Shown here: positions 1 through 64,000 of the stretch, piece after piece
Layout of the letters: every line of letters starts with the position of its first letter
Position numbering within the stretch: the stretch's first letter is position 1
Assembly (NCBI GenBank): GCA_027366525.1
Contig: DAHXKG010000008.1
Location: 26,556-90,555 of the forward strand
Reading direction: 5' to 3'
Origin: a candidate division FCPU426 bacterium
Lineage (GTDB): Bacteria > Oederibacteriota > Muellerivitia > Muellerivitales > DAHXKG01
Length of the DNA: 64,000 bases
Notes under the pieces: generated by a model
Told to the model about the DNA's origin: nothing
Seen by the model: only the letters and a program-made list of their open reading frames with translations
Databases searched by the model: none
Made by a program: the position numbers and the translations under genes

Positions 1-236
1 TCATTAAAAATTTGATAAAAGCACTGGGTGATGCAGAACAAAAAGTGCTACAACTTTATTATTTAGAAACATTAACGTTTAAAGAAATTGGTCAAGTTTT
101 AAAATTAACGGAATCGAGGGTTTGCCAAATTCATCATACGGCAATTTTCCGGATTCAATCGATGATTGAAAGGGGTAATTATTATGGTAGTGCTCAAAGA
201 TATGAACGGGTACATCACCATTACAACCGAGAGTGA
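1..236 (+). CDS. fliA: RNA polymerase sigma-28 factor FliA, 3' end (5' end lies upstream of the window)
   Basis: The frame is open from base 3 with no upstream stop. The translation LIKALGDAEQKVLQLYYLETLTFKEIGQVLKLTESRVCQIHHTAIFRIQ is a sigma-70 region 4 helix-turn-helix typical of FliA. The gene context is flagellar. Confidence 0.8.
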   Translation, partial: IKNLIKALGDAEQKVLQLYYLETLTFKEIGQVLKLTESRVCQIHHTAIFRIQSMIERGNYYGSAQRYERVHHHYNRE

Positions 237-1875
237 TGGTATTTATGTTACAATTTTTCCTCCGGTCGGTAAGGGGAAAATGGTCACTCTTGCTGACCTC
301 AAACAGGAATTGGAAAAATCCAATGTTGGATCTATTAACAATACAATTTTAAGTCAATTAGTCAAACAACAAAATGGTCGACCCCAAAAAATATCCAATA
401 TTACTGCATCGCGTCCAGAAGCGACTCAATGTTTTGTGGAATTGAGTGATGATGCAATGGTTGCCAAAATAACAATTATTCCGCCACAATCCGACACTGA
501 AAAATTTCAAACCATTGGTGATGTGCGAAACGCATTAACGCAACATCAAGTGGTTTTTGGAATTGATGAAACCAAAATGAGCGAACTAGCAGCTCGATTG
601 GAAGAAATGGCTTCGTCCAAAAATATGATTGAATCCGTTGAAATGGAAGTTGCATTTGGAATGCCTGTTAAAGATGGCGTGGATGCATCGTTAGAGTTTT
701 TATACAAAAAAGAGACGGAGGCGGCAGCTTCAGAAGCTACCCCAGAAGGACTTCCTGAAGATGATGAGGGCCGAATTGATTATCGTGCAGTTCATCAAAT
801 TGACAACGTAACCAAAGGAACGGTTTTAGCTAGAAAAATTCCCGCACAACCCGGTATTCCCGGAAAAACAGTTCGTGGAGAAACGATTGAACCTAAAGTG
901 GGAAAAGATATTGAAGTGATTGCAAGCAAGGGCGTCATTGTCTCTCCTGAAAATCCGTCAGAATGGATTGCCGACTCAGAAGGACAGGTAATTGTAAAAG
1001 ATAACAAAATTTCAGTTTTGGCACTTTATGAAATTCCAGGCGACGTTGACTTTTCAACGGGAAACATTGATTTCATTGGCACTGTGATTATTCGTGGCGA
1101 CGTGAAGGATGGGTTTAAAGTTTTTGCAGGCGAAGATCTCGTAATTAATGGTGTTGTAGAAGCTGCGGAACTGAAATGTGGAGGTCGCTTGACGATTGCA
1201 GGAGGGCTGAGTGGAGGGGACCGTGCTCAAGTGACCTGCGAACGGGATGCAACGATTAAATATGTTCGTAATGCAGTAGTTAAAGTTGGGGGAAATTTGA
1301 CGGTGAATCAAGCGATTATGCATAGTAAAGTTACGGTTGGAAATAAGGTGGTGGTCGCTGGTAAAAAAGGTGTCATTGTGGGCGGACAAGTGGTAGCCGG
1401 TATTGAGATCATAGCGGCCTCGATGGGATCTAATTTTGCAACTCCGACAGAAGTGATTGTGGGTGAAATGTTGGGGCTTCGCGAAGAACTTCAGCAAGCG
1501 GAAAATGAATTGAAATTGGCTGTCGAAAATTTGGAAAAAACTAAAAAAGGCATTGTTTTTTTAAAAGATCTTCAAGCTAAATTGGGTGGAACATTACCTC
1601 CAGATAAAAAGGAACTATTTACAAAACTTACTCGAGCTCAATTTAAATTAATGGCGGATACGAAAACATTAACAGAGAAAAAACAGAAAATTGAAAAACA
1701 AGAAGCGGATGGAGCGGAAGATCGTCGGAAAAGAACCCGCGTGGCTTGTCTGGGCATTATTCATACCGGTGTTAAGATTACCATTAATCGTGCATCAAGA
1801 CAAATCTCTGAAGAAATTAAATATTGTACTTTAACCGAAATAGATGGAGAAATTAAGGTAGGACCTTATAAATAA
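184..1875 (+). CDS. FapA-like flagellar assembly protein (DUF342), beta-helix repeats with a C-terminal coiled coil
   Basis: The ORF track gives 166..1875. An ATG at 184 is preceded by AGGGG seven nt upstream. G-rich beta-solenoid repeats are present (GNIDFIGTVIIRGDVKDGFKVFAGEDLVINGVV...). The position immediately after fliA matches FapA/DUF342 in other flagellar loci. Confidence 0.6.
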   Translation: MVVLKDMNGYITITTESDGIYVTIFPPVGKGKMVTLADLKQELEKSNVGSINNTILSQLVKQQNGRPQKISNITASRPEATQCFVELSDDAMVAKITIIPPQSDTEKFQTIGDVRNALTQHQVVFGIDETKMSELAARLEEMASSKNMIESVEMEVAFGMPVKDGVDASLEFLYKKETEAAASEATPEGLPEDDEGRIDYRAVHQIDNVTKGTVLARKIPAQPGIPGKTVRGETIEPKVGKDIEVIASKGVIVSPENPSEWIADSEGQVIVKDNKISVLALYEIPGDVDFSTGNIDFIGTVIIRGDVKDGFKVFAGEDLVINGVVEAAELKCGGRLTIAGGLSGGDRAQVTCERDATIKYVRNAVVKVGGNLTVNQAIMHSKVTVGNKVVVAGKKGVIVGGQVVAGIEIIAASMGSNFATPTEVIVGEMLGLREELQQAENELKLAVENLEKTKKGIVFLKDLQAKLGGTLPPDKKELFTKLTRAQFKLMADTKTLTEKKQKIEKQEADGAEDRRKRTRVACLGIIHTGVKITINRASRQISEEIKYCTLTEIDGEIKVGPYK

Positions 1876-1899
1876 ATAAGTTATTCGAGGATAATACGC

Positions 1900-2244
1900 A
1901 TGATCGGGTTTGATGGAAATTTTTTAGCCATGCAATCGGGGGCAACGACAACCGTGCAATCGGCCCTTCAAGCAGAGATGATAGCTCAACAAGTCCAGGC
2001 TGAACGACGTGGATTGGAAGAAGTCCGAAAATTGAAAGAGCAGGTTAATGATTTGAATGAGATACCGTCTCAAATGAGTACAGGACGCGTTGGAGATTCG
2101 GAACAGGATAATCAGCCAGCTCCAGAAGATCAATTTTTACGGTCTTCGCCCAAATCGCCGGATGAATCAGATGATCCAAAGATCTCTTCAAAAAATATAT
2201 CCAAGTTATCGGAGCCGATTCATCATATTGATTTGCGAGTGTAA
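1900..2244 (+). CDS. hypothetical acidic protein in the flagellar operon
   Basis: 114-aa ORF tightly spaced after the FapA-like gene. No recognisable motif. Confidence 0.4.
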   Translation: MIGFDGNFLAMQSGATTTVQSALQAEMIAQQVQAERRGLEEVRKLKEQVNDLNEIPSQMSTGRVGDSEQDNQPAPEDQFLRSSPKSPDESDDPKISSKNISKLSEPIHHIDLRV

Positions 2245-2247
2245 ACG

Positions 2248-2913
2248 ATGACGATTTTTATTTTCTTACAAGTTTTTTTTGATGCCATTTTCATTTTTGG
2301 ATTTTTAGTCTTGATTTATTTTATGATCCATCGTTCTGATAAAAAAGAAGAGACGGATCTCATCCAAAACTTAAAAATTCATGATGTGAAGGAAGATTTA
2401 AAAGAAATGGTAAATACCATGACAGAACTAGGCCAAAAAACCTCTAATGAGCTTCAAGAAAAAGTGGAGCAGGCTCAACAATGGATGCATGAATTGAATT
2501 TTTTTATGAGGAAAAAATCAATATCAACACGTGGAAGTGATGCCCCAAGTTTTAATCGAGGTCGAGAGATACATAAAAAAATTAAGACAGTTAAGCCTAA
2601 AAAACGTTTTCCAAAGAAGCCCAAGCCGGTGGCTACGACTGCCGTGGACGATAAGTTGAAAACTTTATCCACTTCGAAACCCATAGAAAAACCGTCCTCA
2701 TCGATTTCTTCCTTTACAAAACCTGGAAAAATAGCGTATGATTTTCCTAGAGTGGATATGCTGGGTATCCCAATTAAAACGATTGAAACCATTTATCGAT
2801 TAGCCGATGAAAAAAAAGAAGTATTTCTTATTGCTAAGTCAGTGGATTTGAGTGTGGCAGAAGTCCAATTGATTTTAAATTTACGCAGCGGACATTTTAC
2901 AATATCAAACTAA
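2248..2913 (+). CDS. hypothetical membrane-anchored protein (N-terminal TM, Lys/Pro-rich middle)
   Basis: 221-aa ORF starting 4 nt after the previous stop. Has a hydrophobic N-terminus (IFIFLQVFFDAIFIFGFLVLIYF) and a coiled-coil/Lys-rich region. Confidence 0.45.
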   Translation: MTIFIFLQVFFDAIFIFGFLVLIYFMIHRSDKKEETDLIQNLKIHDVKEDLKEMVNTMTELGQKTSNELQEKVEQAQQWMHELNFFMRKKSISTRGSDAPSFNRGREIHKKIKTVKPKKRFPKKPKPVATTAVDDKLKTLSTSKPIEKPSSSISSFTKPGKIAYDFPRVDMLGIPIKTIETIYRLADEKKEVFLIAKSVDLSVAEVQLILNLRSGHFTISN

Positions 2914-2975
2914 TCTACAGGAGTTTAAAGAGAATCATTTGTGTTAAAATTCATGAATAACGTTTTTAGCTTGGC

Positions 2976-3521
2976 GTGTATGAACATGAGTTTTTAAAAA
3001 ATTCAGGAAGGGATTATGTGATTACAACAAATGAAGCGAATGTGATATTAAAAAAATCGCAAGAACTCGCTAAAAGCTACTCAACTCCTGCAATGGATCG
3101 GCACGATAATCTGTCCCCGGATACCAAGTCGACAAAAATATTGCCGGGGTCGTTGATTGAGTCTATGTTTCTTCCTTTGGACTTTGGTGGGAAGAACGCA
3201 CATATAAAAATCGAAGTTTATGGAAGTCAACGGCATTCAAACTGGGCAGATCCGATTATTCAAGAAAAGGCTTTTTATCTTGTTATCACGACTAAAACGG
3301 AATATCAAGGCACTATTCAGTGGAGTATTTATTTGAAAGGGAATGATTTAGCATTGCAAGTGTACAGTAATCAAGCGAAAATGTCGGATCAAGTTCAACA
3401 AGTAGTTCAGACTGCTGAAATCGCTTTGCGTCAACAAGGATACCGTATACTATATCCAACAGTATTTTTAAAATATCCATTTCAAGTACCTAAAAAGTTT
3501 ATAGTGGAATTGAGAGGCTAA
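2976..3521 (+). CDS. hypothetical protein, flagellar-locus associated
   Basis: 181-aa ORF. Its stop lies 1 nt before the flhB-C-like gene, which suggests translational coupling. Confidence 0.4.
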   Translation: MYEHEFLKNSGRDYVITTNEANVILKKSQELAKSYSTPAMDRHDNLSPDTKSTKILPGSLIESMFLPLDFGGKNAHIKIEVYGSQRHSNWADPIIQEKAFYLVITTKTEYQGTIQWSIYLKGNDLALQVYSNQAKMSDQVQQVVQTAEIALRQQGYRILYPTVFLKYPFQVPKKFIVELRG

Positions 3522-3522
3522 A

Positions 3523-3834
3523 ATGCCATTTATTAGAAGCCGTTTTAACAATCGAGGTAACCGAAAAATGGCGATTGCTTTGACTTACAAACGTGATTCG
3601 ATGGGCGCGCCACAAGTGGTTGCCAAGGGACGCGGTGTGATGGCCGATCGAATTTTAGAACTGGCTCAACAGCATCATGTTCCGGTAAAACAAGATAAGT
3701 TTTTGATGGAAACGTTGGATCAAGTTGGCTTGGGACAGCAAATTCCCGCTGAACTTTATCAAGCGGTGGCAGAGGTTTTAGTGGCTGTTTATCGAACAGA
3801 ATCTGGTTTTAAGAAGCAGAATCCAGGACTCTAG
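3523..3834 (+). CDS. FlhB C-terminal domain-like protein (EscU/YscU family small homolog, YlqH-like)
   Basis: The segment MAIALTYKRDSMGAPQVVAKGRGVMADRILELAQQHHVPVKQDKFLMETL matches the FlhB C-terminal domain pattern (KAAALKYD...APVVVAKG.G..A..I...A.EH.IPI.ED..LAR.L). Confidence 0.7.
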   Translation: MPFIRSRFNNRGNRKMAIALTYKRDSMGAPQVVAKGRGVMADRILELAQQHHVPVKQDKFLMETLDQVGLGQQIPAELYQAVAEVLVAVYRTESGFKKQNPGL

Positions 3835-3917
3835 ATCGTTAAAATTTAAAAAGGATGAATTTAAACTTGGAGAGAACTTGTTATGGTGAAAAGATTTTCT
3901 TGGAAAGTAATTTTTTA

Positions 3918-6020
3918 ATGAAAAAAATTATTTGGAGTTTAAGTTTAGGGTTGTTGCTTGTGAGTTGTCTTATAAGCCGTGGGTATGCCCAAAATACCAA
4001 TTCACTTATTTTTGATCAACCCAATTCGTCGGGAATAGGTCCACGAGCAATGGGCATGGGGAATGCCTTCAGCGCGGTAGCCGATGATACCTCAGCAGTT
4101 TACTGGAATCCGGCAGGTTTAGTTCAAATTCCAGCATATGCACTCTCACTTTCAAGTGCTCCAATCTATTTCCAACAAAAGCTTAATGGGGTTCCGCTGT
4201 TTGGAGAACCATATTATGCGTCAATCCAATTTGTAGCTCCTATTTCACAAGAAAATACATTAGCGATTTCTTTGTTTAGAAATTTTCATCCTCAAATCGA
4301 TTTTTTTACTGGAAATACATCATTGTCGCTAGCTCAACAGGATGAGGCCAGCTATCTTTTAAATCCATCTTTTCAGGCAGATGAGTTGGTTTTATCATAC
4401 GCGGCTGATTTTGCGTCGTTCCCGGATTTTTCAATCGGTGTTAATGTTAAAAGTATTACCAATGATCGATATTACATAAGTAACTTCCCAATTAATGCAG
4501 CAAGTGAACCGGGCGTTTATAATGCTCTTCAAAATCCCATTCGTGTTCGAGGGTTTGGAGTTGATCTGGGGTTTTTATATCGAATTCCTTTAACGAAATA
4601 CACGCAAGAGCTTCGAGCTGCTGTGGTATTAAAAAACTTGGTTAGTCGTGTGGATTTTTTAAATGGATTAATTTTCAATAGTACTTCTGGTGTTGCTTTT
4701 AATATTGGTCCTGGATTTGAAACCCAAGTTCCACCAGAAGCTATTATTGGCGTTGCATATAAAAACAATGCGTTTTTTGGGATTCGCAATATTACAGATA
4801 TCGATTTTGATCAAATTTCTGATCCACGATATAACAGCAATAATAATAAATATATTCGTGTGGGAACAGAATTTTGGTTATTCCATGACATTCTTGGAAT
4901 TCGCGGTGGATACGAGACACTTTTAAGCACGCCAGGAACCTTAACCTTAGGGGCGAGTGTACGGGCTTTAAATGGTGATTTTGAGACCGACATTGCATAT
5001 TTGAAGCCAATTTCACCGAATGTTCAAACTCAACCCAATTCTCAAATTGCGACTTTAACGTCTAATGGCGTTAATTTTGAAGATTTTTATATTGGTCTTT
5101 CATATTACTTCGGGCAAGCTCCGGCTATCCCGCCACCGACCGTACATGCTTCAGTGTTTCCCCAAGCTTTTCAACCTTCGCAAGGTCAAACAGCTGCCTT
5201 TGCTTTAGATACTTCCGAAGGCATTCCTATAAAGAATTGGAATGTATTTATTTATAATTCACAGAATCAACTGGTTCGAAATATTGGGGCGCAAGGCAAT
5301 CCGCCTACAACGATTTTATGGGGTGGCGAAAACAATCAGTTCCAGCCCTTGCCGCCAGGGGTATATACATGGGCATTTCAAGTCCGAGATCGATTAAATC
5401 ACGTTGGTGCTACACGAATTCATTCAGTTGAAATTTTGCCACCACCTATATCTCCTGTTGCACCTAACCCCGCAAAATTGTATACTATGAGACAACAACA
5501 AGTTGCGCTGCTGAATCAAGAACGTCAACAACTATCCAATTTAGCGCAAAAGGAAATGCAAAAATTGCTAGCTGCAGCTACGCCAAACACAGCTCCTGCT
5601 TATGCCGGTCCGGTTTCTTATGTGACAAATGCAGCCGGAAATACAACAGTACCTAGTGCGGGACCGGTACCGGTACTAGGGTTTACTAATTTACCACCGC
5701 AACAAGTACTCAATGTGCATTTCCGGCCAACTGCTACGGGTCAAACGAATGTAGTTATTAATTATCAATCCCGACTCGATTATGTCCCTTATATTTACCA
5801 AGAAGCAGGACAAGTAATTCGATCGGCAGCGAAGTCGTTGGGCACTTCAACCATCAATCAAGTAATTACCCATGTTTATTATGGGAAGAATGAAATGACA
5901 ATTCAAACGCCTTCTGCTGTTGCTTTGGAATATGCTCACCGAGCTATTCGGTTGCAACAAACATTAAATCTGTCCACGATTGTTATTGATGGACAAAAGG
6001 TAGCTCCAAATGGGATTTAA
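3918..6020 (+). CDS. FadL/PorV-family outer-membrane beta-barrel protein with a C-terminal FlgD-Ig-like domain, embedded in the flagellar operon
   Basis: The ORF track gives 3855..6020. A likely start is the ATG at 3918 (MKKIIWSLSLGLLLVSCLISRGYAQ signal peptide). The N-terminal hatch motif GPRAMGMGNAFSAVADDTSAVYWNPAGL is FadL/PorV-like. Roughly aa 435-520 (ILWGGENNQFQPLPPGVYTWAFQVRD) resembles FlgD Ig-like / Por C-terminal sorting domain folds. Confidence 0.6.
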   Translation: MKKIIWSLSLGLLLVSCLISRGYAQNTNSLIFDQPNSSGIGPRAMGMGNAFSAVADDTSAVYWNPAGLVQIPAYALSLSSAPIYFQQKLNGVPLFGEPYYASIQFVAPISQENTLAISLFRNFHPQIDFFTGNTSLSLAQQDEASYLLNPSFQADELVLSYAADFASFPDFSIGVNVKSITNDRYYISNFPINAASEPGVYNALQNPIRVRGFGVDLGFLYRIPLTKYTQELRAAVVLKNLVSRVDFLNGLIFNSTSGVAFNIGPGFETQVPPEAIIGVAYKNNAFFGIRNITDIDFDQISDPRYNSNNNKYIRVGTEFWLFHDILGIRGGYETLLSTPGTLTLGASVRALNGDFETDIAYLKPISPNVQTQPNSQIATLTSNGVNFEDFYIGLSYYFGQAPAIPPPTVHASVFPQAFQPSQGQTAAFALDTSEGIPIKNWNVFIYNSQNQLVRNIGAQGNPPTTILWGGENNQFQPLPPGVYTWAFQVRDRLNHVGATRIHSVEILPPPISPVAPNPAKLYTMRQQQVALLNQERQQLSNLAQKEMQKLLAAATPNTAPAYAGPVSYVTNAAGNTTVPSAGPVPVLGFTNLPPQQVLNVHFRPTATGQTNVVINYQSRLDYVPYIYQEAGQVIRSAAKSLGTSTINQVITHVYYGKNEMTIQTPSAVALEYAHRAIRLQQTLNLSTIVIDGQKVAPNGI

Positions 6021-7587
6021 AAAACTAATTCTTTTGACTGCATTAGTGCTTTTAACGGGAACGGCCTGGGGAAGTTATTTTACCCTTGGGGGTGTATCCG
6101 GATTTGGGGCTAGACCTATTGGAATGGGTGAAGCGTATGCGAGTGTGGCCGATGGCCCAAGTGCTATTTTTTATAACCCGGCAGGACTAGTTCAGGTACT
6201 TCGACCCACTATTTCAGGCATGGGAGCTGCACTTTTAAATGGAAAAGAATTTACGGGCGACTTGGAATATGTTCAGCCTTTTGGTGATCAGATGGCATGG
6301 GCGATTGCAAGCACGGAATTGTATCACACAGAAGGGGCTTTAACCGTCGAGCGAGTTTATTACGTGACTTTAGCAACGCCGTTATCCATCAATAAGTCAT
6401 TTTCATTTGGTGTTAATTTTAAATATTACACGGTGAGTTCTTCAGTTCTCCCTGATAGTGCAGGCGATGCATTTGGAATTGATTTAGGCTTTTTATATCA
6501 TATCCCCATTCCTAATCCAACTTATGGAAAGCAAATCAACTTGGGTTTGAGTGTTCAAAACTTGGATACAGTGCTCACCCAATCCAACGGAGCGAGCCAA
6601 CAACTTCCCACAGACGTTCATGTGGGATTAAGCTATCAAATTAATAATTCCTTAGAAGCTGCGTTCGAAACCGAATCGTTTAAAGATCCGGATACAAACG
6701 GAAAAGTAACCATCCTTCATGCCGGCATTGAGGCTTGGTTCTTTCAAGACCATTTGGGTTTAAGAACGGGTTATGATGGATTCCAAACATTAAATGGTGA
6801 ATTTACCGCTGGTATTAGTTACCGGGGGTCAAGCTGGGGAATTGACTATGCCTATATTGGGCATCCGCAGTTCTTGGGGTCATCACATCGTATTTCTGCC
6901 GAATGGCGTTTTGGAAGAAGTTTCTTGGGGAATTCAGAAACATTTGTTCCTCAAGATGTCGTGGCTTATGTTCGCGGCAACATTATTACCATTCAATGGA
7001 CAGGGTCGCGAAGTATTAACTTAGAAGGTTATAATGTTTATTTTACCAAAACGTCAGGTTCAAACTATGTCAAAATCAATCAAAAACCGATTCAAGAAAA
7101 TTACTATGCTGTTCGAGGTCTTGAAAAAAACACTACATATTATTTTGTTGTAACTTCGGTTATGAATACAAAGCCGCCGATGGAAAGCCAATATTCACGT
7201 GAGGTTCGAGCGATCACAACTTCGGCTCCAGTAGCGCCTGTTTTGGCTAAAGCGCAAGTAAGCCAAGAGGGGGCCATCGATGTGGCTCGGCAATTTGACA
7301 TGGTTTCCTTTGGAAGTCCAGCCAAGCAGGGCTTAAAAGGATATAACATTTATATGTCAGAGGTTCAGGGTGGGCGATTTATTAAGGTGAATGGGTTGCC
7401 AATTGGGAATGTGCCAACCTATGTTGTTCGTCACCTATCCATTGGACAAACCTATTATTTCCGCTTTACTTCAGTGGGGACCAATGGGGTGGAAAGTGCA
7501 CCTTCGAAAGAAGTTTCGGCGATTGCATTGCCTTATGCGACGGTGATTCAATCAACGCTTACATTGCCTAAAAAATCAAAACCTTAA
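6010..7587 (+). CDS. FadL/PorV-family outer-membrane beta-barrel protein with two C-terminal fibronectin type III-like domains
   Basis: Signal peptide present. The motif GARPIGMGEAYASVADGPSAIFYNPAGL is a paralog of the upstream gene's hatch motif. There are two FN3-like repeats (YNVYFTKTSGSNYVKIN...TTYYFVVTSV and YNIYMSEVQGGRFIKVN...TYYFRFTSV). The start overlaps the upstream gene and the stop lies 15 nt before flgF. Confidence 0.6.
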   Translation: MGFKKLILLTALVLLTGTAWGSYFTLGGVSGFGARPIGMGEAYASVADGPSAIFYNPAGLVQVLRPTISGMGAALLNGKEFTGDLEYVQPFGDQMAWAIASTELYHTEGALTVERVYYVTLATPLSINKSFSFGVNFKYYTVSSSVLPDSAGDAFGIDLGFLYHIPIPNPTYGKQINLGLSVQNLDTVLTQSNGASQQLPTDVHVGLSYQINNSLEAAFETESFKDPDTNGKVTILHAGIEAWFFQDHLGLRTGYDGFQTLNGEFTAGISYRGSSWGIDYAYIGHPQFLGSSHRISAEWRFGRSFLGNSETFVPQDVVAYVRGNIITIQWTGSRSINLEGYNVYFTKTSGSNYVKINQKPIQENYYAVRGLEKNTTYYFVVTSVMNTKPPMESQYSREVRAITTSAPVAPVLAKAQVSQEGAIDVARQFDMVSFGSPAKQGLKGYNIYMSEVQGGRFIKVNGLPIGNVPTYVVRHLSIGQTYYFRFTSVGTNGVESAPSKEVSAIALPYATVIQSTLTLPKKSKP

Positions 7588-7602
7588 ATTCAGGAGAAGT
7601 AG

Positions 7603-8394
7603 ATGCCAAGTGGACTTTATATAGCAGCATCAGGAATGAATGCAACCATTCAACAACAGAATGTTATTGCTAATAATTTGGCTAATCTTAATACGACAGG
7701 TTTCAAAGGAAGCAGCGCCGTTGATGTAGCATTTCCAACATATCTTTATACGCGATTAAACGATCAATATCTTAAATCGCTAAATGGCGTGCAAAATTTG
7801 ATACAACCCATTGGCTTGATGGGTGGCGGTGTGGACACTGAAGAAGTTGCAACTGATTTTGCGCAAGGCTCCATGCTTCAAACTAAAGCGCCGTTGGACT
7901 TTGCAATTAATGGGAAAGGCTTTTTTACCATTCAAGGACCCAATGGTCATTTATTGTATACCCGAGATGGAAGTTTTAACTTAAATTCCAATGGGGAACT
8001 CGTTACCAAAGATGGATATCCAGTTTTGGGACATGCGGGTACGATTTATATTAATAGCAATGGACATAAAATTGTTGTGGATTCTCAAGGAGATATTTCG
8101 GTTGATAATCAACCGATTGATCAATTGCAAATTTCAAATATCTCCAATTTAAATCGATTGGTGAAATTAGGTCATTCGCTTTATGAAGTACCTCAAGGTG
8201 ATTTTGTTAATTTTGAACCCAACCACGTTCAGGTTGAGCAAGGCTATTTGGAACAATCCAATGTGAATGGGATTCAAGAAATGGTTTCAATGATTGCGGC
8301 TTATCGTTCATATGAAACTAATGCAAAAGTTGTTTCCATGTATGATGAAATTATGGGTGATGCGGCCACGCAGGTGGGCGATATCAATGCTTGA
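7603..8394 (+). CDS. flgF: flagellar basal-body rod protein FlgF
   Basis: N-terminus SGLYIAASGMNATIQQQNVIANNLANLNTTGFK matches the rod-protein family. C-terminal rod motif QGYLEQSNVN...EMVSMIAAYRSYE is present. Confidence 0.85.
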   Translation: MPSGLYIAASGMNATIQQQNVIANNLANLNTTGFKGSSAVDVAFPTYLYTRLNDQYLKSLNGVQNLIQPIGLMGGGVDTEEVATDFAQGSMLQTKAPLDFAINGKGFFTIQGPNGHLLYTRDGSFNLNSNGELVTKDGYPVLGHAGTIYINSNGHKIVVDSQGDISVDNQPIDQLQISNISNLNRLVKLGHSLYEVPQGDFVNFEPNHVQVEQGYLEQSNVNGIQEMVSMIAAYRSYETNAKVVSMYDEIMGDAATQVGDINA

Positions 8395-8531
8395 AATACG
8401 AGGTGGAAGTCAGTAGAATTTTAATGTGTTTTAAAACGGCTGGACTGCTAGGCAGAAGCCGTTCTTCGTAATCGACTAATAACGAGGAAACACAAGTGGT
8501 TGTAGTTAAGCTTTGCTGAAAAGGAGGATTT

Positions 8532-9323
8532 ATGCAAGCGCTTTACACTGCCGCAACCGGCATGAATGCACAGCAGATGAATATTGATACGATTTCGAAC
8601 AATCTCGCCAACGAAAATACGGATGGGTTTAAGGAACAGCGCGTAGAATTTCAGGATTTGATGTATATCAATGTCAAAAAACCTGGAACGCCAACTACTC
8701 CAGATACAGTTCGTCCTGTTGGTATCCAAATTGGCGAAGGAGTCAAACCCGTTGCCACTCAGCGTATTTTTACAGAGGGAAGCATTCAAAATACAAATAA
8801 TCCGCTGGATCTCCTTATTCAAGGAAGCGGGTTTTTCCAACTTACAGACCCCAACGGCAATATCGTTTATACGCGCGATGGAGCATTTGAGCAAGACGCG
8901 AATGGAAATATCGTTAATGCCGAAGGATATAAACTTAATCCTCCTGTCCAAATTCCAGCGAATACGACGTCCATTTCAATTAACTCAGCGGGTGCGGTTT
9001 ATGTGCAAACCGTTGGATCAACTCAACAGCAACAAGTGGGACAAATTGAATTGGCTCAATTCGTTAATCCAGATGGTCTGGTGGCATTGGGTAACAATGA
9101 CTTTACTCCATCGGCAGCTTCAGGCAACCCAGAAGTGGGAATCCCAGGTCAAAATGGGTTTCCAACAATTCAAGAAGGGTCTTTAGAGTTGTCAAATGTC
9201 AACACTGTTGAGCAAATGGTCAATTTGATAGTGGCTCAAGAAGCGTATGACATGAACGCCAAAGCAGTTCAGACTGCAGATACTATGTTGAGTACGGTTG
9301 CCCAGCTGCCCATATTACCGTGA
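8532..9323 (+). CDS. flgG: flagellar distal rod protein FlgG
   Basis: N-terminus MQALYTAATGMNAQQMNIDTISNNLAN and C-terminus EGSLELSNVNTVEQMVNLIVAQEAYDMNAKAV are the canonical FlgG ends. Confidence 0.9.
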   Translation: MQALYTAATGMNAQQMNIDTISNNLANENTDGFKEQRVEFQDLMYINVKKPGTPTTPDTVRPVGIQIGEGVKPVATQRIFTEGSIQNTNNPLDLLIQGSGFFQLTDPNGNIVYTRDGAFEQDANGNIVNAEGYKLNPPVQIPANTTSISINSAGAVYVQTVGSTQQQQVGQIELAQFVNPDGLVALGNNDFTPSAASGNPEVGIPGQNGFPTIQEGSLELSNVNTVEQMVNLIVAQEAYDMNAKAVQTADTMLSTVAQLPILP

Positions 9324-9338
9324 TGTATTGAGAAATTT

Positions 9339-10316
9339 ATGGGAAAATTTTTTGGAATTTTTGGGATGCTGGGTTGGTTTCTCTTTTATGGAGTAAGTAA
9401 TAGTTGGGCGCAACAAAGCCCAGTTTTAATTTTGCTTCCTAAATTTGCAACGACAGTTGGTCCGAGAATTTTTTTGGGTGAAATTGCAAAAATAAAAGGG
9501 AAAAATACGACCTTAGTAGAACGAATTCGAGGGCTTGAAATAGGCAAAGCGGCCTTCCAAGGGAAACATCGACTGGTTTCGCGACAACAGGTAGAGGAAG
9601 TTTTGAATCAAATGGGATTTTTGGGGGGGCAATTTCAAGTTGTTGGAACGCAAACGCAAGTTCTGACAAAATCCCAACGATTTTCTCCAGATCAGATTCT
9701 TCCTCAATTAAGGAAGTTTGTTTTATCCAAAACCGGTATTGCTTCAAATAATTTGAAAGTGAGCCTTCCTTATCCTGAAAAATCTATTTCAGTGCCTTAT
9801 GGAACAATTGGGGTTCAATTTACGCCGCCAGTTTCAGGATTTTATGATGGAACAGTTTTAGTGGTTGTCAAGCTTCAAGTCGATGGACGAGAATTTAAAA
9901 AGATACCGTTGTGGGTGCGGGTCATGCAAGAAAAACGGGTGGTGGTTGCTTGCCGGAGAATTCCTCCAGGTTCCACCTTAACCCAACAGGATGTTCAAAT
10001 TCAAAAAATGGATGACGAAAAAATTCCACAGCAATCGCTGAGCAAATTAACGGGTGTTATAGGGAAAAAAACCACCGTTTTATTATTGCCAGGACAAGTG
10101 TTGACGATTGATTCGATATTTGATCCTCCCATCATTGTTCCTGGTGAAATCGTTCAAGCCGAAGTGAGTAGTGCTGGAGTTCGGTTGTATGCAACAGTGA
10201 AAGCTTTAGCAGGTGGGAAAATCGGGGATTCTATTTATGTTGAAAATACAGAATCTCATCGTGTTTTTCATGCAACAATTTTAAGTCCGCATTTAGTGAC
10301 GGCAAGAGTCCCGTAG
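9339..10316 (+). CDS. flgA: flagellar P-ring formation chaperone FlgA (SAF domain)
   Basis: Signal peptide present. A C-terminal SAF-like region (GEIVQAEVSSAGVRLYATVKALAGGKIGDSIYVENTESHRVFHATI) is present. Position between flgG and flgH. Confidence 0.75.
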   Translation: MGKFFGIFGMLGWFLFYGVSNSWAQQSPVLILLPKFATTVGPRIFLGEIAKIKGKNTTLVERIRGLEIGKAAFQGKHRLVSRQQVEEVLNQMGFLGGQFQVVGTQTQVLTKSQRFSPDQILPQLRKFVLSKTGIASNNLKVSLPYPEKSISVPYGTIGVQFTPPVSGFYDGTVLVVVKLQVDGREFKKIPLWVRVMQEKRVVVACRRIPPGSTLTQQDVQIQKMDDEKIPQQSLSKLTGVIGKKTTVLLLPGQVLTIDSIFDPPIIVPGEIVQAEVSSAGVRLYATVKALAGGKIGDSIYVENTESHRVFHATILSPHLVTARVP

Positions 10317-10329
10317 AGTAGGAGATAAA

Positions 10330-10944
10330 ATGAAAAAAAATATAGTTTTAATCGTATTAATACTGGCTTGGGGGCCGGGTTTGCTATTGGCCAATTCATT
10401 ATACCCCCAGTATCCTCAGGCAGGCGATGGGTCAATTTATACAGAAGTTCGGGCACATCGCGTGGGAGATTTAATTACCATTTTAATTGAAGAAACCAAT
10501 GCGGCAACGAATGCGGCAAGTAGTAATACTCAAAAAAATGCCAATGTTGCTGTGGGAGCGGGGTTTGGAATCTGGGGTCAAAGTAATTTTATACCTACGA
10601 ATACGAATAATGAATTAGGGGTAGGGGGGGAAGATTATAATGCAGGGCAGGGCACATCCAATCAAAGTACGACGGTTACAGGTGAAATGACGGCTAAAAT
10701 TACTGAAGTTTTGCCTGATGGAAATTTTTTAATTCACGGGACACGCGATGTAGAGGTAAATAAAGATATTCAACTTATGCAGGTTACGGGGGAAATTCGC
10801 CCTCAAGATATTGGCGCCGATAACACGATTCTGTCTTCAAGAATTGCCAATGCGAGAATTATTATTACTGGAAAAGGTCCGGATGCTGAAGTGGCACAAC
10901 CGGGAATACTGACCCGTATTTTCAGCTGGTTAGGTTTGTTTTAA
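10330..10944 (+). CDS. flgH: flagellar L-ring protein FlgH
   Basis: Signal peptide present. Motifs LYTEVRAHRVGDLITILIEE and GEIRPQDIGADNTILSSRIANARI match FlgH. Confidence 0.85.
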   Translation: MKKNIVLIVLILAWGPGLLLANSLYPQYPQAGDGSIYTEVRAHRVGDLITILIEETNAATNAASSNTQKNANVAVGAGFGIWGQSNFIPTNTNNELGVGGEDYNAGQGTSNQSTTVTGEMTAKITEVLPDGNFLIHGTRDVEVNKDIQLMQVTGEIRPQDIGADNTILSSRIANARIIITGKGPDAEVAQPGILTRIFSWLGLF

Positions 10945-12074
10945 TGCTAAGGAGCCGCGTATCTATGAAAAAAATTTTGTTTCTAATGATCAGTGTCGTG
11001 ATAATGACGGGGTTAACGAGAGCTCGTGCGGCTCAAGTTAGATTGAGTACAATTGCTCAGATTAAAGGAGCTCAAGATAATCAGTTGGTGGGTTATGGAT
11101 TGGTTGTTGGGTTACAACGTACAGGAGATACGCAATTAATGTATCCAACCTTAGAAAGCATTAGTAATATGCTTTCGCGATTTGGAGTAACGGTTAGTCC
11201 TGAAGAATTAAAAACTGAAAATGTTGCATCGGTTATGGTGACAGCACTTCTCCCTCCCATGTTGCATACCGGAACAAAAATTGATGTTACGGTTTCTGCG
11301 ATTGGGGATGCCATGAGCTTAAAGGGAGGAACGCTTTTAATGACGCCTTTAGAAGGACCTGATGGAGTGGTGTATGCGGTAGCTCAAGGATCGCTTTTAA
11401 CTTCAGGGTACAGCCACGACTCAAATGAATTTCCCATTGTTCAGTTTAATGAAACTAACGTAGGACGGATCCCTGATGGTGGTATTGTAGTGCGCTCAGT
11501 GCCAGCTTCTTTTGATGTAAACAACCAAATTGCGGTGTTATTGGACCAACCCGGATTTAGTCAAGCCTCCATTGTCGAGCAATCGATCAATAGACAATTT
11601 GGAGCTAATACGGCTAAAGCAGTGGATGGGGATGAAATAGATGTACAAGTTCCATATAATTATCAGAATAACATTGTTGATTTTATTGCGGCTGTTAAAA
11701 ATATTCCGGTTTTTACGGACTCTCCAGCTAACCGGGTGGTTGTTGATGAACGCACGGGGACCATTGTTATTGGTGCCGATGTTCAGGTCGATCCAGTGGC
11801 GATTGCTCATGGCAATCTTCGACTGGTTATTCAAAAAACGACACAACTTACGCATACCGCTTATTTTGGTTATAATCAACTTTCTAATACAACCACATTG
11901 AAAGTAACCAATACGGGGAAAAAAGGCAATTTAATTGTTTTGCCGGCCGGAACGAATATTGTTAATATTGTCAATGCCATTAATGCGGTGGGGGGAACTC
12001 CCCAGGATGTTATTGCTATTTTAGAGGCGATTAAAGCTGCCGGAGCACTTCATGCTCAACTTAAAATTATTTAA
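10944..12074 (+). CDS. flgI: flagellar P-ring protein FlgI
   Basis: RLSTIAQIKGAQDNQLVGYGLVVGLQRTGD is the canonical FlgI N-terminus. The start overlaps the flgH stop. Confidence 0.9.
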   Translation: MLRSRVSMKKILFLMISVVIMTGLTRARAAQVRLSTIAQIKGAQDNQLVGYGLVVGLQRTGDTQLMYPTLESISNMLSRFGVTVSPEELKTENVASVMVTALLPPMLHTGTKIDVTVSAIGDAMSLKGGTLLMTPLEGPDGVVYAVAQGSLLTSGYSHDSNEFPIVQFNETNVGRIPDGGIVVRSVPASFDVNNQIAVLLDQPGFSQASIVEQSINRQFGANTAKAVDGDEIDVQVPYNYQNNIVDFIAAVKNIPVFTDSPANRVVVDERTGTIVIGADVQVDPVAIAHGNLRLVIQKTTQLTHTAYFGYNQLSNTTTLKVTNTGKKGNLIVLPAGTNIVNIVNAINAVGGTPQDVIAILEAIKAAGALHAQLKII

Positions 12075-12090
12075 GCGTTAAGGAGATGAA

Positions 12091-12558
12091 ATGAATTCCG
12101 CTTTGAATGCAATTTCTTCTGTGGTGACCGGTGGACTTCCGGTATGGATGAGCGCGGCTTCGCCAACAGAGCTAAAGGGTATGTTTAATGCCAATCCTCA
12201 GCTATTAGCTTCGGCTGAATCCTCATTGACTTCTTCACCCGTGGCTCCCCAGCTTTTAAATAGCAAGGGACTTCCAGCTTTTCAGGCGCTGAGTCCTTCT
12301 CAACATTATTCAGATCAAGAACTCAGAAAAGTTTCACGGGAGTTTGAAGCCGTTTTTATTCGAATGATGTTTAAAGTGATGCGTCAGTCGGTTCCGCCCA
12401 ATCCTTTATTCGGGAAGCAATTGAGTATGAGTTTTTTCAATTCAATGTATGATTCTGATCTTTCCACCGAATTGTCTCACGATAGCGGGTTTGGAATTTC
12501 AAAAATGATTTATTCGCAATTAAAAACCAATGTTGAGAATCAGCAGAAAATTGTATGA
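12091..12558 (+). CDS. flgJ: FlgJ-like rod-binding protein (rod-binding domain only, no muramidase domain)
   Basis: FEAVFIRMMFKVMRQS is the Rod_binding motif. Only 155 aa long. Position after flgI. Confidence 0.75.
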   Translation: MNSALNAISSVVTGGLPVWMSAASPTELKGMFNANPQLLASAESSLTSSPVAPQLLNSKGLPAFQALSPSQHYSDQELRKVSREFEAVFIRMMFKVMRQSVPPNPLFGKQLSMSFFNSMYDSDLSTELSHDSGFGISKMIYSQLKTNVENQQKIV

Positions 12559-12998
12559 GTTGGAAGAATTGTTCTCGCTGTGGAAAAGCTTATAATTGGA
12601 TTCCCGGCAATCGTGAACTGTGTACAGCATGTATTAAGCTTGAAGAAGATAATTTTAAAAAGGTTTTTGATTTTTTAACTTCGAATCCTGCCGCAACAGC
12701 ACAAAAAATTTCCCAAGGTACCGGTGTTGAACTCAAAGATATTTATCGGTTTGTTCGGGAAAATCGACTTCGGCTGGTTAAAACCGATGCACTCCTTCGT
12801 TGTGAAAGTTGTGGCGTACCAATTTCAAAGGGTAAACTATGTGACAAGTGTATGAAAAACTTGGAAGATGAAATAAAAAAAGAACAAGACAAATATAGAA
12901 AAAATCATAATATTCCAAGTAATTCTGATAGAAATTATCGAATTCGTCGAAATAACCAAACCGGTAGCATTGAACGAGAGCGAAGAAAAAATAAGTAA
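12555..12998 (+). CDS. zinc-ribbon flagellar operon protein (YvyF-like)
   Basis: Two Cys-x2-Cys pairs (CSRCG...CTAC and CESCG...CDKC). It sits directly upstream of flgM-flgN-flgK, as yvyF does in Bacillus. The start overlaps flgJ by 4 nt. Confidence 0.55.
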   Translation: MSWKNCSRCGKAYNWIPGNRELCTACIKLEEDNFKKVFDFLTSNPAATAQKISQGTGVELKDIYRFVRENRLRLVKTDALLRCESCGVPISKGKLCDKCMKNLEDEIKKEQDKYRKNHNIPSNSDRNYRIRRNNQTGSIERERRKNK

Positions 12999-13074
12999 AT
13001 TGCACTAATTTTATTAAAGTTTTGAATATTCAAGGCGTTAGAGCTTGTAAGAAATTAATAATTGAGGTGCACAT

Positions 13075-13368
13075 ATGCGTATTAATGGGTTTCAAAATAT
13101 TCCTTCCGTTTTACAAACATTTGAAACTAAAGAACTCTCACAAGCTTCTACCCCGGCGTCGTCATCCAACACATCGGTCACATTAAGTCTATTTGCCGAA
13201 ACATTGAAGCAACTCCAGCGAGAAGCTGTTCAACAGTCAACAACCCACCAAACTAAAATTCAGCAAATGGCTCATCAAATTGAAACTGGAACCTTTCAAA
13301 TGCAATACGACAAGCTGGCCCAGCAATTGGATCAATTTCAATTATTTAATTGGGAGAATCCAGCATGA
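13075..13368 (+). CDS. flgM: anti-sigma-28 factor FlgM
   Basis: 97-aa protein. The C-terminus KIQQMAHQIETGTFQMQYDKLAQQL matches the FlgM sigma-28-binding region. Position upstream of flgN-flgK. Confidence 0.75.
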   Translation: MRINGFQNIPSVLQTFETKELSQASTPASSSNTSVTLSLFAETLKQLQREAVQQSTTHQTKIQQMAHQIETGTFQMQYDKLAQQLDQFQLFNWENPA

Positions 13369-13859
13369 CTGAGGCAAGCCACCGCCTATTTATGATTTTG
13401 AACGAGGAAAGGGAGCATTATGAGCTTTTATGTTTGTTGGCTGAAGAACAGAAGAAAATTTTAATTGCTGGACAAGTTGAAAAATTAACAGCCAATGTTC
13501 AATTGCAAGAAAAAGAAATTTTCAAAATCACACCATTAGCTCAAGAACGGAAAGAAATTTTGGATCGAATCGCAAAGCAACTTAAAAAAAGTAATTTTGC
13601 ACTTGAAAACTGCATGACGGATGAATGGGAAGAATCTTCATCGCAATTGAAGGAAGCCATACGAATGCTTGTTCAGCAGGTCCGACGTCTAGAAGTTTTG
13701 AATCGCGGCAATGAAAAATTGTTAAAAAATGCATTAGGGTATGTCCAGTTTACTTTGAAAGTGCTAAATGCCACTTCTTCAAAAGATCCAGTTCAATTGA
13801 AGGAAGCTTTACCGGCCTTTTCAAAGCCGTCTTCTAAATTTGTGAATCAAGTCGTTTAA
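13350..13859 (+). CDS. flgN: flagellar export chaperone FlgN
   Basis: 169-aa coiled-coil acidic protein between flgM and flgK. Confidence 0.65.
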   Translation: MGESSMTEASHRLFMILNEEREHYELLCLLAEEQKKILIAGQVEKLTANVQLQEKEIFKITPLAQERKEILDRIAKQLKKSNFALENCMTDEWEESSSQLKEAIRMLVQQVRRLEVLNRGNEKLLKNALGYVQFTLKVLNATSSKDPVQLKEALPAFSKPSSKFVNQVV

Positions 13860-13869
13860 GGAGGCTCAC

Positions 13870-16056
13870 GTGATTGGAAGTCTTTTGGGTTATGAAACCT
13901 CACTCAATGGAATGTATGTTAATCAGTTAAATATGGATACTGCGGCCTCCAATTTGGCTCAGAATTATATTGATTCCAATGGATATGTAATGTCGAGCTT
14001 ACAGATTGTCAATACGACGGGGGGGCCTTCTATTTTAGTCAATGAACCGGGTGGCATCTCCGCGGTAGGAACCGGTCCGATAGTTGAAAGTATAACAAGA
14101 TCTCGAAGTGCATTTCTAGATTCTCAAATTCAGAGTGAAAGCTCAATCGTTGGTATGCAGGAAGTTCTAAATAGTACCCTTAACCAAATCAATACAGTCT
14201 TAAATGGGTCAACGACCATTAATTCATCTTTGAATCAATTGGCAACAAGTTTCTCGACGTTAGCGGCGAATCCTACCAATGCGGCGGATTTACAAACGGT
14301 GGTTAATAATGGAGTAAGTTTTGCAAATTTAGCTAATAATCTTTATGATCAATTGCAAAATTTACAGAATGGCATCAATACGCAAGTTGGATCAACAGTT
14401 ACCCAAATTAATGGTTATTTACAGCAGTTGAATTCGATTAATAAGCAACTTTTAGCAAATCCTGGAACCGATGTAAACAATTTATTGGATGCGCGTGATT
14501 ATACCATTACGCTTTTATCTCGACTTGTTAATATTCAGGTAAGTTATGGCGTTCAAGGTACCGCTACGGTTTGGCTTCAAGGGCTACCACTGGTTAATTC
14601 TGCAGGTGCAGCTATTTTGAGTACTAATTTGATAGACGGTCACAATGATCAATTAGTGGCTGTTCAATATCAAACGCCGCAAGGATCGATAGATCCTCAA
14701 ACAGTTAATTCGCTCATTACGGGAGGAGTTTTGGGAGGCGAACTTCAATCAATGGGGCCGATTATTGATTCCTATGAAACAGCTTTAAATCAAGTGGTCA
14801 ACTCAGTGATTACAGTGACGAATATTCTTACAAGTGCTGGATACGCGGCTTCGAATGGGACGACGACGGGTATTAATTTCTTTACAGGAACTTCAGCACT
14901 AAATATTAATGTCAATGCAACTTTAATTGCTAATCCGTCATTGTTGGGCGTTTCAAGTCAATATGGAGTTCCAGCGAATGGACAAATTGCTGGATTTTTA
15001 GGGAATTTACCCAATTTGTTAGCCAATAATTATATGGTTAGTCAACCCCAGATGAATTCTGTATTTGGAAATATTGATCCAACCCAACCCATGAATTCAA
15101 CTGCCGCGACGGCCTTAAATGGCACAGGAAGCAATTCCACAAATTTTAATGGAACTATTACTCCCGGAACCTTTACGATTGATGGCACGACTATCAATTT
15201 TACGGCGAATGAAAGTCTTCAGACGATTATTAATCAGATCAATTCGCTAGTGCCAAATGTGGATGCGGTGTTTAACTATACGCAGCAAAAAATATATATT
15301 TTATCCGCACAACCGGTGGTTATGAACGATGGAACAGGGGATTTTAAAGCGGGGATTTCATATTTACAAAATGTTTTGACGAGTAGTTTTCAGATGAATA
15401 ATGGAGTAACAACCGCGGATCCAGCCATTAACTATTTTACGCCGATGAATACGCCGTATAATACGCAAGCATTTCAAGTCACCCCATCGTCCACAGGAAT
15501 CTTTACGATAAATGGAATTACGTTCACATTCTCTAATACGCAATCGTTACAACAACTCTTGGGAAATATTTCAGCGGGTTTGGGTGCAGGAGTTGCTGCA
15601 ACGTTTAATCCCTCGGCGGAAACCATTACGATTTATAATCCGAATACGCCGATGACCGTATCAGATACCGTGGGCAATTTTAGTCAATTCACGGGGTTAA
15701 ATGCCAATATTAGCGCGGGCAATGCATCGTCAGCACTGCTACAACAAGCTACCGACGCCTCTAATCAAGCTACAATGAATTTTCAAAATTCATCCAATGA
15801 ATTATCTCAATTGAATACCGCACAAGCCAATATTGCGGCAGTGAGTTTTCCCAATACGTCTGGATCAGGTTCCGCTACGATGGGGCCCGGGGTGCCCTAC
15901 ACAAGTATTGAAGCCGGTGCAATGCAGGATTTGATCGCATATAACGCGTCACTTGAAATGATACAAATTTTGGATCAGATGTATGCTAATTTAATTAATG
16001 CTGTTAGTGGCGGAACGATGGCGATTAGTCTTCCTGGAAAATTTCCAGCAGTTTGA
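13870..16056 (+). CDS. flgK: flagellar hook-associated protein 1 FlgK
   Basis: N-terminal flagellar rod/hook family motif (NGMYVNQLNMDTAASNLAQNYIDSNGY). 728 aa. The C-terminal helical domain is conserved. Confidence 0.85.
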   Translation: MIGSLLGYETSLNGMYVNQLNMDTAASNLAQNYIDSNGYVMSSLQIVNTTGGPSILVNEPGGISAVGTGPIVESITRSRSAFLDSQIQSESSIVGMQEVLNSTLNQINTVLNGSTTINSSLNQLATSFSTLAANPTNAADLQTVVNNGVSFANLANNLYDQLQNLQNGINTQVGSTVTQINGYLQQLNSINKQLLANPGTDVNNLLDARDYTITLLSRLVNIQVSYGVQGTATVWLQGLPLVNSAGAAILSTNLIDGHNDQLVAVQYQTPQGSIDPQTVNSLITGGVLGGELQSMGPIIDSYETALNQVVNSVITVTNILTSAGYAASNGTTTGINFFTGTSALNINVNATLIANPSLLGVSSQYGVPANGQIAGFLGNLPNLLANNYMVSQPQMNSVFGNIDPTQPMNSTAATALNGTGSNSTNFNGTITPGTFTIDGTTINFTANESLQTIINQINSLVPNVDAVFNYTQQKIYILSAQPVVMNDGTGDFKAGISYLQNVLTSSFQMNNGVTTADPAINYFTPMNTPYNTQAFQVTPSSTGIFTINGITFTFSNTQSLQQLLGNISAGLGAGVAATFNPSAETITIYNPNTPMTVSDTVGNFSQFTGLNANISAGNASSALLQQATDASNQATMNFQNSSNELSQLNTAQANIAAVSFPNTSGSGSATMGPGVPYTSIEAGAMQDLIAYNASLEMIQILDQMYANLINAVSGGTMAISLPGKFPAV

Positions 16057-16077
16057 AAAATTTCAAAAGAGGTTTTT

Positions 16078-18672
16078 TTGGATAACGTTACTAATATTTT
16101 AAATCAATTAAGTCACAGTTCAAAAACAACAATAATGGATTTATTGTCTGGGAAAAATTTGCCCAGTTCTACTTCCTCAAACAGTGAAAATTCCAATTTT
16201 CAGAAAGTATTAAAGGAATTATTAAGTTCAGCGGCCACGATACCCAATAATGAATCTTCGAGTTCTAATGTAGCTAGTCAAGTTTCAACTAGCCTTTTTG
16301 AAGAATCACTCACGCTACAAAATAATACCCCAACGCCAACAACGTTAAATACCCAATCCACGATATCAAGTTTGTCTTTAAATAGTCCCTCGACAAATAG
16401 CTCCTCGACAATTTTGGAATCTTCTAGTTTGCTTTTAAATCTGTTGTCGACTTTGCTGACAGTTAATTCCCAAAATAATGTTTCTCCCAATACCAGTGCA
16501 ACAGGTTTATCAAATTCTGAAAATAATATCGGAAATTTATTGAATTATCTTCAGAAGACGATGAATCAATTTTTAAATTTATTGTCAGATATTCAAACGC
16601 TGCCCATGTCTCAAATCCAAGCCACGTTGGAACAGATGACCCATCTCCAAGGTTCATCCGCCTCCATTACAACTTTTCTTAATAATTTACAATCTGATTT
16701 AAAAAATATATCCAAGCAAACGACACAAACGCCTAAACAAATTATGGGGAATGTGACCTTTCAACAAGTGGTTTTTCAAGCTATTTTGATTCAGGGAGTA
16801 GAACAATCAAATAATACTCAATCTTCGACAAGCAAGACTTTTTCAACATCGTCCACAATGGTTTTCTCAGGGATGATAAGTGTTGAGAGTTTAGATTTCG
16901 GGGTATTATTAAATCAAACGAATGGATCTACTCCGGTTAATAAGGGGATGACGGGTTCAGCGAGTACGCTACTTCAGTCAACCAATCCAAATTTACTATC
17001 AAACTCAGGCAAAAATTTGGGTGATTTGATTCAATTATTAGCTCAATCCAATGTTTCCCAAGCAATTTTAGAAATTGCAGTTCAAACTTGGAATGCGAGT
17101 GCTCAAATGAATTCAATGACCAATAAAGATTCATCCATACCCAACTCGCTATCCATTTCTTCCGCGAGTAGCATTAATGTTAATGAGAATTCTAAAAGCT
17201 TGGTTCGGGAAATTTTGAATTCCACACAAGGATCAAACTTAAAAACGAATGAGCTTTCTTCCAATTCAACTGTAATTACACCATCGTCGGTTCAAAATCC
17301 AACGCAAGAACAATTGGCTTCAAGTTTTAAAACTATTTTGACGGAACTAACCAGTTTAAGTCAAAAAATGGCCGACCAGACCCTCACTGCTTCTGAAGCA
17401 TTGCAACAGCTGCGCCCCATTATTGAAACTTTAAGTCATTTGGGAATTCAATTGAACAATTCCATTACGCCCGCGAATTTAATGAGTGAGGTTCAAACGA
17501 TTACTGAATTGGTAAAAAATTCGATTAATAGTATTAATATGACGAACTCCGTAAACACGAATTTGAAATCTTCCACCCTGCCGCTGAATCAGGAGAACAA
17601 GACTACGATATCCCTGACTGCGTCAGACCCGTCATCGACCCCAAACTTGAAATCTTCCACCCTGCCGCTGAATCAGGGGAACAATAGTACAATATCCCTG
17701 ACTGCGTCAGATCCGCCATCGACCCCAAATTTGAAGTCTTCCACCCTGCCGCTGAATCAAGAGAGCAACAGTACGCTTGCCATGAGTGTTCCAACTCCTT
17801 CATCCACGACTAATTTGAAACCCAGTATGGAAGTGCAAAACCTATCAGAAAACACTTCTAATACAGGACTTGAAACAGTTTATCCATTAAACGTATCAAA
17901 ATTGGTCGCTAATTCAGGATCCGATAAATTGAGTTCCAATAATCAAGAACTCTCGCTTACGACAGGGATCACGCTCAATGAATCTACGTTAGGTGTTGCT
18001 CCTAAAACCACATCCAGCACTTCAAATACACCAACAAACTTACTAAATCAAAATACTAATAAGGTGATTGAGCCGAGCCCTGTTGCTGAAAACGGAAAAT
18101 TAGTTTCTTCTGGTGCTAAAACAATATTAGGATCTGGGCATATAACTCCAAATATGGCTGAATCGGCCGCATCGTTGACCGCGGGATCGACAGCAGTTTT
18201 GGGTAACAATGAAAGTTTAGGTACTCTAAATCCTGCTATCTTGTCAACAATGATTATCAACCAAATTAGCACTCAAGTTTCCAGTCAATTACAGCAGTTA
18301 CATGTTCAATCACAGATTAACTTCCAGCTAATTCCTGAAAATTTGGGTAAGGTGGCTGTTCAACTGGTTTTAGTCGATCAGACTGTTTCCGCTAATATTG
18401 TAGTGACTAATGCGGATGTGCGCGATCTCCTGCAGCACCATCTGGTGGAGTTGAACTCAGCGCTAATTCAATCTGGCCTTCAAATCAGCAATCTTCAAGT
18501 TCATGTACAAACTGGCTCCTCGAATCTTTTGGGGCAATATTATCAATACCAACAAGAGTCGACGAAAAACAAAAAGTTGTCAACATTATTATCTGGTGGT
18601 GGTATTATATCAATGACTTCTGAAGTTGCGGGAATAGTTTATGATCAAGGAGCAGTAAATATATTGGCTTAA
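16078..18672 (+). CDS. fliK: flagellar hook-length control protein FliK (Ser/Thr-rich, with internal 27-aa tandem repeats)
   Basis: The C-terminal Flg_hook domain is present (INFQLIPENLGKVAVQLVLVDQTVSANIVVTNADVRDLLQHHLVELNSALIQSGLQISNLQVHVQ). The body is long, low-complexity and S/T/N-rich. TTG start. Confidence 0.8.
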   Translation: MDNVTNILNQLSHSSKTTIMDLLSGKNLPSSTSSNSENSNFQKVLKELLSSAATIPNNESSSSNVASQVSTSLFEESLTLQNNTPTPTTLNTQSTISSLSLNSPSTNSSSTILESSSLLLNLLSTLLTVNSQNNVSPNTSATGLSNSENNIGNLLNYLQKTMNQFLNLLSDIQTLPMSQIQATLEQMTHLQGSSASITTFLNNLQSDLKNISKQTTQTPKQIMGNVTFQQVVFQAILIQGVEQSNNTQSSTSKTFSTSSTMVFSGMISVESLDFGVLLNQTNGSTPVNKGMTGSASTLLQSTNPNLLSNSGKNLGDLIQLLAQSNVSQAILEIAVQTWNASAQMNSMTNKDSSIPNSLSISSASSINVNENSKSLVREILNSTQGSNLKTNELSSNSTVITPSSVQNPTQEQLASSFKTILTELTSLSQKMADQTLTASEALQQLRPIIETLSHLGIQLNNSITPANLMSEVQTITELVKNSINSINMTNSVNTNLKSSTLPLNQENKTTISLTASDPSSTPNLKSSTLPLNQGNNSTISLTASDPPSTPNLKSSTLPLNQESNSTLAMSVPTPSSTTNLKPSMEVQNLSENTSNTGLETVYPLNVSKLVANSGSDKLSSNNQELSLTTGITLNESTLGVAPKTTSSTSNTPTNLLNQNTNKVIEPSPVAENGKLVSSGAKTILGSGHITPNMAESAASLTAGSTAVLGNNESLGTLNPAILSTMIINQISTQVSSQLQQLHVQSQINFQLIPENLGKVAVQLVLVDQTVSANIVVTNADVRDLLQHHLVELNSALIQSGLQISNLQVHVQTGSSNLLGQYYQYQQESTKNKKLSTLLSGGGIISMTSEVAGIVYDQGAVNILA
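17560..17802 (+). repeat. three tandem copies of an 81-nt repeat inside fliK (NLKSSTLPLNQ-E/G-N-x-TTISLTASDPSSTP)
   Basis: Near-identical 81-nt units are read directly in the sequence. The protein-level repeats are visible in the ORF translation. Confidence 0.9.
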
Positions 18673-18735
18673 AGTTAAAGTTTTTGAAGAATATGACGTT
18701 AGGTTTATCAGTAAATCTGAAGAAAGAGGTGGCTT

Positions 18736-19143
18736 ATGATTTCAGGCGTTAATGGAAGCAATAGTAATATTGTTAATATGCCGGCAACGAGTTCACAAAC
18801 AACTGCGTCGGATATTGGTTCAGAACAAGCATTTTTGCAATTGCTCATTACTCAATTGAAAAATCAAGATCCAACTAATCCAGCCGATCCAACTCAATTC
18901 GTTGCTGAATTAGCTCAGTTTTCAAGTTTAGAGCAAATGACGAATATGAACTCAAATATCCAATCGTTGGAACAAATGTCGGTAGTGGGCTTAATTGGGA
19001 AAACTGCTACGGTAGCAGATTCAAGTGCACCAGGCGGATTTGTAACCGGAACCATCAATGGAATTACGTACTATGCGAATGGTCCAGCAGTCAATATTAA
19101 CGGCCAGGATTATGCATTTAGTGCAGTACAAAACATTCAATGA
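18736..19143 (+). CDS. flgD: flagellar hook assembly/capping protein FlgD
   Basis: EQAFLQLLITQLKNQDPTNPADPTQFVAELAQFSSLEQM is the canonical FlgD N-terminal motif. Confidence 0.9.
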   Translation: MISGVNGSNSNIVNMPATSSQTTASDIGSEQAFLQLLITQLKNQDPTNPADPTQFVAELAQFSSLEQMTNMNSNIQSLEQMSVVGLIGKTATVADSSAPGGFVTGTINGITYYANGPAVNINGQDYAFSAVQNIQ

Positions 19144-19159
19144 TCTAGGGGAGTAATCA

Positions 19160-19579
19160 GTGGTTCAGCCAGTTAGTTTTAATGGAAAAATTTTTAAAAC
19201 GCAGGATGTGAATGAGACTGCGGTCACTCATCCAACGAGTTTCCCTTCAGTTGCTGGGAAAACCTTGGATACAACTCAACCATTTGAATCCGTTTTGCAA
19301 GGCGTAGTTGGAAAAACAACGGAGTTGAAATTTTCAACACATGCCAAAGAGCGACTTCAGATGAGAAACATCCAACTGGGATCCTCGGATCTAGAAAAAA
19401 TATCAGATGCTGTGAATAAAGCGGCGGCCAAGGGTTCACAAGAATCCTTGTTGGTAATGCATAATAGTAATTTGGCTTTAATTGTTAGTATTAAAAATCG
19501 TACTGTCATTACGGCATTAGACGGATCAAGTATGAAAAATAATGTCTTTACTAATATTGACAGTGCAATCATTGTTTGA
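19160..19579 (+). CDS. small flagellar operon protein between flgD and flgE (Firmicutes-type flgD-flgE interposed family)
   Basis: 139-aa ORF between flgD and flgE, the same position as the small flagellar operon protein of many Firmicutes and Thermotogae. Confidence 0.5.
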   Translation: MVQPVSFNGKIFKTQDVNETAVTHPTSFPSVAGKTLDTTQPFESVLQGVVGKTTELKFSTHAKERLQMRNIQLGSSDLEKISDAVNKAAAKGSQESLLVMHNSNLALIVSIKNRTVITALDGSSMKNNVFTNIDSAIIV

Positions 19580-19653
19580 GGAGTAATATTTCGGGCTGGA
19601 CCTAAATAGGAAGCCTGAAATCAAAACTTTAAGAGTCTTATAGGGAGGCAAAT

Positions 19654-21483
19654 ATGTCTAATGAAGCGATGTTTAGTGCGGTTTCAGGCCTGCAAGCAGA
19701 CAGCACATGGCTGGATGTTATCGGAAATAATATTTCCAATCAAAATACCGTTGGTTATAAAGCCAGTCGTTTGGAATTTGCAAGCCAGCTCAGTCAAACC
19801 TTAAATGCGGGTAGTGGTCCAGATCCCGGACAAAATTTAGGTGGTGTGAACCCGATGCAAGTTGGATTGGGTACTCGGGTTGAATCGATTCAAACTCTTT
19901 TTACGGAAGGCCCATTACAGCAGACGGGTATTTCTACGGATATTGCGATTGTGGGAAATGGTTTTATTGTTGCCAAGCAAGGATCGCAAACCGTATACAC
20001 GCGAGCTGGAAATTTAACATTTGATGGAAATGGAAATTTGGTTACGGCAAATGGTGCCATTGTTCAAGGCTACACTGCGTCGGAACAATTTACACAACAA
20101 ACGATTAACGCGGGTGCGGCGCCTCTAGTAGTTACATATTCTTCAGAAACTTTAACGACGAATGGAGTGCCTCAAAACATTCAAATCAATCAAAGCTTAA
20201 CCATTCCAGCTAAAGCAACATCCCAGGTTAATTTCACCGGTAACCTTGATTCATTTCAACAAGCAGATCAGCCAGGTGGCGTGTTGAATCTTGCGGTGGG
20301 TGGTGTGGATCAGCTTCCCGTTGCCGCTGCTACTTTCGCAGCAACAGCCAATCTTGAAGCTAACCCTAATAATGCAGCGGATACCGTCTTGCATCAAGAT
20401 GGAAATTACGCATTAAACGGTGCTGCAGCAGGCGCACAACAAGCCAATCCTTTAGTAACGGGTGGTGGTGTGAGTATTGCTGCTGCAAACGCTGATGCAA
20501 ACTATGTTTGGAATCAGAATCCACCGGTACCACCTGCCAAAACGGTTGTGACGACGATTTATAATTCAGTTGGAGACCCAATTCAAGTTACAACGCTATT
20601 TTATCAAGTTAATGATTTGGGACAGGCTGGAATTAACACTCCAACATCGGCTCAACCAAGTCAGGTTGCTTATGCGTGGTATTCTTTTAATACAACCGGA
20701 GGAGTACAACCCTATACCGGAGCTACGACAGCAACTCAAACTCCAAATTTATTGGGTGGATCAGGTATTATTGAAGGGTACAGCAGAAATACAGGAAATC
20801 AGTATGAAGGGGATTTAATATATTTTAACACGGATGGTTCGTTGGCATCCATGGGAGGAGTCGATGTAACTACGGGAACTCAAGTGGCCCCAACACTTTA
20901 TATCCCTCCGGCTAATCCAGGGATTCCAGCCGCTTCTCCGTTACCCACTAACGGCGCTCAAATTGTCGCTGCACAGCTTAACTTTGGGACAGCTGGAACA
21001 CTGGGTTTTGGTCAAAGAAATGGTCTTTTCAGTGATGCAGAAGGCAGCTATCAAGTAGTCAATGGGGTGAACACGTATGTACCGAGCAGTACAGCGTATG
21101 TGTCATCACAGAATGGTTATGCCGATGGTACCTTGCAGAGTGTGAGTTTTGACCAAACAGGAACGATTCAGGGTGCGTTTAGCAATGGACAAACGGTAGC
21201 ACTGGGGCAAATTGTTATGGCCAATTTTGCCAATCCGGATGGATTGAACAATATTGGTGGTACAGATTTCACGCCATCTTCCAATTCGGGACCAGAGTAT
21301 GTTGGATTGGCTGGTACCAATGGGTTGGGGACGGTTCAAGGAAGCACATTGGAAATGTCTAATGTGGACTTGACAACGGAACTATCCAACATGATTATTG
21401 CTCAAAATGCATTTGATGCAAATGCAAGAGTTGTTACGGTAGTGAGTCAAGAAGATCAGACTCTAACTCAATTGGGCCTGTAA
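19654..21483 (+). CDS. flgE: flagellar hook protein FlgE (copy 1)
   Basis: N-terminus FSAVSGLQADSTWLDVIGNNISNQNTVGYKASR and C-terminus GSTLEMSNVDLTTELSNMIIAQNAFDANARVVT. 609 aa with no Cys. Confidence 0.9.
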   Translation: MSNEAMFSAVSGLQADSTWLDVIGNNISNQNTVGYKASRLEFASQLSQTLNAGSGPDPGQNLGGVNPMQVGLGTRVESIQTLFTEGPLQQTGISTDIAIVGNGFIVAKQGSQTVYTRAGNLTFDGNGNLVTANGAIVQGYTASEQFTQQTINAGAAPLVVTYSSETLTTNGVPQNIQINQSLTIPAKATSQVNFTGNLDSFQQADQPGGVLNLAVGGVDQLPVAAATFAATANLEANPNNAADTVLHQDGNYALNGAAAGAQQANPLVTGGGVSIAAANADANYVWNQNPPVPPAKTVVTTIYNSVGDPIQVTTLFYQVNDLGQAGINTPTSAQPSQVAYAWYSFNTTGGVQPYTGATTATQTPNLLGGSGIIEGYSRNTGNQYEGDLIYFNTDGSLASMGGVDVTTGTQVAPTLYIPPANPGIPAASPLPTNGAQIVAAQLNFGTAGTLGFGQRNGLFSDAEGSYQVVNGVNTYVPSSTAYVSSQNGYADGTLQSVSFDQTGTIQGAFSNGQTVALGQIVMANFANPDGLNNIGGTDFTPSSNSGPEYVGLAGTNGLGTVQGSTLEMSNVDLTTELSNMIIAQNAFDANARVVTVVSQEDQTLTQLGL

Positions 21484-21492
21484 GTTAATTAA

Positions 21493-21535
21493 GACATGGG
21501 GAACGAAGATAAATCGTTCCCCATGTCTGGTTTGA
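21493..21535 (+). terminator. rho-independent terminator after flgE
   Basis: Perfect 14-bp stem GACATGGGGAACGA / TCGTTCCCCATGTC with a 7-nt loop, followed by TGGTTTG. Confidence 0.7.
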
Positions 21536-21545
21536 AAGGAAATGC

Positions 21546-22568
21546 TTGTTTAGGATTAAATCAGTTTGTGATAATATCCAAGTGCTTAAGCCTTTTAAAA
21601 AAAACCAGTTATTCTACTGGTTAATAATGGGTTTTTTTTTTATTTCAGTTTGTTTAGCAGGTTGTAGTTCAAACCCAACTTCGAATCAAGTTTCAAATTT
21701 TACAGTTCTTGCATCATTTTCATCGAATCAGTCAGTAACCCTTCAAGCACCCTATGGGATCTATGTGGCTCCTTCTACTGGAAATGTGTATGTAACTAAT
21801 TGTAACCCATCGGCGAATGAACCGGCCATAGTTGAATTATCAAGTAATCTGACGTATATAGCGGGCTTTGGAAAAACTAGCGCTACGTTCGATCAAAATC
21901 AAGCAGGAACTTTTTTTCAACCACGTGGAATCACCTCAGATGGAACGAATTTCTACATTTCAGATTGGCAGAATAGTCAAGTGCAAGGTTACAATGGGTC
22001 ATCTTTTTTTATAGCTCCCGTATCACCCGTACAAGAAGATCCTTGGGGGATTGATTATGATCGTAGTGCGACCTCACTTTTAGTGGTTGAAAATGCTGAA
22101 TTCCAATCCAACTCCAACTCCAACTTGAGTCAAGTTTATTCTTTTAACATAGGCTTAAGCGCGTCAAGTCCTTTAGAAAATATCACTCAACCGATTGATT
22201 TAATCGGAGTAACGGCCGATTCAGCGGGCAATATCTATGTGACAGATAATAAGAATGAGCGAATTATCAAGTTTAATTCAGCTGGTGTTTCTTTGACTTC
22301 CTGGGGGTCTCGTGGAAGCCTGCCAGGACAGTTTTCGTCAGGCATTTCAGGCATTATGGCCGACAGTTCCAATAATATTTGGGTTACAGATATGGGAAGT
22401 GGTGCGGGTTCAATTCAGGAATTTTCGAATAGTGGAGCTTTTGAAGGGGAATGGAAGGCCCCGCCGAGTCTTTCTCTTTTTGCGCCGGCGGATATCCAAA
22501 TTGGCCCAAATGGCAATTTTTATGTATGTGATGCTGAAAATAGTGTAGTCTATGAGCTTAGTTTATAG
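21546..22568 (+). CDS. NHL-repeat beta-propeller lipoprotein
   Basis: Probable lipobox FFFISVCLAGC (alternative start near 21627). At least five NHL-like repeats (NVYVTNCN, NFYISDWQNSQVQGY, NIYVTDNKNERIIKFN, NIWVTDMGSGAGSIQEF, NFYVCDAENSVVYEL). Confidence 0.65.
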   Translation: MFRIKSVCDNIQVLKPFKKNQLFYWLIMGFFFISVCLAGCSSNPTSNQVSNFTVLASFSSNQSVTLQAPYGIYVAPSTGNVYVTNCNPSANEPAIVELSSNLTYIAGFGKTSATFDQNQAGTFFQPRGITSDGTNFYISDWQNSQVQGYNGSSFFIAPVSPVQEDPWGIDYDRSATSLLVVENAEFQSNSNSNLSQVYSFNIGLSASSPLENITQPIDLIGVTADSAGNIYVTDNKNERIIKFNSAGVSLTSWGSRGSLPGQFSSGISGIMADSSNNIWVTDMGSGAGSIQEFSNSGAFEGEWKAPPSLSLFAPADIQIGPNGNFYVCDAENSVVYELSL

Positions 22569-22628
22569 CCTATAAATGATGGTTCAAAAATTTAATTTTT
22601 AAAGTATTAGCTTGGAAATGGGTGATTT

Positions 22629-22850
22629 ATGATTAAAATAACTAGATTAAATGGTCAAGAAGTTTATGTTAATTGTGATTTGATTTTGTTTATTGAAAGC
22701 TCTCCAGAAACTATTTTAACACTCGAAAGCGGGAAAAAGATCACGGTTAAAGAAACGATTACAGAAGTTGTTAAAAGGATTGTCGAATTCAAAGCAAAGT
22801 GTTATCCTAAGGTAGTGGATGCAGTTGAAAAAAGCAGCGATCATTTATGA
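22629..22850 (+). CDS. flbD: flagellar protein FlbD
   Basis: 73-aa MIKITRLNGQEVYVNCDLILFIES..GKKITVKETITEVVKRI matches the FlbD family. Confidence 0.8.
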   Translation: MIKITRLNGQEVYVNCDLILFIESSPETILTLESGKKITVKETITEVVKRIVEFKAKCYPKVVDAVEKSSDHL

Positions 22851-22868
22851 TGATTAAAGAGGGAGTCA

Positions 22869-24059
22869 ATGTCAACACCGGTCACTTTTTATGCATCAAA
22901 TCCACTGTTGGCGACTTTACCAACTGCCAAGACCACAAACCTACCTTTTAAAAATACGATTCAATCGCCTCAATCGGAATCATCAAACAATCATGTTCCT
23001 TTAGAAATTCAAACTGCTCGCAATCAAGTATTGAAACGTTTTAAAATGGTTCCAGATATGATTCAAAGTGCCCTTTACCAAGTTTCAGCCATAAAAATAC
23101 AAACCACATCATTTAATAACGAATTTAGCAATCGCACTTTAACGTTAAATACCAAGAATGGTTTTTCGTCTCAAAATAATTCAGTTAAAAATACGTTAAC
23201 GGAAAACTCCCAAACTTTTTTAAATCCAATGAAGCCGGTTTCTTTGTCTCATCTAGCAACGACAGAAGTAAATACACCTGCGCGACCGACGGAAGCTCCA
23301 TCCTTAATACAAACTGAAGTGAAAAATAAAGTGCCTTCCTTGGGAACGCAAATCACAACGGGACAAATTCAAATGAAGGAAAAGCATCCATCATCATTAT
23401 CAACTGAATTAGAAACAAGGGCACTCTCACAAGGAGGAAATAAAAATCTGCTTTTAAATGCAGCGGTCAACATTTCAACACCCTTATCTACACGATTACA
23501 AAGCGCTCATCAAAAAATGGATGCGGTTCAAAGGCATGTAGTGACGGCAGAAGTTTTGCTCAATCGAGTTAATAATCAGCGTACGGCAACGGGTAATATT
23601 CATCCACCCCAACCAGGACCGATCACCCCATTTTCACATCCGGTATCACAGATTCAAAAAAATCGGAGAGAAACAATAATAACGAATCGTGCGATTGCAA
23701 TCCATGATTCAGTGATTAATCAAACCGTAACACAAACAACCCAATTGAAAAATAGAAGTATGCAATTAATTCAGACATTAGGGACTGGTTTTTTTACAGG
23801 CCAGAATATAACTAATATAACCAATTTAAAGCCAACCCCTTCTCAGACTCTTCCTCCCGTTTCAGCGACCTCAACCGTTCAAAATTTATCTCAAGTAAAT
23901 TCGCAAACTGAGTTTCCAAATTTATTTTTGTCTTCCCCCGTTCAAGCTACTTCAGCAAATTTAATACCTCAGGCGCCCAAAACTCCATATCAAGTTCTAG
24001 AATCAAGAATTCCATTGAGAGCGGGAATGACTTTGAATTTATTAAATCTGACGCTTTAA
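22869..24059 (+). CDS. hypothetical Ser/Thr/Gln-rich protein downstream of flbD
   Basis: 396-aa low-complexity ORF starting 18 nt after flbD. No recognisable domain. Confidence 0.4.
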   Translation: MSTPVTFYASNPLLATLPTAKTTNLPFKNTIQSPQSESSNNHVPLEIQTARNQVLKRFKMVPDMIQSALYQVSAIKIQTTSFNNEFSNRTLTLNTKNGFSSQNNSVKNTLTENSQTFLNPMKPVSLSHLATTEVNTPARPTEAPSLIQTEVKNKVPSLGTQITTGQIQMKEKHPSSLSTELETRALSQGGNKNLLLNAAVNISTPLSTRLQSAHQKMDAVQRHVVTAEVLLNRVNNQRTATGNIHPPQPGPITPFSHPVSQIQKNRRETIITNRAIAIHDSVINQTVTQTTQLKNRSMQLIQTLGTGFFTGQNITNITNLKPTPSQTLPPVSATSTVQNLSQVNSQTEFPNLFLSSPVQATSANLIPQAPKTPYQVLESRIPLRAGMTLNLLNLTL

Positions 24060-24075
24060 ATAAAAAGGAACAATA

Positions 24076-25191
24076 ATGGCCAAAAAATGCTTAGGATGGT
24101 TATTAATTCTTATTCTTTTACCAACGTTCGTATGGGCGAGTGGATTTTCCGATCCACAAAATGAATGGGAGTTTGGAAATGGGTATGGTCCTGTTACGGT
24201 TTTTCACCAATGGACATTAACGACTTCAAATTCAAATGCCAACATTGAACTTCAACAAGCTGTGAGCACAGTTTATCCTGGGGAAACGTATGCCGGAGCG
24301 GTAACATCAACATCCTCTTTAGCCTCAGACAATATCACGATGACTTATAGTGTGCCAAGTACAGTTACTGTTAGCGTTCCAAATTATTTACAAATTTATG
24401 TGAATTCATCCGTTTCATTAGCTTTTCATTTTATAGTTACGGACACTTCAGGAAATGCAGTTACACTAACGGCACAAATTATCAGTCCCGGGTGTGCGTC
24501 GTTGTCTTCTACGAGTGCAGATATATGGGATACAGTATTCGTTACCTTGACATCAGCACAAACCATTTTGAATAATATTTCAACGGTGCAAATTTCGACA
24601 AGCATGGGGAGTAATTCGCTTTCTTCAAGTCCAATTTATTTAGATAATTTAATAACCACTAGCCAAAATCCAGCTGCCGCATGTAATACGCCTACACCCA
24701 CACCGACACCAGTGCTCACAGCTATTCCAACGCCGACGGGAACTATTTTTACTCCTACATATACTCCCACGGGTTCAATTACTCCAACGCCGACTCCGAC
24801 TATTTTTATTACTCCGACACCAACGGCGACTGCAACGCCTATGTGTCCAATTTCGGTTTATCCAAATCCCATGAACTTTCAAGCAGGCCCAAATAGTTTT
24901 CCACCAGGCCCATACGTTAATCATTGTCCCAATGATCCATATGGATGCATTAAATTTGATTGTGTTCCATTTGGATCAACGTTAAAAATATATACCATTT
25001 CGTTAGAACTTGTGCAAACATTTGGACCGAATTCCATTATTCCAATGGGTAATGGAAATGGAAGAATTATTTGGGACGGCGACAATAGCAATCAGGATCC
25101 CGTTGCTGCGGGAATTTATTTTTATCTAATTACTAATCCTTTGGGGCATTGGACCGGTAAATTTGCAATTGAACAAGCGAGGCCCAATTAA
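24076..25191 (+). CDS. secreted protein with a Thr/Pro linker and a Por-type (T9SS-like) C-terminal sorting domain
   Basis: Signal peptide present. A TPTPTPTP...TPTPTATATP linker is followed by ISVYPNPMNF...GRIIWDGDNSNQDPVAAGIYFYLITN, which matches the Por_Secre_tail / FlgD-Ig-like consensus (vYPNPa...GvYfy). Confidence 0.55.
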   Translation: MAKKCLGWLLILILLPTFVWASGFSDPQNEWEFGNGYGPVTVFHQWTLTTSNSNANIELQQAVSTVYPGETYAGAVTSTSSLASDNITMTYSVPSTVTVSVPNYLQIYVNSSVSLAFHFIVTDTSGNAVTLTAQIISPGCASLSSTSADIWDTVFVTLTSAQTILNNISTVQISTSMGSNSLSSSPIYLDNLITTSQNPAAACNTPTPTPTPVLTAIPTPTGTIFTPTYTPTGSITPTPTPTIFITPTPTATATPMCPISVYPNPMNFQAGPNSFPPGPYVNHCPNDPYGCIKFDCVPFGSTLKIYTISLELVQTFGPNSIIPMGNGNGRIIWDGDNSNQDPVAAGIYFYLITNPLGHWTGKFAIEQARPN

Positions 25192-26153
25192 TGGTTCGGC
25201 AACGTTTTTTTTTGAAAATTCTTTTTTTCCTGATTTTTATTCCAACGATGGTTTGGGCCTCGTCAGGCTCGGCAGGAATAAGCGCATTTGATTTTTTGGA
25301 AATTTCACCCATTGCTCGAGCAACAGCCATGGGCGGTGCTTATGCGGCATTGGGGAATGATATAGGTTCTATTTATTATAACCCGGCCGGACTTGCGGAT
25401 ATTTTAACGACGCAAGTCGATGTTACATATCTGGATTTGTATCAAAATATTAGCGATGAATTTTTTGCATTTGCCTATCCTTTAAAACCCAAACTTTCTT
25501 CGATTGGAGGAACATTTGCTGCAGCATTGAATTTAATTCAAACCGGTTCATTCCCAAGATTAGATGATTTTGGAAATAATATTGGCAGTTTTACTAGTGG
25601 GATGGATGAATTTATGTTGGCGTATGCAAAATCGTTGGGTTCACGTGTGCAATTTGGATTGACCGCTAAATTCCTTAATCAACAGATTGATCAAATTTCA
25701 CAATCCGCTTTTGCTATGGATATCGGAACTTTAATTTTGCCGCCTGTATCTGGAATGCGCATTGGATTAGCGATCCAAAATCTGGGTGGAACAGTGAATA
25801 ATTTTAATTTGCCATGTATGCTTTTAGCAGCAGTGTCCTATCGCAAATATGATCTTTTCTCGTATCAAGATGATGGGGCTTTTACCGTTCAAACTACGGT
25901 TCCAATTCAACCTGTCGGGCAAACACCAGAAGTTCAAGTCGGTGCAGAATATAATTATAAGTTGGTGGGCCAACGGTTTAGTCTCCGCGGGGGCTATCAA
26001 TTTTTAAATAATTCTTTGCAAGGCATTGGAATGACGTTGGGGGCTGGTTATGGAGTCGATTTCAATGGAGCCGTCGTATTTATCGATTATGCCTTTGAAC
26101 CTGCAGGCGTTTTTGGAAATTCGAATCGTATTTCTTTGATTACTAAGTTTTAA
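25191..26153 (+). CDS. PorV/PorQ (FadL-like) family outer-membrane beta-barrel protein
   Basis: Signal peptide plus ARATAMGGAYAALGNDIGSIYYNPAGL hatch motif. 320 aa with a C-terminal aromatic residue (F). The start overlaps the stop of the sorting-domain protein. Confidence 0.6.
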   Translation: MVRQRFFLKILFFLIFIPTMVWASSGSAGISAFDFLEISPIARATAMGGAYAALGNDIGSIYYNPAGLADILTTQVDVTYLDLYQNISDEFFAFAYPLKPKLSSIGGTFAAALNLIQTGSFPRLDDFGNNIGSFTSGMDEFMLAYAKSLGSRVQFGLTAKFLNQQIDQISQSAFAMDIGTLILPPVSGMRIGLAIQNLGGTVNNFNLPCMLLAAVSYRKYDLFSYQDDGAFTVQTTVPIQPVGQTPEVQVGAEYNYKLVGQRFSLRGGYQFLNNSLQGIGMTLGAGYGVDFNGAVVFIDYAFEPAGVFGNSNRISLITKF

Positions 26154-26206
26154 TCATGTAAAATAGTTGATAATAATGAGCAACTTAATTTAGAGGGTAA
26201 TAAATT

Positions 26207-27154
26207 TTGAGAAAAATTTTTGTTATTTTGATGGTCTTTTTTTTAACAACAGGGGTTAGTTTAGCTGCCTCGCCTGGAACAACCGGAGGGAGCATTCTTC
26301 AAGTGGTGGAAGGCGCCATTCCAGCAGGTATGGGGGGGGCTTTTACCGCGATTGCAAGTGGTGATTATGCCATTGATTATAACCCGGCAGGATTGGTTTC
26401 CTTGGATGCTCCGGAAGCGGTGGCAATGTATCACTCTGAATTAGCAACTATTTCAGATGATTATTTTACCTTCGCGACTCCCATTAATACTACTCAAGCA
26501 ATTGCGTTGCATATTAGTTATGATTATATTCCGCCCATTAACAATGGAAATGGCAATCCGGCAGTTAATGCGTATGATATCTTATTTATGGGTACCTATG
26601 CATTTAAACTATCCAATTTTATTCAACTGGGTGCATCTTTAAAATATTTGAGGTCAGTTTTAGCTTATTATGGAACTTCAGCAATTGCTGTAGATTTAGG
26701 GGGACAAATTTCTCATCTGCCTTTTGGATTAAAGGGCGGCCTGGCCATTCAAAATCTGGGTGGACAGTTAAAATATTTGAGTGTGGGTGTGCCCTTACCT
26801 CTGATTATTCGCATTGGGCTTGGATGGGAAACATTGGTTGATCAAAAACGCAAATTAGAACTAGATTTAGATGTTGTGGATGATTCAAGTGAAGGCATGG
26901 GGATTCGATTGGGTGGGGAATATTGGGTGTTTCCAAGATTGTTTGCAATTCGAGCTGGAATCAATAAAATTTCGCAAAATGTTTATAATAGTGGATTCCC
27001 TCCAAGTCTTGGATTTACTTTGACAGATGAAGTTGACTCCAATAAGTATTCGTTAGATTTTGCCTACAACCCGGCTACTTTACCGGGATCCATTGTCGAT
27101 AATACGTATTTAGTGTCTTTGCGTTGTTCATTTGAAAACTGGACAATATTTTGA
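26207..27154 (+). CDS. PorV/PorQ (FadL-like) family outer-membrane beta-barrel protein, paralog
   Basis: Signal peptide plus AIPAGMGGAFTAIASGDYAIDYNPAGL motif. 315 aa, ends in F. TTG start. Confidence 0.55.
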   Translation: MRKIFVILMVFFLTTGVSLAASPGTTGGSILQVVEGAIPAGMGGAFTAIASGDYAIDYNPAGLVSLDAPEAVAMYHSELATISDDYFTFATPINTTQAIALHISYDYIPPINNGNGNPAVNAYDILFMGTYAFKLSNFIQLGASLKYLRSVLAYYGTSAIAVDLGGQISHLPFGLKGGLAIQNLGGQLKYLSVGVPLPLIIRIGLGWETLVDQKRKLELDLDVVDDSSEGMGIRLGGEYWVFPRLFAIRAGINKISQNVYNSGFPPSLGFTLTDEVDSNKYSLDFAYNPATLPGSIVDNTYLVSLRCSFENWTIF

Positions 27155-27221
27155 TAGTATTCTAGATCAAATATTGACAGGGTGAAGTTCTCTTGCTAGG
27201 CTTTTTTTCAAACACAATTAT

Positions 27222-27297
27222 GCCGAGGTAGCTCAGTTGGTAGAGCGACGGACTGAAAATCCGTGCGTCGCCGGTCCGATTCCGGCCCTCGGCACCA
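27222..27297 (+). tRNA. tRNA-Phe (anticodon GAA)
   Basis: Cloverleaf read from the sequence: acceptor GCCGAGG/CCTCGGC, D-arm GCTCAGTTGGTAGAGC, anticodon loop CTGAAAA, T-arm GCCGG-TCCGATT-CCGGC, discriminator A, encoded CCA. Confidence 0.9.
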
Positions 27298-27319
27298 TCT
27301 TGATATATAGTAGGGACTA

Positions 27320-28705
27320 ATGGTGATCGACTTTAAAGAAATTTTAAAATCGTGCGATATTCGTGGAGTTTATCCAACACCATTAGGCGAGCATCAAGCC
27401 GAACGTCTTGGCCAAGCTATTGGTTTCTTTTTAAAATCACAAAAGCATTTGTCAATTCGTGTAGTTGTGGGGCATGATATCCGTGCTTCCAGTGCGAATT
27501 TAAGCAATGCCCTAATTTTAGGTCTTAAGAAATCAGGATTGAAAATTTTTGATATGGGTTTGGTATCCACCCCAATGTTGGCATTTGGATCCCGATTTTT
27601 GAATACTCCGGTAGGAATTATGGTCACAGCATCCCATAATCCTCCAGAATATAACGGATTTAAATTTTTTAATTATGGAGACCCAAGTTCTCCAGATTGG
27701 ATTTCAAAAATTTATCAAATTTTTAAAACAGAACAAGCCTGTAAAGGGGCTGGTATTGTCGAAAACCAGGAGCTACTATTGACATATCGGAATGTTCTGC
27801 TTCGTGAACTGGGAAAAAGTTTTAGTGGATTCAAAGTAGTGGTGGATGTTGGAAATGGCATGGCAGCGATGACAGTTCCTCCAGTCCTCCAATCGCTAGG
27901 GTGTAGTGTCACGATTATGAATGGGCAAATGGATCCTTCTTTTGCTTCTAGGGGACCCGATAGCTCCTCATTTTTAGCATTGAAAAAACTAGGTGAGCAG
28001 GTAGTTGAACACCAAGCCCAGCTTGGACTTGCATTTGACGGAGATGCAGATCGAGTTAGTTTTGTGGATGACCAAGGTCGAATTTTTCCAAATGATTATA
28101 TACTTTGTTTATTTGCTGAAAATTTTTTGAAAAACAATAAAAACGCTAAGGTCGTATACGACAGTAAATGCTCAGAATGGGTTGCAGAAATTGTGCGACG
28201 CGAAGGCGGGAAGCCCATTTTGGAACGCTCAGGGCATTCGTTTATTTTTTCAAGAATGCAAGCCGAAAAAGCCTTTATGGGTGGCGAAGTCAGTGGTCAC
28301 TTTTTTTTACCGGGAGGATTTCCAGGCGACGCTCTTTATGCAGCACTGAAATTGATGGAAATTTTAAAATCCCAGAATAAATCGCTTGGTTTTTTTTATG
28401 ATATATACCCACGGCGATATTCCACCCAAGATGTTAAGGTTGAAATGAATGAGAATCTTTTTAATGAAATATCCGATCAGTTTAAAAAAGTAGCAATGGA
28501 ATTATCGGCTAAAATTTCAACGCAAGATGGAATCAGAGTAGTTTTAGAGGATTCATGGTGTTTGGTTCGACAGTCGGTCACGGAACCTAAAATTATTTTC
28601 CGATTTGAATCTACATCAAGAGAGGCATTGGTGAAAACAATCCATGTATTTTTAAATCAACATTCCATGCTAGAAAATCATGTGCTTGAGGCAATCGAAA
28701 GTTGA
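27320..28705 (+). CDS. phosphomannomutase/phosphoglucomutase (alpha-D-phosphohexomutase family)
   Basis: Active-site loop TASHNPPEYNGFKF. The metal-binding motif DGDADR is present. Confidence 0.85.
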   Translation: MVIDFKEILKSCDIRGVYPTPLGEHQAERLGQAIGFFLKSQKHLSIRVVVGHDIRASSANLSNALILGLKKSGLKIFDMGLVSTPMLAFGSRFLNTPVGIMVTASHNPPEYNGFKFFNYGDPSSPDWISKIYQIFKTEQACKGAGIVENQELLLTYRNVLLRELGKSFSGFKVVVDVGNGMAAMTVPPVLQSLGCSVTIMNGQMDPSFASRGPDSSSFLALKKLGEQVVEHQAQLGLAFDGDADRVSFVDDQGRIFPNDYILCLFAENFLKNNKNAKVVYDSKCSEWVAEIVRREGGKPILERSGHSFIFSRMQAEKAFMGGEVSGHFFLPGGFPGDALYAALKLMEILKSQNKSLGFFYDIYPRRYSTQDVKVEMNENLFNEISDQFKKVAMELSAKISTQDGIRVVLEDSWCLVRQSVTEPKIIFRFESTSREALVKTIHVFLNQHSMLENHVLEAIES

Positions 28706-29124
28706 TTACCTGCGTTTGGATTGGGAAAAGTCAAAATGCCAGTTGCAGTCTATTAATTAAAAACTATCAACAACAATTAAGAGCCTGGTGGCCTGTCAAA
28801 CTCATTGAGATCCCCGAAATCGAAAAAATGGTCATAAAATACATTCAATCGAGAAGTCGCCGATCCATTCTGGTTTCATTAGACGTCACTGGAGAACCAA
28901 TGGAATCTCAAAAATTTTCTCGATGGGTCAATCAAACTTCAGATGAAATATATTTTTTTGGATGGGGGAGCAATGGCCCCATTGAAACCGCCAAATCTTA
29001 TTTTCAAAAAACACTGAGCTTGTCGAAAATGACTTTTTCACATGAATTAGCCCGAGTGCTTTTATGGGAACAGCTTTATCGAGCAGGGTTATCGCTTAAA
29101 AATCATCCCTATGTGCTACACTAA
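28702..29124 (+). CDS. rlmH: 23S rRNA (pseudouridine1915-N3)-methyltransferase RlmH
   Basis: Aligns with E. coli RlmH along its length (WPVKLIEIPEIE ~ FELIEIP; LARVLLWEQLYRAGLSLKNHPY ~ [22 protein letters not shown]). TTG start overlapping the upstream stop. Confidence 0.75.
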   Translation: MITCVWIGKSQNASCSLLIKNYQQQLRAWWPVKLIEIPEIEKMVIKYIQSRSRRSILVSLDVTGEPMESQKFSRWVNQTSDEIYFFGWGSNGPIETAKSYFQKTLSLSKMTFSHELARVLLWEQLYRAGLSLKNHPYVLH

Positions 29125-29228
29125 GTCTGATTTTTATTTTAAAATGCTATGAAATGATAAATGAGTGACAAGAATGAATAATCGTCTTCAATCAAGATGT
29201 GATTGTTTGCAGACTTTGATTTTAAAAA

Positions 29229-29930
29229 ATGAGGAGTTATATGAAAAAAATAAGTATATTTTTAATAATTTTTGAAATCCTTACTGTATCTGCAATTTGG
29301 GCCTCCAACTTGATGCCGCCAGCGGATGTATATGTTTTAGGAGCGGTTCATGGATTTATTCAACGGCGTTCCCATAAAAATAGACAATGGCTTAAAATAG
29401 GTGAAGGCAAACAGATACGCGGAAATTCTGAAATTCAATCGGGCTTGCATACGCGAGCAATATTTTTATTACACATGAAAACTATGATGGAATTGGGAAG
29501 CTCAACTAAATTGGTGGTACATTTTCAAAAAGTTAAAAACCTATACAAATTTTGGGATAATCTAAAATCAGGCTCTCTCTGGATAAATTTTAAAAAATTC
29601 CAACATAGTCCAGAAATATATAAAATTACTTCAACGGGAATGGTATTTACCATCCTGTCAAAATTTGCCAATTTTCAGTTAAAACATGAAAAAAATAAAA
29701 ATGAACTTATAATGAACAATGGAGTGGTTCAAGTTGCGACACGCGGTGGTGAAAAAATATTGTCTGGCAAATACCTTTATGCTTTTGAGAATGGATATTT
29801 GGTACTCAAGCGTCGATGGGGACATGAAGAAAAGGTTCAACTTGAAAATTGGGAAAAATTCCAAAAAAAAACAGTTAAGAATTTCAAATGGATTTTACGA
29901 CGTTGGAGATCTTCTTTAAAACATCATTAA
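29229..29930 (+). CDS. hypothetical secreted protein
   Basis: N-terminal signal-like segment MKKISIFLIIFEILTVSAIWA (probable start 29241). Basic, with no clear domain. Confidence 0.4.
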   Translation: MRSYMKKISIFLIIFEILTVSAIWASNLMPPADVYVLGAVHGFIQRRSHKNRQWLKIGEGKQIRGNSEIQSGLHTRAIFLLHMKTMMELGSSTKLVVHFQKVKNLYKFWDNLKSGSLWINFKKFQHSPEIYKITSTGMVFTILSKFANFQLKHEKNKNELIMNNGVVQVATRGGEKILSGKYLYAFENGYLVLKRRWGHEEKVQLENWEKFQKKTVKNFKWILRRWRSSLKHH

Positions 29931-29997
29931 GCATGGACCGATCTAGTAGGAGTGCCTTTTCATGATTTCGATTCTTCTGATAATTGGAAAATAAACA

Positions 29998-31998
29998 ATG
30001 AGCATTTTTGAGCAGTTGAAAAAATTAAATTTAAAAGATCTTTTATTGGAAGAACGTGAACAACAAGAGCAATTAGTTCAATCCATTGGTGAAACATTGA
30101 ATGAGGGAGGTGTTCTATTAGCAGAAGCGGGTACGGGTGTCGGAAAGAGTTTTGCATATTTATTTGCAGCAGCTAAATATGCATTTCAAACACAATCCAC
30201 GGTGGTTATTTCGACTCATACATTACCGCTTCAAGAACAGTTATTTCAGAAAGATATCCCAATAGTTCTCAAAGCATTGGAGCTTCAAAAAATCGCGCCG
30301 ATTGAAGTGGTTTTACTCAAAGGACGTGGAAATTATTTGTCGAAGCGAAGATTGTACTTGGAATTTGAAAATTCACATCAATTGGAATTAAATGATTTAA
30401 ACTCTTCGTTGAGCCAAATTAATGAATGGGCTAATCGGACCTCTAGTGGACTTATTTCAGATGCTAAATTTCCAATTCCCAAAGAAATCTGGGGAAATGT
30501 TCAAAGTCATGCATATCATTGTTTGGGATCTAAATGTTCAAGTTATGAAACCTGTTTTTATCATTCCGTTCGTCGAAAATCTCATTCCGCTCATTTGATT
30601 TTGGTAAATCACGCATTGTTGTTGTCCGACTTATCCTTGAAAATTGACGGTGGAACTGGCGTATTACCGGAATATTCATCGGTAATTTTAGATGAAGCAC
30701 ATCATTTTGTCCCATTGGCATTAGACCACTTATCAACGTCAGTATCGGTTCAGGACTGTTTGGAAATTATTCGACATTTTATTTTTTCAGAAAAAAAATC
30801 ATGGATTCCAATTGAATCGATGCAACTTGCTGCAGAATTCAAACGTGCTGCGGAATCTTTTTTTGATCAATTAACGGTTGAAGGGTTTGATAAAAAAAAT
30901 GTCTCCCCGGGGACTCGAGCGGTTTTACTGCCTGAAAAATTCAATTCGTTTGCAATGGTTGAAAATTCAATTCGAAAAATTCAAAATTTTTTGAAACAAA
31001 TCCAAAGTGTAGCCCCCACGGAAGAACTAGCACTGGAGGTCGAAGGAACATTTGAAGAGTGTGACGAATTAATTAAAAAATTTTCTTATATTATTGATCG
31101 CGCTTGGGATGAGGAAGCCTGTTATATTATTGAGCCGGATTCCCAAGGGCTCAAGAAAAATGAGTTGAAAGCATTTGCGATTAAAGCAGTACCCCTGGAT
31201 CCTTCGGCATTAATTCGTGAACATTTTTTGACATCTGTAAAATCTGCCGTTTTTACAAGTGCTACGTTATCCATTGATGATGATTTTTCTTATTTTCAGC
31301 GCACACTCGGCTTGGAAGATGCGGTGTCAGTTAAAATGCTAAAAGTAGGATCACCCTTTGATTATCAAAATAATGTTACCTTATATTTTCCAGAAGTCAT
31401 GCCGCATCCGAGAACAGAAGAAAAGCAGTACATTGAAAAAATTTCACAATATATCTTAGCGTCGATCCAAAAATCTAATGGGAAAGCATTTGTTTTGTTT
31501 ACTAGTTTAAAAATGATGCAACAAACAGCCACCATTTTAAAAGGAAAAATTGAGCAATTAAATATTCGATTATTGATTCAAGGCGAAGAGGGATGGGATC
31601 GTTCTCAACTTTTGGCTATTTTTAAGAAGGATGTCAATTCGGTTTTATTTGGGGTTAACAGTTTTTGGGAAGGTGTCGATGTTCCAGGAGAAGCATTATC
31701 AAACCTCATTATAACCAAACTCCCATTCAAAGTTCCAGAGGGTCCAGTGGTTGAAGCAAGGCATCAACGGTTTAAAAAATCCGGCTTAAACCCTTTTAAA
31801 ATCGAAAGTTTACCAGAAGCCGCTTTGCAATTGAAGCAAGGATTTGGACGATTGATTCGCTCGAAGTCTGATCGGGGTACCGTTTTAATCTTAGATCCAC
31901 GTATTTTGACAGAATCTTGGGGGAAAACATTTATGAAAGTCTTGCCAAAATGTCAAATTGTTTATCTTAAAACACCGAATCAGTTATTAGAAAAATGA
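29998..31998 (+). CDS. dinG: DinG/Rad3-family ATP-dependent DNA helicase
   Basis: Walker A AEAGTGVGKSF. DEAH box VILDEAHHF. C-terminal helicase motifs GVNSFWEGVD and FGRLIRS are present. Confidence 0.75.
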   Translation: MSIFEQLKKLNLKDLLLEEREQQEQLVQSIGETLNEGGVLLAEAGTGVGKSFAYLFAAAKYAFQTQSTVVISTHTLPLQEQLFQKDIPIVLKALELQKIAPIEVVLLKGRGNYLSKRRLYLEFENSHQLELNDLNSSLSQINEWANRTSSGLISDAKFPIPKEIWGNVQSHAYHCLGSKCSSYETCFYHSVRRKSHSAHLILVNHALLLSDLSLKIDGGTGVLPEYSSVILDEAHHFVPLALDHLSTSVSVQDCLEIIRHFIFSEKKSWIPIESMQLAAEFKRAAESFFDQLTVEGFDKKNVSPGTRAVLLPEKFNSFAMVENSIRKIQNFLKQIQSVAPTEELALEVEGTFEECDELIKKFSYIIDRAWDEEACYIIEPDSQGLKKNELKAFAIKAVPLDPSALIREHFLTSVKSAVFTSATLSIDDDFSYFQRTLGLEDAVSVKMLKVGSPFDYQNNVTLYFPEVMPHPRTEEKQYIEKISQYILASIQKSNGKAFVLFTSLKMMQQTATILKGKIEQLNIRLLIQGEEGWDRSQLLAIFKKDVNSVLFGVNSFWEGVDVPGEALSNLIITKLPFKVPEGPVVEARHQRFKKSGLNPFKIESLPEAALQLKQGFGRLIRSKSDRGTVLILDPRILTESWGKTFMKVLPKCQIVYLKTPNQLLEK

Positions 31999-32106
31999 AC
32001 TATTTTTAAAATGGTCAAAATCATGTTAATATGCCATTTTTGAACCATATTTATTTCAAATAAAAATCAAAGTTGCACTCACAACAATTGCTTGTAAAAT
32101 AACTAT

Positions 32107-33186
32107 ATGTCGAGGAATAAAATTAAAACTAATCGCTCACAAGTTACTTCATCACCTGAATATGCGCAGTCGTCAGGAAGGTTGGTGGATAAAGAAAAAA
32201 AAATGGGAGATGATGAGGTTAATATTCGGCCTCAAACTTTGTCTGATTATATTGGACAAGATGCGATTCGAGATACAATTAATATATCTTTACTTGCAGC
32301 TAAGCGTAGGAATGAATCCTTGGATCATGTTTTATTATCTGGACCTCCGGGTCTTGGAAAAACAACATTGGCATACCTATTGGCCAAAGAAATGGGCGTT
32401 AATTTAAAAATTACTTCAGGACCAGTGATTGAACGCGCAGGCGACGTGGCTTCTTTACTTACCAACCTTCAGGTCAATGATATGCTTTTTATTGATGAAA
32501 TTCATCGGCTCCCAAGAGTGGTTGAGGAAGTACTCTACCCTGCATTAGAAGATTTTCAACTTGATATTATGATTGGCAAAGGTCCAATGGCACGATCTAT
32601 TCGGATTGATTTGCCACCGTTTACGTTAGTGGGTGCAACAACCCGTTCGGGAAAGGTAAGTGCTCCACTTCGAGATCGATTTGGAATAACATTGAGATTG
32701 GAATTTTATAACCCTTCTGAATTGACCAAAATCCTTTCCCGTTCTGCAAAAATTTTAAAAATAGAGATATCGGAATCCGGGTGTTTGGAAATAGCCAAAC
32801 GCTCTCGCGGAACTCCGCGTATTGCCAACCGCTTGCTTAAACGAGTCCGGGATTTTGCACAAGTTCAAGCCAAATCCGATTTTATTGATGAAAAAATTGC
32901 CAATGAAGCACTACAATTATTGGACGTAGATCAATTAGGGTTGGATCGAATGGATCATAAATTTTTAAACACAATTGTTACAAAATTTAATGGGGGACCG
33001 GTTGGTTTGGAAACAATTGCGATGGCCGTGGGTGAAGAAGCGGAAACATTAGAAGATGTTTACGAACCATATTTGGTGCAATTGGGTTTTTTACAAAGAA
33101 CTCCAACAGGTCGAAAAGCGACGCTCTTGGCATTTCAACATTTAAAAATACCCCCAAAATCAGAACTTCAAGAGAGACTTCTTTGA
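32107..33186 (+). CDS. ruvB: Holliday junction branch-migration helicase RuvB
   Basis: [14 protein letters not shown] (Walker A), DEIHRL (Walker B), and arginine finger / sensor regions. The true start is probably the internal M at 32203 ([19 protein letters not shown]). Confidence 0.9.
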
Positions 33187-33187
33187 T

Positions 33188-34474
33188 ATGGATTTAAATA
33201 TACAGAAAAGAAAACATGGATTCTCATTTGTTGTTTTTTATATTTGGATTTTCAGCTTTGGAATTGGGACAGGGATTGTTTTCTTTTATTTGTTACATAT
33301 AAAAAACTTAAAAAATTGGGTATCCCTAGGGATGTGCATTTTCGTTGGAATTCTTTTTGCCTTTTTAATTTTAGAAATTGTGCAAGTGTTTTTTTTAAAG
33401 CACTTACGATATTTTTCGGAATCCATTCGAAAATTGTCAAATAATTCTGATGCCATGAATCAATCGAGGAATCAATCTAGAAATTTTTTGGAACTACTAA
33501 TTGATTTTGATGTCCTGTTTGGGTACTTAAATGCTTCTTTATCACAATTGAAGTTAACTTCGGATGAAACTCTCAGCCTGGCAAAACAGTTAACGCAAAC
33601 GATTCAGCAGATGCATAGTGCTACGGAAGAAGTTTCTGAAACCGTGCAAAATATTTCTAAAGGTGCCGAGGATCAAGTTCAAAAAGTTCAAGAAGCTTTT
33701 TCAATTATTGACCATATGGCGGGGAGTATTCAAAATTCAACTGAACAATTAAAATCATCCGAAAAAGTTATTTCGCATGCTCGCGGGGCAACGGATTCGG
33801 GTAAACAAGCTGTTCAAAAGGCGATTGCCCAAATGAAAAGTATTTATGATGTTGTTCAATCGTCCTCTAAGGAAGTTAATGAATTGGGATCCCGATCTAT
33901 GGCGATTGGGCAGGTAGTAGACGTGATTACTAACATTGCGGATCAAACTAATTTATTGGCATTGAATGCGGCCATTGAAGCGGCTCGTGCGGGCGAAGCT
34001 GGTCAAGGATTTGCAGTTGTTGCTGATGAAGTAAAAAAACTTGCCGACGGTTCATCAGCGGCAGCCAGTCGAATTGGTCACATGGTTCGGGATATTCAAA
34101 AGGAAATTATTCAAGTTGTTCAGAGTATGAATATTGGGGCTGAAAAAGTTTCAGATGGCATGACAATCGTTGGGAAAGCGGGCGATGCATTATCTGAAAT
34201 ATATTCATCAACTGAAGAAGTGATTCGGCAGGTTCAGAATATTTCCGTGGCATTTGAAAATCAAGCCGAACAGGCTGGAAAAGTAGTGGAAGCCATTACC
34301 AATATTGTTGCTGTCTCTGAGGAGAATGCGGCCGCAACCGAACAAATTTCTGCTTCTACGGAAGAATTAACAGCATCCATGGAATCGGTTTTAGCAGCAG
34401 CGCGTCAATTAGAAGGTGTAGCCCAGCGACTCACCAATTCTTCCATTATTTTCAAAAAAAATACTCGTTTATAG
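33188..34474 (+). CDS. methyl-accepting chemotaxis protein (two TM helices, essentially no periplasmic sensor domain)
   Basis: Highly conserved MCP signalling motif [33 protein letters not shown]. Two N-terminal hydrophobic helices separated by about 10 residues. Confidence 0.85.
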
Positions 34475-34611
34475 TTTTTTGGAATTCGATATAATTCAAA
34501 TATGTAAAATATCATAATGACTTTGAATACACTTGTTTATAATTTTAAAAATTTATTGAGTAAGGGTGAAAGTCGATTTTTAGTATATTTTAAAAATTTA
34601 GCGGAAGAGCA

Positions 34612-35271
34612 GTGGACTTTATAAAATGGGAGTGTAAAATGAAAAAATATAATGAAATTCAAATTCCTGAAAGCATAACTGAAATTATAAAAAACGAGAA
34701 GTCATGTTTGGTTGTTTGGGATGTTCAAAATGCTTTGGTCAACCGTATTTTTAATAAACCTGTTTTTCTGGAAAAATTAAAAAAATTATTAGCAGTTGCT
34801 CGTGATCGAGTACCGATTTTTTATACGGTGATTACACCACTTCCAAAAGAATTTCAGTCATCTTGGAGCATTTATTCCATGATGAGACGATTTAAAGTCG
34901 ATGATCCAAATAAATTGCCAAATTTTATGGCGCCGGGTTCTAACGATCGAGAAATTCCAATGGAGGTTTTCCCACAAAAAATGGATGTCGTTATGGAAAA
35001 ATCAACTCCCAATATTTTCCTTGGAACCAATTTTGAGTCCATGCTTCGGAACCGGGGGATTGAAACCATTATTTTTACAGGGATTGCAACTGAAATGGGT
35101 ATTGAACATTCAGCGCGAGATGCGTCGGCTCGAGGCTTTTATCCAGTGGTTGTTTCCGATGCTGTTTCATCAATGGATCCCAATGGACATGAGCGATCAT
35201 TGATTACGATGCAGAACATGCTCATTGTAGAGGAATCTGAAAAAATTATGAAAATACTAAGTGAAAATTAG
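34612..35271 (+). CDS. isochorismatase-family cysteine hydrolase
   Basis: FTGIATEMGIEHSARDASARGFYPVVVSDAVSS matches the isochorismatase-like fold (catalytic Cys replaced; family-level call). Confidence 0.55.
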   Translation: MDFIKWECKMKKYNEIQIPESITEIIKNEKSCLVVWDVQNALVNRIFNKPVFLEKLKKLLAVARDRVPIFYTVITPLPKEFQSSWSIYSMMRRFKVDDPNKLPNFMAPGSNDREIPMEVFPQKMDVVMEKSTPNIFLGTNFESMLRNRGIETIIFTGIATEMGIEHSARDASARGFYPVVVSDAVSSMDPNGHERSLITMQNMLIVEESEKIMKILSEN

Positions 35272-35450
35272 CATGATGTTTTTTTATGGCTCAAAGGCTT
35301 GATTTTAATTAGTGCCTAAGAATTTAGAAAATGTTTAAGTTGATCGTTCTGAGTTTTATTGTTTCAAAGGCGGATGAGCCAATTTTCTAATATAAGTTTC
35401 TAGCCAAGATAAAAACGGGATTAAAATTTGGAAGACCTCGCCGAGGTGTG

Positions 35451-35483
35451 AGTTTACTCATTCACTTGAGTAAACTGGTTTTG
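35451..35483 (+). terminator. strong hairpin (10-bp perfect inverted repeat) in the intergenic region upstream of the GH5 gene
   Basis: AGTTTACTCA-ttcact-TGAGTAAACT followed by GGTTTTG. Could terminate the upstream + strand unit or act as a 5' regulatory hairpin. Confidence 0.45.
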
Positions 35484-35552
35484 AATTTAATATATAAATA
35501 CGAGTTTAACTACACGACAAATACCCATATCGTTAATAATATGCTATAATTT

Positions 35553-37364
35553 ATGAAAACGATTTTACATTGGATGGGTAATTTGCATTTGAATTTATCA
35601 AGTGAAGTTAAAAAAGTGATTATAAAAACAAGCATACTTTTTTGGGTATTGAGTGTTGGGTTGTTAACGCTTGGGACATCACAATCCTATGCTTCCCCAG
35701 ATCCATTATTCGTCAATGGAAATGAGGTTGTAACGAGTGCCGGCTGCACGGTTCATCTTCGTGGGGTCGATATTGATAGCATGGAATGGTATGATGGTAA
35801 TGGAGATCCTGGAGAAGGCCCTCCCGGTGGATATGGAGGAACCATTATTGGTTCGGTCCAAGAGGCGGTAACGGCTTGGCATGTGAGTATTATTCGTCTG
35901 CCACTGAATCAAGATTTTTGGTTTGGATGTGGAGGAGCGGGTGCAGTAACTTATCAAGACACTGTGGCTAATATTGTTAATTATTGCTCAACTAATAATG
36001 TCTATGTGATTCTCGATTTACATTGGTCAGGAACCTATGCAGGGCTTGCCACGGCAGGTGCAACCACGTACACCTCACCTTGTTCAGGAGCAGGATGGGG
36101 TACGGCAACGGGGCAGCAATCCATGGCGGACGGAAATGCGGTTACCTTTTGGAGTTCCGTGGCGGCAACGTATGCCAATAATCCTGCGGTTTTATTTGAT
36201 TTATATAATGAACCCTTTGTTTCCAGCTGGTCTGTTTGGCAATATGGTGGAACAACCGGTGGCATACCGGCTTGGACACCGGGGATGCAAGGACTCTTGA
36301 ATGCAGTAAGAGCTACTGGCGCTAATAATATTTGTTTAGCGGGTGGACTGAGTTATGCACACAATTTAACTCAAATTTGCGATTACCCATTAACAAATGT
36401 TGGAAATGGTATTGTTTTTTCTGCCCATATTTATGGAAATCAACTAGGCGATACTTCATCAGGATGGGGGCCTGATATTGATCCGGCAACTGTGTGTGGC
36501 CCAGTATTTATTGGTGAGATGGGACCTTCAACTAGTTGTAATACTAATAATAGTACTTTTGATAGCAATGTTTTTTCGTGGATTGATAACACGACTGGAA
36601 TTATAGGAGGCACAGCATGGTCGATGACTACCACGTCTTGCCCAAATCTTTTGACAAGCTATAGTAATTTTGTTCCAACTTCTTGGGGTATGGCTGTTTC
36701 TACATGGTTAACAACTCCAGTTCCAACATGTGTATCCTCCCCCATCCCCACAAATACGGTAACATCAACTCCAACCATTACGGCAACAGCAACAGTTACC
36801 AAAACACCCACAGTTACTCCCACGATTACACTTACTGGGACTTCAACCGCAACGCTGACGGTTACGAATACGCTAACAATAACACCAACAGCTACACCAA
36901 CGGCAACGTTAACACCAACGCTTACGCCAACATGGACTCCCACAGGAACGATTACTCCACAAGTAACCAATACGGCTACTCCTACAAAAACTCCTACGGT
37001 GACCCCAACCCAGACTCCGACCATAACTCCGACAATAACGTCAACGGTTACGATAACGGCTACTCCATCACTGGTTCAAGACTCTATATCTTATCCATAT
37101 CCGAATCCGCCCGAATTGGGTGGATCAATTTTTGTTCAGATTAAAACAAGTCAAATTTCAACAGTAACCTATTCAGTTTTTACAACGGCATATCGAAAAA
37201 TTTTTGAAAGAGAAGTAGCAATTGATGGAAATGGGATTATCAGTTGGAACTTGTTAGATCAAAATGGAGGCAAAGTTGCCAACGGAGTGTATTATTTAAA
37301 AATAGTTGTTAAAAATCTAAACGAAACATTACAAAGAATCGATAAAATTATTATTATTCAATAA
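35553..37364 (+). CDS. glycoside hydrolase family 5 endoglucanase with a Thr/Pro-rich linker and a Por-type C-terminal sorting domain
   Basis: GH5 catalytic motifs LYNEPF (acid/base) and FIGEMG (nucleophile). A roughly 110-aa TPT repeat linker is present. The C-terminus YPYPNPPELGGSIFVQIK...NGVYYLKIVVKNLNETLQRIDKIIIIQ matches the Por secretion tail consensus. Confidence 0.8.
   Translation: MKTILHWMGNLHLNLSSEVKKVIIKTSILFWVLSVGLLTLGTSQSYASPDPLFVNGNEVVTSAGCTVHLRGVDIDSMEWYDGNGDPGEGPPGGYGGTIIGSVQEAVTAWHVSIIRLPLNQDFWFGCGGAGAVTYQDTVANIVNYCSTNNVYVILDLHWSGTYAGLATAGATTYTSPCSGAGWGTATGQQSMADGNAVTFWSSVAATYANNPAVLFDLYNEPFVSSWSVWQYGGTTGGIPAWTPGMQGLLNAVRATGANNICLAGGLSYAHNLTQICDYPLTNVGNGIVFSAHIYGNQLGDTSSGWGPDIDPATVCGPVFIGEMGPSTSCNTNNSTFDSNVFSWIDNTTGIIGGTAWSMTTTSCPNLLTSYSNFVPTSWGMAVSTWLTTPVPTCVSSPIPTNTVTSTPTITATATVTKTPTVTPTITLTGTSTATLTVTNTLTITPTATPTATLTPTLTPTWTPTGTITPQVTNTATPTKTPTVTPTQTPTITPTITSTVTITATPSLVQDSISYPYPNPPELGGSIFVQIKTSQISTVTYSVFTTAYRKIFEREVAIDGNGIISWNLLDQNGGKVANGVYYLKIVVKNLNETLQRIDKIIIIQ
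36740..37070 (+). repeat. low-complexity ACN/CCN codon repeat encoding the Thr/Pro linker of the GH5 protein
   Basis: Read directly. Produces spurious alternate-frame ORFs (36659..37024 - and 36683..37144 +). Confidence 0.8.
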
Positions 37365-39403
37365 GCGAGTTTTTGGCGAATGTAATTTATTGCCTGTTGG
37401 GCTTGGATGTTATTAGGGTTTATCTGAAGCGTTTTGTGGAACCAATGGACCGATTGTAATAAATTATTTAATTGATAATTAATAACCCCCAAATAATAAT
37501 AAGCGTTTTCAAATTTTGAATTGATTTGAATAGTCTGATGAAGCCAAAATTTGGATTTCTGAAATTTTCCTAAAAAATAATAAGCAATTGCAATTTGAAA
37601 TGAATATTGTGGATTTTGTGGATTCCAATGGTGTGCCCATAGGAATTGGTGCATTCCTTTTTTTATGAGTGATTGGATTTTTAAAGCATTTTTTGGAAAA
37701 GAAGCTAACGCTTTTTTCAATTTCATTGCGCGTTGTATATAATAAGAGCCTAACCAAGTCCGGGCAATCGAATAGTCATTTAAAATAGTAATTCGCGTAC
37801 GATTATCTAAGGAATTATCTGGACTCCTGAAATTGGGAAGTTGCATGGTTTTCCAAATGGAAAGATCTATTTGGGGATTGAAATTTTTATCATCAGTGTT
37901 CAAAAACATTCGTTCCGTGATGCCATAGGGATAAGTTTTTGAATTTTGAAAGTAGGTATGCGGAGAAATATAAAAATTAAAAAAATAACGATGATTTGGA
38001 TTATGGGCAACCATCCAGTGAAATAAGTGTCCATGAATGTACTCTTTTCCATGATGATTAGTGGGATAAAATATTTTTAAATGTGGATGTAAGTGTAACT
38101 GGTCTAATCGATACCAGGCCATCGGTAAGCTTCCTGATCCAAGAACGACTAGATCTTTTCGTTGACCGCGAATTAATTGAAGGTACCAGCATGGGAATTC
38201 AACCGCATCACCTTTACAAAAAAAGAATGCATGACGGGGTAGACTTCTCCAGGCATTTAGAATGTAGTTATACGTATAGGTGTAAAAGGTTTGTTGATTT
38301 TTAATGGTTCGAATATTGATGAGTAAAAACACACAAAATAATGAAATTAAGGAAATTAATCTTTTTTTTCTTTTTAAATAGTTGAAAGAATCGATGAAAA
38401 AATCAAAACCCAAGGCAGAAAATACGACTAAAAAAAACAGAGAACTGATGGAAAAGTTTCGAAGTAAATAAAATTTTGATTTTGGGAGGTTAACATAAGT
38501 TATTAGTACGACGACGAAAGCAATCCAACTGATTGCGAGTCCGGTGATAAAAGTATTTTTTTTCTTCCAAATCCAATAGAGTCCTAAAAGACTAAAGACA
38601 CCTATTCCATAAAATTCTTGGATGCAAAGTTTAAAGTAGAATTCTAACTGTTGAATCCATTTTAATGGCGACCCAAAAATTTCTCGAGAATTTTGGTATT
38701 CCATTCTAAAAACATGGAATAGAAATTTTTTATAATTGCTAGGATCTCCCCAATTAATTAATGGATTTTGTATAGCACGAAGTGGTAAATAAAGATAAGT
38801 GGATAGGGCAATTAGTATGAAAGATAAACCCACAATAATTTTTTTAAAATCAAGTGTTCTTTTTTTATAGATTGAAACGATACTCCAAGTGATTCCAATC
38901 GAATATCCTAGGATGCTCATCCAATGATTGGTAAGCGAGAGTCCCCAAATAAAGCAAAACAGTAAAAATTTTCCTTGTGAAAGAAAATAAAATATTAAAA
39001 TTAAGAATAAGACAGTCAATACATAAATTCCGGTTTTGGCACTTAACGAGGCGGTATAGCTATCGATGCCGGTCATCCAAAGTAGTGAAAAAGTCAAACC
39101 ACAAGTCGTGGAAAGATTTAATCGGTTTTTTAAAAAAAGAAACAGTAACGCACAGACACAAGCAGTGAGAAATGCCGAGAGTAAATTGATCCGAAAACAA
39201 ACTTGTGAAAGGGGAAGTAGGGAGAATAAATGGGCAATGAGAATAAATAGAGGATATCCTGGAGGATGCGCAATGCCTAGAGTAGTGGAGGAAGAAATAA
39301 TTTCTGGGCTATCATCTAAATAAAAAGTTGGATTTAAACCGATTAGACTGTACAAGAATGCACAAAGAAAAATTCCAGAACTAATCCAAAGGTTTCGATT
39401 CAT
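37358..39403 (-). CDS. DUF2723-family polytopic membrane protein (protein O-mannosyltransferase / TMEM260-like) with C-terminal TPR repeats
   Basis: Hallmark N-terminal motif GIAHPPGYPLFILIAHLF. At least 10 predicted TM helices. C-terminal TPR-like repeats (AYYFLGKFQKS..., AYYYLGVINYQLNN...). Confidence 0.7.
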   Translation of the reverse strand: MNRNLWISSGIFLCAFLYSLIGLNPTFYLDDSPEIISSSTTLGIAHPPGYPLFILIAHLFSLLPLSQVCFRINLLSAFLTACVCALLFLFLKNRLNLSTTCGLTFSLLWMTGIDSYTASLSAKTGIYVLTVLFLILIFYFLSQGKFLLFCFIWGLSLTNHWMSILGYSIGITWSIVSIYKKRTLDFKKIIVGLSFILIALSTYLYLPLRAIQNPLINWGDPSNYKKFLFHVFRMEYQNSREIFGSPLKWIQQLEFYFKLCIQEFYGIGVFSLLGLYWIWKKKNTFITGLAISWIAFVVVLITYVNLPKSKFYLLRNFSISSLFFLVVFSALGFDFFIDSFNYLKRKKRLISLISLFCVFLLINIRTIKNQQTFYTYTYNYILNAWRSLPRHAFFFCKGDAVEFPCWYLQLIRGQRKDLVVLGSGSLPMAWYRLDQLHLHPHLKIFYPTNHHGKEYIHGHLFHWMVAHNPNHRYFFNFYISPHTYFQNSKTYPYGITERMFLNTDDKNFNPQIDLSIWKTMQLPNFRSPDNSLDNRTRITILNDYSIARTWLGSYYIQRAMKLKKALASFPKNALKIQSLIKKGMHQFLWAHHWNPQNPQYSFQIAIAYYFLGKFQKSKFWLHQTIQINSKFENAYYYLGVINYQLNNLLQSVHWFHKTLQINPNNIQAQQAINYIRQKLAY

Positions 39404-39538
39404 GCATTTATCAGGTCATTAGTAATTTGTATTTGTAATGCTTTGATTATTTTAATTAGCGGTATCCATCAAATCAAATAAATTCTCGTAATTCAAGGTA
39501 AAATGTAGCAGGTATAATCAAGTAAGGTAGGAGAAATT

Positions 39539-40834
39539 ATGAAAATAACCCAATTGGGAATTTTATCCGTCACTCTTATTTTAGGCCTTTTAAGTTTGGA
39601 AATAATTTTGGAACATAATCATGTTTTAATGGGGCCAATGTGGAATATTTTACGAGATGGACTAGAAGCCTCACTTGCTGGTGCATTAGCAGACTGGTAT
39701 GCAATTACAGTTTTGTTTCATCCGGCGCCAATCCCATTTCGATTTTTATGGCCGTTTTCAGCACATCAAGAGATTATTGTTAAAAATCGTGAAAAAATAA
39801 AAAATAATATTATTGATTTAATTCAAAATGAATGGCTTTCATCAAAATCCATTAAATATTATTTTGAAAAAATATCACCACTAGAAATGGTGGAGTCGTA
39901 TTGGAATGATCTTACCTACAAAAGGGAAATAATACAAAATATCAGAGAAATTTTAATCATGATCATCGATCAAGTGGATTTTAAATGGATAATCAGTCGT
40001 TCTCATCAGAAAATGATTCAACGCTGGGTTCAAAGTCCCAATATCAATGAAAAATTAATTCACGTCGTATCAAATATATTGGAGCAGATTCAGTTCGAAC
40101 AGGTTTGGAATATATGGGTTAGTCGATTTTATAAATTGATTTCAGAACCAGCGGTGAAACAAAAAATTGTTATGTACATCAAAAAAACATTGCGAGACTA
40201 TTCAAAATCGAATATTCATCGCTTTATGTTTTCAGTGATGGATTTATTAAGGTTGTTTCGATATGATGAATTTGTCGATGATATATTAGAAAAGACCTAT
40301 CAATCTTTAATGGACTCGAAAAAAAACAAACATTTTGGTTATTCTCAAGTGGAGAAATATTTTCAAAGGCTTAAAGAAAAGGTTAAAAGCTTGGATCCGA
40401 CTCTAATGAAAAAGGAATCGAAATTGGTTTCAAAAATTTTTTTACTGATTCGAAATGATGAAAAATTTGGATTGGAATTTTTGAAATTTAAAAGAAATAT
40501 TTTGGAATTGATTCGAAACGAAGCATTTTTTGATCATGGAATTGAAAATGGGTTCAATCAAATGTTGCTTTATGTTCGACAGGACACCAAAAAAGAGAAG
40601 CGAGTCGACAATTTTTTTAAAAAAATGATTCCCGCACTGGTCAAAAAAAGCCATAATTTAATTCAAAAAATTATTGAAACGGGGTTATCACAAGAGGTTT
40701 TGAGCAACTCAGAATTGATTGAACAACTTGAAGTTAAAGTTTTAAATGACATGCGCTGGATCCTCCTAAATGGAGCCTTGATGGGAGGATTAGTAGGATT
40801 AATAGCGGGATGGATAAATTATGTATTTCACTAA
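39539..40834 (+). CDS. DUF445-family membrane protein
   Basis: N-terminal TM helix. C-terminal MRWILLNGALMGGLVGLIAGW matches the DUF445 (YjiN-like) terminal motif IRxNGTLVGGL. Confidence 0.55.
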   Translation: MKITQLGILSVTLILGLLSLEIILEHNHVLMGPMWNILRDGLEASLAGALADWYAITVLFHPAPIPFRFLWPFSAHQEIIVKNREKIKNNIIDLIQNEWLSSKSIKYYFEKISPLEMVESYWNDLTYKREIIQNIREILIMIIDQVDFKWIISRSHQKMIQRWVQSPNINEKLIHVVSNILEQIQFEQVWNIWVSRFYKLISEPAVKQKIVMYIKKTLRDYSKSNIHRFMFSVMDLLRLFRYDEFVDDILEKTYQSLMDSKKNKHFGYSQVEKYFQRLKEKVKSLDPTLMKKESKLVSKIFLLIRNDEKFGLEFLKFKRNILELIRNEAFFDHGIENGFNQMLLYVRQDTKKEKRVDNFFKKMIPALVKKSHNLIQKIIETGLSQEVLSNSELIEQLEVKVLNDMRWILLNGALMGGLVGLIAGWINYVFH

Positions 40835-40840
40835 AATAAT

Positions 40841-41797
40841 TTGATATGGAAAATGATGAATAACCAACTAGTTCAAAAATATCAATGGATCAAAGAGAGT
40901 TTGGAAAAATACGGTTTACATGTTGAAAATTATCAAACGATTCAATATGGGATACAATTTAAAATTGTGGATAAGAATGGGGCATTCTTTTTGCGAATAT
41001 TTCAAAATAAAAAAAATGGGATCGTAATTGATTATTCCCAAATTCGCTCGGAATTTAAATTGGAAAAGATTAAAAACATTTTAGAGTCTACGCACAAGAG
41101 CGTTGAAACGAATGATGCCGATTTTCTAATTAATTTTCCCGTTATTGGAACCGATGAATCAGGCAAAGGGGATTATTTTGGGCCTTTAGTGGTTGCAGGA
41201 GTTAGTTTGACTGAATCCACAGAAAAAATGTTAAATAAAATAGGTGTTGTCGATTGTAAACGACTAAGTGATGAGATGAATATCAAACTTTCGGAAGCAA
41301 TCTACAAAATATGCGATGACCACGTATCGGTTGTATCGATTTCACCTGAGAAATACAATGAACTTTACGAACAATATCGCATGCGAAATGAAAAATTAAA
41401 TGAAATGCTTTCATCAGTTCATGTCGAAATTATAAAAAAATGCATGTCTCGAATCAACCCTTCAACGATCGTTGTTGATCAATTTGCAAACGAAAGACTT
41501 ATTTTAAGCCAGCTCCACAATGTTGTTCCGCCGGAAGCTCGCTTGATTCAAACGCATGAAGCCGAACGATTTATAGCGGTTGCTGCTGCTTCCGTGATTG
41601 CGCGAGCAAAATTTTTGAACGAATTGGAGTTGTTAAAGGACAAATATCAGTTCCCCTTTCCCAAAGGTGCTTCTCAGGAGGTGATTCATACGGGGATAAA
41701 GTTTGTAAAACAATTTGGGAAACCCTTACTGTCTCATGTCGCTAAGCTACATTTTAAAACAACCGATTTCGTTTTGAATGCTGGGGGCTCCGATTAG
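40841..41797 (+). CDS. rnhC: ribonuclease HIII
   Basis: Catalytic motif VIGTDESGKGDYFGPLVVAGV of the RNase HII/HIII family, plus a roughly 90-aa N-terminal extension characteristic of HIII. Confidence 0.75.
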   Translation: MIWKMMNNQLVQKYQWIKESLEKYGLHVENYQTIQYGIQFKIVDKNGAFFLRIFQNKKNGIVIDYSQIRSEFKLEKIKNILESTHKSVETNDADFLINFPVIGTDESGKGDYFGPLVVAGVSLTESTEKMLNKIGVVDCKRLSDEMNIKLSEAIYKICDDHVSVVSISPEKYNELYEQYRMRNEKLNEMLSSVHVEIIKKCMSRINPSTIVVDQFANERLILSQLHNVVPPEARLIQTHEAERFIAVAAASVIARAKFLNELELLKDKYQFPFPKGASQEVIHTGIKFVKQFGKPLLSHVAKLHFKTTDFVLNAGGSD

Positions 41798-43614
41798 AAG
41801 AAAATGGATGAGAAAAAATAAACATTGTTGGAAAATTGCGAGTAAAACGAAACGGTTGATAAGGTGTGCTGCAATTGATCTCCAATGCCAACATCCCAAA
41901 GATTAATCACCGGGAGCGATAATTCCAGTGTTCCACTTTGGATAATATCAATTCGTGATTGATGAGGTCCAAGAAAAAAAGGATAAATTTGTTTTTGGAT
42001 TGAATAATTTGCATTAATCCCGAATAGATTCCCACCTCCATATTGATAACCTAGGTTGATTGTTTGATCAGTATAATTAAAAGTTGAAGAAAGGGCGTGG
42101 TTATTTCGAAATGTATACGTTAAATTTAGAGCATGAGGACCTGGAAAATAAAAATCAATGGCAATGGAAGTTATCCAACTCTGGTCACTATATCCAGGAA
42201 AAGTCGGGTATCGTTCTTTTAGAAATTGGCCTTGAATTTGGATGAAATCAGGGTTTGTGAATATCCATTGGAAGCCGCCAGAAAATTGAGAATGTTGATA
42301 TTGTAATGTCAGAAACCGATTGTAATATCCAGTGGCTTCATCGAATGCACAGGGAATATAAACAGATGACGAAATTTTAGGTTTAAAATTAACTGCGAGA
42401 TCTTGATAGTAATTTTGAAACGCATGCTGTTGCAATTGTTCATTTAAAGATGCTACGGAACTATAATCAAGACTAAAAAATGAATTCCACCAAGAGGGAT
42501 TATAAATTAAAAATGTTTCAAGATATTCATTATAGGTCCCAGGTTGAACAAGCGGCGGAGTAGTTTGATATTGTTGACCTTGGGTTCTTCCTCCGGTTAA
42601 TCTTGCGTAGAAGTGGAATGCCGATGCTGAAAGTTGGGAAACGCGAACTTCGGCTGGCATTCGATAGGACCCCGCATTTGGAAACCCAATAACGGTATCA
42701 TAGGCCGTTTTAGCTTCTGTAGTATTTCCCGTCTTTTGGTATAAAACACCCAAAGCATAGTAAGCACCAACATAACTAGGTTGAATCGTTAAGCATCGTT
42801 CTAAGTTTTGATAACATTTTTGCCAGTTTTTGAGTTTTAAATAAACAAGCGCTAGATTGAAATATGCGTTGGCAGATTGTAAATCCAGATGGATGGCTTG
42901 ATGAAATAATAAGCTAGCTTTTGAATATTGTTTTGATCGAAAGGCAAGTACACCGGCACGTAATAAGGCTAATATTTGAAATTTCTTTATTTGAGTATTT
43001 TCAAGCTGAGTTTTAATCTGATGAAGAATGATTTGTGCAGGATGATAATTGGGATTTAAATAGATAGAGCGCTGAAGATAGGCCTGAGCAGTTTTAAGAT
43101 GTGTAAGCAGGTATTCACAAATTCCAACCCCGTAGTAGGCGTATGAATTTTTGGGATCATATTGGCAATCTTTGTAGTAAAATCCTGCGGCTTTAGAATA
43201 CTGACCTTGCAGGTAGAGCTGGTTGGCCCATTGCATTAATGAAAATGAGGCATAGGGAACAGATTTTTGATGCAAAAGAAACTTAACACGAAATAACATT
43301 TGTTTGGCATTGATATTTTGGGGATTTAGATGAATAGATTGATTGAGATAAAACAGGGCGCTTTTAAGATGATTTAAAAGATAAGCACAAATACCGATTC
43401 CATAATAAGCATTTGAATTCGAGGGTTCTTTTAAACTAGCGTGATAATAAAATTTTTCTGCTTGAACATAGTTCCCATCAAGGTAAGCCTGATTTCCTTC
43501 AGCCATCCATGAAATGGTTTGTGCACGAACGGAACGAATGTTTATGATTTCTAAAATTATACATACAAGGAAAAAGTATTTCTTATGGGGTATATTTAGA
43601 AAAGAGTATTTCAT
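41794..43614 (-). CDS. secreted TPR-repeat protein with a C-terminal aromatic/Asn-rich domain (putative outer-membrane beta-barrel)
   Basis: Signal-like N-terminus. About eight TPR units with paralogous blocks (AYYGIGICAYLLNHLKSALFYLNQSIHLNPQ / AYYGVGICEYLLTHLKTAQAYLQRSIYLNPN). A roughly 300-aa C-terminal region ends ...VYFFSSIFF (a terminal Phe is typical of OM barrels). Confidence 0.5.
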   Translation of the reverse strand: MKYSFLNIPHKKYFFLVCIILEIINIRSVRAQTISWMAEGNQAYLDGNYVQAEKFYYHASLKEPSNSNAYYGIGICAYLLNHLKSALFYLNQSIHLNPQNINAKQMLFRVKFLLHQKSVPYASFSLMQWANQLYLQGQYSKAAGFYYKDCQYDPKNSYAYYGVGICEYLLTHLKTAQAYLQRSIYLNPNYHPAQIILHQIKTQLENTQIKKFQILALLRAGVLAFRSKQYSKASLLFHQAIHLDLQSANAYFNLALVYLKLKNWQKCYQNLERCLTIQPSYVGAYYALGVLYQKTGNTTEAKTAYDTVIGFPNAGSYRMPAEVRVSQLSASAFHFYARLTGGRTQGQQYQTTPPLVQPGTYNEYLETFLIYNPSWWNSFFSLDYSSVASLNEQLQQHAFQNYYQDLAVNFKPKISSSVYIPCAFDEATGYYNRFLTLQYQHSQFSGGFQWIFTNPDFIQIQGQFLKERYPTFPGYSDQSWITSIAIDFYFPGPHALNLTYTFRNNHALSSTFNYTDQTINLGYQYGGGNLFGINANYSIQKQIYPFFLGPHQSRIDIIQSGTLELSLPVINLWDVGIGDQLQHTLSTVSFYSQFSNNVYFFSSIFF

Positions 43615-43738
43615 TAAAAGCGTTTTTGGGCAAGGATCAAAGTTTAAAAACCTTTCAAAATCACATAAGATGATTTAACAAATTATATCATTGATTAACA
43701 ATTTGATGTAGTTGAGCAGTGTTGTATGTAAATTAAAT

Positions 43739-44407
43739 CTAAGAGTGGTTAAATTTTAAAATTTTCAGACGTAAAACCATTAACTTGTGTTTGAGTGAAG
43801 AACTCGGTGAGCTTTGAAGTGATAAAGCAATTTCTCGTAAGGCCCGTCTTGTCCAATTTAGCTTTTTAAAAAATAAAAATGCTAATGCATAATGAGCTTT
43901 AGCTGAAATTTTAAATGAAAGTTTAATGGCTTTTCGAAATTCTTGAATGGCCGAATGAATATTTAATAATTTATAGTCAATCAATCCTAAATAATAGTGA
44001 ATTAAATAATTTTGAGAGTTGATTTTATTAGCCTGATTGAATTCCTCAAAGGCTGTCTTCAAATGGTTTGAGTCATAATACGTTCTTGCCAAATAGATGT
44101 GACTGAGGAGAAGATTGGGTGAAGCATCATTGACTCGATCAAAGCATTGTTCCGCTGTCTGAAATTGATGTAGGTAGTAAGCCGTCATACCCAAATAAAA
44201 TTGATCCTTTAAGCTGGTGTTGTTTTCTTGAAGAAGTTTTTTAAATACTTTTTCTGCACGATGAAAATGATACGCCTTAAGATATTGTAGGCCAGTTAGA
44301 GTATTGAGAGGTGGCGACATTAATTTTGAATAGGCCAAGTCGTATTTTGAAAAAATGAATAAAAATTCAATGATAAAAAAAAATTTTAAAAGTTTTTTAA
44401 AATTCAT
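43739..44407 (-). CDS. secreted TPR-repeat protein (cassette copy 1)
   Basis: The ORF track gives 43739..44437 with a TTG start. The ATG at 44407 is preceded by GGAG and yields signal peptide MNFKKLLKFFFIIEFLFIFS. Paralogous to 45738..46424 (YLARTYYDSNH.../YLGRTYYDSGH...). Confidence 0.6.
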   Translation of the reverse strand: MNFKKLLKFFFIIEFLFIFSKYDLAYSKLMSPPLNTLTGLQYLKAYHFHRAEKVFKKLLQENNTSLKDQFYLGMTAYYLHQFQTAEQCFDRVNDASPNLLLSHIYLARTYYDSNHLKTAFEEFNQANKINSQNYLIHYYLGLIDYKLLNIHSAIQEFRKAIKLSFKISAKAHYALAFLFFKKLNWTRRALREIALSLQSSPSSSLKHKLMVLRLKILKFNHS

Positions 44408-44419
44408 AATTGAATCTCC

Positions 44420-44459
44420 AAAATAAAAATGGAACAAGGGAGATTAAAAATAATCTCCC
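44420..44459 (-). terminator. rho-independent terminator after the Pro-rich gene (perfect 9-bp stem GGGAGATTA/TAATCTCCC, then a T-tract on the minus strand)
   Basis: Read directly. The minus-strand RNA would be GGGAGAUUAUUUUUAAUCUCCC followed by UUGUUCCAUUUUUAUUUU. Confidence 0.7.
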
Positions 44460-44501
44460 TTGCATACTACCCAAGATAGTAATTATGATGATGAAAAATC
44501 A

Positions 44502-44993
44502 TTAATTAATATCAGCAACCCCAAGCGTGGTGTCGAAAAGTGTTTCAATTTGCTCACCGACTGGAGTTCCAGAAATAGTGGCCTGTGCTTGGAGCGTTGG
44601 AATGATGGTGGGTATGCTTTGAACTAAAGCCTGCACAGTTGGCACTACGGTTAAGTTAACAGTGGGCATTGGTTGAGGTGTGAAGTTCGGATTAGGCGTA
44701 AATACGAACGTCGGGAATGGTTGAGGTGTGAAGTTCGGATTAGGCGTAAATACGAACGTAGGAAATGGTTGGGGTGTGAAGTTCGGATTAGGCGTAAATA
44801 CGAACGTTGGGAATGGTTGAGGCGTGAAGTTCGGATTGGGTGTCCAAACCGGCCTAAAATGATTCCAAAACATCGGATCAGCATTGGCTTTACGACTGTT
44901 TGCTAGCGTAGCTATACCAATGACGGCAATAGCAACCGCAACTAAGCCCACAGACGCTAAAAGCCTGAACAACGACTTTTTTTGACTCTTCAT
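44502..44993 (-). CDS. secreted Pro/Phe/Thr-rich protein with 4 tandem 16-aa repeats (FTPQPFPTFVFTPNPN) - cassette copy 1
   Basis: The ORF track gives 44502..45008 (GTG). The ATG at 44993 is preceded by GGGAGG at a 7-nt spacing. The signal peptide is MKSQKKSLFRLLASVGLVAVAIAVIGIATLA. The conserved C-terminus is PTVQALVQSIPTIIPTLQAQAT...LGVADIN. Confidence 0.65.
   Translation of the reverse strand: MKSQKKSLFRLLASVGLVAVAIAVIGIATLANSRKANADPMFWNHFRPVWTPNPNFTPQPFPTFVFTPNPNFTPQPFPTFVFTPNPNFTPQPFPTFVFTPNPNFTPQPMPTVNLTVVPTVQALVQSIPTIIPTLQAQATISGTPVGEQIETLFDTTLGVADIN
44669..44860 (-). repeat. four tandem 48-nt repeats within the Pro-rich gene
   Basis: GAAGTTCGGATTAGGCGTAAATACGAACGT(C/T/A)GG(G/A)AATGGTTG(A/G)GGTGT units read directly. 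Alternate frames give spurious Arg-rich ORFs (44651..44884 -, 44673..44906 +). Confidence 0.9.
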
Positions 44994-45059
44994 AATGGGT
45001 CCTCCCACTAAATTTTTATTTAATGCAAGATCTCTTCAAAGACCTTGATCGTGATATAG

Positions 45060-45074
45060 GCATGATTTATGCCA
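45060..45074 (-). promoter_or_regulatory. candidate sigma-54 (-24/-12) promoter for the Pro-rich gene copy 1: TGGCAT-AAATC-ATGC
   Basis: Minus-strand reading gives TGGCATAAATCATGC. GG and GC sit at the canonical 12-nt offset, about 55 nt upstream of the ATG at 44993. A sigma-54-dependent regulator is encoded 1.4 kb upstream on the same strand. Confidence 0.45.
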
Positions 45075-45167
45075 AAAGTTGATGGAAAATAGTGGAGAGG
45101 TTTTCGTTTAACTTTTTTAAAATATGATTAAATTTAGTTAATGCTGATTAAAATTGGGCGGCTTGTT

Positions 45168-45599
45168 TTATTTGCTATCAATGTCTTGAACGCCCAAAAC
45201 ATCTTGATTGGGCAAGTTTTTAGTTAAATCATGAATGGGAGTTGGGTTAGCGGTTGCTCGAGCTTCAAAAGTTGGAATCATCACTGGAATGAGTGTTGCC
45301 AACGCCTGAACAGTGGGGATTTCAGTTGGGTTTACAATAGGTTTATTAAATGACTCAATAGGGGGAACAGGCGTTACTTGAACTGTTATACAAGGCATGG
45401 GCGTTGGAAGAAGAGTCGGAATGGGTTGTGGAATCCAATATGGAATAAGATATGGTGTAGGAAATGGAGTCAGCATGAAGGGGTGCAAAGGAGAGTCTAA
45501 TTCTGGATAAAAAAACTGGGCTTTTAACGTTGATTTTAAGCCCAAAATAAGAACAATTGCTAAGAGACTTCCTAAAACTAATAATTTTAAATTTTTCAT
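45168..45599 (-). CDS. secreted Pro-rich protein - cassette copy 2 (paralog of 44502..44993)
   Basis: The ORF track gives 45168..45605 (TTG). The ATG at 45599 is preceded by GGAG. The signal peptide is MKNLKLLVLGSLLAIVLILGL. It is Pro-rich (PFPTPYLIPYWIPQPIPTLLPTPMP) and has the same conserved C-terminal block PTVQALATLIPVMIPTFEARAT...LGVQDID. Confidence 0.65.
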   Translation of the reverse strand: MKNLKLLVLGSLLAIVLILGLKSTLKAQFFYPELDSPLHPFMLTPFPTPYLIPYWIPQPIPTLLPTPMPCITVQVTPVPPIESFNKPIVNPTEIPTVQALATLIPVMIPTFEARATANPTPIHDLTKNLPNQDVLGVQDIDSK

Positions 45600-45650
45600 C
45601 TTCAAACTCCATCACATCCTTACATTACTTTATATGCAAACATGAAAATA

Positions 45651-45666
45651 TGCAATAATAATGCCA
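45651..45666 (-). promoter_or_regulatory. candidate sigma-54 (-24/-12) promoter for the Pro-rich gene copy 2: TGGCAT-TATTA-TTGCA
   Basis: Minus-strand reading gives TGGCATTATTATTGCA, one mismatch from the consensus TGGCAC-N5-TTGCA, about 40 nt upstream of the start. Confidence 0.5.
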
Positions 45667-45737
45667 AACGTTTTCCTAAATTGATTTTAGCTTGTAAATT
45701 TCATTGCAGAAAAACAGTTTAAAAAATTTATCAATGA

Positions 45738-46424
45738 TTATTGAATTTTTTTAAGTTTGTTTAAGATCTTAGCTCTTAATTTTAAAGCTTTCAAACGCAG
45801 AGGAGGGTCAATGAAACAGTGAAATATTTTGTTAAGTTCATATAAAGCAACAGAGATTTTTTTTTCTTTGTAATAAAATAAAAACGATAAGGCATAATAT
45901 GCTTTGGCCATGGTAGGATCAAGCTGAACAGCTTGCCGAAATTCATGAATCGAAACGGCTATTTTTTTAAACTTATAGTCAATCAGTCCTAAATAATAGT
46001 GAATAATTGAAATTTGAGCATCCAGTTTATCCGCAATCTCGAAATTTTTTTGTGCCAAATTAAAATGACCGGAGTCGTAATAAGTTCGACCTAAATAGAT
46101 ATAGTTCATCGGCATGGCTGGGGAATGAGCTTCAACCCAGAGAAAATTTGTTTCAGCTGTTAAATAGTTGTGGAGATAGTAGGACGAAACGCCAAGATAA
46201 AAATGCGCTCCTGTATTGGTTGAATTAAAGGTTAAGACTTTTTTAAAATCATTGGATGCTTTTAAAAAATGGTACTGTTTAAGATTTTTAATCCCAATCA
46301 GGAAATCCTTGCGAGCTGTTTTTTTAGAATAAGACGCCAAGGATAGGGATGGAATTATAGCGAGTATAAGGGATAGAAGGAAAATTTCTAAAGTGATGAA
46401 AAGTAATTTGGCTTTAAAGCTCAT
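45738..46424 (-). CDS. secreted TPR-repeat protein (cassette copy 2)
   Basis: Signal peptide MSFKAKLLFITLEIFLLSLILAIIPSLSLA. Paralog of 43739..44407. The start overlaps the stop of the response-regulator gene. Confidence 0.6.
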   Translation of the reverse strand: MSFKAKLLFITLEIFLLSLILAIIPSLSLASYSKKTARKDFLIGIKNLKQYHFLKASNDFKKVLTFNSTNTGAHFYLGVSSYYLHNYLTAETNFLWVEAHSPAMPMNYIYLGRTYYDSGHFNLAQKNFEIADKLDAQISIIHYYLGLIDYKFKKIAVSIHEFRQAVQLDPTMAKAYYALSFLFYYKEKKISVALYELNKIFHCFIDPPLRLKALKLRAKILNKLKKIQ

Positions 46425-47775
46425 GGCAATAATTTTCTAAGTGGTATTTTAAAATCTTGTATTGTAATGCTGAGCGAGAAAAACCCAAATCTTTTGCAGC
46501 ACGACTTTGATTACCATTGTTTTTCTGCAATGCTTGTAAAATAAAGGATTTTTCAATTTCTTCTAAAGTTTGGGTTAGCGTGCCCTTCCATAGCGTAGAG
46601 GTAGAAGTTGTCGGGGTGGTGGATGTGGGTTCGGGCGAAATATTTAACAGGGAAGTTCCATCAGAGAACACGACTGCGCGCTCCAGTGTATTTTGTAATT
46701 CTCGTATATTTCCAGGCCAGGAATAGTTTTGAAAGGCTAGAAGTGATTGAGGGTTCAATGGAATGCGTGATTTAGAGGTTTCTCGAAAAAACTTTTCCAG
46801 AAAATGATCAATGAGCAAGGGCAAATCTTCAAGACGTTCGCGAAGCGGGGGGAGGTTGATTTGAGCAACATTAAGACGATAAAAGAGGTCTTCGCGGAAT
46901 AAGCCTTTTTCAACTTGGAGCTTAAGATCTTTATTTGTTGCAGCTACGACACGCAAGTCGATCTTTATGAGGCGACTTCCACCAACCCGTTCAAATTCCT
47001 TTTCCTGAAGAACTCGCAGAAGTTTGACCTGAATTTCTGGAGAAATTTCACTGATTTCATCTAAAAATAATGTTCCGTTTTGAGCTAACTCAAATCGTCC
47101 TATTTTCGAGTAGTTGGCTCCGGTAAAGGCTCCTTTTTCATGCCCAAATAATTCTGATTCCAAAAGACTTGGGGCCAGTGCCGCACAATGCACGCGAATT
47201 AGCGGGTTTGTTTTCCATGGACTGGATTCGTGGAGTGCCTGAACAACCAGTTCTTTTCCAGTGCCACTTTCGCCAGTAACTAAAACCGTAGTCTTCGTTG
47301 AGCTTAGCTTGCGAATATTTTCATAAATTTGAAGCATGATAGGGCTATTGCCGATCATTTTTCCCTGATAATGTGAAAGTTCATCTTTGAGTCGACGATT
47401 TTCAATTTTAAGTGTTCGAACTTGAAGACTATTTTGGATTTTCAGGTGTAATTCATCCATTGAAAAAGGTTTGATGATAAAGTCAGAAGCACCTAAACGC
47501 ATCGACTGTACAGCATCATCAATGGTTCCATAGGCAGTCATGATCAAAACATTCAGTTCCGGATCAATTTCTTTGGAAGCTTTTAAAAGGTCAAGACCGG
47601 TAAAACTAGGCATTTTTAAATCAGTTAATAATAAATCAATATGATTTTTTTTTAAAATCTCTAAGGCTTGAGCTCCCGAAGTCGATATGGTTACTTGATA
47701 CCCTTGGTCGGTTAAATATTGTTCAATGACATCGCACATATCTGATTTGTCATCAACAACAAGGATGTTGCTCAT
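46414..47775 (-). CDS. sigma-54-dependent two-component response regulator (NtrC family: receiver + AAA+ + Fis-type HTH)
   Basis: Receiver ILVVDDKSDMCDVIEQYL...DLLLTDLKMP. Walker A VLVTGESGTGKE. GAFTGA motif. The C-terminal HTH is SRAAKDLGFSRSALQYKILKY. A Thr/Pro linker (PEPTSTTPTTSTST) precedes the HTH. Confidence 0.9.
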   Translation of the reverse strand: MSNILVVDDKSDMCDVIEQYLTDQGYQVTISTSGAQALEILKKNHIDLLLTDLKMPSFTGLDLLKASKEIDPELNVLIMTAYGTIDDAVQSMRLGASDFIIKPFSMDELHLKIQNSLQVRTLKIENRRLKDELSHYQGKMIGNSPIMLQIYENIRKLSSTKTTVLVTGESGTGKELVVQALHESSPWKTNPLIRVHCAALAPSLLESELFGHEKGAFTGANYSKIGRFELAQNGTLFLDEISEISPEIQVKLLRVLQEKEFERVGGSRLIKIDLRVVAATNKDLKLQVEKGLFREDLFYRLNVAQINLPPLRERLEDLPLLIDHFLEKFFRETSKSRIPLNPQSLLAFQNYSWPGNIRELQNTLERAVVFSDGTSLLNISPEPTSTTPTTSTSTLWKGTLTQTLEEIEKSFILQALQKNNGNQSRAAKDLGFSRSALQYKILKYHLENYCHEL

Positions 47776-49226
47776 TTTGAAAGATCCTTTTGATATGAAA
47801 AAATAAGTTGAAAAATGGCTCCACCTTCTGGTCGATTTAGTACATGGATAATGCCTTTGTGAGCACGGATTACTTTATCAACAAAAGCTAGTCCAAGTCC
47901 AGTCCCGGAAGATTTGGTACTAAAAAAGGGTTTAAATAAATTGGGACGTATGGCATTAGAAATTCCAGGCCCAGTATCTTCAACACTTAAAATGGCCTGT
48001 GAATTTTCTGATTGTAATCGCAAAGTCAACGTTCCGCCGGTGGGCATTGCTTGAAGTGCATTAATTCCTAGATTTAATAAGCCGCTGCTGACAAGCGTCG
48101 TGTCAACAAGAAGGGGAGCACAAGGTTCAATAGCAGTGATGATCGCCACATTTTGTTTTTGAGAGAGTTGGAGTAATGTCTCTTTGAGATTGAGTATTAA
48201 TTCATTTAAATTAACAAGCTTAAGTTGTAATTGAAGGGGACGGCTATATTCTAAAAATTGGGTTACTAAACTATTTAAAGCTTGAACTTGATTTTGAATT
48301 TTATGAGCTGCCATAGCAAGATCAGGAAGTGTTTCAATTTTTTTTTCAATCCACTCGGCTTGTCCACGAATAACACTTAATGGATTTCTTACTTCGTGTG
48401 CAATCCCAGCCGCAATTTCTTTTAAATCTTGAGCAAGGCGTTCTAATTCGGATTCTCGATTTTGAATGCGTGCAGACATAATATCGAGCGAGTGTATCAA
48501 GGTGCCCAGTTCGTCAATACGAGTAGTTTTAATTGAGGGGGGATAGTTGCCAGCAGCAATGGAGTGAGCGAGATGGGTAATCTCCTCAACCGGCTTTAAT
48601 ACCGTTTGCGCAATAAAAGTGTTAAGAAAAGTAATAATAATAAGTCCAATAATACCAAATAGGAAATAGATATTTCTAAATTGACGAAGGCTATCCAAAT
48701 AACGTGGATTTGCATCGACCTGTAGAATCCAGTGATGGATTTTTAATGGAATAAAAGCAGATTGGTGAAGTAATCCAAAACTACCCCGATGAATTGGAAG
48801 GCAAATAGCATGCCCATGTCTGAGTTGGGTCAGTGTTTGGTCATTTAAAACGTCACTTTTAAATCCTTCAATCGCTTCTCCGGTAGAGTCCTTTAAGACA
48901 ATTCCATGGGAATTTAAGATTAAAATATTTTCAAAAACTCCAGCTTTTAAAAGGGCTTTCAATTGTTTGGAAAAATGACGAACAGTTGGAGATGTATTTA
49001 AAACATCAGGTTGTAAATAGGGGGGTAATTGAGGAGAAATGCTTTGAGCAACAAGCCGACCCGCAGCAAGTAGCTGATTTCCCATTTTGGTTTCTAGCGT
49101 AGTTACGATCATGCGATAAATAACGATACCCGTAATTAGCGAAAATAATAACCAAAGTGAGGCATAGAGTAGAAGTAATTTGGTTTTGAAGGATTGTCTT
49201 AATCGTTGGATTAGGGACATGAACAA
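47772..49226 (-). CDS. membrane-bound sensor histidine kinase (two TM helices flanking a ~150-aa periplasmic domain, HAMP, HisKA, HATPase)
   Basis: H-box AAGIAHEVRNPLSVIRG. G-box GTGLGLAFV. TM helices LLLLYASLWLLFSLITGIVIY and IYFLFGIIGLIIITFL. Its stop overlaps the response-regulator start. Confidence 0.85.
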   Translation of the reverse strand: MFMSLIQRLRQSFKTKLLLLYASLWLLFSLITGIVIYRMIVTTLETKMGNQLLAAGRLVAQSISPQLPPYLQPDVLNTSPTVRHFSKQLKALLKAGVFENILILNSHGIVLKDSTGEAIEGFKSDVLNDQTLTQLRHGHAICLPIHRGSFGLLHQSAFIPLKIHHWILQVDANPRYLDSLRQFRNIYFLFGIIGLIIITFLNTFIAQTVLKPVEEITHLAHSIAAGNYPPSIKTTRIDELGTLIHSLDIMSARIQNRESELERLAQDLKEIAAGIAHEVRNPLSVIRGQAEWIEKKIETLPDLAMAAHKIQNQVQALNSLVTQFLEYSRPLQLQLKLVNLNELILNLKETLLQLSQKQNVAIITAIEPCAPLLVDTTLVSSGLLNLGINALQAMPTGGTLTLRLQSENSQAILSVEDTGPGISNAIRPNLFKPFFSTKSSGTGLGLAFVDKVIRAHKGIIHVLNRPEGGAIFQLIFSYQKDLSK

Positions 49227-49677
49227 GAACCTTTTTAAATGAGTCCCACTTAAATTTTATTGAGATTTCCAGTTGCCAATCTATACTCTATATGTTGAAA
49301 CAATTATTTTAAGTTTATATGGACTAAAACAACTTGTCAAGCTGTTGCACAGACACGCGATTGAATTCACAAGTTTTTAAAAATCGCATTGAAATTCGAT
49401 TACAAAAATGTCATAAGCATGGATTCGAATTTTTATCATTTGAAATGCTTAAAAATTTTAGATGTATATAAGGATACGATGTTGATGATTCAATGGAATC
49501 GATTCCAGACGGAGGATGAAAAATTTCCACTTCAGTATTATTTTGAGAGTAAAGCTGAGATGTTAAATCATAGCGGATAGGCAAACGTAAACGTTCAGGA
49601 TGCAAAAGATAGTCACCAAGGCATTGCCGGCATGGATAAAAAACAACGTACCTTAGAGTGTTACGGTACGATTGGAG

Positions 49678-50175
49678 CTATTCACTCAAGTTTAACAAGG
49701 GTAAACTAAATTGACTTAGAATATCATGCTTTTGATTGGACGAAATAATTCGATCAAGTTCGGGGAATAAGAAGTGATCTTCCCGTACGGAATGATGTTC
49801 AATCAGCTCTCGACATCGATATTCAATATCGAGGACATTCAAGGTATTTTGATCATGAACGTTAAATTGCAACCACGAATTTAAGAGCCCATTTATTTTA
49901 TCGAGAAATTGAAGGATTTTTTGGTGTTCACCTAAAAAAATTTTCACGGATCCACCTCGAATAGATTTCCCAATTTCTTCATAAAGAGGAAAAAGCCATT
50001 CTTCTTCTTCTGCAATATGCTTTTTGATAAATGCAAAATACGCATTAAAAAAATTCAAGGCTTGAGTGCGATTCCCATTGAGAACACAGAGTTGGTGCTG
50101 ATAAAAAATATTTTCCATATGAATATGGATAATATTTAAATCTTGAAAGCTTTTGAAAATACATTCTTTGGACAT
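49678..50175 (-). CDS. hemerythrin-like (HHE cation-binding) domain protein
   Basis: Repeated H..E...LFP motifs (HIAEEEEWLFPLYEE and EHHSVREDHFLFPELD). Confidence 0.55.
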   Translation of the reverse strand: MSKECIFKSFQDLNIIHIHMENIFYQHQLCVLNGNRTQALNFFNAYFAFIKKHIAEEEEWLFPLYEEIGKSIRGGSVKIFLGEHQKILQFLDKINGLLNSWLQFNVHDQNTLNVLDIEYRCRELIEHHSVREDHFLFPELDRIISSNQKHDILSQFSLPLLNLSE

Positions 50176-50284
50176 TAATAAAATTACCTTTCAATAAAAT
50201 AAGTCACCAACGCATGGCTAAGTTTAATAAAACAATAGGATTAATCTTTATGAGGATGATCATAAAATGGCTATTATTTTGATT

Positions 50285-51358
50285 CTATAAAATTTTGGTT
50301 TTAGAGTTTTCTTGAACTTTTTGATTGGCAATAGCGGTAGTCCATAATTGGTTTAACGCGCTCCAGAGACTTTTTTGGTTGGCTTGAAAATAAAAATGAT
50401 CTTTCGGGAGTTTTTGAGTTAAGCGTTCATGGGCTTTCCGGAGTTGATGATAAGGCATGTTTGAAAAAAGATGATGAGTGGCGTGAAATCGTAAACCGAC
50501 GGGTGCCCAAAGGGAAGTTAGTGCGCCACCGGGAATATTCACGGAATCTAAAAATTGCTGAATAAAGTTTAAGGAACGATTAGGAGGATTAAGATAGCGA
50601 TGTGCAGCTAAAGTTCGAATGGCATTCAGAAGTAAAATCATAGTGGCAGTGCAATACCAGAGAATAAGAACCTTAAAGGGTAAAATGTGGAAAATAACCA
50701 ATAAAACAGCTGTAATGGCATACGCAAAAGTTAAAAACTCTTGAATCCACCAAATGTGTTGTTGTTCAAGCGAGGCTAACGGACGCTGATAGCCTGATCC
50801 AACTGCTAAGGAAGATGCAAATTCCCAGAGTGGTTTTCTTAAGGATGGAATTAAATAGGAAAGTGGTGTTGCTACGAGAAATCGAATAATAAATAAGATG
50901 GGGGCAAGGAACATTAAGCTAATAAACTTAAGAATCTTGGTAGGGTTTTCTAAAGCAAATGGAGCATATTCTTTATCATCTTTGGTTCCATAATATTTGA
51001 GTTTATGATGATCTAAATGAACACTCATGTATAAGAATGAAGGAACCAAAAGCGGGAATCCGCATAGAAGGTTCCAGACGATATGAAACCAACGAAAGGT
51101 TCCTTTTTTTAAGTGAGTTAATTCATGAACAAAAATAACGGCACGATAAAGAGCAAGACTTGCAATAAGAAAAGTTAGAATCGAGATCCATGAAAATTTC
51201 ATATACACGGTGAAACTAAATGCGCCCCAGCCAATCAAAATGCTTCCAAGAAAATCAAGCCAGTATATTTGAGGGCTAGGTGTAAAAAGGTCATGAACGA
51301 TGGATTTTAGATGAGGAAGATGGGAAGTGGAACGATCATGAGTAATGGCAGTAGCCAT
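50285..51358 (-). CDS. membrane fatty-acid desaturase family protein
   Basis: Three histidine boxes (HELTH, HLDHH, HATHHLF) in a polytopic membrane protein. Confidence 0.65.
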   Translation of the reverse strand: MATAITHDRSTSHLPHLKSIVHDLFTPSPQIYWLDFLGSILIGWGAFSFTVYMKFSWISILTFLIASLALYRAVIFVHELTHLKKGTFRWFHIVWNLLCGFPLLVPSFLYMSVHLDHHKLKYYGTKDDKEYAPFALENPTKILKFISLMFLAPILFIIRFLVATPLSYLIPSLRKPLWEFASSLAVGSGYQRPLASLEQQHIWWIQEFLTFAYAITAVLLVIFHILPFKVLILWYCTATMILLLNAIRTLAAHRYLNPPNRSLNFIQQFLDSVNIPGGALTSLWAPVGLRFHATHHLFSNMPYHQLRKAHERLTQKLPKDHFYFQANQKSLWSALNQLWTTAIANQKVQENSKTKIL

Positions 51359-51461
51359 GCGCTAGCTTTCTTTATAACTGAGGTTTCTTAATTTTCTATA
51401 AAAAAGGTGAAGGAAGACTATGATTTTACTCATAGTCATTGAATGATTTGTCAATATGCAA

Positions 51462-52451
51462 TTATTCCGTAGAAATAGTTTTTAACGCGGACTCCGGGTA
51501 TCGCGCTCCCCCCACTGGAAATTCCGCGATTAATTTTTGTATGTGTTGTAAATCGCTTTCAGAGAGTGCAAAATGGGTCGCTTGAATATTTTCTTGCAAG
51601 TGAGCAAGTTGAGTAGTTCCCGGGATGGGAACAATATCAAGGCCTTGATGTAAAAGCCAAGCTAAGGCAATTTGAGTCGGGGTGGCATTTTTCAATGTAG
51701 CTATGGCTTTGATGGCTTCAACAAGTTTTAAGTTGTTATCAAAATTATGACCTTGAAATCGCGGATGCGTTCTCCGAAAATCATTTTCCATTAAGTCTTC
51801 TACTTTTTTGATTTTCCCAGTTAAAAAACCACGGCCAACAGGACTGTAGGCTACAAATCCGATGCCTAATTTTCGTAGCGTAGGAAGAACTTTTTTTTCA
51901 ACGTCGGTTTCCCAAAGCGAATATTCAGTTTGGAGCGCGCTTAATGGATGAACAGCATGGGCCCGGGTAATAGTCGAAGGGCCTACTTCGGATAATCCAA
52001 TATATTTAACTTTGCCTTCATGAACTAATTGAGACATCGCCTGAACGGTATCTTCAATGGGTGTTTGAGGATCTAAGCGGTGCTGGTAATATAAATCAAC
52101 ATAGGTTGTTTGTAATCGCTTTAAAGAACCCTCTAAAGCTCGGCGAATGTGTTGCGGGCTACTATTTAATAGTCGAGATCCATCCGATTTAAACTCCCAA
52201 CCAAATTTGGTGGCAAGAATGACCTTCTGACGAATGGATTTGAAAGCTTGACCTAAAAATTCCTCATTTTGAAATGGTCCATATAATTCTGCAGTATCAA
52301 AAAAAGTAATACCCAAGTCAACGGCTTGATTTAAAAATCGAACGGCCTCATTGAGCGTTATTCGGGGAGAGTATGCAAAGCTCATCCCCATGCATCCGAG
52401 ACCCATTTCACTGACTTCAAGTCCTTGTGTTCCTAATTTGCGTTTTTTCAT
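51462..52451 (-). CDS. aldo/keto reductase (Tas/YajO-like)
   Basis: N-terminus MKKRKLGTQGLEVSEMGLGCMGMSFAY and the AKR fold motifs. Confidence 0.85.
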   Translation of the reverse strand: MKKRKLGTQGLEVSEMGLGCMGMSFAYSPRITLNEAVRFLNQAVDLGITFFDTAELYGPFQNEEFLGQAFKSIRQKVILATKFGWEFKSDGSRLLNSSPQHIRRALEGSLKRLQTTYVDLYYQHRLDPQTPIEDTVQAMSQLVHEGKVKYIGLSEVGPSTITRAHAVHPLSALQTEYSLWETDVEKKVLPTLRKLGIGFVAYSPVGRGFLTGKIKKVEDLMENDFRRTHPRFQGHNFDNNLKLVEAIKAIATLKNATPTQIALAWLLHQGLDIVPIPGTTQLAHLQENIQATHFALSESDLQHIQKLIAEFPVGGARYPESALKTISTE

Positions 52452-52476
52452 CGGTCATTCTCCAAATTATTTAAAT

Positions 52477-55251
52477 TCATGTTAATTTTGCTGAAGTGTT
52501 CAAGAAAAGACAAGCCTTTAGGAAATTATTTTCTTGAGAATAGGCAAGTTCAAATCCAAGTTTCCGAACTAGGTTTTGCATTTTTATATTTTCAGGTAAA
52601 ATATGCCCAACAATAGTTTCTAATCCTTCTTGTTTCCCAATCATAATTAATTGTTGTAGTAACTCAAATCCAACGCCTTGATTTTGCCAGGCATCACTGA
52701 CAACAACGGAAAATTCACGTTCGAATGGCTTAGCAGAACGGCTAAGACGAGCCACCCCTAAAATAAAGTCTTCTTTCTGTGCATTACAATAGTGAGCTAC
52801 TAAGGCCATTTCTCGAGCATAATCAATAAAACAAAGACGTAATAAACGATCATGGGCAATGCGTTGATTCAAGTTTAATGCTTTAAAATATCGTTGATAA
52901 ACACTTTGTTCTGATAGTTCTTTGTGAAATTTGATTAAAAGGGGCTCGTCTTCAGGACTGATAGGACGAATGGTAATTAACTGATTGGTTTTGGAGTGAA
53001 TGGATTTTAAATATTGAATAGGATAAGGACGAATGGCAGGCTTGGGCAGTAATTTAGGATCTAAAGTCAATGGATGTAAAACCATTCGAGCATCTAGGGA
53101 TAAAATTTGATCGGGCGAAGCTAAGAGCGGGTTAATATCGACTTCTTTTAATAAGGGTTGCTCTACAATCATCTGGCAGAATCGAACAATAAGTTTTTCC
53201 AATGCTTCCATGGGAATAGGTGCTCTTCCTCGGACGCCTTTAAGGGCCGAGTGAATTTTAGTTTGTTCAATCATATTTCGCGCAAGAACGGTATTTAGCG
53301 GTGGAATTTCTAATGTAGTATCTTTAAAAACTTCAACTAATTGCCCGCCAAGTCCAAAAAGGACAATGGGCCCAAATTGCGGATCAAGACTGCTTCCTAA
53401 AATTAATTCGTAACCTTCTGTACGGATCATCGGTTGAACGGTCACTCCTTGGAAATGGGAGGCCCCAGCTTTTTGAGTAACAGTAGTTTTAATTAAGACA
53501 AAAGCTTGTTCAACGGCTTCAGGCGTTTTCAAGTTTAATTGCACGCCTCCAACATCGGTTTTATGTGAAAGAGTGGTTGAATTAAGCTTAAGAACAACAG
53601 GGAACCCAATTTGGCGTGCCGCTTGAACGGCTTCTTCAGGACTATTGGCAAGCAGGGAAGGAGTCACCGGAATGCCATAAAGACTTAAAATTTCTTTAGA
53701 CTCTTGCTCAGTTAAAAGAGTCCGATTTTCTTTCTGAATTTTTAAGAGCTTTTGAGAAACTTTTTCATAGCTCAGGCGAGAATTATTTTCTTGTATAGAA
53801 ATAGGTGTTTCATAAAGTCGGGATAGATTAAATTGATATTTCCACATGTAATTAAAAAGGTGAACGGCAGTGTCTGGATAGGAATAAGTGGGAATACCGG
53901 ATTGATTCAGAAATTGAATAATGGGATCAATTTCTAATCCACCCATAAAACTCGCAATGAGGGGTTTGGAAGGGTGTGACAGCGTCGATAATTTTTCAGC
54001 AACCTCTTTGGGATGTGTCATGGCTTGGGGGGTTAAAACGACTAAAACGCCATCAGTACTTTCACAATCAAGGGCAGTTTGAACTGCCTTAAGATATAGT
54101 TCAGGCGTTGCATCGCCTAAAATATCGATGGGATTGGAATGACTCCAATGGGGGGAAAGAAATTGGTTGAATTTATCTAAGGTTTGTTCAGAAAGGGGGG
54201 CGAGTTCGCCTCCTTCTTGAATTAAAAGATCAGTGGCAAGTACGCCAGGACCTCCCGCATTAGTTACAATGGCCAATTTTTTACCACGGGGTCTAGGTTG
54301 TTTGGAAAGAATTTCGGCAGTGTAAAAAAGATCTTCAATTTTTTCTACGCATAGAACGCCACAGCGCCGGAAAGCCGCGCGAAGAACTGCATCGCTGACA
54401 GTGAGTGATCCTGTATGTGAGGCGGCGGCTTTAGCAGCTGCTTCTGTACGTCCAGCTTTGATCACAATAATCGGTTTAGTTAAAGCCACTTCACGTGCTG
54501 AGGAAAGGAATGAATTTGCATTTCCAATACTCTCCATATAAATAATAATACTTTTGGTGTGGGCATCGTTCCCAAGATAATCAATGAGATCTCCCCAATC
54601 CAAATCGAGCATCGATCCAATGGAAACAAAAGAGCTAAACCCAACATTGGATTTGAAGCTCCAATCTAGAATGGCGGTCCCTAAGGCCCCGCTTTGACTT
54701 AGAAAGGCTACGCTTCCGGGATTGGCTATCGTGGTGGCAAAAGTTCCATTGAATTGACTATGAGGATTCATGACTCCAAGACAATTCGGTCCAATAATGC
54801 GAAAAGATTTATTATGAATGATTGTTTTGATTCGTTTCTCTAAAAGAATACCTTCATTGCCTTGCTCTTTGAATCCAGCAGAGATAACAATGGCTCCTTG
54901 AATATTACATTGGATGCATTCTTCAATAAGTTCCGGAACGGTGCGGGCAGGCGTTACAATGATTGCTAGTTCTGTGGGGTGAGGAATTTTTTGAATGCTC
55001 GGGTAACATTTTAAACCTAAAAGCTGTGAATGTTTAGGGTTAACGGGATAAAGGCCTGAATTTTTTAATGGACTTTGAAATAAATTGGTTAGGATGGAGT
55101 TCCCAACGCTTTCGGGGCGATCCGTGGCACCGATAATTGCAACCGATTGAGGTTTGAAAAAAATATCGAGTGCATGGGGTCGGGTAAGAAGTACATCACT
55201 GGATCGGTCTGGAAAGGATGGATTTACGGAAGTGGTCATAAAGTACCTCAT
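52477..55251 (-). CDS. Pat-like bifunctional ADP-forming acyl-CoA synthetase family protein with a C-terminal GNAT acetyltransferase
   Basis: N-terminal CoA-binding region ([17 protein letters not shown]), succinyl-CoA-ligase-like and ATP-grasp regions, and a C-terminal GNAT motif [15 protein letters not shown] probable alternative start is the ATG at 55239, preceded by GAGG. Confidence 0.75.
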
Positions 55252-55433
55252 TCGTTTTTAGTGGATTTAATGGTGTTTTTAAACTTATAAATTAATAATG
55301 GATCAATTAAAACAAAACTATTATGATAAAGACCATGCTTTTTTGAAATAAACGTTTCTAAACTAAATCCGATGTGACGTGTAAGATTACATGCAATTAA
55401 TTTGAACTCGAATTTAATTTGAGGAGTAAATAA

Positions 55434-56126
55434 ATGCTTACCATCAATTCTATGAAAAAAAAATCAATTCCGCTACAAAGTTTTTTAATAACGCTGGATA
55501 TATTTAAAGTTCTTCCCTCAGAAGAATTAAAACAACTCGAAAATCACTCGGTTCAAAAAGAATTTCTAAAAGGATATCCGATCCTTTGGGAAGGCGATTC
55601 TGCCGACTATGTTTGGTTTGTCAAAGAAGGACATGTAAAATCTGTAGTGCATATGCCGAATGGAAAAATTTTTACCACATGCTGGCTTCAATCTAAAAGT
55701 ATGTTTGGTACCTGCTGTGATTTAAAAGGAAATCGATATGGTTGTCATGCAATTGCCGCAAGTCATGTAACGGTTGTCGGTTTTCCTCGACAAGAATTTT
55801 TAAATTTAATGGAACGATTTCCTAAAATGACACAGGCCATTGTGGGACTGCTTTCAAAAAAACTGAAAGTTTCCAAAGAACGATTGGCATTAGATCAAGA
55901 AAAGGTCGAACGAAAAATATTGCGGCTCTTAATTGAGCTTTCGGATGAATTTGGAACAACGATTCCATTAACCCGAAGGGAAATTTCGGAAATTTTAGGA
56001 GTGACAGTAGAGACGTGCATCCGCGTATTTTCAAAATTAGAGAAACAAGAATTACTGACGAGTTCTAGAGGTAAAATCCATATTATTGATTTAAGTAAGT
56101 TAAATGGTTTTTTAACAACTGTTTAA
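55434..56126 (+). CDS. Crp/Fnr-family transcriptional regulator
   Basis: cNMP-binding beta-roll followed by C-terminal HTH RREISEILGVTVETCIRVFSKLEK. Confidence 0.8.
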   Translation: MLTINSMKKKSIPLQSFLITLDIFKVLPSEELKQLENHSVQKEFLKGYPILWEGDSADYVWFVKEGHVKSVVHMPNGKIFTTCWLQSKSMFGTCCDLKGNRYGCHAIAASHVTVVGFPRQEFLNLMERFPKMTQAIVGLLSKKLKVSKERLALDQEKVERKILRLLIELSDEFGTTIPLTRREISEILGVTVETCIRVFSKLEKQELLTSSRGKIHIIDLSKLNGFLTTV

Positions 56127-56221
56127 GACAACCAGAAGCCTTAACTCAAATAAAAAATTCCTCGCAACACCACTAAAGCAACAATTGATTTTTAAAAAAT
56201 GATTATATAAAATGCCTTTCC

Positions 56222-56704
56222 ATGGGACGGACTCAATCACATGAAAGGGCCTTATTGGCGTTAGGATGTTTTTGGGGACCTGAATTTAAGTTTAGGAAAA
56301 TTCAAGGAGTAATCTCAGTCACAGTGGGATATTGTGGAGGACATGTTCCTAATCCGACCTATGAAATGGTTTGTTCAGGCCAAACCGGCCATGCCGAATC
56401 CGTTGAAGTTGTTTTCGATCCAAACATAATTGCGTATGTGCAGCTTTTGGATATTTTTTTTACCATGCATGATCCGACTACCCGAAACCGCCAAGGGCCG
56501 GATATTGGTTCACAATATCGATCCATTATTTTCTATGACAATGATTTTCAATGGGAAATCGCAGAACAAACCAAACAAAAATATGAAACAATGAAAATGT
56601 TCAAAAATGCAATTGTAACAGAAATACGGGCAGCGACCACTTTTTATCCCGCTGAAGAATATCACCAACGTTATTTGGAAAAACAGGGTAAATTTCATTG
56701 TTAA
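56222..56704 (+). CDS. msrA: peptide methionine sulfoxide reductase MsrA
   Basis: Active-site motif GCFWGPE. 160 aa. Confidence 0.9.
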   Translation: MGRTQSHERALLALGCFWGPEFKFRKIQGVISVTVGYCGGHVPNPTYEMVCSGQTGHAESVEVVFDPNIIAYVQLLDIFFTMHDPTTRNRQGPDIGSQYRSIIFYDNDFQWEIAEQTKQKYETMKMFKNAIVTEIRAATTFYPAEEYHQRYLEKQGKFHC

Positions 56705-56835
56705 ATAAGGTTTTTTGATTGGCGGAAGAGCGGAATAATTTATCATGAAAGTTTAAGTGCATCTTTTGTTGATTTTGTTTAAAATAAGCACAATGCATAA
56801 AAATTATTCAACGGATGGGAATGGTGAACTGAAAA

Positions 56836-57318
56836 ATGAAACTTAAACCATGGATAAGTCCAAAGGTCGAAGTCCGATTAAGTCCAACGGAAGGCAAAGG
56901 AGTTTTTACAAATCAAAAAATTTTATCGGGTGAAGTTGTGGGAGTATTTGGAGGTATTGTTACTCCTGAAAAAGATTTACCTGAATTGAGAAAAAAAGTT
57001 TCAGAAGACAAGCTTTGTTTAGATCATGCCATGTATATTTATCCTGGATTTTTACTTCTCCATGATTATGAGAACGGTTGTGACCCGCTTTGTTTTGTGA
57101 ATCATTCCTGTGATGCCAATGCGCAAGTAGTGAATGGTATTGTCCTAGTAGCTAAGCGTAATATCGAACTCGGAGCGGAAGTGAATTGGAACTATAAAGA
57201 AACAGATGACATCGGTGATTGGAACTATGAATTTAAGTGTAATTGCGGTTCTAAAAATTGCACTGGATTTGTTCGGGTCGGCCCGAAGTATCGTCAGGTG
57301 ATTGTCCAAACAGTATGA
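56836..57318 (+). CDS. SET-domain protein (putative protein-lysine N-methyltransferase)
   Basis: SET signature NHSCDANA..., catalytic Tyr context ELGAEVNWNY, and post-SET cysteine cluster CNCGSKNC. 160 aa. Confidence 0.7.
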   Translation: MKLKPWISPKVEVRLSPTEGKGVFTNQKILSGEVVGVFGGIVTPEKDLPELRKKVSEDKLCLDHAMYIYPGFLLLHDYENGCDPLCFVNHSCDANAQVVNGIVLVAKRNIELGAEVNWNYKETDDIGDWNYEFKCNCGSKNCTGFVRVGPKYRQVIVQTV

Positions 57319-57344
57319 AAGATTAACCACTTAGGAAGGTACGA

Positions 57345-59225
57345 ATGAGTTTAGAAGCCTTATATACAGGAGTTTCAGGCCTTCAAGCTACAAGTACTTG
57401 GATGGATATCATTGGGAATAATATTGCCAATAGCAATACTGTTGGATTTAAAAGCAGTCGTGCTATGTTTTCAGAACAGCTAACTCAATTTTTACAATAT
57501 GGAACCAGTCCAAATAATCAATCAGGTAATGGGGGGACGGATTCAGAAGTAATTGGTCTGGGAACGAAACTTCAGGATATTCAAACATTGTTTGTTCAAG
57601 GCCCTACCTTGGAAACGGGTATTTCAACCGACATATCCATTCAAGGCAATGGATTTTTAATTGCTAAGCAAGGCAATCAGACCTATTTAACTCGGGATGG
57701 GCAACTGTCATTTGATGCGAATGGCAATTTGGTAAATGCCTCAGGGGAGCTCATACAGGGATATACAGCGGTGCCTCAGTTTCTAAAAACAGGCCTAAAT
57801 ACCTATTCCAATATTCCAGGACAACCTGCTTTGATTACGGATGCCTCTCTAACGCTCAATACCACAGGAACCATTGGCAATATTCAGATTCCTCAAGATT
57901 TAACCATGCCGCCTAAAGCCACTTCGGAGATTAATTTTAGTGGCAACTTGGATGCATTGCAGCAAGCTAATCAACCTGGTGGAATCGTTGATTTATTTCC
58001 GGGCTTTCCGGCTCCCAATGCTTCGCCGTCCTTGCCATTAGGTTTGGATTTAGCTTATTTTGGGCCTGTAGGCTTAAATCCCCAAAAGGCCCAACCTATT
58101 ATTTTGCCGGGGGGAGGAATTGCAATTCAACAAGTGGGAAATTTAGCAGGTCCAGCCGCTCCAGGATCCTCAACGGTGGAGCCAGTAGTATTGGGTGCGG
58201 TAAATTTAGGGTTCGTTAAAGCCTTTAATAATTTTGCGTGGGATCAAAATCCGCCGATTCCACCTGCCGATGAAACCTCAACCACGGTCTATGATTCGTT
58301 GGGTAACCCGCATCAAATTACCTTTCTCTTCTACCAAGTCAATGATTTAGGTTCCGCAGGTGTCAATAACCCCAATGGGCCTAATCAAGTCGCATATGCG
58401 TGGTATGCGTTTGATACCACGGGGGGCCAAAAACCGACAACAGCAAATTTGTTGGGTGGAACTGGCATTTGGGAAGGTAATTTGTCCAATCCAGGTGGGT
58501 TGACGTTTTATGACCGAAACCAAAATAATTTTTATTTTGGAGATTTGCTCTATTTCAATACGGATGGTTCTTTGGCATCTACCGGTGGTACAGAAGGAAT
58601 TGGAGGACCGGGAGGACTAGCATATCCATCAATTCCTGAAATTTATCTTCCTCCATTCAATTCCAATCCTCCCGTGTCACCGATTCCAACGGATGGTGCG
58701 GAAATTATGGGGATCCAAATTAATTTTGGGACGCCCGGGGTTTTAACACAAGGACAACGAAATGGGTTAATTAGTGATGCGGAAGGCAGCTATCAGGTAA
58801 AAAATGGACAGCAAGTTTATATTCCACAACAAACCGCGTACGTTTCATCACAAAATGGATATCCCGATGGGCAATTAGAGAGCTTGAGTTTTAATCAGAC
58901 TGGTGTAATTCAAGGTGCATTTTCGAATGGTCAAAATGTAAGCTTGGGGCAAGTTGCTTTAGCCAATGTTGAAAATACGGGTGGCCTTAATGCAAATGGA
59001 AACAACCAGTTTACTACCTCGACCAATTCAGGAGCAACTTTTGAAGGGTTGGCAGGACAAAATGGATTGGGGCTAGTCCAGGGAGGAACTCTGGAAGGCT
59101 CTAATGTGAATTTAGCAACGGAACTTTCGAATATGATTATAGCCCAAGAAGCCTTTAATTCAAATGCTCGGACAGTTACAACTGTTAACCAAGTCCTAAA
59201 GGTTTTAGATCAACTCGGTCAATGA
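57345..59225 (+). CDS. flgE: flagellar hook protein FlgE (copy 2, paralog of 19654..21483)
   Basis: N-terminus YTGVSGLQATSTWMDIIGNNIANSNTVGFKSSR and C-terminus GGTLEGSNVNLATELSNMIIAQEAFNSNARTVT. Shares long internal blocks with copy 1 (LFYQVNDLG.AG.N.P......QVAYAWY.F.TTGG). 626 aa with no Cys. Confidence 0.85.
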   Translation: MSLEALYTGVSGLQATSTWMDIIGNNIANSNTVGFKSSRAMFSEQLTQFLQYGTSPNNQSGNGGTDSEVIGLGTKLQDIQTLFVQGPTLETGISTDISIQGNGFLIAKQGNQTYLTRDGQLSFDANGNLVNASGELIQGYTAVPQFLKTGLNTYSNIPGQPALITDASLTLNTTGTIGNIQIPQDLTMPPKATSEINFSGNLDALQQANQPGGIVDLFPGFPAPNASPSLPLGLDLAYFGPVGLNPQKAQPIILPGGGIAIQQVGNLAGPAAPGSSTVEPVVLGAVNLGFVKAFNNFAWDQNPPIPPADETSTTVYDSLGNPHQITFLFYQVNDLGSAGVNNPNGPNQVAYAWYAFDTTGGQKPTTANLLGGTGIWEGNLSNPGGLTFYDRNQNNFYFGDLLYFNTDGSLASTGGTEGIGGPGGLAYPSIPEIYLPPFNSNPPVSPIPTDGAEIMGIQINFGTPGVLTQGQRNGLISDAEGSYQVKNGQQVYIPQQTAYVSSQNGYPDGQLESLSFNQTGVIQGAFSNGQNVSLGQVALANVENTGGLNANGNNQFTTSTNSGATFEGLAGQNGLGLVQGGTLEGSNVNLATELSNMIIAQEAFNSNARTVTTVNQVLKVLDQLGQ

Positions 59226-59340
59226 GTATTCTTGAGTCATTGAATATTTATCAGATAAACCTTAAGTTGACTTTCAAAAATGAAGTAATCATAATACTAG
59301 CTATGTTTTAAAATAAAACTTAGAGAAAACTTGGGGGAAG

Positions 59341-60006
59341 GTGGTTGATATAATGAAATTTTTTTTAGATACAGCGAGTCTTCAGGAAATCCGTGAGGGC
59401 GTAGCTTGGGGCATTGTAGATGGCGTGACCACGAATCCATCATTAGTTGCAAAAGAAGGCGTTGATTTTCATTCGCGGATTAAAGAAATTTGTGAACTAG
59501 TTCCCGATGTTTCGGCAGAAGTAACCGCGACGAATTATGAGGGTATGATTCAAGAAGGTCGCATTTTAGCAAAGTTGCATAATCATGTTACCGTAAAAAT
59601 CCCTTTAATCTCAGAGGGAATCAAAGCTTGTAAAACCTTAAGTCAAGAAAGAATTAAAGTCAATGTAACCCTTTGCTTTTCGGTTTCTCAAGCACTTCTG
59701 GCCGCTAAAGCTGGCGCAACCTATGTTAGTCCTTTTGTGGGTCGGTTGGATGATATCTCCGAAGATGGGATGGAATTAGTGGCAAATATTTTTCAAGTCT
59801 ATCGGAACTATGGATATAAAACACAGATTCTCGCAGCCTCGCTTCGTCATCCCCAACATGTGGTTCAAGCGGCTTTAATCGGTGCGGATGTTGCAACAAT
59901 GCCTTTTAAAGTAATGGAAATGCTCTTTAAGCATCCCTTAACCGACATTGGTTTGAAGAAATTTTTGGAAGATTGGGAAAATAGTAAAAAAAACACCAAG
60001 CGCTAA
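59341..60006 (+). CDS. tal: transaldolase (fructose-6-phosphate aldolase-type, short form)
   Basis: [31 protein letters not shown] is the canonical short-transaldolase/FSA N-terminus (probable start 59353). Confidence 0.85.
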
Positions 60007-60020
60007 AATAGGTTTTTAAA

Positions 60021-60056
60021 AAGCCCAAGAGAGCAGTTCTCTTGGGCTTTTTTATT
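60021..60056 (+). terminator. rho-independent terminator after the transaldolase gene
   Basis: AAGCCCAAGAGA-gcagt-TCTCTTGGGCTT followed by TTTTTTATT. Confidence 0.85.
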
Positions 60057-60087
60057 GAGAGCCAAGGATTGAGGGAAGTCAGAGATC

Positions 60088-60309
60088 ATGTTATCGTCAC
60101 TGGGAAAATTATTAATAGGAGCCGGTCTTGTACTAGTCGGGATTGGACTTTTAATGAGCTTGGGCGGGAAAATACCTTTCTTCGGTAAATTGCCGGGTGA
60201 TTTTAAATTTCAAAATCGGAATATGATTATTTATTTCCCGTTTACAACAATGCTTTTGCTCTCCGTACTCGTATCGATTGTATTTTGGATCATTTCTAAA
60301 TTAAAGTAA
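60088..60309 (+). CDS. DUF2905-family small membrane protein
   Basis: 73-aa protein with two TM helices. GKIPFFGKLPGDFKFQ.RN..IYFP matches DUF2905. Confidence 0.6.
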   Translation: MLSSLGKLLIGAGLVLVGIGLLMSLGGKIPFFGKLPGDFKFQNRNMIIYFPFTTMLLLSVLVSIVFWIISKLK

Positions 60310-60405
60310 GTTTCAAAACGGCAGAATAAGTTAGGTCTTTGAGAAAAAAATGAATTGAAGTCAATTCTCGTGATTTTTTGAATTCGCAACGAGGAGCCGA
60401 GAGTA

Positions 60406-61587
60406 TTGTTAAATAATAGACATCAGCTTAAATGGAGGATATTTTTTTTTATTTTTTTATTTGGGGTAACTGGGTGTGTCCCAATTCGGATAAAAATTCC
60501 GGCACGAACATTCACGTATTATCCAGTAAAATCCAAAAAGAACATTCCCAAGATTCAAGTGGCAATTGCCGAACATCAGCATTCAGTTTACTTAACTAGT
60601 CCAAGTGGATTTAAAGTGATCGTTTACCCACACCATCAAATAAATTCAGAAACAGTGGATTATCGGTTGAAGGTAACCTTTAATTTGAAAAGCGCACAAG
60701 AGATGAAAATAATCCCCTTGGGTCCCCTGCCGATTCAAGTGGGCAATCATGCATATCAAGGTAGCATAAAAATAATTCCAGAGCAGGGCAATTCATTTTT
60801 GGTCATCAATAAAATCAATTTGGAATCGTATATTATGGGTGTAGTATCCAAGGAAGTACCGGGAGATTGGCCATTGGCAGCTTTGGAAGCTCAAGCGATT
60901 GCGGCACGCACGTATGCAATTTATGAAAAAGATCAAAATCGTCAACAACAATTGCCTTATGATTTGAAAAACACATCACTATACCAAATGTATTCAGGCG
61001 AAAATCATGTAAATATAAAAATTCATGATGCGGTTATAAAAACCCAAGGTGAAATTATGGAATATCAGGGGTTTCCCATTATGGCGGTTTTCCATGCCAA
61101 TTGTGGAGGTCATACGGATAGTGCATTCAATGTTTGGGGTGAGCATATGGCCTATTTAAAGTCGGTCAATTGTCCTTTTTCTAAAAAAGGAAAACATTTT
61201 TTTTGGGAAACATCAATCCCTATTTCAAAGATTATTCGGAGTTTGAACAGCCACACGGGAATATATATTGCCGGTATTACCTCCATTTATCCATTGAAGG
61301 TCGATCCAACAGGTCGGATTCAGTTATTAGGCATCCGAGATGCTCAAGGGCACTTGAAAGTGATTTCGGGCAATACGTTTCGTATGAGCATCGGGCCGAA
61401 TATTATCCGCAGCACTTTATTTCATGCATATGTGCATGGAAATTCTATAATGTTTAAAGGATATGGATGGGGACACGGTGTGGGATTATGTCAAGAAGGT
61501 GCAATGGAGATGGCTAAAGAAGGATATAGCGATTATCAAATTTTGAAGTATTTTTATCACGACATTACATTTTCAAATGTAGATTGA
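60406..61587 (+). CDS. SpoIID/LytB domain protein (peptidoglycan remodelling, lytic-transglycosylase/amidase-enhancer family)
   Basis: LEAQAIAARTYAIYEKD motif and the conserved downstream HANCGGHT / GHGVGLCQ.GA motifs of the SpoIID/LytB family. Confidence 0.75.
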   Translation: MLNNRHQLKWRIFFFIFLFGVTGCVPIRIKIPARTFTYYPVKSKKNIPKIQVAIAEHQHSVYLTSPSGFKVIVYPHHQINSETVDYRLKVTFNLKSAQEMKIIPLGPLPIQVGNHAYQGSIKIIPEQGNSFLVINKINLESYIMGVVSKEVPGDWPLAALEAQAIAARTYAIYEKDQNRQQQLPYDLKNTSLYQMYSGENHVNIKIHDAVIKTQGEIMEYQGFPIMAVFHANCGGHTDSAFNVWGEHMAYLKSVNCPFSKKGKHFFWETSIPISKIIRSLNSHTGIYIAGITSIYPLKVDPTGRIQLLGIRDAQGHLKVISGNTFRMSIGPNIIRSTLFHAYVHGNSIMFKGYGWGHGVGLCQEGAMEMAKEGYSDYQILKYFYHDITFSNVD

Positions 61588-61597
61588 TTAGGAATTC

Positions 61598-62635
61598 ATG
61601 GAAACTAATTTATTCGATTATTATTTACCCCCGGAATTAGTGGCACAATATCCTCGGAAAAAACGGGAAGATTCACGTATGTTAGTTCTCGATAGACATA
61701 CGGGTCATGTGAGTCATAGTTGGATTCAGGATCTTCCACAATGGTTGCTTCCAGGCGACCGTTTAGTTTTTAATCAAACCCGGGTTATTCCTGCAAGAAT
61801 TTTTGCACGCAAACACACCGGAGCTAAACTTGAAATTTTGCTTTTGCGACCTGTATTTGAAAAGGATAATCAAGATTGGGAAGTACTCATTCAACCCGCA
61901 AAGCGTATCAAGGGAGCATTGGAATTAACTTTAGAAAATGGGAAAAAGATTCAAGTGATAGATAGTTTAGGTGAAGGACATTTTATTGTGAATTTTAATC
62001 AAGTGGGGTCGCTTAAAAAATTTTTAAATCAATATGGGCATGTGCCTCTACCGCCATATATTCGACGATCAGATAATGTCGAAGATCGTGAACGATATCA
62101 AAGCGTGTTTGCAAAACAAGAAGGTTCCTTGGCGGCCCCGACCGCCAGTCTCCATTTTTCAAAAGGACTTTTAAGTCATTTGAACCGCGCTGGAATTAAA
62201 AGCACTCGATTAACGTTGCATGTGGGATTAGGGACATTTTTGCCAGTGATGGCGGAAAATATTGAAGATCATTTGATGCATCCTGAGTGGTTCGAATTAT
62301 CACTCAAAACCGTTTCTGATATTCAAAAGACCCAAAAAGCGCATCAACGGATTGTTGCCGTGGGGACGACGGTAGTACGGGCTTTGGAATCTGCTTGTAT
62401 CGTTGGGAATGGAACGTTAGTTCCTTATATGGGGGAAACCCGTATTTTTATCACACCTGGATTTAATTTTAAAATCACAGAGGCTTTAATAACAAATTTT
62501 CATCAGCCAGCATCAACACTTTTAATGCTAGTTTCAGCATTGGCGGGGCGAGAAAGGATATTAGCTGTTTATGAACAGGCAATGAAAGAAAAATATCGAT
62601 TTTTATCATATGGTGATTGCATGTTGATTCTTTAA
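61598..62635 (+). CDS. queA: S-adenosylmethionine:tRNA ribosyltransferase-isomerase QueA
   Basis: FDYYLPPELVAQYP...SRMLVLDR and VAVGTTVVRALES. Confidence 0.9.
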   Translation: METNLFDYYLPPELVAQYPRKKREDSRMLVLDRHTGHVSHSWIQDLPQWLLPGDRLVFNQTRVIPARIFARKHTGAKLEILLLRPVFEKDNQDWEVLIQPAKRIKGALELTLENGKKIQVIDSLGEGHFIVNFNQVGSLKKFLNQYGHVPLPPYIRRSDNVEDRERYQSVFAKQEGSLAAPTASLHFSKGLLSHLNRAGIKSTRLTLHVGLGTFLPVMAENIEDHLMHPEWFELSLKTVSDIQKTQKAHQRIVAVGTTVVRALESACIVGNGTLVPYMGETRIFITPGFNFKITEALITNFHQPASTLLMLVSALAGRERILAVYEQAMKEKYRFLSYGDCMLIL

Positions 62636-62688
62636 GTTCAGTTGGGAGATCAATGCTTAATTCAGGAATGAATGAAGGATATTTGAAA

Positions 62689-63810
62689 ATGGCACCGTCG
62701 GTTTTTGAAATTGTTTCCCAAGACGCACAGACACAAGCTCGATGTGGAATTTTGAATCTTTCACATGGAGTAGTGGAAACGCCCTGTTATATGCCCGTGG
62801 GCACGCAGGCTTCGGTGAAGGCGTTATCGCCGGAGGATGTCCGGCTATCCGGTGGAGAAATTATTTTAGCCAATACGTATCATTTGTTTTTGCGCCCGGG
62901 GATTAGTGTAATAAAAAAATCGGGCGGGCTTCATAAATTTATGCATTGGAATCATCCAATTTTAACCGATAGTGGGGGTTTTCAAGTATTTAGTCTTTCC
63001 AAATTTAGAAAAATTACAGACGAAGGCGTGGAATTTAAATCACCGTTGAATGGTCAACTGATATTTTTAACTCCCGAAAATGTAATTAGTTATCAACAAC
63101 AATTGAATTCTGATATTATGATGATGTTTGATGAATGTATCCCATATCCGTCTGAAAAAAAATATGTGGAAGAATCCGTTGATCGCACGAATAAATGGGC
63201 TAAACGTTGCTGGGATGCTTATTTGGAAAATGAAACGGATCAATTGTTGTTTGGAATTGTGCAAGGTTCTGAATTTTTTGACTTGAGAGAAAAAAGTGCC
63301 CAAGAACTTTTAAAAATTGGGTTTCAAGGCTACGCGATTGGCGGTGTTTCGGTCGGCGAAACAAAAGAAAAAATTTATGAAGTAGTTCAAAGAACGATTA
63401 ATTTTTTACCAAACCATCAGCCACGATATTTGATGGGGGTGGGAACACCGGAAGATTTGTGGGAATGTGTGCAATTCGGCATTGATATGTTTGATTGTGT
63501 GATGCCCACGCGCGTGGCTCGCAATGGAACGGCTTTAACCCGCAATGGTCGCATGCTTTTAAAAAATGCTTGTTTTAAAGAGGATTTTTTGCCCTTGGAT
63601 GAAGACTGTAGTTGTGAATGTTGTCGAAATTATTCACGGGCATATTTACATCATCTTTTTATGGCTGAAGAATTACTGGTTTTACGGTTGATTAGTTTGC
63701 ATAATCTTCATTTTATGATTGAAGTAATAGGCCAAATTCGAGATTCAATAAAGAAAAATCGTTTTTTAGAAGAGAAAAAAAATTTTTTAGCTCGTTATTT
63801 TTTGCGTTAG
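62689..63810 (+). CDS. tgt: queuine tRNA-ribosyltransferase Tgt
   Basis: The ORF track gives 62617..63810. The ATG at 62689 is preceded by GAAGGA. CGILNLSHGVVETPCYMPVGTQASVKAL and the zinc site CSCECC...H are present. Confidence 0.9.
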   Translation: MAPSVFEIVSQDAQTQARCGILNLSHGVVETPCYMPVGTQASVKALSPEDVRLSGGEIILANTYHLFLRPGISVIKKSGGLHKFMHWNHPILTDSGGFQVFSLSKFRKITDEGVEFKSPLNGQLIFLTPENVISYQQQLNSDIMMMFDECIPYPSEKKYVEESVDRTNKWAKRCWDAYLENETDQLLFGIVQGSEFFDLREKSAQELLKIGFQGYAIGGVSVGETKEKIYEVVQRTINFLPNHQPRYLMGVGTPEDLWECVQFGIDMFDCVMPTRVARNGTALTRNGRMLLKNACFKEDFLPLDEDCSCECCRNYSRAYLHHLFMAEELLVLRLISLHNLHFMIEVIGQIRDSIKKNRFLEEKKNFLARYFLR

Positions 63811-63905
63811 TCTTGTTTTCTTGAAAAACAGTTTAATTTGTAGTAATTTGACTAGTTAATATGATGACTTTTACCTTAACATCAGTGGGGGAGAGGAAAT
63901 AGTTA

Positions 63906-64000
63906 ATGACAGTGGAAACATATTCAAGCACTTGGGCCTCGGATGGCCAGTCGGATATTGGTAAAGATTCCTGTGGAGTTGGGTTCGTTACTCAAATAAA
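63906..64000 (+). CDS. gltB: glutamate synthase large subunit, 5' end (continues beyond the window)
   Basis: MTVETYSSTWASDGQSDIGKDSCGVGFVTQI contains the Ntn-amidotransferase catalytic Cys in the CGVGF context. GGGGAGAGG RBS upstream. Truncated by the window edge. Confidence 0.5.
   Translation, partial: MTVETYSSTWASDGQSDIGKDSCGVGFVTQI

Follow-up and report, generated by a model that had tools for sequence, protein, structure and literature searches.

A conserved pair of FadL/PorV-type barrel genes in the flagellar rod and ring operon of Goldbacteria/FCPU426

How a conserved nanomachine gains parts is chiefly exemplified by the flagellar motor, to which particular lineages have added an H-ring, basal disk, cage or FapH ring. 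To our knowledge, all known additions close to the outer membrane are lipoproteins or soluble periplasmic proteins, and the flagella of the candidate phylum Goldbacteria/FCPU426 have never been imaged. In a 64-kb stretch of DNA from this phylum (hereafter the window), two genes encoding predicted outer-membrane barrels, A and B, immediately precede the genes of the flagellar distal rod and L/P-ring. What are they doing there? The initial annotation had proposed a lineage-specific outer-membrane component of the flagellum. The genomic tests run here (profile, fold, synteny and boundary) are all favourable to this proposal, which stands as a reading of genomic context, and they make A and B strong candidates for a motor part of a new kind, built from barrels in the outer membrane.

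Gene pair, junctions and conserved position

The genes concerned are the following.

3523..3834, + strand: gene for the C-terminal domain of FlhB only, as context (Bac_export_2 positions 261-335 of 335, E 1.7e-21; TIGR00789 flhB_rel)
3855..6020, + strand: gene A, 721 aa as called; FadL/PorV-fold barrel, Ig-like domain, helix, linker and orphan C-terminal domain
3918..3992, + strand: predicted signal peptide of A, MKKIIWSLSLGLLLVSCLISRGYA, cleaved before Q (by inspection)
6010..7587, + strand: gene B, 525 aa; FadL/PorV-fold barrel and two FN3 domains
6010..6072, + strand: predicted signal peptide of B, MGFKKLILLTALVLLTGTAWG, cleaved before S (by inspection)
7603..12558, + strand: flgF, flgG, flgA, flgH, flgI and flgJ (rod-binding), genes of the distal rod and L/P-ring, always after B (Pfam, NCBIfam, synteny)

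Both open reading frames of the initial annotation are real according to the ORF list and translations, and inspection of the translations also reveals the signal peptide claimed for each protein. Gene A probably starts at the ATG at 3918 (Met22), which would give a protein of 700 aa, since its signal peptide is clean only from Met22; GGAAAG is found 10 nt 5' of this ATG. A lipoprotein nature of A (LVSC in the signal peptide) was ruled out: the Cys varies among homologues and there is no lipobox.

The junctions are as tight as had been claimed, and the genes are translationally coupled. The stop codon of A (6018-6020) lies beyond the ATG of B at 6010, so that the two genes overlap by 11 nt, and B, which stops at 7587, is separated by an AGGAG-containing spacer from the flgF ATG at 7603. 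The sequence contains no boundary signal between B and flgF (7587-7603). Furthermore, no terminator-like site was found between 3834, the stop of the FlhB-C-like gene, and 7603, the only point on which the generic promoter/terminator scan of positions 1-14000 is informative, its counts being the same as for shuffled sequence.

In about 48 species-level MAGs of FCPU426/Goldbacteria, which belong to two deep clades, flgF is directly preceded by the A-B pair. The order A-B-flgF-flgG-(flgA)-flgH-flgI-flgJ was observed in every locus long enough (tblastn of the window proteins, 49 loci, GTDB species representatives). Identity to the window proteins is 57-62% for B in clade 1, and 35-40% for B and 22-28% for A in clade 2; two other divergent homologues, retrieved by exact look-up, occupy the same position. 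The position of A and B in the flagellar operon is thus strictly conserved, co-linear and tightly coupled across divergent genomes. These counts come from a scan with two B peptide patterns, which would miss flagellated relatives lacking A-B and non-flagellar copies lacking the patterns.

The region upstream of A differs between clades. The FlhB-C-like gene directly precedes A in clade 1 only and is absent there in clade 2 loci, where unrelated housekeeping genes are found (radical-SAM/HhH and DUF4130, Pfam, locus L035 only). About 12 of the 15 clade 2 loci share, upstream of A, an A-rich tract and TTGACA, a 17-nt spacer and TGnTAAATT; a search for sigma-54 and sigma-28 consensus upstream of A gave nothing convincing in the 15 clade 2 loci or the window. 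Since the upstream genes are replaced and a promoter-like motif is conserved 5' of A, A-B head the flgFGAHIJ operon in clade 2, as judged from the sequence.

Could A and B nevertheless be outer-membrane proteins of an ordinary sort, such as FadL-type channels that pass hydrophobic compounds or general tethers between outer membrane and periplasm, that owe their place in the operon to convenient co-expression or inherited gene order? Their conserved hatch/NPA motif is that of a transporter family, FadL mutant entries being named for it, and relatives with barrel-Ig-OmpA or TPR-barrel architectures occur in non-flagellar contexts. Moreover, one MAG (JANLXT01) carries a second B-like gene outside the flagellar loci, with a barrel and two FN3 domains (29% identical), which adjoins lysS and lolCDE-like genes; hence, the barrel-FN3 architecture is not exclusively flagellar. 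However, with the exception of this one paralogue, every full-length B orthologue found adjoins flgF. The gene order is kept down to 22-40% protein identity despite the replaced upstream neighbourhood, junctions are overlapping or very short (B-to-flgF gap of -4 to 78 nt across 47 loci) and the promoter-like motif lies upstream of A, not between B and flgF. We therefore regard this explanation as unlikely.

Barrel fold, family and appended domains

The domains of the two proteins map as follows.

4032..4124, + strand: N-terminal hatch motif of A, GIGPRAMGMGNAFSAVADDTSAVYWNPAGL (translation; N64, A66, G67 and L68 invariant; weak alignment to the N-terminus of PorV 6h3i_F)
4137..5111, + strand: 14-stranded beta-barrel of A (model residues 74-398, numbered from Met22)
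5142..5435, + strand: Ig-like beta-sandwich of A, FlgD_ig-like (model residues 409-506; AF2 pLDDT about 88-90)
5469..5705, + strand: single long helix of A (518-551), then a low-confidence Pro/Ala/Thr-rich linker (552-596) (AF2, alignment)
5706..6017, + strand: orphan C-terminal alpha/beta domain of A (597-700), topology b-b-a-b-b-a-a-b (AF2)
6091..6195, + strand: hatch motif of B, GVSGFGARPIGMGEAYASVADGPSAIFYNPAGLVQ (G28, G31, G33, G38, M39, G40, A47, N56, A58, G59 and Q62 invariant)
6208..6912, + strand: compact 14-stranded barrel of B (residues 67-301), ending ...AEWRFG (model)
6952..7215, + strand: FN3 domain 1 of B (residues 315-402; Pfam fn3 E 6e-10, PDB profile matches, AF2)
7270..7524, + strand: FN3 domain 2 of B (residues 421-505)

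The FadL/PorV hatch signature previously assigned to both genes is indeed present in each, but the composite string given for it is a consensus whose exact letters occur in neither. The hatch reads GIGPRAMGMGNAFSAVADDTSAVYWNPAGL in A and GFGARPIGMGEAYASVADGPSAIFYNPAGL in B, with WNPAGL and YNPAGL, respectively, and its N-P-A-G(-L) core is invariant in 17 A homologues and 13 B homologues. Such full conservation of the hatch/NPA motif fits a working FadL-type channel equally well. In AF2 models of moderate confidence only (pLDDT 71, pTM 0.5), in which the hatch is placed with little certainty (pLDDT below 50), both proteins form 14-stranded barrels with FadL/PorV as top structural similarity. 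By hatch and fold, A and B belong to the FadL/PorV structural superfamily, and their barrels are paralogous (hhalign probability 100%, E 1e-51).

Matches of A and B to PorV/FadL profiles are also real. NCBIfam PorV_fam (NF033709) gave 71.8 bits for A (E 7e-20) and 88.5 bits for B (E 6e-25), far beyond chance yet under the curated cut-off of 90; by these scores the two proteins are divergent relatives, not members as curated. With the equivalog models PorV (NF033710), PorQ (NF033711) and PorV2 (NF052325), they scored 24-48 bits versus cut-offs of 250, 220 and 325. Since the PorV equivalog alone gave 25-33 bits versus 250 and no T9SS core gene was found among the scanned window ORFs of at least 100 aa, profile and context indicate that A and B are not PorV proper. 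Pfam PF03349 (Toluene_X) gave 14.5-18.1 bits, below its gathering score of 29.7, and PDB profile searches with the full-length proteins returned FN3/Ig matches only and none to a barrel.

The two FN3 domains claimed for B are supported by Pfam fn3 (39.6 bits) and by a PDB profile search spanning residues ~305-510, which covers both. The loops of its barrel predicted to be extracellular have only 4-16 residues. As these loops are very short and take up the indels between clades, and as neither the hatch nor the turns facing the periplasm (P90-F91, G173-K174 and W243-F244-F245) vary, the modelled B looks like an anchor. The Ig-like domain claimed for A likewise holds: FlgD_ig is sub-threshold here (20.6-23.8 bits versus 27) and reaches 33.1 bits in the orthologue from L035, and residues 409-506 are modelled as a beta-sandwich. 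Since FlgD_ig also occurs in non-flagellar PorV-like/OmpA fusions, its profile match is no evidence of flagellar function. The C-terminal domain of A is modelled with a pLDDT of 76-91 over residues 597-690 (mean ~85) and has no sequence match in Pfam or PDB. A profile search of 1.84 billion representatives found it in 30 proteins only. Among these, the full-length ones (657-772 aa) have it at the extreme C-terminus, as does A; the others are mostly short fragments, with four weak matches internal to longer or repetitive proteins.

The fold itself suggests a second alternative, in which A and B would be functional FadL-type lipid channels at the flagellar site. Their task would be to clear away phospholipids or fatty acids that are out of place, to import them, or otherwise to preserve the lipid asymmetry of the outer membrane at the point where rotation of the L-ring disturbs it, and their periplasmic domains would hold the channels by the motor. 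The conserved hatch and the fold matches to FadL/TodX agree with this. Furthermore, for Helicobacter pylori it has been proposed that the outer-membrane-associated FapH ring shields the outer-membrane barrier against damage caused by rotation, and mutation of a FadL homologue was noted in that connection (PMC12472139). However, Toluene_X is far under threshold (14-18 bits versus 29.7) and the barrel of B is much more compact than that of FadL, making this alternative improbable.

Finally, the initial annotation had pointed to two PorV/PorQ-like paralogues downstream, which are real.

25191..26153, + strand: barrel-only PorV/PorQ-family paralogue at the far end of the flagellar cluster (PorV_fam, NCBIfam; 128 bits)
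26207..27154, + strand: second such paralogue (PorV_fam, NCBIfam; 130 bits)

Both exceed the cut-off of 90, they are 26% identical to each other, and the preceding gene shows a PorZ C-terminal match that is very weak (E 0.0018). These bona fide family members and the PorZ match, together with PorV as top structural match of both A and B and the resemblance of the Ig-like domain of A to CHU_C and FlgD_ig, two families that occur in T9SS cargo, could suggest a role for A and B in a T9SS-like sorting pathway co-regulated with flagella. As PorV/PorQ-like shuttles or anchors, they would recognise C-terminal-domain cargo and fix it on the cell surface. This is very improbable, because the equivalog scores are 24-48 bits versus 220-325, no SprA/Sov, PorU, PorK-N or GldK-N was detected among the scanned ORFs of at least 100 aa in the 64-kb window, the literature considered describes T9SS as restricted to Bacteroidota or the FCB group, and Ig/FN3 domains of their own after the barrel, presumably on the periplasmic side, are at odds with a surface-cargo receptor. 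The coupling to a PorV-like secretion shuttle, offered earlier as another option, is thus left without support.

A possible outer-membrane accessory of the flagellum

Our preferred reading, in which we have about even confidence, is that A and B would form an outer-membrane-anchored heteromeric accessory of the flagellar L/P-ring region in Goldbacteria/FCPU426. Synthesised alongside the proteins of the distal rod and L/P-ring, both would be exported through Sec, and BAM would insert them as 14-stranded FadL-fold barrels with the conserved N-terminal hatch as plug. The chain would leave the last strand on the periplasmic side, so that the two FN3 domains of B would hang beneath the outer membrane, as would the Ig domain, long helix, ~45-residue flexible linker and orphan globular domain of A. 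Through contacts among themselves and with the L/P-ring, peptidoglycan or distal rod, these tails would steady the bushing and the outer membrane around it, or hold both in position. The extra domains had been described as periplasmic or extracellular. Of these two options, the tails are probably periplasmic and not extracellular, by analogy with related non-flagellar barrels (P0112, P0114 and P0096), in which barrel and Ig-like domains are followed, at the same C-terminal position, by an OmpA peptidoglycan-binding domain.

A more specific version, which we put forward tentatively, is that A and B, probably as a heteromer, form a beta-barrel collar round the L-ring, their FN3/Ig/coiled-coil tails building a periplasmic cage by which the P-ring or peptidoglycan is joined to the outer membrane. 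There is PDB precedent for FadL-fold barrels as structural subunits, namely PorV in the T9SS translocon and BamG-type barrels in the Bacteroidota BAM. If true, this would make the collar the first integral outer-membrane beta-barrel among flagellar motor components, and the FadL fold would have become a structural subunit of envelope machines on three independent occasions, the other two being PorV and BamG. The literature on Goldbacteria/FCPU426 flagella and on PorV/FadL at the basal body, L-ring or flagellar motor describes no such component.

More generally, an operon-linked pair of FadL-fold barrels with periplasmic scaffolding domains would represent a new building principle and would extend the emerging theme of FadL-type barrels as adaptor subunits of outer-membrane machines. 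The accessory reading gives two 'hypothetical proteins' of a candidate phylum a concrete name and target, and it predicts additional density round the L-ring, both within the outer membrane and below it.

Comparison with known systems

Among FadL-fold proteins, the T9SS outer-membrane shuttle PorV (PDB 6h3i chain F, 8gl6 chain F) differs from A and B in having no C-terminal Ig, FN3 or coiled-coil extension; the context of A and B is flagellar, with no T9SS genes nearby, and they fall just under the cut-off of the PorV/PorQ family NF033709, with equivalog scores about ten times too low. In contrast to the hydrophobic-compound channels FadL, TodX and TbuX (PDB 1t16, 3brz, 3bry), A and B score well below the Toluene_X threshold, both have C-terminal periplasmic domains, the barrel of B is much more compact, and fatty-acid or aromatic catabolism genes are absent nearby. 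BamG barrels of the Bacteroidota BAM (PDB 9n2d chain B, 9hjm chain F, 9hj3 chain F) belong to another machine in another phylum and share 12-15% identity with A and B, near which BAM genes are absent.

P0112, P0114 and P0096, from other uncultured lineages, resemble A in combining a PorV-like barrel, Ig-like domains (CHU_C, FlgD_ig, CarboxypepD_reg) and a C-terminal globular periplasmic domain. However, this last domain is an OmpA peptidoglycan binder in these fusions, for which flagellar linkage is not known, whereas A ends with an orphan domain after a long helix and linker. Their OmpA-type C-terminus recalls MotY. Another set of relatives, with TPR plus barrel (P0191, P0119), was considered as PflA/B-like flagellar proteins and rejected, their neighbourhoods not being flagellar.

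Searches for homology to FlgO/FlgP/FlgT, MotY, PflA/PflB and FapH gave no Pfam/NCBIfam match for A, B or the C-terminal domain of A at E up to 10, with HMMER filters that drop most matches above E about 0.1. The role of A and B would be analogous, not homologous, to that of H-ring, basal-disk or FapH-ring proteins, a likeness that we rate as an even chance. None of the known flagellar accessory-ring proteins is an integral beta-barrel; they are either lipoproteins or soluble in the periplasm. FapH likewise is not an integral beta-barrel (PMC12472139). In their proposed role, A and B would nevertheless resemble the Vibrio H-ring/T-ring (FlgO/FlgP/FlgT, MotX/MotY), the Campylobacter basal disk (FlgP/FlgQ, PflA/PflB) and the Helicobacter FapH ring, which are lineage-specific scaffolds round the L/P-ring and whose genes, like A and B, are linked to flagellar genes.

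Layout of the flagellar cluster

Positions 1-27154 of the window form, on the + strand, a single long flagellar cluster, within which the barrel genes A and B precede the distal-rod and ring genes. Its features, together with a cellulase gene further downstream, are the following:

166-1875, + strand: FapA
1900-3521, + strand: three unannotated genes (114, 221 and 181 aa) with no family assignment, between FapA and the FlhB-C-like gene
3523-3834, + strand: gene encoding only the FlhB C-terminal domain
3855-6020, + strand: gene A
6010-7587, + strand: gene B
7603-8394, + strand: flgF
after flgF and ending at 12558, + strand: flgG, flgA, flgH, flgI and rod-binding flgJ, in that order
12555-12998, + strand: YvyF-like gene, between flgJ and flgM
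after the YvyF-like gene, + strand: flgM, flgN, flgK, fliK, flgD, a 'Flagellar_put' gene and flgE, in that order
13870-16056, + strand: FlgK (728 aa)
16078-18672, + strand: FliK (864 aa)
19654-21483, + strand: first flgE
after flgE, + strand: NHL-repeat gene and two genes without family match
22869-24059 and 24076-25191, + strand: genes upstream of the barrel-only pair
25191-26153 and 26207-27154, + strand: two barrel-only PorV/PorQ-family genes, which end the cluster and are followed by tRNA-Phe
35553-37364, + strand: GH5 cellulase

The junctions are as the initial annotation had given them: A, whose TAA lies at 6018-6020, overlaps the ATG of B (6010), and AGGAG lies between the stop of B at 7587 and the flgF ATG at 7603. 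No terminator-like hairpin was found between 3834 and 7603, the scan being overall no better than on shuffled sequence. The start of A probably has to be moved. A well-formed signal peptide is obtained only from Met22 (ATG 3918), which is preceded, 10 nt upstream, by a better-spaced GGAAAG, and the first 21 residues of the called protein have no counterpart among homologues. Therefore, A probably has 700 aa rather than the called 721, the database call starting 63 nt too early (3855-3917).

Several other genes deserve mention. FliK and FlgK are unusually long. The YvyF-like protein, which carries a zinc-ribbon-like motif, scores 107.9 bits on TIGR03826 ('flagellar region protein'), below the cut-off of 124. 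A second FlgE-like hook gene (57345-59225, + strand), whose 626-aa product includes a FlgE D2 domain, is about 36 kb distant from the first flgE; the genes around it, msrA, a SET-domain gene and transaldolase, are unrelated. The GH5 cellulase is consistent with the lifestyle of Goldbacteria (FCPU426), described as cellulolytic and flagellated (PMC7031533).

Conservation of the A-B pair

Homologues of B with the same architecture form at least 85 full-length clusters (33-63% identity) and those of A about 68. Every one is of metagenomic origin and carries the annotation 'hypothetical' or, occasionally, 'PorV/PorQ family protein'. Scanning one genome per GTDB species yielded 49 loci with full-length relatives of B, labelled candidate division FCPU426, Goldbacteria/Goldiibacteriota or Firestonebacteria, plus a few evidently mislabelled MAGs. 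Peat/bog and MFD samples are among the sources of the MAGs. When the window proteins were compared with these loci by tblastn, the order A-B-flgF-flgG-(flgA)-flgH-flgI-flgJ was found in every sufficiently long locus, and B lies -4 to 78 nt from flgF (47 loci). Two more divergent homologues retrieved by exact look-up (P0086 and P0189) occupy the same position.

The loci fall into two deep groups. In clade 1, B and A share 57-62% and 46-52% identity with their window counterparts, A and B overlap by 11 nt, and FapA, two genes without assigned function and the FlhB-C-like gene are retained upstream of A. In clade 2, identity falls to 35-40% for B and 22-28% for A, the two genes are 9-15 nt apart and the upstream block of clade 1 is lost. 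In locus L035, genes for a radical-SAM/HhH protein and a DUF4130 protein stand before A, with a hairpin and about 210 nt of intervening sequence after them. About 12 of 15 clade-2 loci carry before A an A-tract, TTGACA, a 17-nt spacer and TGnTAAATT (L035 5774-5811, with equivalents in L025-L028, L031, L038, L045, L046 and L049). By its sequence, this element is a sigma-70-type promoter-like motif, so A and B would be the first genes of the clade-2 operon for the distal rod and the L/P rings. ORF-based starts of A in clade 2 likewise land inside this motif, and a second conserved block, about TTGCAAC..TTTTTACATATTG, follows it in the 5' leader.

The sole exception to the flagellar location is a second B-like gene in MAG JANLXT01 (L051 23-2406, contig JANLXT010000106). 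It is 29% identical to B, encodes a barrel and two FN3 domains, and overlaps a preceding ORF that ends in a FlgD_ig domain, forming a second pair; lysS, a lolC/E-like gene and a lolD-like gene lie downstream. The same MAG also holds the canonical flagellar pair (L033). Furthermore, script-computed A/B or B/flgF boundaries are irregular in L014, L015, L016, L021 and L068, as illustrated by an apparent read-through of B in L021 and, in the nanopore-derived L068, by split flgF, flgG and flgH; assembly frameshifts, not biology, are the probable cause.

Among the three unassigned genes at 1900-3521, the 221-aa gene is found at 25-32% identity in every clade-1 locus covering the region and the 181-aa gene at 26-39% in all of them except L019. 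Both are absent from clade 2. A weak match to the SpiroCoCo coiled-coil family was obtained for the 221-aa protein. The three may be further lineage-specific flagellar genes.

Barrels and their probably periplasmic tails

At fold and superfamily level, A and B are FadL/PorV barrels. NCBIfam PorV_fam matches residues 61-384 of A (71.8 bits, E 7e-20) and 33-299 of B (88.5 bits, E 6e-25), both just below the curated cut-off of 90 bits. AlphaFold2 models built from homologue alignments (mean pLDDT 71.5 for A and 71.1 for B) contain 14 long strands in B (residues 67-301) and, by our own assignment of the DSSP strand list, 14 strands in A (residues 74-398). In the structure comparison, a clear drop occurs at OmpG-type barrels (15.6 for A, 18.9 for B), and Foldseek is concordant. 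The N-terminal hatch motif spotted from the sequence (GIGPRAMGMGNAFSAVADDTSAVYWNPAGL in A, GFGARPIGMGEAYASVADGPSAIFYNPAGL in B) is real: every aligned homologue retains its N-P-A-G core unchanged, and the motif shows a weak alignment with the N-terminus of PorV. With an hhalign probability of 100% (E 1e-51, 28% identity), the barrels of A and B are paralogues of one another. PorV, PorQ and PorV2 in the strict sense were rejected, the equivalog scores being 24-48 bits against cut-offs of 220-325. We rate A and B as a PorV/FadL subfamily that is divergent and shows new domain fusions. The downstream barrel-only genes score 128 and 130 bits, above the NCBIfam cut-off, and 25191-26153 additionally reaches 97 bits on PorQ. 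The adjoining gene 24076-25191 matches the C-terminus of PorZ very weakly (E 0.0018), over what could be a C-terminal domain of the T9SS type.

Beyond its barrel, the model of A comprises:

409-506: Ig-like beta-sandwich (FlgD_ig sub-threshold in A, 33.1 bits in the L035 orthologue)
518-551: single helix of 34 residues
after the helix: about 45 residues rich in Pro, Ala and Thr, modelled with low confidence
597-700: well-predicted alpha/beta domain (pLDDT 76-91 over 597-690, mean about 85)

The name FlgD_ig is no evidence of a flagellar role, since the same Pfam family is matched in non-flagellar PorV-like/OmpA fusion proteins. Neither Pfam nor PDB gave a sequence match to the 597-700 domain, and a profile search found it in only 30 of 1.84 billion representative proteins. 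Full-length carriers (657-772 aa) have it at the extreme C-terminus, like A; the remaining matches are mostly short fragments, and four weak ones are internal to longer or repetitive proteins. On these searches, it is an orphan domain specific to the family of A.

Both ends of an even-stranded FadL/PorV-family barrel lie on the periplasmic side. Moreover, the relatives P0112, P0114 and P0096 consist of a PorV-like barrel, CHU_C, FlgD_ig or CarboxypepD_reg Ig-like domains and a C-terminal OmpA peptidoglycan-binding domain, which must be periplasmic. From barrel parity and these relatives, we infer a periplasmic location under the outer membrane for the tails of both proteins (FN3, Ig, helix and orphan domain), and not the extracellular one that the initial annotation had allowed. 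A shares with these non-flagellar relatives the layout barrel, Ig, linker and globular C-terminal domain, but has the orphan domain in place of the OmpA peptidoglycan binder. This likeness suggests that the orphan domain, too, may serve for attachment in the periplasm, plausibly to the P-ring or to peptidoglycan. In B, the predicted extracellular loops, mapped from the alignment on the model, have only 4-16 residues and receive both large clade-separating indels, and the hatch and the periplasmic turns P90-F91, G173-K174 and W243-F244-F245 are invariant. On this model of moderate confidence, B would fit better as a membrane anchor whose periplasmic side is conserved than as a surface receptor.

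A candidate accessory of the L/P-ring region

Gene order kept through deep divergence, replaced flanks and translational coupling are together a classic signature of co-acting proteins. A and B show all three features, and we therefore favour, with about an even chance, the reading that they form an outer-membrane-anchored accessory of the L/P-ring region. Such an accessory would probably be heteromeric, and its periplasmic tails would touch the rings, the peptidoglycan or the distal rod. The barrel pair inside a flagellar operon, first noticed in the sequence, is confirmed, and the accessory role then proposed passed all its computational tests while remaining a context-based prediction.

Set beside this conserved order, it is rather unlikely that the pair consists of generic outer-membrane proteins or tethers merely riding in the operon. 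We find it more doubtful still that they are site-specific FadL-type lipid channels maintaining the outer membrane around the rotating bushing. In favour of this reading, the N-P-A-G core is the counterpart of FadL's hatch 'NPA' motif (mutant PDB entries 2r4n N33A, 2r4l P34A and 2r4o delta-NPA); against it, Pfam Toluene_X (FadL) is far under threshold for both proteins. That they are PorV-like cargo shuttles of a T9SS-like pathway, a coupling also raised initially, is improbable, since the equivalog scores and the lack of any T9SS core gene among the ORFs scanned within the 64-kb window argue against it, and the two bona fide PorV/PorQ paralogues downstream, with the adjoining gene and its very weak PorZ match, leave it a small opening.

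We rate A and B as a candidate lineage-specific outer-membrane flagellar accessory. Our literature search found no paper linking PorV/FadL-type barrels to flagella and no description of flagellar accessories in FCPU426/Goldbacteria; in a 2026 preprint about ancestral flagellar genes, FCPU426 appears only as a group with a high loss of the canonical ones. The nearest functional analogues are the H-ring and T-ring of Vibrio, the basal disk of Campylobacter and the FapH ring of Helicobacter, to whose components no homology of A or B was detected. These components are lipoproteins or soluble proteins, not barrels. A proposed role of the FapH ring is to safeguard the outer-membrane barrier while the flagellum rotates (PMC12472139). 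According to PDB descriptions, FadL-fold barrels have two precedents as structural partners in large outer-membrane machines: PorV, which works with the T9SS translocon, and the BamG-type barrels of the Bacteroidota BAM.

Follow-up and report, generated by a model that had tools for sequence, protein, structure and literature searches.

Hook length in bacterial flagella is set by FliK, while extra residues of the hook protein FlgE form outer domains that add no hook length. FliK is itself secreted while the hook is being built, and cells that lose it form polyhooks. In Salmonella, engineered FliK proteins of 363-785 aa gave rise to hooks of 42-135 nm, i.e. 0.2 nm per residue (PMC6126814). For YscP, which acts as needle ruler in Yersinia's injectisome, the length of the protein is likewise in proportion to the length of the structure being measured (PMC3469391). 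The fliK gene of Borrelia is located beside flgD-flgE within the large flgB operon (PMC4032328). At the filament side of the hook, FlgN serves as chaperone of FlgK and FlgL (PMC2864241).

The contig studied here comes from candidate phylum FCPU426, from an uncultured soil or peat bacterium. We found nothing published on motility in this phylum; the literature that we found names it merely as a rare taxon. The analysis of a stretch of 64,000 nucleotides (hereafter the window) provides a first outline of the FCPU426 flagellar supercluster. We consider it quite likely that FliK follows flgK in this lineage as the result of an ancestral block move, that the filament genes are located elsewhere, and that the ruler was lengthened by segmental duplications.

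Layout of the locus

From a FapA gene to a PorV-like gene, the genes are arranged on a single strand with intergenic gaps of at most 137 nt, and all features described here from flgM to flbD lie on the + strand. The gene flgM (13075..13368) codes for an anti-sigma-28 factor (Pfam FlgM E=2.5e-6; TIGR03824 E=8e-10), and its position is kept in FCPU426 loci. It is followed by flgN (13350..13859), the export chaperone for hook-associated proteins (Pfam FlgN E=1.4e-17). Gene callers put the flgN start at 13365, with a called product of 164 aa. Next come flgK (13870..16056; hook-filament junction protein 1, 728 aa; Pfam FlgK_D1 E=1.6e-38) and fliK (16078..18672; 864 aa; the ruler for hook length and switch protein for export specificity), the latter with a TTG start codon and the ribosome-binding site AAGAGG ahead of it. 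The distance of 21 nt between these two ORFs, as noted in a previous sequence-only reading, is confirmed, and so is the presence of flgD and flgE downstream of fliK. The hook cap and scaffold gene flgD (18736..19143; Pfam FlgD E=1.1e-22) and flgE (19654..21483; hook protein, 609 aa; Flg_bb_rod, LlgE_F_G_D1 and Flg_bbr_C; TIGR03506 238 bits) enclose a gene for the small flagellar protein 'flg_new' (19160..19579; TIGR02530 111 bits vs a cutoff of 83; Pfam Flagellar_put). The module continues with an NHL-repeat beta-propeller protein carrying an N-terminal lipoprotein-like signal (21546..22568; Pfam NHL E=3e-19), whose slot is taken by Kelch-type proteins in two relatives (L021, L023), and ends with flbD (22629..22850; called product of 73 aa with PF06289 FlbD). 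Another FlgE-like gene is found at 57345-59225; its product of 626 aa is the upper end of the previously given FlgE size range (609-626 aa). A sequence scan of the flgK-flgD interval detected no terminator-like site, a regex search revealed no sigma-28 or sigma-54 consensus promoters upstream of flgM, flgK or fliK, and a generic promoter and terminator scan gave a score not above shuffled controls.

FlgK is enlarged to 728 aa and possesses an internal insert with two 'GTFTI(D/N)G...' motifs. The TIGR02492 profile matches at E=3.7e-45, covering only its N-terminal 342 of 437 positions, and E. coli FlgK matches at 1.7e-14. The 55 full-length homologs (34-47% identity) all originate from uncultured bacteria. 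A scan of the genome collection with a single FlgK sequence returned no matches; with an alignment as query, it succeeded. The C-terminal pattern 'GVP..IE..A.Q.LIAYNA.LE..Q..D.MY' is kept in the phylum alignment and stays below the Pfam Flg_bbr_C threshold. A fusion of FlgK and FlgL was rejected, because the C-terminus of the 728-aa protein is this phylum-conserved FlgK pattern and no flagellin-family match was obtained.

Identity and length of FliK

The earlier identification of the 864-aa ORF as FliK is supported by its Flg_hook domain, by an N-terminus conserved in 20 orthologs, by its place in a fliK-flgD-flgE module, and by its sole PDB match. The Flg_hook/T3S4 domain (Pfam PF02120) spans aa 744-815 (18307..18522; E=1.4e-13, 50.9 bits vs a cutoff of 29.8), and a phmmer search of the PDB returned only the C-terminal domain of Salmonella FliK (2RRL_A, E=1.2e-3). 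Across the 20 FCPU426 orthologs, this domain is the best-conserved part (column conservation 0.76-0.82); the value is 0.5 for aa 1-60, aa 160-340 are also conserved, and aa 60-160 and 340-660 range from 0.16 to 0.35. The association of fliK, flgD, flg_new and flgE is present in the window and in every FCPU426 locus long enough to show it. With the C-terminal domain as query, 1455 library proteins match at E<=1e-3; these are unnamed in the library and were taken to be FliK-like on the Pfam and PDB evidence. The full-length protein retrieved only itself from an index of 5.8 billion proteins, its low-complexity sequence having saturated the word filter. Its composition, previously described as S/T/N-rich, amounts to 40% S+T+N, vs 21% in the other window proteins. 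Judged by its sequence, the ORF is a FliK ortholog of the ordinary kind, set in a gene order specific to the lineage and presumably functioning as a hook ruler.

FliK measures 826-1079 aa in the FCPU426 loci, with 864 aa near the lower end, and full-length representatives of the clade range from 687 to 1115 aa (median 942). The description of the protein as unusually long is therefore valid in comparison with typical FliKs, since out-of-clade matches have a median of ~500 aa, but not within its own phylum (826-1115 aa), where it is short. Five of the 20 FCPU426 FliKs contain internal duplications with units of 28, 61, 123, 47 and 35 aa, which are mutually unrelated in sequence and all located near aa 370-560, in the weakly conserved central region. 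They were found by a sliding-identity scan with shuffle control, and were missed by blastp self-comparison; for two fliK genes of relatives, TRF predicted no tandem repeats at the nucleotide level. We propose that the central, S/T/N-rich and weakly conserved part constitutes the ruler or linker, about twice as long in this phylum as usual, and that its length may change via lineage-specific segmental duplications, the array of 3 x 28 aa being one case. With 826-1115 aa, the FliKs of the phylum form a natural series of putative rulers of great length, altered by independent segmental duplications.

On the Salmonella scale, and only as an extrapolation, two extra units would correspond to ~11 nm and 864 aa to roughly 150 nm; a linker that is rich in S/T/N and probably disordered may deviate from 0.2 nm per residue. 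A speculative consequence would be FCPU426 hooks of 2-3 times the canonical length (~140-200 nm), set by FliKs of 826-1115 aa. The argument of the sequence-only reading that long FlgE proteins point to long hooks does not follow: because FliK sets hook length, the size of FlgE is uninformative in this respect. If the Salmonella scale holds, these hooks would be well beyond the optimal range for bundle stability in Salmonella (PMC6126814), and the ruler model could be tested on a natural case in this phylum. Failing this, the locus is a lineage-specific gene-order variant without a new mechanism.

Conserved gene order and the hook module

Besides the window, 20 FCPU426 contigs reach beyond flgK, and every one of them shows the order flgM-flgN-flgK-fliK-flgD-flg_new-flgE (L021, L023, L024, L026, L028, L030, L031, L033, L035, L036, L038, L040, L041, L043-L049). 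In the nearest outgroup locus (L051), the order is flgN-flgK-flgL-motA-motB-fliW-csrA. The observation that fliK occupies the slot of flgL is thus correct insofar as flgL holds this slot in the outgroup, but the arrangement is phylum-wide and not peculiar to one genome. A metagenome scan with FliQ yielded four related loci, the window's own sample not being among the results. In the related loci L054, L056, L068 and L069, fliJ is directly followed by motA-motB-fliL-fliM-fliN. In Firmicutes, used as a further comparison for the place of the hook module, fliK lies directly upstream of flgD-flgE as well.

The direct junction of fliJ and motA in the four related loci, together with the shared flgK-fliK order, suggests that the hook module moved as a block. 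According to this model, fliK-flgD-flg_new-flgE-propeller-flbD would have left its place between fliJ and motA in an ancestor of the sampled FCPU426, and would have landed behind the rod, ring and junction block flgF...flgJ-yvyF-flgM-flgN-flgK. We infer this history from the order in Borrelia and from that in Firmicutes; alternatively, the FCPU426 gene order itself could be ancestral, with no block move. The adjacency of flgK and fliK is a gene-order variant and not evidence of a missing flgL.

The tandem repeat array

The central region of FliK had been described as containing three near-identical 81-nt units (17560..17802) of recent origin. TRF instead predicts a period of 84 nt, i.e. three in-frame tandem copies of a 28-aa unit with the motif NLKSSTLPLNQ...STP, at 17560..17811 (17560-17643, 17644-17727 and 17728-17811; FliK aa 495-578), where column conservation is 0.25-0.33 among the 20 orthologs. 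Self-comparison of the protein shows 23/24 identities at offset 28, with 0 matches in shuffles. Near-identity is limited to copies 1 and 2 (91.7%); copy 3 shares 75% identity with copy 1 and 72.6% with copy 2, mostly in its first ~35 nt, and a single exact 31-mer is common to the copies. Nor does the expansion appear recent: the difference between the first two copies is 8%, vs ~0.35% between co-occurring strains, and the junction of copies 2 and 3 is also present in a second strain.

One could suppose that the array is a hypervariable, contingency-like locus, whose copy number differs among co-existing strains and tunes hook length in populations. The units are indeed tandem, in frame and within the ruler region, and natural YscP variants differ in how many copies of 14-, 25- and 46-aa motifs they contain, with needle length linear with copy number (PMC3469391). 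Furthermore, the right-hand contig of SRR15524249 begins 35 nt further in than that of SRR13201254 and carries a SNP, a possible sign of a repeat structure that differs slightly or of mixed strains. We nevertheless regard this model as unlikely. Copies that are 8-27% diverged and share one exact 31-mer lend themselves poorly to slippage or recombination, and the duplications seen in relatives are old and diverged, not homogeneous arrays. The array is resolved in two assemblies, a MEGAHIT k141 contig and a JGI contig, which are 100% identical over 13000-22000, array included. In four other samples, Logan contigs end at 17592 and resume at 17648 or 17683, which is precisely where the one shared 31-mer lies; because a k=31 graph must branch there, these breaks carry no information on copy number.

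Search for flgL

That flgL is absent from the 64-kb window is confirmed by a Pfam scan and an FlgL HMM. Flagellin_N and Flagellin_C (PF00669/PF00700) have no match among the window ORFs of 100 aa or more, the 864-aa ORF included, and the HMM (88 sequences) matched nothing in the window while finding FlgL in control loci. Within 1.65 Mb of loci, the HMM matched only non-FCPU426 loci, and a phmmer search of 912 kb of loci with E. coli FlgL returned none. ORFs with Flagellin_N/C are likewise lacking from 10 kb upstream (L002) and ~9 kb downstream (L006) of the window, the accessible part of this genome being ~94 kb around the cluster; in related loci, the stretch between ~20 kb upstream of the cluster and 10 kb downstream of it holds no flagellin-family gene. 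A database search seeded with outgroup FlgL retrieved only Ignavibacteria/Bacteroidota-like proteins, none labelled FCPU426; such a word-indexed search is unable to reach distant FlgLs. Homologs of fliC, fliD and fliS were not found in the window either.

Because the hook module probably moved behind flgK, the filament-side genes flgL, fliC, fliD and fliS most likely reside at another locus. FlgL is, to our knowledge, near-universal. Its location elsewhere in the genome is most likely, an assumption based on this near-universality, on the presence of flgN, and on the precedent of Helicobacter pylori.

A more radical interpretation is that FCPU426 flagella lack FlgL, that the enlarged FlgK forms the junction on its own or jointly with a second FlgK paralog, as present in L027 and L034, and that the flgK-fliK adjacency is a scar of flgL loss. 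The negative searches in the window and its flanks, in the FCPU426-type loci and with the outgroup seed are what would be expected, as is the size of FlgK. Yet these searches covered only the neighbourhoods of flagellar clusters, and distant FlgLs are beyond the reach of the word-indexed one. These neighbourhoods lack flagellin, fliD and fliS just as they lack flgL, which means that filament genes must lie elsewhere anyway; moreover, flgN, whose product is the chaperone of both FlgK and FlgL (PMC2864241), is kept, and flgK and flgL are unlinked in H. pylori. Loss of FlgL is thus very improbable, and we favor a flgL gene at another locus.

Assembly of the array

The array is real. Although tandem repeats are often mishandled in short-read assemblies and the array is a break point of the Logan contigs, a repeat collapsed or expanded in a metagenome contig is scarcely conceivable, as all three units are distinguishable and the reading frame is intact, the MEGAHIT k141 and JGI contigs agree, a k-mer of 141 exceeds one unit and crosses the unit boundary, a Logan contig from an independent sample matches at 100% identity from offset 4 of copy 2 to the end of copy 3, and those from four samples carry the unique flank and, adjoining it, the start of copy 1.

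Comparison with known systems

The FliK proteins of Salmonella/E. coli and Borrelia/Treponema share with the window FliK the C-terminal T3S4/Flg_hook domain (PF02120, PDB 2RRL) as well as a weakly conserved, low-complexity N-terminal and central ruler region; the array of 3 x 28 aa sets the window protein apart from all of them. These FliKs are Q/P-rich, whereas the window FliK is S/T/N-rich. Salmonella FliK consists of 405 aa, and FCPU426 FliK is about twice as long. In Borrelia, fliK also lies immediately upstream of flgD-flgE, but its product has 392 aa (1179 bp; PMC4032328), vs 864 aa in the window and a phylum maximum of 1115 aa. The hook module follows fliJ in these systems and flgK in FCPU426.

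YscP resembles the window FliK in its homologous C-terminal switch domain (PMC1084347) and in the tandem repeated motifs within its ruler region. However, it belongs to an injectisome and not to a flagellar context, and its repeat number varies between strains, whereas the window copies are already diverged and the two resolved assemblies identical.

With the canonical flgM-flgN-flgK-flgL arrangement (E. coli flgKL, L051), the window has in common the order and orientation of flgM, flgN and flgK, right after flgF-G-A-H-I-J; it differs in having fliK instead of flgL after flgK. Helicobacter pylori demonstrates that adjacency of flgK and flgL is not obligatory, as flgK (HP1119) and the flgL/fla homolog (HP0295) are unlinked (fliK = HP0906); its flagellar genes are scattered, whereas in the FCPU426 locus nearly all of them are united in one same-strand supercluster.

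Gene order around flgK and fliK

According to Pfam and NCBIfam assignments, the genes from flgM to flgE lie on one strand with small intergenic gaps: flgM (13075-13368), flgN (13350-13859, overlapping flgM by 19 nt), flgK (13870-16056, 728 aa) 10 nt behind it, an 864-aa ORF (16078-18672) after 21 nt, flgD (18736-19143) after 63 nt, the TIGR02530 gene flg_new (19160-19579) after 16 nt, and flgE (19654-21483, 609 aa) after 74 nt. The sequence-only reading had placed the 864-aa ORF 21 nt behind flgK and before flgD, and these coordinates agree with it. No sigma-28 consensus was found upstream of flgM or flgK, and a terminator scan found no terminator-like site between flgK and flgD; this is consistent with co-transcription in one big same-strand cluster. 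A gene for a beta-propeller protein separates flgE from flbD (22629-22850). It occupies this position in three annotated loci (21546-22568 in the window, 18832-19860 in the related locus L021, 18940-19866 in L023), and L030 gives a similar match; the repeat type is NHL in the window, but Kelch in L021 and L023.

The Flg_hook domain (PF02120) matches aa 744-815 of the 864-aa ORF with 50.9 bits (cutoff 29.8), and the sole solved structure matched by its C-terminal 175 aa is 2RRL, the C-terminal domain of Salmonella FliK (E=1.2e-3). Together with the flgN-flgK-flgL order of an outgroup, these matches confirm the earlier identification of a FliK in the slot usual for flgL; the protein belongs to an already known kind. 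AAGAGG precedes the TTG start at 16078, and because this start opens an N-terminus kept in orthologs, we prefer the 864-aa reading to the 845-aa call of JGI. Serine, threonine and asparagine make up 40% of the protein, versus 21% of the other window proteins.

Conservation in FCPU426

Full-length homologs of the window FlgK number about 55, with 34-47% identity, and all come from uncultured bacteria; the next-best matches reach at most 31%. A genome-collection scan with the alignment of these homologs yielded 26 loci labelled candidate division FCPU426 (a phylum-rank taxon), apart from a few labelled uncultured bacterium or proteobacterium. In tblastn searches with the window proteins, the order u721-u525-flgF-flgG-flgA-flgH-flgI-flgJ-yvyF-flgM-flgN-flgK-fliK-flgD-flg_new-flgE recurs in 20 of 20 sufficiently long contigs besides the window. 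The flgK-fliK arrangement is hence a phylum-wide synteny variant. Frameshifts interrupt flagellar genes in several related contigs: L023, for instance, has one in the C-terminal part of FliK (~15400-15535), flgD, flg_new and flgE are broken up in L047, and L021 and L022 differ by a 1-nt indel. Most probably these are errors of assembly and not pseudogenes.

Search for flgL

Among window ORFs of 100 aa or more, Pfam scans gave no match to Flagellin_N or Flagellin_C. E. coli FlgL found no match in 912 kb, FCPU426-type loci included, where E. coli FlgK as control probe recovered FlgKs at 1e-17 to 1e-8. A hidden Markov model built from 87 FlgLs and E. coli FlgL, applied to 1.65 Mb, matched unrelated loci only and none of the FCPU426 type. 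The window thus contains no flgL, as had been noted; flagellin, fliD and fliS are likewise missing from it. The window is part of a 97-kb metagenome contig. Upstream of the window, fliP-Q-R, flhB, flhA, flhF, flhG, a PilZ gene, fliA and FapA occupy 10 kb; downstream, metabolic genes occupy ~9 kb. That the phylum is truly without FlgL, as these null results might be read, strikes us as very improbable; the searches cover cluster neighbourhoods.

FliK length and internal repeats

FliK ORFs in FCPU426 contigs measure 826-1079 aa. Searching exhaustively by HMMER for the C-terminal domain, we obtained 45 representatives of the clade at E<=1e-23 (687-1115 aa when full-length, median 942); beyond a gap follow ordinary FliKs with a median of ~500 aa, 8 of 104 reaching 800 aa. 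Long FliKs thus characterize the phylum; the protein once called unusually long is so compared with ordinary FliKs, but lies near the short end among its relatives.

Tandem Repeats Finder resolves three in-frame units of 28 aa (17560-17643, 17644-17727 and 17728-17811), situated where FliK conservation is lowest. Three tandem units had been described as near-identical, recent and 81 nt long. Their number stands; the period is 84 nt, and near-identity applies to copies 1 and 2 (91.7%), whereas copy 3 shares 75% with copy 1 and 73% with copy 2. Nor, unless gene conversion has intervened, is the duplication recent when measured against strain divergence: strains differ by ~0.35% (L012 versus the window), the first two copies by 8%. 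The array is real, because JGI and ENA contigs match fully over 13000-22000 and independent Logan contigs (k=31 assemblies from other samples) recover the flank into copy 1 as well as a copy 2-copy 3 stretch. All Logan contigs end at 17592 and resume at 17648 or 17683; as this is the site of the sole 31-mer common to copies 1 and 2, the breaks are a k=31 graph effect, uninformative on copy number.

A sliding-identity self-comparison (at least 13/24 identities; 0-1 matches in shuffles) detected internal duplications in 5 of 20 FliK orthologs, with units of 28 aa (window), 61 aa (L021), 123 aa (L023), 47 aa (L036) and 35 aa (L045). Their location is ~aa 370-560 in every case, and the units show no sequence kinship, which argues that the central region grows by independent segmental duplications. 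Judged by sequence, the window array appears to be one such case and no special hypervariable locus.

Further flagellar and neighbouring genes

A second FlgE-like gene (57345-59225, 626 aa), 53% identical to the clustered FlgE, gives a FlgE_D2 match which the latter does not; it stands isolated between SET-domain and transaldolase genes and occurs in three other samples (L006-L008). Between flgF and a gene for a stand-alone 103-aa protein (3523-3834), whose match to FlhB is confined to the C-terminal part (Bac_export_2 positions 261-335) and which is distinct from the full-length flhB upstream in L002, lie the unnamed ORFs u721 (3855-6020, 721 aa, weak FlgD_ig match) and u525 (6010-7587, 525 aa, fn3 match). 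Their mutual similarity is weak (24-28%), and their identity across FCPU426 loci (48-62%) exceeds that of FlgK (36-47%), which makes them candidates for flagellar components specific to the phylum. In many FCPU426 loci, two further unnamed ORFs, u371 and u320, are conserved as neighbours of the flagellar cluster.

The FlgK insert (aa ~430-470 and ~545-590; gene 13870-16056) contains the motif G(T/I)FTI(D/N)G..I.F....SLQ..I..I twice and explains much of the extra length; for two FlgK homologs, P0042 and P0048, the annotation lists the Flagellin hook IN motif (PF07196). Outside the main cluster, some FCPU426 genomes encode a second FlgK of 748 aa (L034, 6007-13957; L027), and genome MFD01231.bin.1.41 contains both FlgKs (in L034 and L044). 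Neighbours of the second FlgK in L034 are another FlgD, an S/T-rich ORF of 143 aa and three mutually paralogous ~260-aa proteins without Pfam match; L027 likewise has another FlgD, upstream. No FlgL was found beside either.

Downstream of flbD (24076-27154), proteins with PT-rich linkers precede an outer-membrane protein that resembles PorV (weak PF19572 match), and a 494-aa protein of L034 has weak C-terminal CHU_C/FlgD_ig matches, a tail resembling type IX secretion. The minus strand carries a sigma-54 activator paired with a histidine kinase (46414-49226). A sigma-54-like site, TGGCAC-N5-TTGCA (55125-55141, plus strand), falls inside a minus-strand CoA-ligase/GNAT ORF (52477-55251), ~300 nt upstream of a plus-strand Crp-family gene (55434).

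Hook length

Long hooks had also been suggested on account of the long FlgE proteins (609 and 626 aa). This argument is invalid: considering the outer domains of FlgE, its size is irrelevant to hook length. In Salmonella, engineered FliKs of 363-785 aa produce hooks of 42-135 nm, i.e. 0.2 nm per residue (PMC6126814), and wild-type hooks measure ~55 nm (PMC6972891). Extrapolated on this scale, an 864-aa FliK would correspond to a hook of ~150 nm and the FCPU426 range to ~140-200 nm; a contribution of ~11 nm would come from the two additional units of 28 aa. The nearest precedent for ruler variation driven by repeats is YscP (PMC3469391).

Origin of the fliK position

The locus of P0057, the nearest outgroup FlgK, shows the canonical layout (flgF-flgG-flgA-flgH-flgI-flgJ-flgN-flgK-flgL-motA-motB-fliW-csrA) with flgL behind flgK, whereas the window and FCPU426 loci have fliK there. 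Four FCPU426-type loci from a FliQ metagenome scan (L054, L056, L068, L069) read fliF-fliG-fliH-fliI-fliJ-motA-motB-fliL-fliM-fliN-?-fliP-fliQ, with motA directly after fliJ. Firmicutes and spirochaetes have fliJ-(x)-fliK-flgD-flgE-(flbC)-flbD-motA. The simplest reading of these observed orders is a block move: in an ancestor of the FCPU426 members sampled, the hook module fliK-flgD-flg_new-flgE-propeller-flbD would have been cut out from between fliJ and motA and reinserted behind flgK. In Borrelia, fliK adjoins flgD-flgE within the 26-gene flgB operon (PMC4032328).

Follow-up and report, generated by a model that had tools for sequence, protein, structure and literature searches.

A tail-barrel gene trio in Goldbacteria: a candidate dedicated surface-display module

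[quoted passage not shown] Because the same pairing of tail and barrel recurs in several phyla, we consider the trio most likely to be a dedicated surface-display module in which a glycan-binding protein would keep its tail and be held through it by cognate carrier/anchor barrels; we put the probability of this reading at roughly 0.55. FCPU426 or Goldbacteria, members of which were captured on cellulose particles (PMC7031533), is a flagellated, cellulolytic phylum outside the FCB superphylum, and the trio raises the question of type IX-like sorting beyond that superphylum.

Gene layout and conservation

The original prediction of a 371-aa reading frame whose stop overlaps the first of two tandem barrel genes of 320 and 315 aa is exact in its coordinates (Table 1); the overlap of the cargo stop with the barrel 1 start is TAATG, and barrel 2 begins at a TTG codon with a GAGGG ribosome-binding site. 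Twelve other species-level genomes have orthologues of the trio genes in unchanged order, at 37-54% identity (37-43% for barrel 2); in 12 FCPU426/Goldbacteria-type genomes the three genes remain complete and closely spaced, whereas the regions on either side differ. The cargo family is small, with 13 full-length homologues. Given ordered orthologues in 12 genomes and confident AlphaFold folds, these are real genes rather than chance ORFs. Scanning 18.5-29.3 kb for promoters and terminators was uninformative, with terminator-like sites at chance level: four lie inside 24076-27154, all in coding sequence, and none in the intergenic gaps of the trio or after barrel 2.

Table 1. Coordinates of the trio, its parts, and other features of the window.
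Feature	Positions	Strand	Basis or remarks
Cargo gene, 371 aa	24076..25191	+	ORF; signal peptide, CBM-like domain, T/P linker, extended CTD
Sec signal peptide, aa 1-21, cleavage after VWA (MAKKCLGWLLILILLPTFVWA/SG)	24076..24138	+	Read from sequence
N-terminal beta-sandwich, aa ~44-200, CBM-like jelly-roll	24205..24675	+	Fold resemblance
Thr/Pro-rich disordered linker, aa ~205-256	24688..24843	+	Sequence and model
Extended C-terminal Ig-like sorting/anchor domain, aa 257-371 (115 aa)	24844..25188	+	Cys-containing insertion between strands 1 and 2
Barrel 1, 320 aa, PorV/PorQ family	25191..26153	+	NF033709, structure model, PDB match
Barrel 2, 315 aa, divergent barrel 1 paralogue, PorV/PorQ family	26207..27154	+	NF033709, BLAST, orthologues
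tRNA-Phe (GAA)	27222..27297	+	ARAGORN; 3' boundary of the trio
721-aa PorV-like barrel, then FlgD-Ig-like segment aa 445-506	3855..6020	+	Related family, separate module
525-aa PorV-like barrel with two fn3 domains	6010..7587	+	Overlaps 721-aa gene; ends 15 nt before flgF
GH5 cellulase, T/P linker, canonical type-A-like tail (~37086-37361)	35553..37364	+	Pfam Cellulase, 95 bits

The cargo protein and its extended C-terminal domain

The structure model of the cargo opens with an N-terminal helix (aa 3-19), and the linker, which differs in length among homologues, has pLDDT <50 for aa 206-255. The top-ranked structure matches of the protein are CBMs that align to its N-terminal domain; this resemblance is at the level of fold alone, without a Pfam match, and counts against the anchor-module reading. 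A likeness of the same domain to the sheath protein FlaA1 was rejected as generic jelly-roll similarity, FlaA1 ranking among dozens of CBMs.

The tail is a seven-strand Ig-like 3+4 beta-sandwich of the "extended" subclass of C-terminal domain (CTD), which is marked by 20-30 extra residues inserted behind strand 1; VYPNP occurs at aa 261-265 and GIYFY at aa 346-350. Several lines of evidence bear on its nature. Specifically, i) the CTDs that it resembles in structure are those of PorZ and PorU, both of them retained, and its best-scoring NCBIfam model is the PorZ C-terminus; ii) the domain lies at the extreme C-terminus in 99 of the 115 tabulated matches from a search of 1.84 billion representatives; iii) Lys362, in the GKFAI of the last strand, is invariant across the 13 homologues, in agreement with the conserved-Lys C-terminal motif described for T9SS CTDs (PMC11285876), and FCB extended tails end in GK[IL]AIIK or G[ST][IL][IV]I[IV]K; and iv) C284 and C291 are invariant in the cargo homologues while C257 and C296 covary (both present in 8 homologues, neither in 5, never one alone), a pattern indicating that the CTD folds outside the cytoplasm. 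From the first three of these we take the cargo tail to be a homologue of T9SS CTDs with a PorZ/PorU-like fold.

The tail also has features that count against the anchor-module reading. Goldbacteria tails read YT[IV]SL.LVR, without the strand-3/4 loop Gly of FCB extended tails (sGE.VR); the Gly of the beta3-beta4 loop matters for the function of P. gingivalis CTDs, and the motif is reported to differ from species to species (PMC11285876). All curated sorting-domain models also fail: the tail scores 12 bits with TIGR04183 (cutoff 23), has no match to PF18962 (cutoff 27 bits), and reaches 15.5-17.4 bits with CHU_C (PF13585, cutoff 27), so that it is not type B. FlgD_ig (PF13860, cutoff 27 bits) gives weak, sub-threshold matches for 8 of 10 tails (best E 8.1e-5), and none was reported for the tail of the window protein itself. 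The original prediction had read this domain as a Por secretion tail/FlgD-Ig-like consensus following a Thr/Pro linker, and had named scores below the Por sorting-domain threshold as evidence to the contrary; motifs and linker are as described, but the scores do fall below threshold.

The PorV/PorQ-family barrels

Both barrels pass the PorV/PorQ family model NF033709 (128.2 bits for barrel 1 and 130.4 for barrel 2, cutoff 90), and both fail the equivalog models for PorV (NF033710: 54.4 and 60.1 bits, cutoff 250), PorQ (NF033711: 97.3 and 61.6 bits, cutoff 220), and PorV2 (NF052325: 46.8 and 32.5 bits, cutoff 325). The assignment of these genes to the PorV/PorQ family, made beforehand, thus holds for family, PorV-like sequence and fold, but does not extend to any of the three equivalogs. 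The model of barrel 1 (pLDDT 89.4) has 14 strands, an N-terminal hatch, and short helices at aa 34-70; the FadL-type 14-strand barrel, the hatch, the signal peptide, and the C-terminal aromatic residue (Phe in both proteins) are all traits of the family. The best PDB match of barrel 1 is PorV in the substrate-bound translocon (8gl6_F, E 6.9e-13, TMq 0.73; 6h3i_F was also matched), compared with a TMq of ~0.55 for the fold against FadL, and the barrel family profile matches PorV 6h3i_F at E=1.5e-37 and TodX/FadL at ~1e-6. We therefore rejected a plain FadL transporter identity, the match to PorV being far better in both profile and fold: the barrels are PorV-like, not generic FadL. They share 26% identity with each other by BLAST, and neither matches PorP_SprF in a Pfam scan at E<=1.

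Pairing of tail and barrel in other phyla

Distant loci were fetched by tail similarity only. In 16 of 16 FCB-type loci with a full extended tail the next gene, in the same orientation, encodes a PorV/PorQ-family barrel, as against only 1 of 27 with a partial-match tail, and since the loci were chosen by similarity to the tail of the window protein, this adjacency statistic covers that subclass rather than CTDs generally. A full-length extended-CTD alignment with a same-strand barrel downstream is likewise found in the window trio and in 12 of 12 genomes of the lineage. One locus (L052) was instead found from barrel homologues, and there too an extended-CTD protein is encoded directly upstream of the barrel; the distant barrel homologue P0048 stands in the arrangement TonB receptor, 1178 aa protein, barrel. 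The partner barrels of the distant loci score 159-221 bits with NF033709 and fail the PorV, PorQ, and PorV2 equivalogs, like those of the trio.

The pair in FCB loci follows a TonB-dependent receptor in a polysaccharide-utilisation-like setting, and glycan enzymes with canonical CTDs come after it; this place after the receptor suits a surface glycan-binding partner. Two differences from the trio count against the anchor-module reading: the FCB loci have one barrel and a second CTD protein where the trio has two barrels, and the window, unlike those loci, has no TonB-dependent receptor next to the trio. The earlier idea of a cargo with its own dedicated barrel nevertheless gains from the T9SS-type CTD, the PorV-like barrels, and the 16 distant pairs. 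The literature that we searched on PorV-like paralogues and TonB-receptor/PorV loci does not describe the tail-barrel pairing.

Type IX secretion in the lineage

Scanned against protein family models, practically every ORF of at least 120 aa was covered, and there were no T9SS core genes (SprA/Sov, GldK/L/M/N, PorU) in the 64 kb window, and a review holds that T9SS genes are absent outside the FCB phyla (PMC11285876); both facts count against the anchor-module reading as regards the route across the outer membrane. The tail of the GH5 cellulase, however, passes TIGR04183 when scored alone (25.6 bits, cutoff 23), which makes a T9SS-like sorting pathway plausible in the lineage. A combination of flagella with T9SS-like sorting, as originally proposed, is accordingly plausible from the GH5 tail, although not backed by core genes in the window. 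A literature search on T9SS in Firestonebacteria, Goldbacteria, FCPU426, and Elusimicrobia returned nothing relevant.

Proposed mechanism and known systems

We infer the following course of events. Sec would export the 371-aa protein, which would fold in the periplasm with its CTD stabilised by disulfides; a T9SS-like route would then take it over the outer membrane, and the uncleaved extended CTD would stay on one or both of the barrels encoded next. These would serve as cognate carrier and permanent anchor, like PorQ for PorZ and the PorP/SprF-type proteins for type-B CTDs, and the T/P stalk would keep the CBM-like domain, which probably binds a plant or microbial glycan, off the surface. 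The barrels had been cast as shuttles, a role that we regard as less likely than that of a carrier staying on as anchor because the CTD is most like those of PorZ and PorU, which are not cut off.

Published work bears on several parts of this scheme. Carrier proteins bind CTDs via extracellular loops, and those of type B remain as anchors (PMC10994853); PorZ keeps its CTD, which stays on PorQ, and the existence of "cognate PorV-like barrels" has been put forward as a hypothesis (PMC10202324); and PorP-like proteins associate with type-B CTD proteins (PMC9143113). The closest parallels are the PorZ-PorQ and PorU-PorV pairs of the P. gingivalis T9SS, in which an Ig-like CTD is kept on a 14-strand barrel of the PorV/PorQ family, as we propose for the trio. 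The trio barrels belong to the same NCBIfam family and the CTD folds match, but the PorQ and PorV equivalog models fail; the cargo has a CBM-like domain in place of propellers or a peptidase, and its tail contains the insertion of 20-30 aa; and the trio genes are adjacent and overlapping, in a lineage outside FCB and in a window without the T9SS core. Type-B CTD proteins with PorP/SprF-like barrels (SprB-SprF; PMC9143113, PMC10994853) likewise have the cargo gene beside that of its own carrier/anchor barrel, but the trio barrels fall in NF033709 rather than PorP_SprF and the tail is of another type. PorV, the general type-A carrier (6h3i, 8gl6), is the best match of the trio barrels, and type-A tails share the VYPNP, G.YFY, and GK.AI motifs with the trio tail, which nonetheless fails TIGR04183; PorV, unlike the trio barrels, takes many different cargoes and has its gene away from theirs, and at ~400 aa, as against ~320 aa, it implies shorter loops in the trio barrels. 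Finally, the FCB extended-CTD protein and barrel come right after a SusC-like receptor, as do the surface glycan-binding lipoproteins SusD/SGBP beside SusC-type receptors in Bacteroidota PULs, and the stalked CBM-like domain of the trio cargo is a further point of likeness. The differences are that anchoring would depend on contact between CTD and barrel instead of a lipid, that the cargo has no sequence relation to SusD, and that the trio has no TonB receptor beside it.

Alternative explanations

The trio could belong to ordinary T9SS housekeeping, with the barrels as the PorV and PorQ of the lineage, and the 371-aa protein as either a type-A cargo or a PorZ-like subunit of the attachment complex, the tail being read at the SprA translocon and, in a cargo, cut by PorU. 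PorQ (97.3 bits) and PorV (60.1 bits) are indeed the next-best NCBIfam models of the barrels, the tail points to PorZ in NCBIfam score and to PorZ and PorU in fold, and the GH5 tail would need a general carrier. We think this unlikely, however, since the barrel scores lie far under the equivalog cutoffs (220-250 bits), the window holds at least four PorV-family barrels within 64 kb, and the cargo has no beta-propellers of the PorZ kind; moreover, barrels of the same subfamily stand one-to-one with extended-CTD genes in the 16 FCB-type, substrate-specific glycan loci, an arrangement unlike that of housekeeping porV and porQ. Quite unlikely, in our view, is a T9SS-independent route in which SprA and GldKLMN play no part and the barrel pair, perhaps with BAM, exports and holds the cargo as a minimal two-partner-like display system. 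The lack of core genes in the window and the reported limit of T9SS to FCB (PMC11285876) would suit it, as would the presence of two barrels rather than one in a compact module kept in 12 genomes; but homologous pairs occur beside canonical Por_Secre_tail proteins in phyla that have been named as possible bearers of T9SS, and the canonical type-A tail of the GH5 protein favours a general pathway. Furthermore, a 14-strand hatch-plugged barrel is a poor fit to the export of a folded 35-kDa protein, a capacity that to our knowledge no such barrel has.

Linkage to the flagellum has to be weighed as well: the trio, like the 721/525 pair of Table 1, might serve the flagellar motor or filament as an accessory in the outer membrane or periplasm, since flgK-fliK-flgD-flgE-flbD precede it at short distances and in the same orientation in 12 of 12 genomes and all genomes examined (including L053 and L054) have the 721/525 pair flanked by an flhB-like gene and flgF. 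Yet variable insertions of 0-2 kb part flbD from the cargo gene in the 12 genomes, and the downstream housekeeping genes (PGM, RlmH, DinG, RuvB) are equally syntenic, so that gene order alone is uninformative. Nor do we find a match in the window to the sigma-28 promoter pattern TAAA-N14-16-CCGATA, flagellar genes around the distant barrel homologues P0048, P0073, P0076, P0119, and P0106, or a FlaA1 match any better than those to dozens of CBMs. Because the distant tail-barrel pairs lie in TonB-receptor/glycan loci, the flagellar neighbourhood of the trio, which shows no linkage beyond lineage synteny, probably reflects that synteny and looks incidental, whereas the 721/525 pair is truly embedded in the flagellar cluster; a flagellar role for the trio is thus very unlikely. 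It is scarcely plausible that the genes are unrelated neighbours, an adhesin with a plain Ig-like end followed by FadL-type channels for hydrophobic compounds. FadL-type proteins do carry the NPAGL hatch motif seen in the barrels, which also have weak Pfam matches to Toluene_X and UPF0164, and the tail is under the threshold of the sorting-domain models, but PorV is by far the best match in sequence and fold, stop and start codons overlap, and tail type and barrel type are strictly coupled across phyla.

A possible third class of carrier

The carriers recognised so far are PorV, general for type A, and the PorP/SprF-type proteins for type B, with PorQ holding PorZ. We tentatively suggest, as a speculation going beyond the dedicated anchoring module itself, that extended tail and barrel form an ancient, undescribed third class of CTD and carrier, which in FCB might be a lipid-free stand-in for SusD at SusC-like receptors, in Goldbacteria/FCPU426, for which there is no report of type IX secretion, might possibly work without SprA, and whose barrel family might also have been recruited for flagellar accessories (the 721/525 pair). 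Such a tail class tied to its own barrel would extend the "cognate carrier" rule, and would account for the many tail-bearing proteins that the curated sorting-domain models miss. The module offers a simple genomic signature for predicting surface-anchored as against released proteins in uncultured phyla, and suggests how bacteria other than Bacteroidia give TonB-dependent glycan importers their surface binding proteins.

A PorV-like pair in the flagellar cluster

Two further PorV-like genes had been predicted within the flagellar operon, and they do lie there, directly upstream of flgF. Both proteins score just under the NF033709 cutoff of 90 (71.8 bits for the 721-aa and 88.5 for the 525-aa protein), and their additional domains give 20.6 bits with FlgD_ig and 39.6 bits with fn3, respectively. 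The 721-aa protein has 58 orthologues at 47-54% identity, and the pair is restricted to the FCPU426/Goldbacteria lineage.

Gene layout and synteny

The three open reading frames of the original prediction were matched exactly, in coordinates and description, by our reading of the DNA: a cargo gene followed on the same strand by genes for barrels 1 and 2 (a trio). The cargo gene has the ribosome-binding site AAGGA; its TAA stop and the ATG of barrel 1 overlap by one base (TAATG). A gap of 53 nt separates barrel 1 from barrel 2, which begins with TTG preceded by GAGGG. A Sec-type signal peptide opens each of the three proteins, and Phe is the C-terminal residue of both barrels.

Features of the window and of loci in other genomes
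Feature	Position	Remarks
721-aa and 525-aa PorV-like genes	3855-7587	3855-6020 and 6010-7587
FliK-like hook-length gene	16078-18672	very long, 864 aa
NHL-repeat beta-propeller gene	21546-22568	between flgE and flbD
396-aa ORF	22869-24059	S/T/N/Q-rich; no signal peptide or family match
Cargo gene	24076-25191 (+)	371 aa
Cysteine-bearing part of cargo tail domain	24844-24966	cargo aa 257-296
Barrel 1 gene	25191-26153 (+)	320 aa
Barrel 2 gene	26207-27154 (+)	315 aa
tRNA-Phe (GAA)	27222-27297	right after barrel 2, end of trio unit; phosphoglucomutase (PGM) and RlmH genes beyond
GH5 cellulase gene	35553-37364	long T/P linker; C-terminal tail scanned alone 25.6 bits on T9SS type-A model TIGR04183 (cutoff 23, passes)
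Second FlgE-like hook gene	57345-59225	626 aa; FlgE D2 domain
L033, FCB-type locus	3250-13046	example
L043, FCB-type locus	1354-18987	example
L050, Ca. Poribacteria MAG	2899-10204	three tandem tail-bearing proteins
L005, relative	8440-9531	Kelch-type protein

The MAGs nearest to the window carry the label candidate division FCPU426 or Ca. Firestonebacteria, or are unclassified. FCPU426 is Goldbacteria, a flagellated, cellulolytic candidate phylum placed beside Firestonebacteria and Elusimicrobia (PMC7031533), and therefore outside FCB. The trio is intact and tight in all 12 species-level genomes, and its flanks vary: the order is flgK-fliK-flgD-FlagPut-flgE-(variable)-flbD-(0-2 kb variable)-cargo upstream, and cargo-barrel1-barrel2-(variable)-PGM-RlmH-DinG-RuvB downstream. 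Assemblies that carry the trio include those with the contigs CAWIIP010000004.1, PLFD01000055.1, JABDGD010000010.1, and CAWJKT010000015.1. Since the non-flagellar flank is as conserved as the flagellar one, the flagellar neighborhood alone proves nothing for the trio. The 396-aa ORF stands between flbD and cargo in this species only; in relatives the cargo gene follows flbD directly or comes after other inserts. The place of the NHL propeller gene is taken in L005 by the Kelch-type protein, and NHL proteins whose tails are similar account for several of the weak cargo-tail matches (P0015-P0019).

The barrels and the cargo tail

Assignment of both barrels to the PorV/PorQ family holds: each passes NCBIfam NF033709 (128.2 bits for barrel 1 and 130.4 for barrel 2; cutoff 90), and the best structural match of barrel 1 is PorV. 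Both fall far under the cutoffs of the PorV, PorQ, and PorV2 equivalog models, and their match to Pfam PorV is below the gathering score. A profile of 67 barrel-family members finds F. johnsoniae PorV with E=1.5e-37 versus ~1e-6 for TodX/FadL. In its AlphaFold model (pLDDT 89.4), barrel 1 has 14 strands and an N-terminal hatch; the closest solved structure is PorV from the substrate-bound translocon (8gl6_F; E 6.9e-13, TMq 0.73), followed by PorV from the apo translocon (6h3i_F), with FadL and TodX behind (TMq ~0.55). Barrels 1 and 2 are old paralogs with 26% identity; the barrels of other phyla are about as distant from one as from the other.

The cargo family is tiny, with 13 full-length homologs in a search of 5.8 billion clusters, all of which keep the domain architecture: the cargo model has a beta-sandwich at either end, the N-terminal one spanning aa ~44-200 (pLDDT about 80) and the C-terminal one aa 257-371 (pLDDT 85-90), joined by a disordered T/P linker. 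The C-terminal domain fits the Por/FlgD-Ig consensus by its motifs, but at sequence level it stays under the cutoff of every curated model. VYPNP, G[ILF]YFY, and a last-strand Lys, invariant among homologs, are all present, and a conserved Lys in the last strand is stressed for T9SS CTDs (PMC11285876); yet the tail scores 12 bits on TIGR04183 against a cutoff of 23, cargo tails reach 15.5-17.4 bits on CHU_C against 27, FlgD_ig matches weakly in 8 of 10 tails, and a ten-tail profile gives only marginal matches to PDB sequences (PorU, PorZ, FlgD, C5a peptidase). In the tail domain, Cys284 and Cys291 are invariant among cargo homologs, while Cys257 and Cys296 occur together in 8 homologs, are both missing from 5, and never occur singly (alignment A1). 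Such a pattern is what disulfides in an exported domain would produce, and the insertion of the tail domain probably contains two.

A tail-barrel pair in other phyla

With the tail as query, phmmer found 332 relatives among 1.84 billion representatives; in 99 of the 115 tabulated the domain lies at the extreme C-terminus, the other 16 being multi-repeat proteins. Distant loci were selected solely by resemblance of a protein tail to the cargo tail, and came from Ignavibacteria, Melioribacter, KSB1, Cytophagia, Bacteroidales, Rubricoccaceae, and unclassified MAGs. When these tail-selected loci were scanned with the barrel profile, every whole-length match to the cargo CTD (16/16) was followed immediately, on the same strand, by a gene for a PorV/PorQ-family barrel. 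Measured between stop-to-stop ORFs, the gap was -591 to +115 nt, and -87 to +115 for 15 of the 16. Where only the C-terminal half of the tail matched, 1 of 27 had a downstream barrel, and 6 had such a barrel just upstream. In the full-length tails, 20-30 residues are inserted between strand 1 (V[VF]PNP[YF]) and strand 2 (I.F..LP). They are missed by Pfam CTD models, and the gene after the barrel often carries a canonical Por_Secre_tail. Their partner barrels behave like those of the window: they score 159-221 bits on NF033709, above its cutoff, and stay below the cutoffs of the PorV, PorQ, and PorV2 equivalogs. Starting from the barrel side, an extended-CTD protein lies directly upstream of the barrel in locus L052, the homolog P0048 is preceded by a TonB receptor and a 1178-aa protein, and in Zixibacteria a barrel comes after a tail-bearing protein of 3037 aa. 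We conclude that the extended-tail CTD and its putative carrier, a distinct PorV/PorQ subfamily, form a pair conserved across phyla, of which we found no description in the searchable literature.

In FCB-type loci (from Ignavibacteria, KSB1, and other MAGs: L033, L043, and, with the same order, L024, L027, L028, L038, L039, L044, L029, L030, and L041) a TonB-dependent receptor (CarboxypepD_reg, Plug, and barrel) is followed by an extended-CTD protein of ~610 or ~1300 aa without a Pfam domain, a PorV/PorQ-family barrel, and canonical-CTD proteins with DUF4185, DUF4961, or GH38 domains; an ABC sugar importer lies upstream in the Ignavibacteria loci. This layout is polysaccharide-utilization-like, and the extended-CTD protein is at the place expected of a surface glycan-binding protein; compared with PUL loci, a CTD-anchored protein looks to stand in place of SusD.

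Proposed function

The original prediction holds as an observation, and its interpretation is supported in part. T9SS carrier barrels bind CTDs via extracellular loops, and type-B carriers stay on as anchors (PMC10994853, PMC9143113); PorZ retains its CTD, which seats it on PorQ, and "cognate PorV-like barrels" that shield a CTD from cleavage have been hypothesized (PMC10202324). The trio is most likely a cognate carrier/anchor module, in which the barrels would serve a single surface protein, CBM-like and carried on a T/P stalk; we infer tail-barrel binding, tail retention, a ligand, and an outer-membrane route. This carrier/anchor reading is consistent with the GH5 cellulase in the window and with the capture of the Goldbacteria group through binding to cellulose particles (PMC7031533).

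T9SS genes are described as absent outside FCB phyla (PMC11285876). Family scans found no T9SS core genes within the 64-kb window, and we found no paper on T9SS in the FCPU426/Goldbacteria phylum; the GH5 cellulase is a second sorting-tail protein in this lineage without a known T9SS. The module may depend on a translocon encoded elsewhere in these genomes, or it may work without any. Poribacteria are also usually put outside FCB. The three proteins of L050, each ~780 aa, have canonical (non-extended) C-terminal tails, and P0070 and P0092 are PorV/PorQ-family annotations in Poribacteria; these tails and barrels hint that T9SS-type sorting parts are spread wider than reviews state.

The flagellar cluster

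Two further PorV-like genes had been placed in the flagellar operon, and they do lie there, between an flhB-like gene and flgF. The two genes overlap and end 15 nt before flgF; after the barrel, the 721-aa protein has a FlgD-Ig-like segment and the 525-aa protein two fn3 domains. They have 58 orthologs (47-54% identity), and the pair occupies the same position in the genomes checked (L053, L054). This embedding is noteworthy but restricted to the lineage; the proteins may be outer-membrane flagellar accessories, and the pair is a separate case from the trio. No flagellar genes were seen near distant trio homologs in the contexts examined, and no sigma-28-type site was found in the window. A resemblance of the cargo to FlaA1 was set aside, the fold match being no better than many CBM matches.

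The second FlgE-like gene is distant from the main flagellar cluster, and a relative (L009) has flgE in two tandem copies. FliK-like proteins of relatives reach 1194 aa, and only the C-terminal ~115-155 aa of the window protein aligned with them by BLAST, at ~50% identity.

Follow-up and report, generated by a model that had tools for sequence, protein, structure and literature searches.

Human TMEM260 (PDB 9RQL, 9RQM, and 9RQN) is an ER protein O-mannosyltransferase for the IPT domains of plexins, cMET, and RON. D52 and H67 are essential residues of its loop-1 sugar-recognition motif (TMEM260 preprint), and R264 and Y267 of the donor-loading loop contact phosphate and sugar. An Asp of the Rossmann-like domain activates the peptide Thr hydroxyl, and in the solved complex the peptide lies in a groove of the TM, Rossmann-like, and TPR architecture. 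The TPR domain, whose asparagine ladder is needed for acceptor recruitment, reads a sequon of ~20 residues ending G-G-x-x-T/S in an Ig-like (IPT) domain, not mucin-like tracts; the IPT-domain sequon is P-x5-P-x3-G-P-x2-[GA]-G-G-x2-[ST]. TMTC1–4 (GT105) are TPR-containing GT-C O-mannosyltransferases for cadherins. GT39 includes yeast Pmt1/2/4, the Pmt enzymes of Mycobacterium tuberculosis and Streptomyces, and Cbes_1864 of Caldicellulosiruptor bescii; in Caldicellulosiruptor, a GT39 enzyme glycosylates Thr/Pro linkers (PMC6151902). Pseudomonas aeruginosa TfpW (646 aa, 11 TM helices, cytoplasmic N-terminus, periplasmic C-terminal TPR domain) glycosylates Ser/Thr of pilin, and its gene adjoins the substrate gene. 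The YfhO family comprises polytopic extracytoplasmic GT-C glycosyltransferases that use polyprenyl-phosphate sugars. In the literature that could be searched, a single paper mentions the name DUF2723, and no bacterial DUF2723 protein has an experimentally known function.

The window, the whole 64-kb stretch of DNA that was analyzed, encodes one such protein (Table 1). The gene is an intact ORF with an ATG start and a polytopic product of 681 aa. A sequence-only reading had described this reverse-strand ORF with the motif GIAHPPGYPL, located at aa 43–52, and assigned it to DUF2723; the assignment holds, with PF11028 (TMEM260-like/DUF2723) matching aa 31–167 at E=4.7e-16 (59.5 bits, cutoff 24.2). 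The C-terminal TPR repeats of that reading are also present, with TPR_1 and TPR_2 above cutoff at aa 633–665. PMT (PF02366) and PMT_2 (PF13231) gave no Pfam match to the protein at E≤0.01, and PF13231 annotation is present in only some distant homologues. Using phmmer, residues 20–468 align to 41–506 of the TMEM260 chain (9RQL) at E=1.1e-22. A family profile aligns 12–602 to 30–640 at E=8.4e-77 and stops at the TPR start. No GT-C chain besides TMEM260 was found in a PDB sequence search with the protein. The AF2 model (pLDDT 92) has a GT-C fold nearest to ALG12 and Pmt4, and its best fold matches are Dol-P-Man enzymes; fold and TMEM260 homology support the proposed kinship to protein O-mannosyltransferases. 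The C-terminal domain, on the non-cytoplasmic side, is a long helical hairpin followed by a pair of canonical TPRs and then a capping helix (AF2 helices 598–680). The protein is an additional member of an already known family, and an identical protein (P0001, 100%), encoded on a 97-kb ENA contig, is already in public databases. The family is widespread, two collections each yielding more than 570 confirmed loci, and many genomes carry several paralogues with differing C-termini.

Table 1. Coordinates of the DUF2723 gene, its parts, and candidate acceptor genes in the window
Feature	Position	Strand	Basis
DUF2723/TMEM260-like GT-C glycosyltransferase gene	37358..39403	-	ORF, Pfam, alignment
Membrane GT-C core with about 11 predicted helices, aa 1–~370	38294..39403	-	
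First periplasmic loop, sugar-recognition motif, aa 29–52 LDDSPE...GIAHPPGYPL with D31, H46	39248..39319	-	Alignment
Donor-loading-loop residues R233..Y236	38696..38707	-	Alignment
Periplasmic Rossmann-like domain, aa ~371–533, with G398-D399 and R415-x-D417	37805..38293	-	AF2 strand/helix alternation, alignment to 9RQL
C-terminal helical/TPR domain, aa 534–681	37361..37804	-	Pfam TPR_1/TPR_2, AF2 model, TPR structure matches
Overlap of two convergent stop codons, 7 nt (tcaataa)	37358..37364	.	Sequence
Candidate acceptor, secreted GH5 protein	35553..37364	+	ORF, Pfam, tract composition
GH5 N-terminal hydrophobic signal-like segment		+	
GH5 catalytic domain	~35847-36626	+	
GH5 Thr/Pro linker	~36687-37103	+	
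GH5 C-terminal sorting-like domain	~37110-37361	+	
Second candidate acceptor, secreted; Thr/Pro linker ~24655-24873, C-terminal YPNP... domain	24076..25191	+	Tract composition
Two PorV/PorQ-family outer-membrane protein genes (25191..26153 and 26207..27154)	25191..27154	+	NF033709 at 128 and 130 bits, cutoff 90

TMEM260 and the DUF2723 protein share PF11028, an active side facing away from the cytoplasm, and the same module order, with a GT-C core of ~11 helices, a Rossmann-like domain, and a five-helix TPR domain, at about 20–25% identity. Five of the six functional residues tested are kept, and conservation was counted across 66 homologues. D31 (TMEM260 D52) is kept in 65, H46 (H67) in all 66, and R233 (R264) in 64. 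Y236 (Y267) is present in the query and in 38/66. D399 (nt 38207–38209), the counterpart of catalytic base D441, is D in 64 homologues and E in the other two, and K397-G398-D399 matches the R/K-G-D motif of the TMEM260 base. The R-x-D motif that follows is also shared, and its D417 is kept in 66/66. The exception is R355, a mannose contact in TMH10, which aligns to N316, and the column is N/D across the clade. The sugar may differ from mannose because of this substitution, judging from the alignment; R355 is not strictly defining, as human R355A retains ~20% activity. A TPR Asn conserved in 53/66 homologues is Q603 in the query, as placed by sequence alignment (the profile alignment to 9RQL ends before it). 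The evidence is solid that the protein is a periplasm-facing glycosyltransferase dependent on a lipid-phosphate sugar, and its likely function is protein O-glycosylation. The donor of TMEM260 is carried on dolichyl phosphate, whereas the carrier here must be bacterial polyprenyl phosphate.

GT39 is a different family; its catalytic base is in loop 1, whereas that of the DUF2723 protein is in a separate Rossmann-like domain, and the DUF2723 protein has a TPR domain and lacks the MIR domain of eukaryotic GT39 members. TMTC1–4 resemble it in having a GT-C membrane domain followed by luminal or periplasmic TPRs used for client selection. By description, TMTC1–4 show no detectable sequence-family relationship to it; their TPRs are far more numerous, and they lack a Rossmann-like domain bearing a catalytic Asp. 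TfpW is likewise a bacterial GT-C protein of similar size with a C-terminal TPR domain, but it belongs to an Emb/ArnT-like family with a DDX motif and transfers D-arabinofuranose oligomers; no homology between the two was detected in searches.

The DUF2723 gene is a singleton transcription unit, with the GH5 gene convergent and a DUF445 gene (at 39539) divergent, and shares an operon with no candidate acceptor in the window. Promoter and terminator scans around it were no better than shuffled sequence. The 7-nt convergent overlap with GH5 that had been described is exact (GH5 stop TAA, 37362–37364; DUF2723 stop TGA on the reverse complement, 37358–37360). Convergent genes are not transcribed together, and the terminator scan found no terminator-like signal at the junction, so the overlap is uninformative on function and was rejected as evidence of coupling. 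No polyprenyl-phosphate-sugar synthase (GT2) and no GtrA-like flippase were found within the 64-kb window. A PGM/PMM gene (27320..28705) is probably housekeeping and was not counted as evidence.

Several Thr/Pro-linker proteins in the window had been proposed as O-glycosylation substrates, and two have real tracts. The GH5 ORF encodes 603 aa with a PF00150 match at E=7e-27, and its tract has 56 T and 21 P in 139 aa. The hallmark of T9SS type A cargo is an above-cutoff match of the C-terminal sorting domain to TIGR04183/PF18962; the GH5 C-terminal domain is below cutoff for all T9SS models (TIGR04183, 17.0 bits against 23), and that of its orthologue at locus L083 scores 20 against a cutoff of 27. 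The second ORF (24076..25191) has 23 T and 18 P in a 73-aa tract and is directly upstream of the two PorV/PorQ-family genes, which provide context for sorting-domain cargo. A "24-kb cargo protein" had also been listed; the window contains no 24-kb gene, its longest stop-to-stop frame being 926 codons, and the phrase can only mean this ORF at ~24 kb. In the third proposed substrate, FliK (16078..18672), the tract at aa ~83–125 is short and Ser-rich (13 S, 9 T, 3 P) rather than a Thr/Pro linker. FliK is a flagellar type III export substrate and should not meet a periplasmic enzyme. Its export route and its short, Ser-rich tract make it implausible as an acceptor.

Relatives of the gene were compared by neighborhood. 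The convergent DUF2723–GH5 pairing recurs in three diverged loci (L083, L084, and L086; ~40% identity). It was not seen among 80 reference-genome loci, where GH5 matches covered only linker and C-terminal sorting domain; that collection suggested that no GH5 pairing is conserved, but for the closest orthologues, absent from the collection, this is incorrect. In four other genomes, a DUF2723 paralogue is near small proteins with a Thr/Pro linker and sorting domain. Among the matches listed in a metagenome scan, there were five further orthologue-level loci. TP-tract proteins are marginally enriched beside DUF2723 genes, at 6/38 immediate neighbors compared to 12/191 (p=0.056; within-locus test, loci non-independent), and around half of the orthologue loci lack a TP-tract gene in the vicinity. 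The raw contrast in TP-tract ORF density (1.13 vs 0.11 per 10 kb) is confounded by lineage and was therefore set aside as evidence. Near orthologues, NHL-repeat genes are found repeatedly. A GH125 alpha-mannosidase-family gene is directly downstream in 5/20 orthologue loci; together with the Dol-P-Man fold matches, these genes make mannose a plausible sugar. A weakly YfhO-like gene with Pfam matches below cutoff overlaps the start of the closest orthologues. It encodes a separate protein, not the DUF2723 protein, and is absent from the 64-kb window.

The best explanation of the whole, which we favor with modest confidence, is a TMEM260-type inner-membrane GT-C enzyme that O-glycosylates Thr/Pro linkers of exported cargo. 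About eleven membrane helices would bind a sugar carried on polyprenyl phosphate, with mannose the likeliest, and the sugar-phosphate would be held by D31 and H46 of the first periplasmic loop together with the R233/Y236 loop. D399, supplied from the periplasmic Rossmann-like domain as general base, would activate a Ser/Thr hydroxyl, while the TPR domain would grip an extended stretch of acceptor polypeptide. Exported proteins are probably glycosylated by this enzyme in the periplasm, where Sec substrates would be modified while unfolded or disordered. The analysis shows family membership, architecture, conserved functional residues, the fold, and recurring gene neighborhoods, whereas we infer the donor sugar, the protein nature of the acceptor, and the identity of the acceptor proteins. 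The likeliest acceptors would be the long Thr/Pro linkers in cargo that carries a sorting-like domain at its C-terminus, for example, the adjacent GH5 protein and ORF 24076..25191; TMEM260 has a single-site acceptor in the ER, whereas such tracts are repetitive. Linker glycans would stiffen the linker and shield it against proteolysis. Thr/Pro linkers of GH5 and similar proteins are plausible targets. The substrate proposal of the sequence-only reading is moderately supported by the recurrent GH5 pairing in three relatives, the paralogue beside linker and sorting-domain proteins in four genomes, and the Caldicellulosiruptor precedent, from a different GT-C family (PMC6151902). The marginal neighbor enrichment, the loci without a TP-tract gene, the sequon specificity of TMEM260 (which modifies IPT domains), and the implausibility of FliK weigh against it. 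Against the favored explanation also count the N316 substitution, the absence of polyprenyl-phosphate-sugar synthase and flippase genes from the window, and the lack of an operon joining the gene to any candidate acceptor there.

An alternative that we consider unlikely is a sequon- or domain-specific protein O-glycosyltransferase that, like human TMEM260, modifies one defined Ser/Thr in a particular fold. Thr/Pro linkers would then not be targets, and their proximity would be incidental; examples of such folds would be the Ig-like C-terminal sorting domain starting YPNPxxGG, NHL-repeat proteins, and bacterial IPT/TIG domains. The TMEM260 TPR precedent and the non-significant TP-neighbor enrichment favor it, as do the recurrent NHL-repeat genes, and multiple paralogues with different C-termini suggest client-specific enzymes. 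By eye, sorting domains start with a P-x-P-x-x-G-G motif, but its likeness to the sequon is loose. The IPT sequon has no match in a six-frame translation of the window, which is only 64 kb of the genome; one loose partial match is inside the GH5 catalytic domain. The conserved neighbors of the closest relatives all have TP tracts and a C-terminal sorting domain, and these data do not separate the two readings.

Transfer to a non-protein acceptor is similarly improbable. By analogy with ArnT, YfhO, and the GT-C members of three-component systems for glycan modification, the enzyme would use a polyprenyl-phosphate donor to add a sugar to a glycan or lipid of the periplasm, be it LPS core, O-antigen, or a different polysaccharide of the envelope, with the TPR domain serving complex assembly. 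Against this, the Asp that activates the peptide Thr in TMEM260 is near-invariant in DUF2723 homologues. The unbroken succession of TM, Rossmann-like, and TPR domains, whose groove holds the peptide in the solved TMEM260 complex, is near-invariant as well. The similarity to TMEM260 (E=1e-22) is also far above that to any glycan-modifying GT-C. A catalytically inactive relative that serves envelope or secretion proteins as a TPR scaffold or chaperone is highly improbable, as nothing specific beyond Q603 favors it, the tested donor-binding and catalytic residues are kept except R355, the ORF is intact, and the AF2 model is confidently folded.

The proposed glycosylation of Thr/Pro linkers also has a broader, tentative interpretation, which we hold to be possible but somewhat doubtful. 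Bacterial DUF2723 proteins would be prokaryotic ancestors of metazoan TMEM260, already with the split mechanism of membrane donor binding and a periplasmic Rossmann-like catalytic base. In this uncultured diderm lineage, they would cover the hundreds of linker Thr residues of sorting-domain cargo (GH5, S8 peptidases, and NHL proteins) with a mucin-like O-mannosyl coat, possibly extended by the neighboring YfhO-like GT-C and trimmed by GH125. This would be GT39-independent protein O-mannosylation outside Actinobacteria. At present, the locus provides a sound annotation and a testable substrate hypothesis, not a discovery. If Thr/Pro-linker O-glycosylation is true, it would be the first assigned role for the bacterial DUF2723 family and would place the origin of the TMEM260 mechanism before that of animals. 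A further consequence would concern the production of uncultured bacteria's glycoside hydrolases in heterologous hosts, since linkers without glycans are prone to proteolysis (PMC6151902).

The DUF2723 gene, which can be extended by at most four codons 5′ of its ATG, encodes a member of Pfam family PF11028 'TMEM260-like' (E=4.7e-16; 59.5 bits, cutoff 24.2). It carries the motif GIAHPPGYPL at aa 43–52 and one TPR above the Pfam cutoff at aa 633–665, in agreement with the sequence-only reading, which had named the family, motif and C-terminal TPRs. The convergent 7-nt overlap described there is also present: the stop codons of GH5 (TAA, 37362–37364) and DUF2723 (TGA, 37358–37360, other strand) lie in a common 7-nt stretch. 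GH5 converges on the gene from one side and a DUF445 gene (39539) diverges from it on the other, so it forms a transcription unit by itself, and the overlap is uninformative on function. Promoter-like and terminator-like matches around the gene are no commoner than in shuffled sequence.

A PDB sequence search matched the protein to the human ER O-mannosyltransferase TMEM260 (9RQL; E=1.1e-22; query 20–468, chain 41–506), confirming the proposed relationship. A 66-homologue profile aligned to TMEM260 in one continuous stretch (E=8.4e-77; profile 12–602, chain 30–640) spanning the membrane core and Rossmann-like domain as far as the TPR start. The AlphaFold2 prediction from the alignment of these 66 sequences is very confident (pLDDT 92.3, pTM 0.91). 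It places about eleven helices in the membrane, then an alpha/beta domain (aa ~371–533), then, at aa 534–680, a helical hairpin followed by two TPRs and a capping helix. Structural and mutational work on TMEM260 has defined its functional residues: the loop-1 sugar-recognition motif contributes D52 and H67, the donor-loading loop R264 and Y267, helix 10 R355, and the Rossmann-like domain D441, the general base activating the acceptor Thr (2026 cryo-EM preprint). Its TPR domain alone suffices to bind the extended acceptor peptide, and the peptides bound are proline-spaced (2026 cryo-EM preprint). The corresponding query residues are D31 (65/66 homologues), H46 (66/66), R233 (64/66), Y236 (38/66) and D399 (64/66, Glu in the other two); an R-x-D motif after D399 (R415, D417) is likewise conserved. 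With these residues kept, an inactive scaffold is very unlikely. R355 is not conserved, being N316 in the query and N or D across the clade. Human R355A keeps ~20% activity (2026 cryo-EM preprint), so this substitution is compatible with activity, but sugar specificity may differ from that of TMEM260.

Public databases already contain an identical protein (P0001, from a 97-kb ENA metagenome contig) without an informative name; identity then drops to ~41% for the next relatives. The DUF2723+TPR architecture is common to about 50 full-length orthologues (31–41% identity) from uncultured lineages labelled FCPU426 or 'bacterium'. Among the matches listed, more distant paralogues come from MAGs of Goldbacteria, Firestonebacteria, Elusimicrobia and 'Spirochaetia', frequently with more than one copy in a genome. 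Confirmed relatives number more than 570 in each of two collections scanned, as a lower bound. The protein is an additional member of a known family, held in databases as unnamed or 'DUF2723 domain-containing'. In the searchable literature DUF2723 is named in one paper only, the TMEM260 discovery paper, which mentions 'distant homologs in bacteria'.

Thr/Pro-rich (TP) tracts were sought by a sliding-window scan of all six frames. They are found in GH5 (139 aa, 56 T and 21 P) and in ORF 24076..25191 (73 aa, 23 T and 18 P). In translation both proteins have a hydrophobic signal-like N-terminus, and both finish in a ~80-aa domain starting YPNP that is T9SS type A sorting-domain-like yet below every curated cutoff. 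Two PorV/PorQ-family genes (NF033709, 128 and 130 bits; cutoff 90) lie directly 3′ of the second ORF. The genome carrying these PorV/PorQ genes is that of a flagellated organism, and the relatives of its DUF2723 protein belong to FCPU426-like candidate lineages, not Bacteroidota. The sequence-only reading had listed GH5, a '24-kb cargo protein' and FliK as linker substrates. GH5 stands as a candidate; the window has no 24-kb gene (longest open frame, 926 codons), so the second must be the ORF at position ~24 kb. FliK is implausible as an acceptor: its tract is short and Ser-rich, and it exits through the flagellar export channel, making it a poor candidate for a periplasmic enzyme. ORFs 36659..37024 (−, 121 aa, antisense, VGV-rich) and 36683..37144 (+, 153 aa, +1 frame, N/Y-rich) over the GH5 linker were rejected as genes, being frame artefacts of repetitive Thr/Pro-coding DNA.

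Elsewhere the window is chromosomal DNA of a flagellated diderm (FlgH, FlgI, FlgK, FliK, FlgE, FapA); its GC content is 38%. Two FlgE-like hook proteins (19654..21483, +, 609 aa; 57345..59225, +, 626 aa) lie 36 kb apart and, with FliK (864 aa) and FlgK (728 aa), are unusually long for flagellar components. A 168-aa repeat ORF without a Pfam match sits in a minus-strand run with TPR proteins, a sigma54 response regulator and a histidine kinase. A 924-aa protein joins an ADP-forming acyl-CoA synthetase-like region (CoA-binding, succinyl-CoA-ligase-like and ATP-grasp domains) to a C-terminal GNAT acetyltransferase, which is the architecture of Pat-type protein lysine acetyltransferases.

Locations of features in the window and in loci of other genomes (L numbers) carrying DUF2723 relatives
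Feature	Location	Strand	Description
FliK	16078..18672		Flg_hook domain
Small secreted TP-linker/YPNP protein, then two tandem PorV/PorQ-family outer-membrane genes	24076..27154	+	
GH5 gene	35553..37364	+	PF00150, E=7e-27
DUF2723/TMEM260-like gene	37358..39403	-	681 aa, ATG start
Repeat ORF	44502..45008	-	168 aa; signal-like N-terminus; four near-perfect tandem repeats of FVFTPNPNFTPQPFPT
Sigma54 response regulator	46414..47775	-	
Histidine kinase	47772..49226	-	
Acyl-CoA synthetase-like/GNAT fusion	52477..55251	-	924 aa
YfhO-like polytopic gene	L083:5660-8026, L084:5629-8008, L085:5960-8011, L086:5918-7996		~690-790 aa
GH125 genes	L087:10180-12069, L089:10199-12070, L093:7925-9826, L094:7566-9476, L095:9964-11889		~620-640 aa
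TPR-like membrane family	L086:3882-5750, L088:11886-13799, L091:10854-12773, L091:12805-14739		~620-645 aa
Paralogue block	about 6000-13600 in each of L016, L030, L034, L044		

Twenty orthologue-level loci were compared (the window, L003–L006 and L083–L097). Downstream of DUF2723 in L083, L084 and L086 lie convergent genes whose products are large secreted proteins with very long TP tracts of up to ~500 aa (~200 Thr) and the same C-terminal sorting-like domain (CTD) as the window GH5. These always include a GH5 orthologue (40–43% identity over the catalytic domain, E down to 1e-94). GC content is 54–63% there versus 38% in the window, and the outer flanks are dissimilar; the proximity of DUF2723 and GH5 has thus outlived considerable divergence and rearrangement. 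Across all loci with the closest DUF2723 and GH5 orthologues GC is 45–63%, which makes the window's organism a compositional outlier in its clade. A family of membrane proteins that end in a TPR-like region (mutual E ~1e-130), without Pfam annotation on record, recurs close to the DUF2723 orthologues of three genomes; it could be a further glycosyltransferase-like family.

A longer DUF2723 paralogue (780–800 aa) lies in a conserved block of four genomes whose MAGs carry labels of three different phyla. Besides the paralogue, the block has a ~600-aa ORF, a sigma54 response regulator gene, a ~315-aa ORF in convergent orientation, and a gene for a 158–213-aa protein consisting of a signal peptide, TP linker and CTD and nothing else. 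No TP-tract ORFs occur in the other DUF2723 loci of these genomes (~84 kb total). Raw TP-tract ORF density is tenfold higher around orthologues than around distant paralogues, a contrast set aside as confounded by lineage; immediate DUF2723 neighbours were therefore compared with all other genes of the same loci. TP tracts occur in 6/38 neighbours and 12/191 other genes (odds ratio 2.8, one-sided Fisher p=0.056). Given this p value and the common ancestry of three of the six positive loci, the association is suggestive rather than established.

By homology, the enzyme would be an inner-membrane protein whose active site faces the periplasm. A polyprenyl-phosphate sugar would be bound in the membrane core, an extended polypeptide held along the TPR and Rossmann-like groove, and a Ser/Thr hydroxyl activated by D399 for inverting transfer. 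The family, architecture, residue conservation and fold behind this scheme are demonstrated, whereas the donor, the protein character of the acceptor and the choice of acceptor are inferred. GH125 genes (alpha-1,6-mannosidase family) lie immediately 3′ of DUF2723 on the same strand in 5/20 loci; their products have no obvious signal peptide and are ~200 aa longer than characterised GH125 enzymes. This pairing and the retention of three of four mannose contacts favour mannose as donor sugar. A mannose-family PTS and a GH57 gene lie 5′ of DUF2723 in L087, L090 and L092.

A protein acceptor is favoured by the TPR and by conservation of the catalytic Asp in the Rossmann-like domain. Thr/Pro linkers fit well, since TMEM260 takes extended proline-spaced peptides and such linkers are classic O-glycosylation targets. 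TfpW, a bacterial GT-C enzyme that has 11 TM helices and carries its TPR in the periplasm, glycosylates the protein encoded next door. In Caldicellulosiruptor bescii, loss of one GT-C enzyme encoded near celA abolishes all glycosylation of Thr/Pro-linker glycoside hydrolases, which are then cleaved more (PMC6151902), although that enzyme is GT39, a different family from DUF2723.

A glycan or lipid acceptor is unlikely beside these features, though neighbours in relatives point that way; ArnT and YfhO modify such acceptors. In L083–L086 the start of DUF2723 is overlapped or abutted by a gene for a polytopic protein that has a weak, below-cutoff YfhO-like C-terminus and resembles a second GT-C-type enzyme of the same operon; the gene is split into two ORFs in L084 and has no homologue in the 64-kb window. 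Small GT2 and sugar-modification genes are close to DUF2723 in L089, L090 and L092. We give a similarly low probability to a domain- or sequon-specific enzyme, which would resemble TMEM260 and target the Ig-like sorting domain, NHL proteins or IPT/TIG domains. Linker O-glycosylation, as first proposed, is a reasonable if unproven function with some comparative support. Its main value is to give this uncharacterised bacterial family, which is related to a human disease enzyme, a substrate hypothesis that is both concrete and testable.
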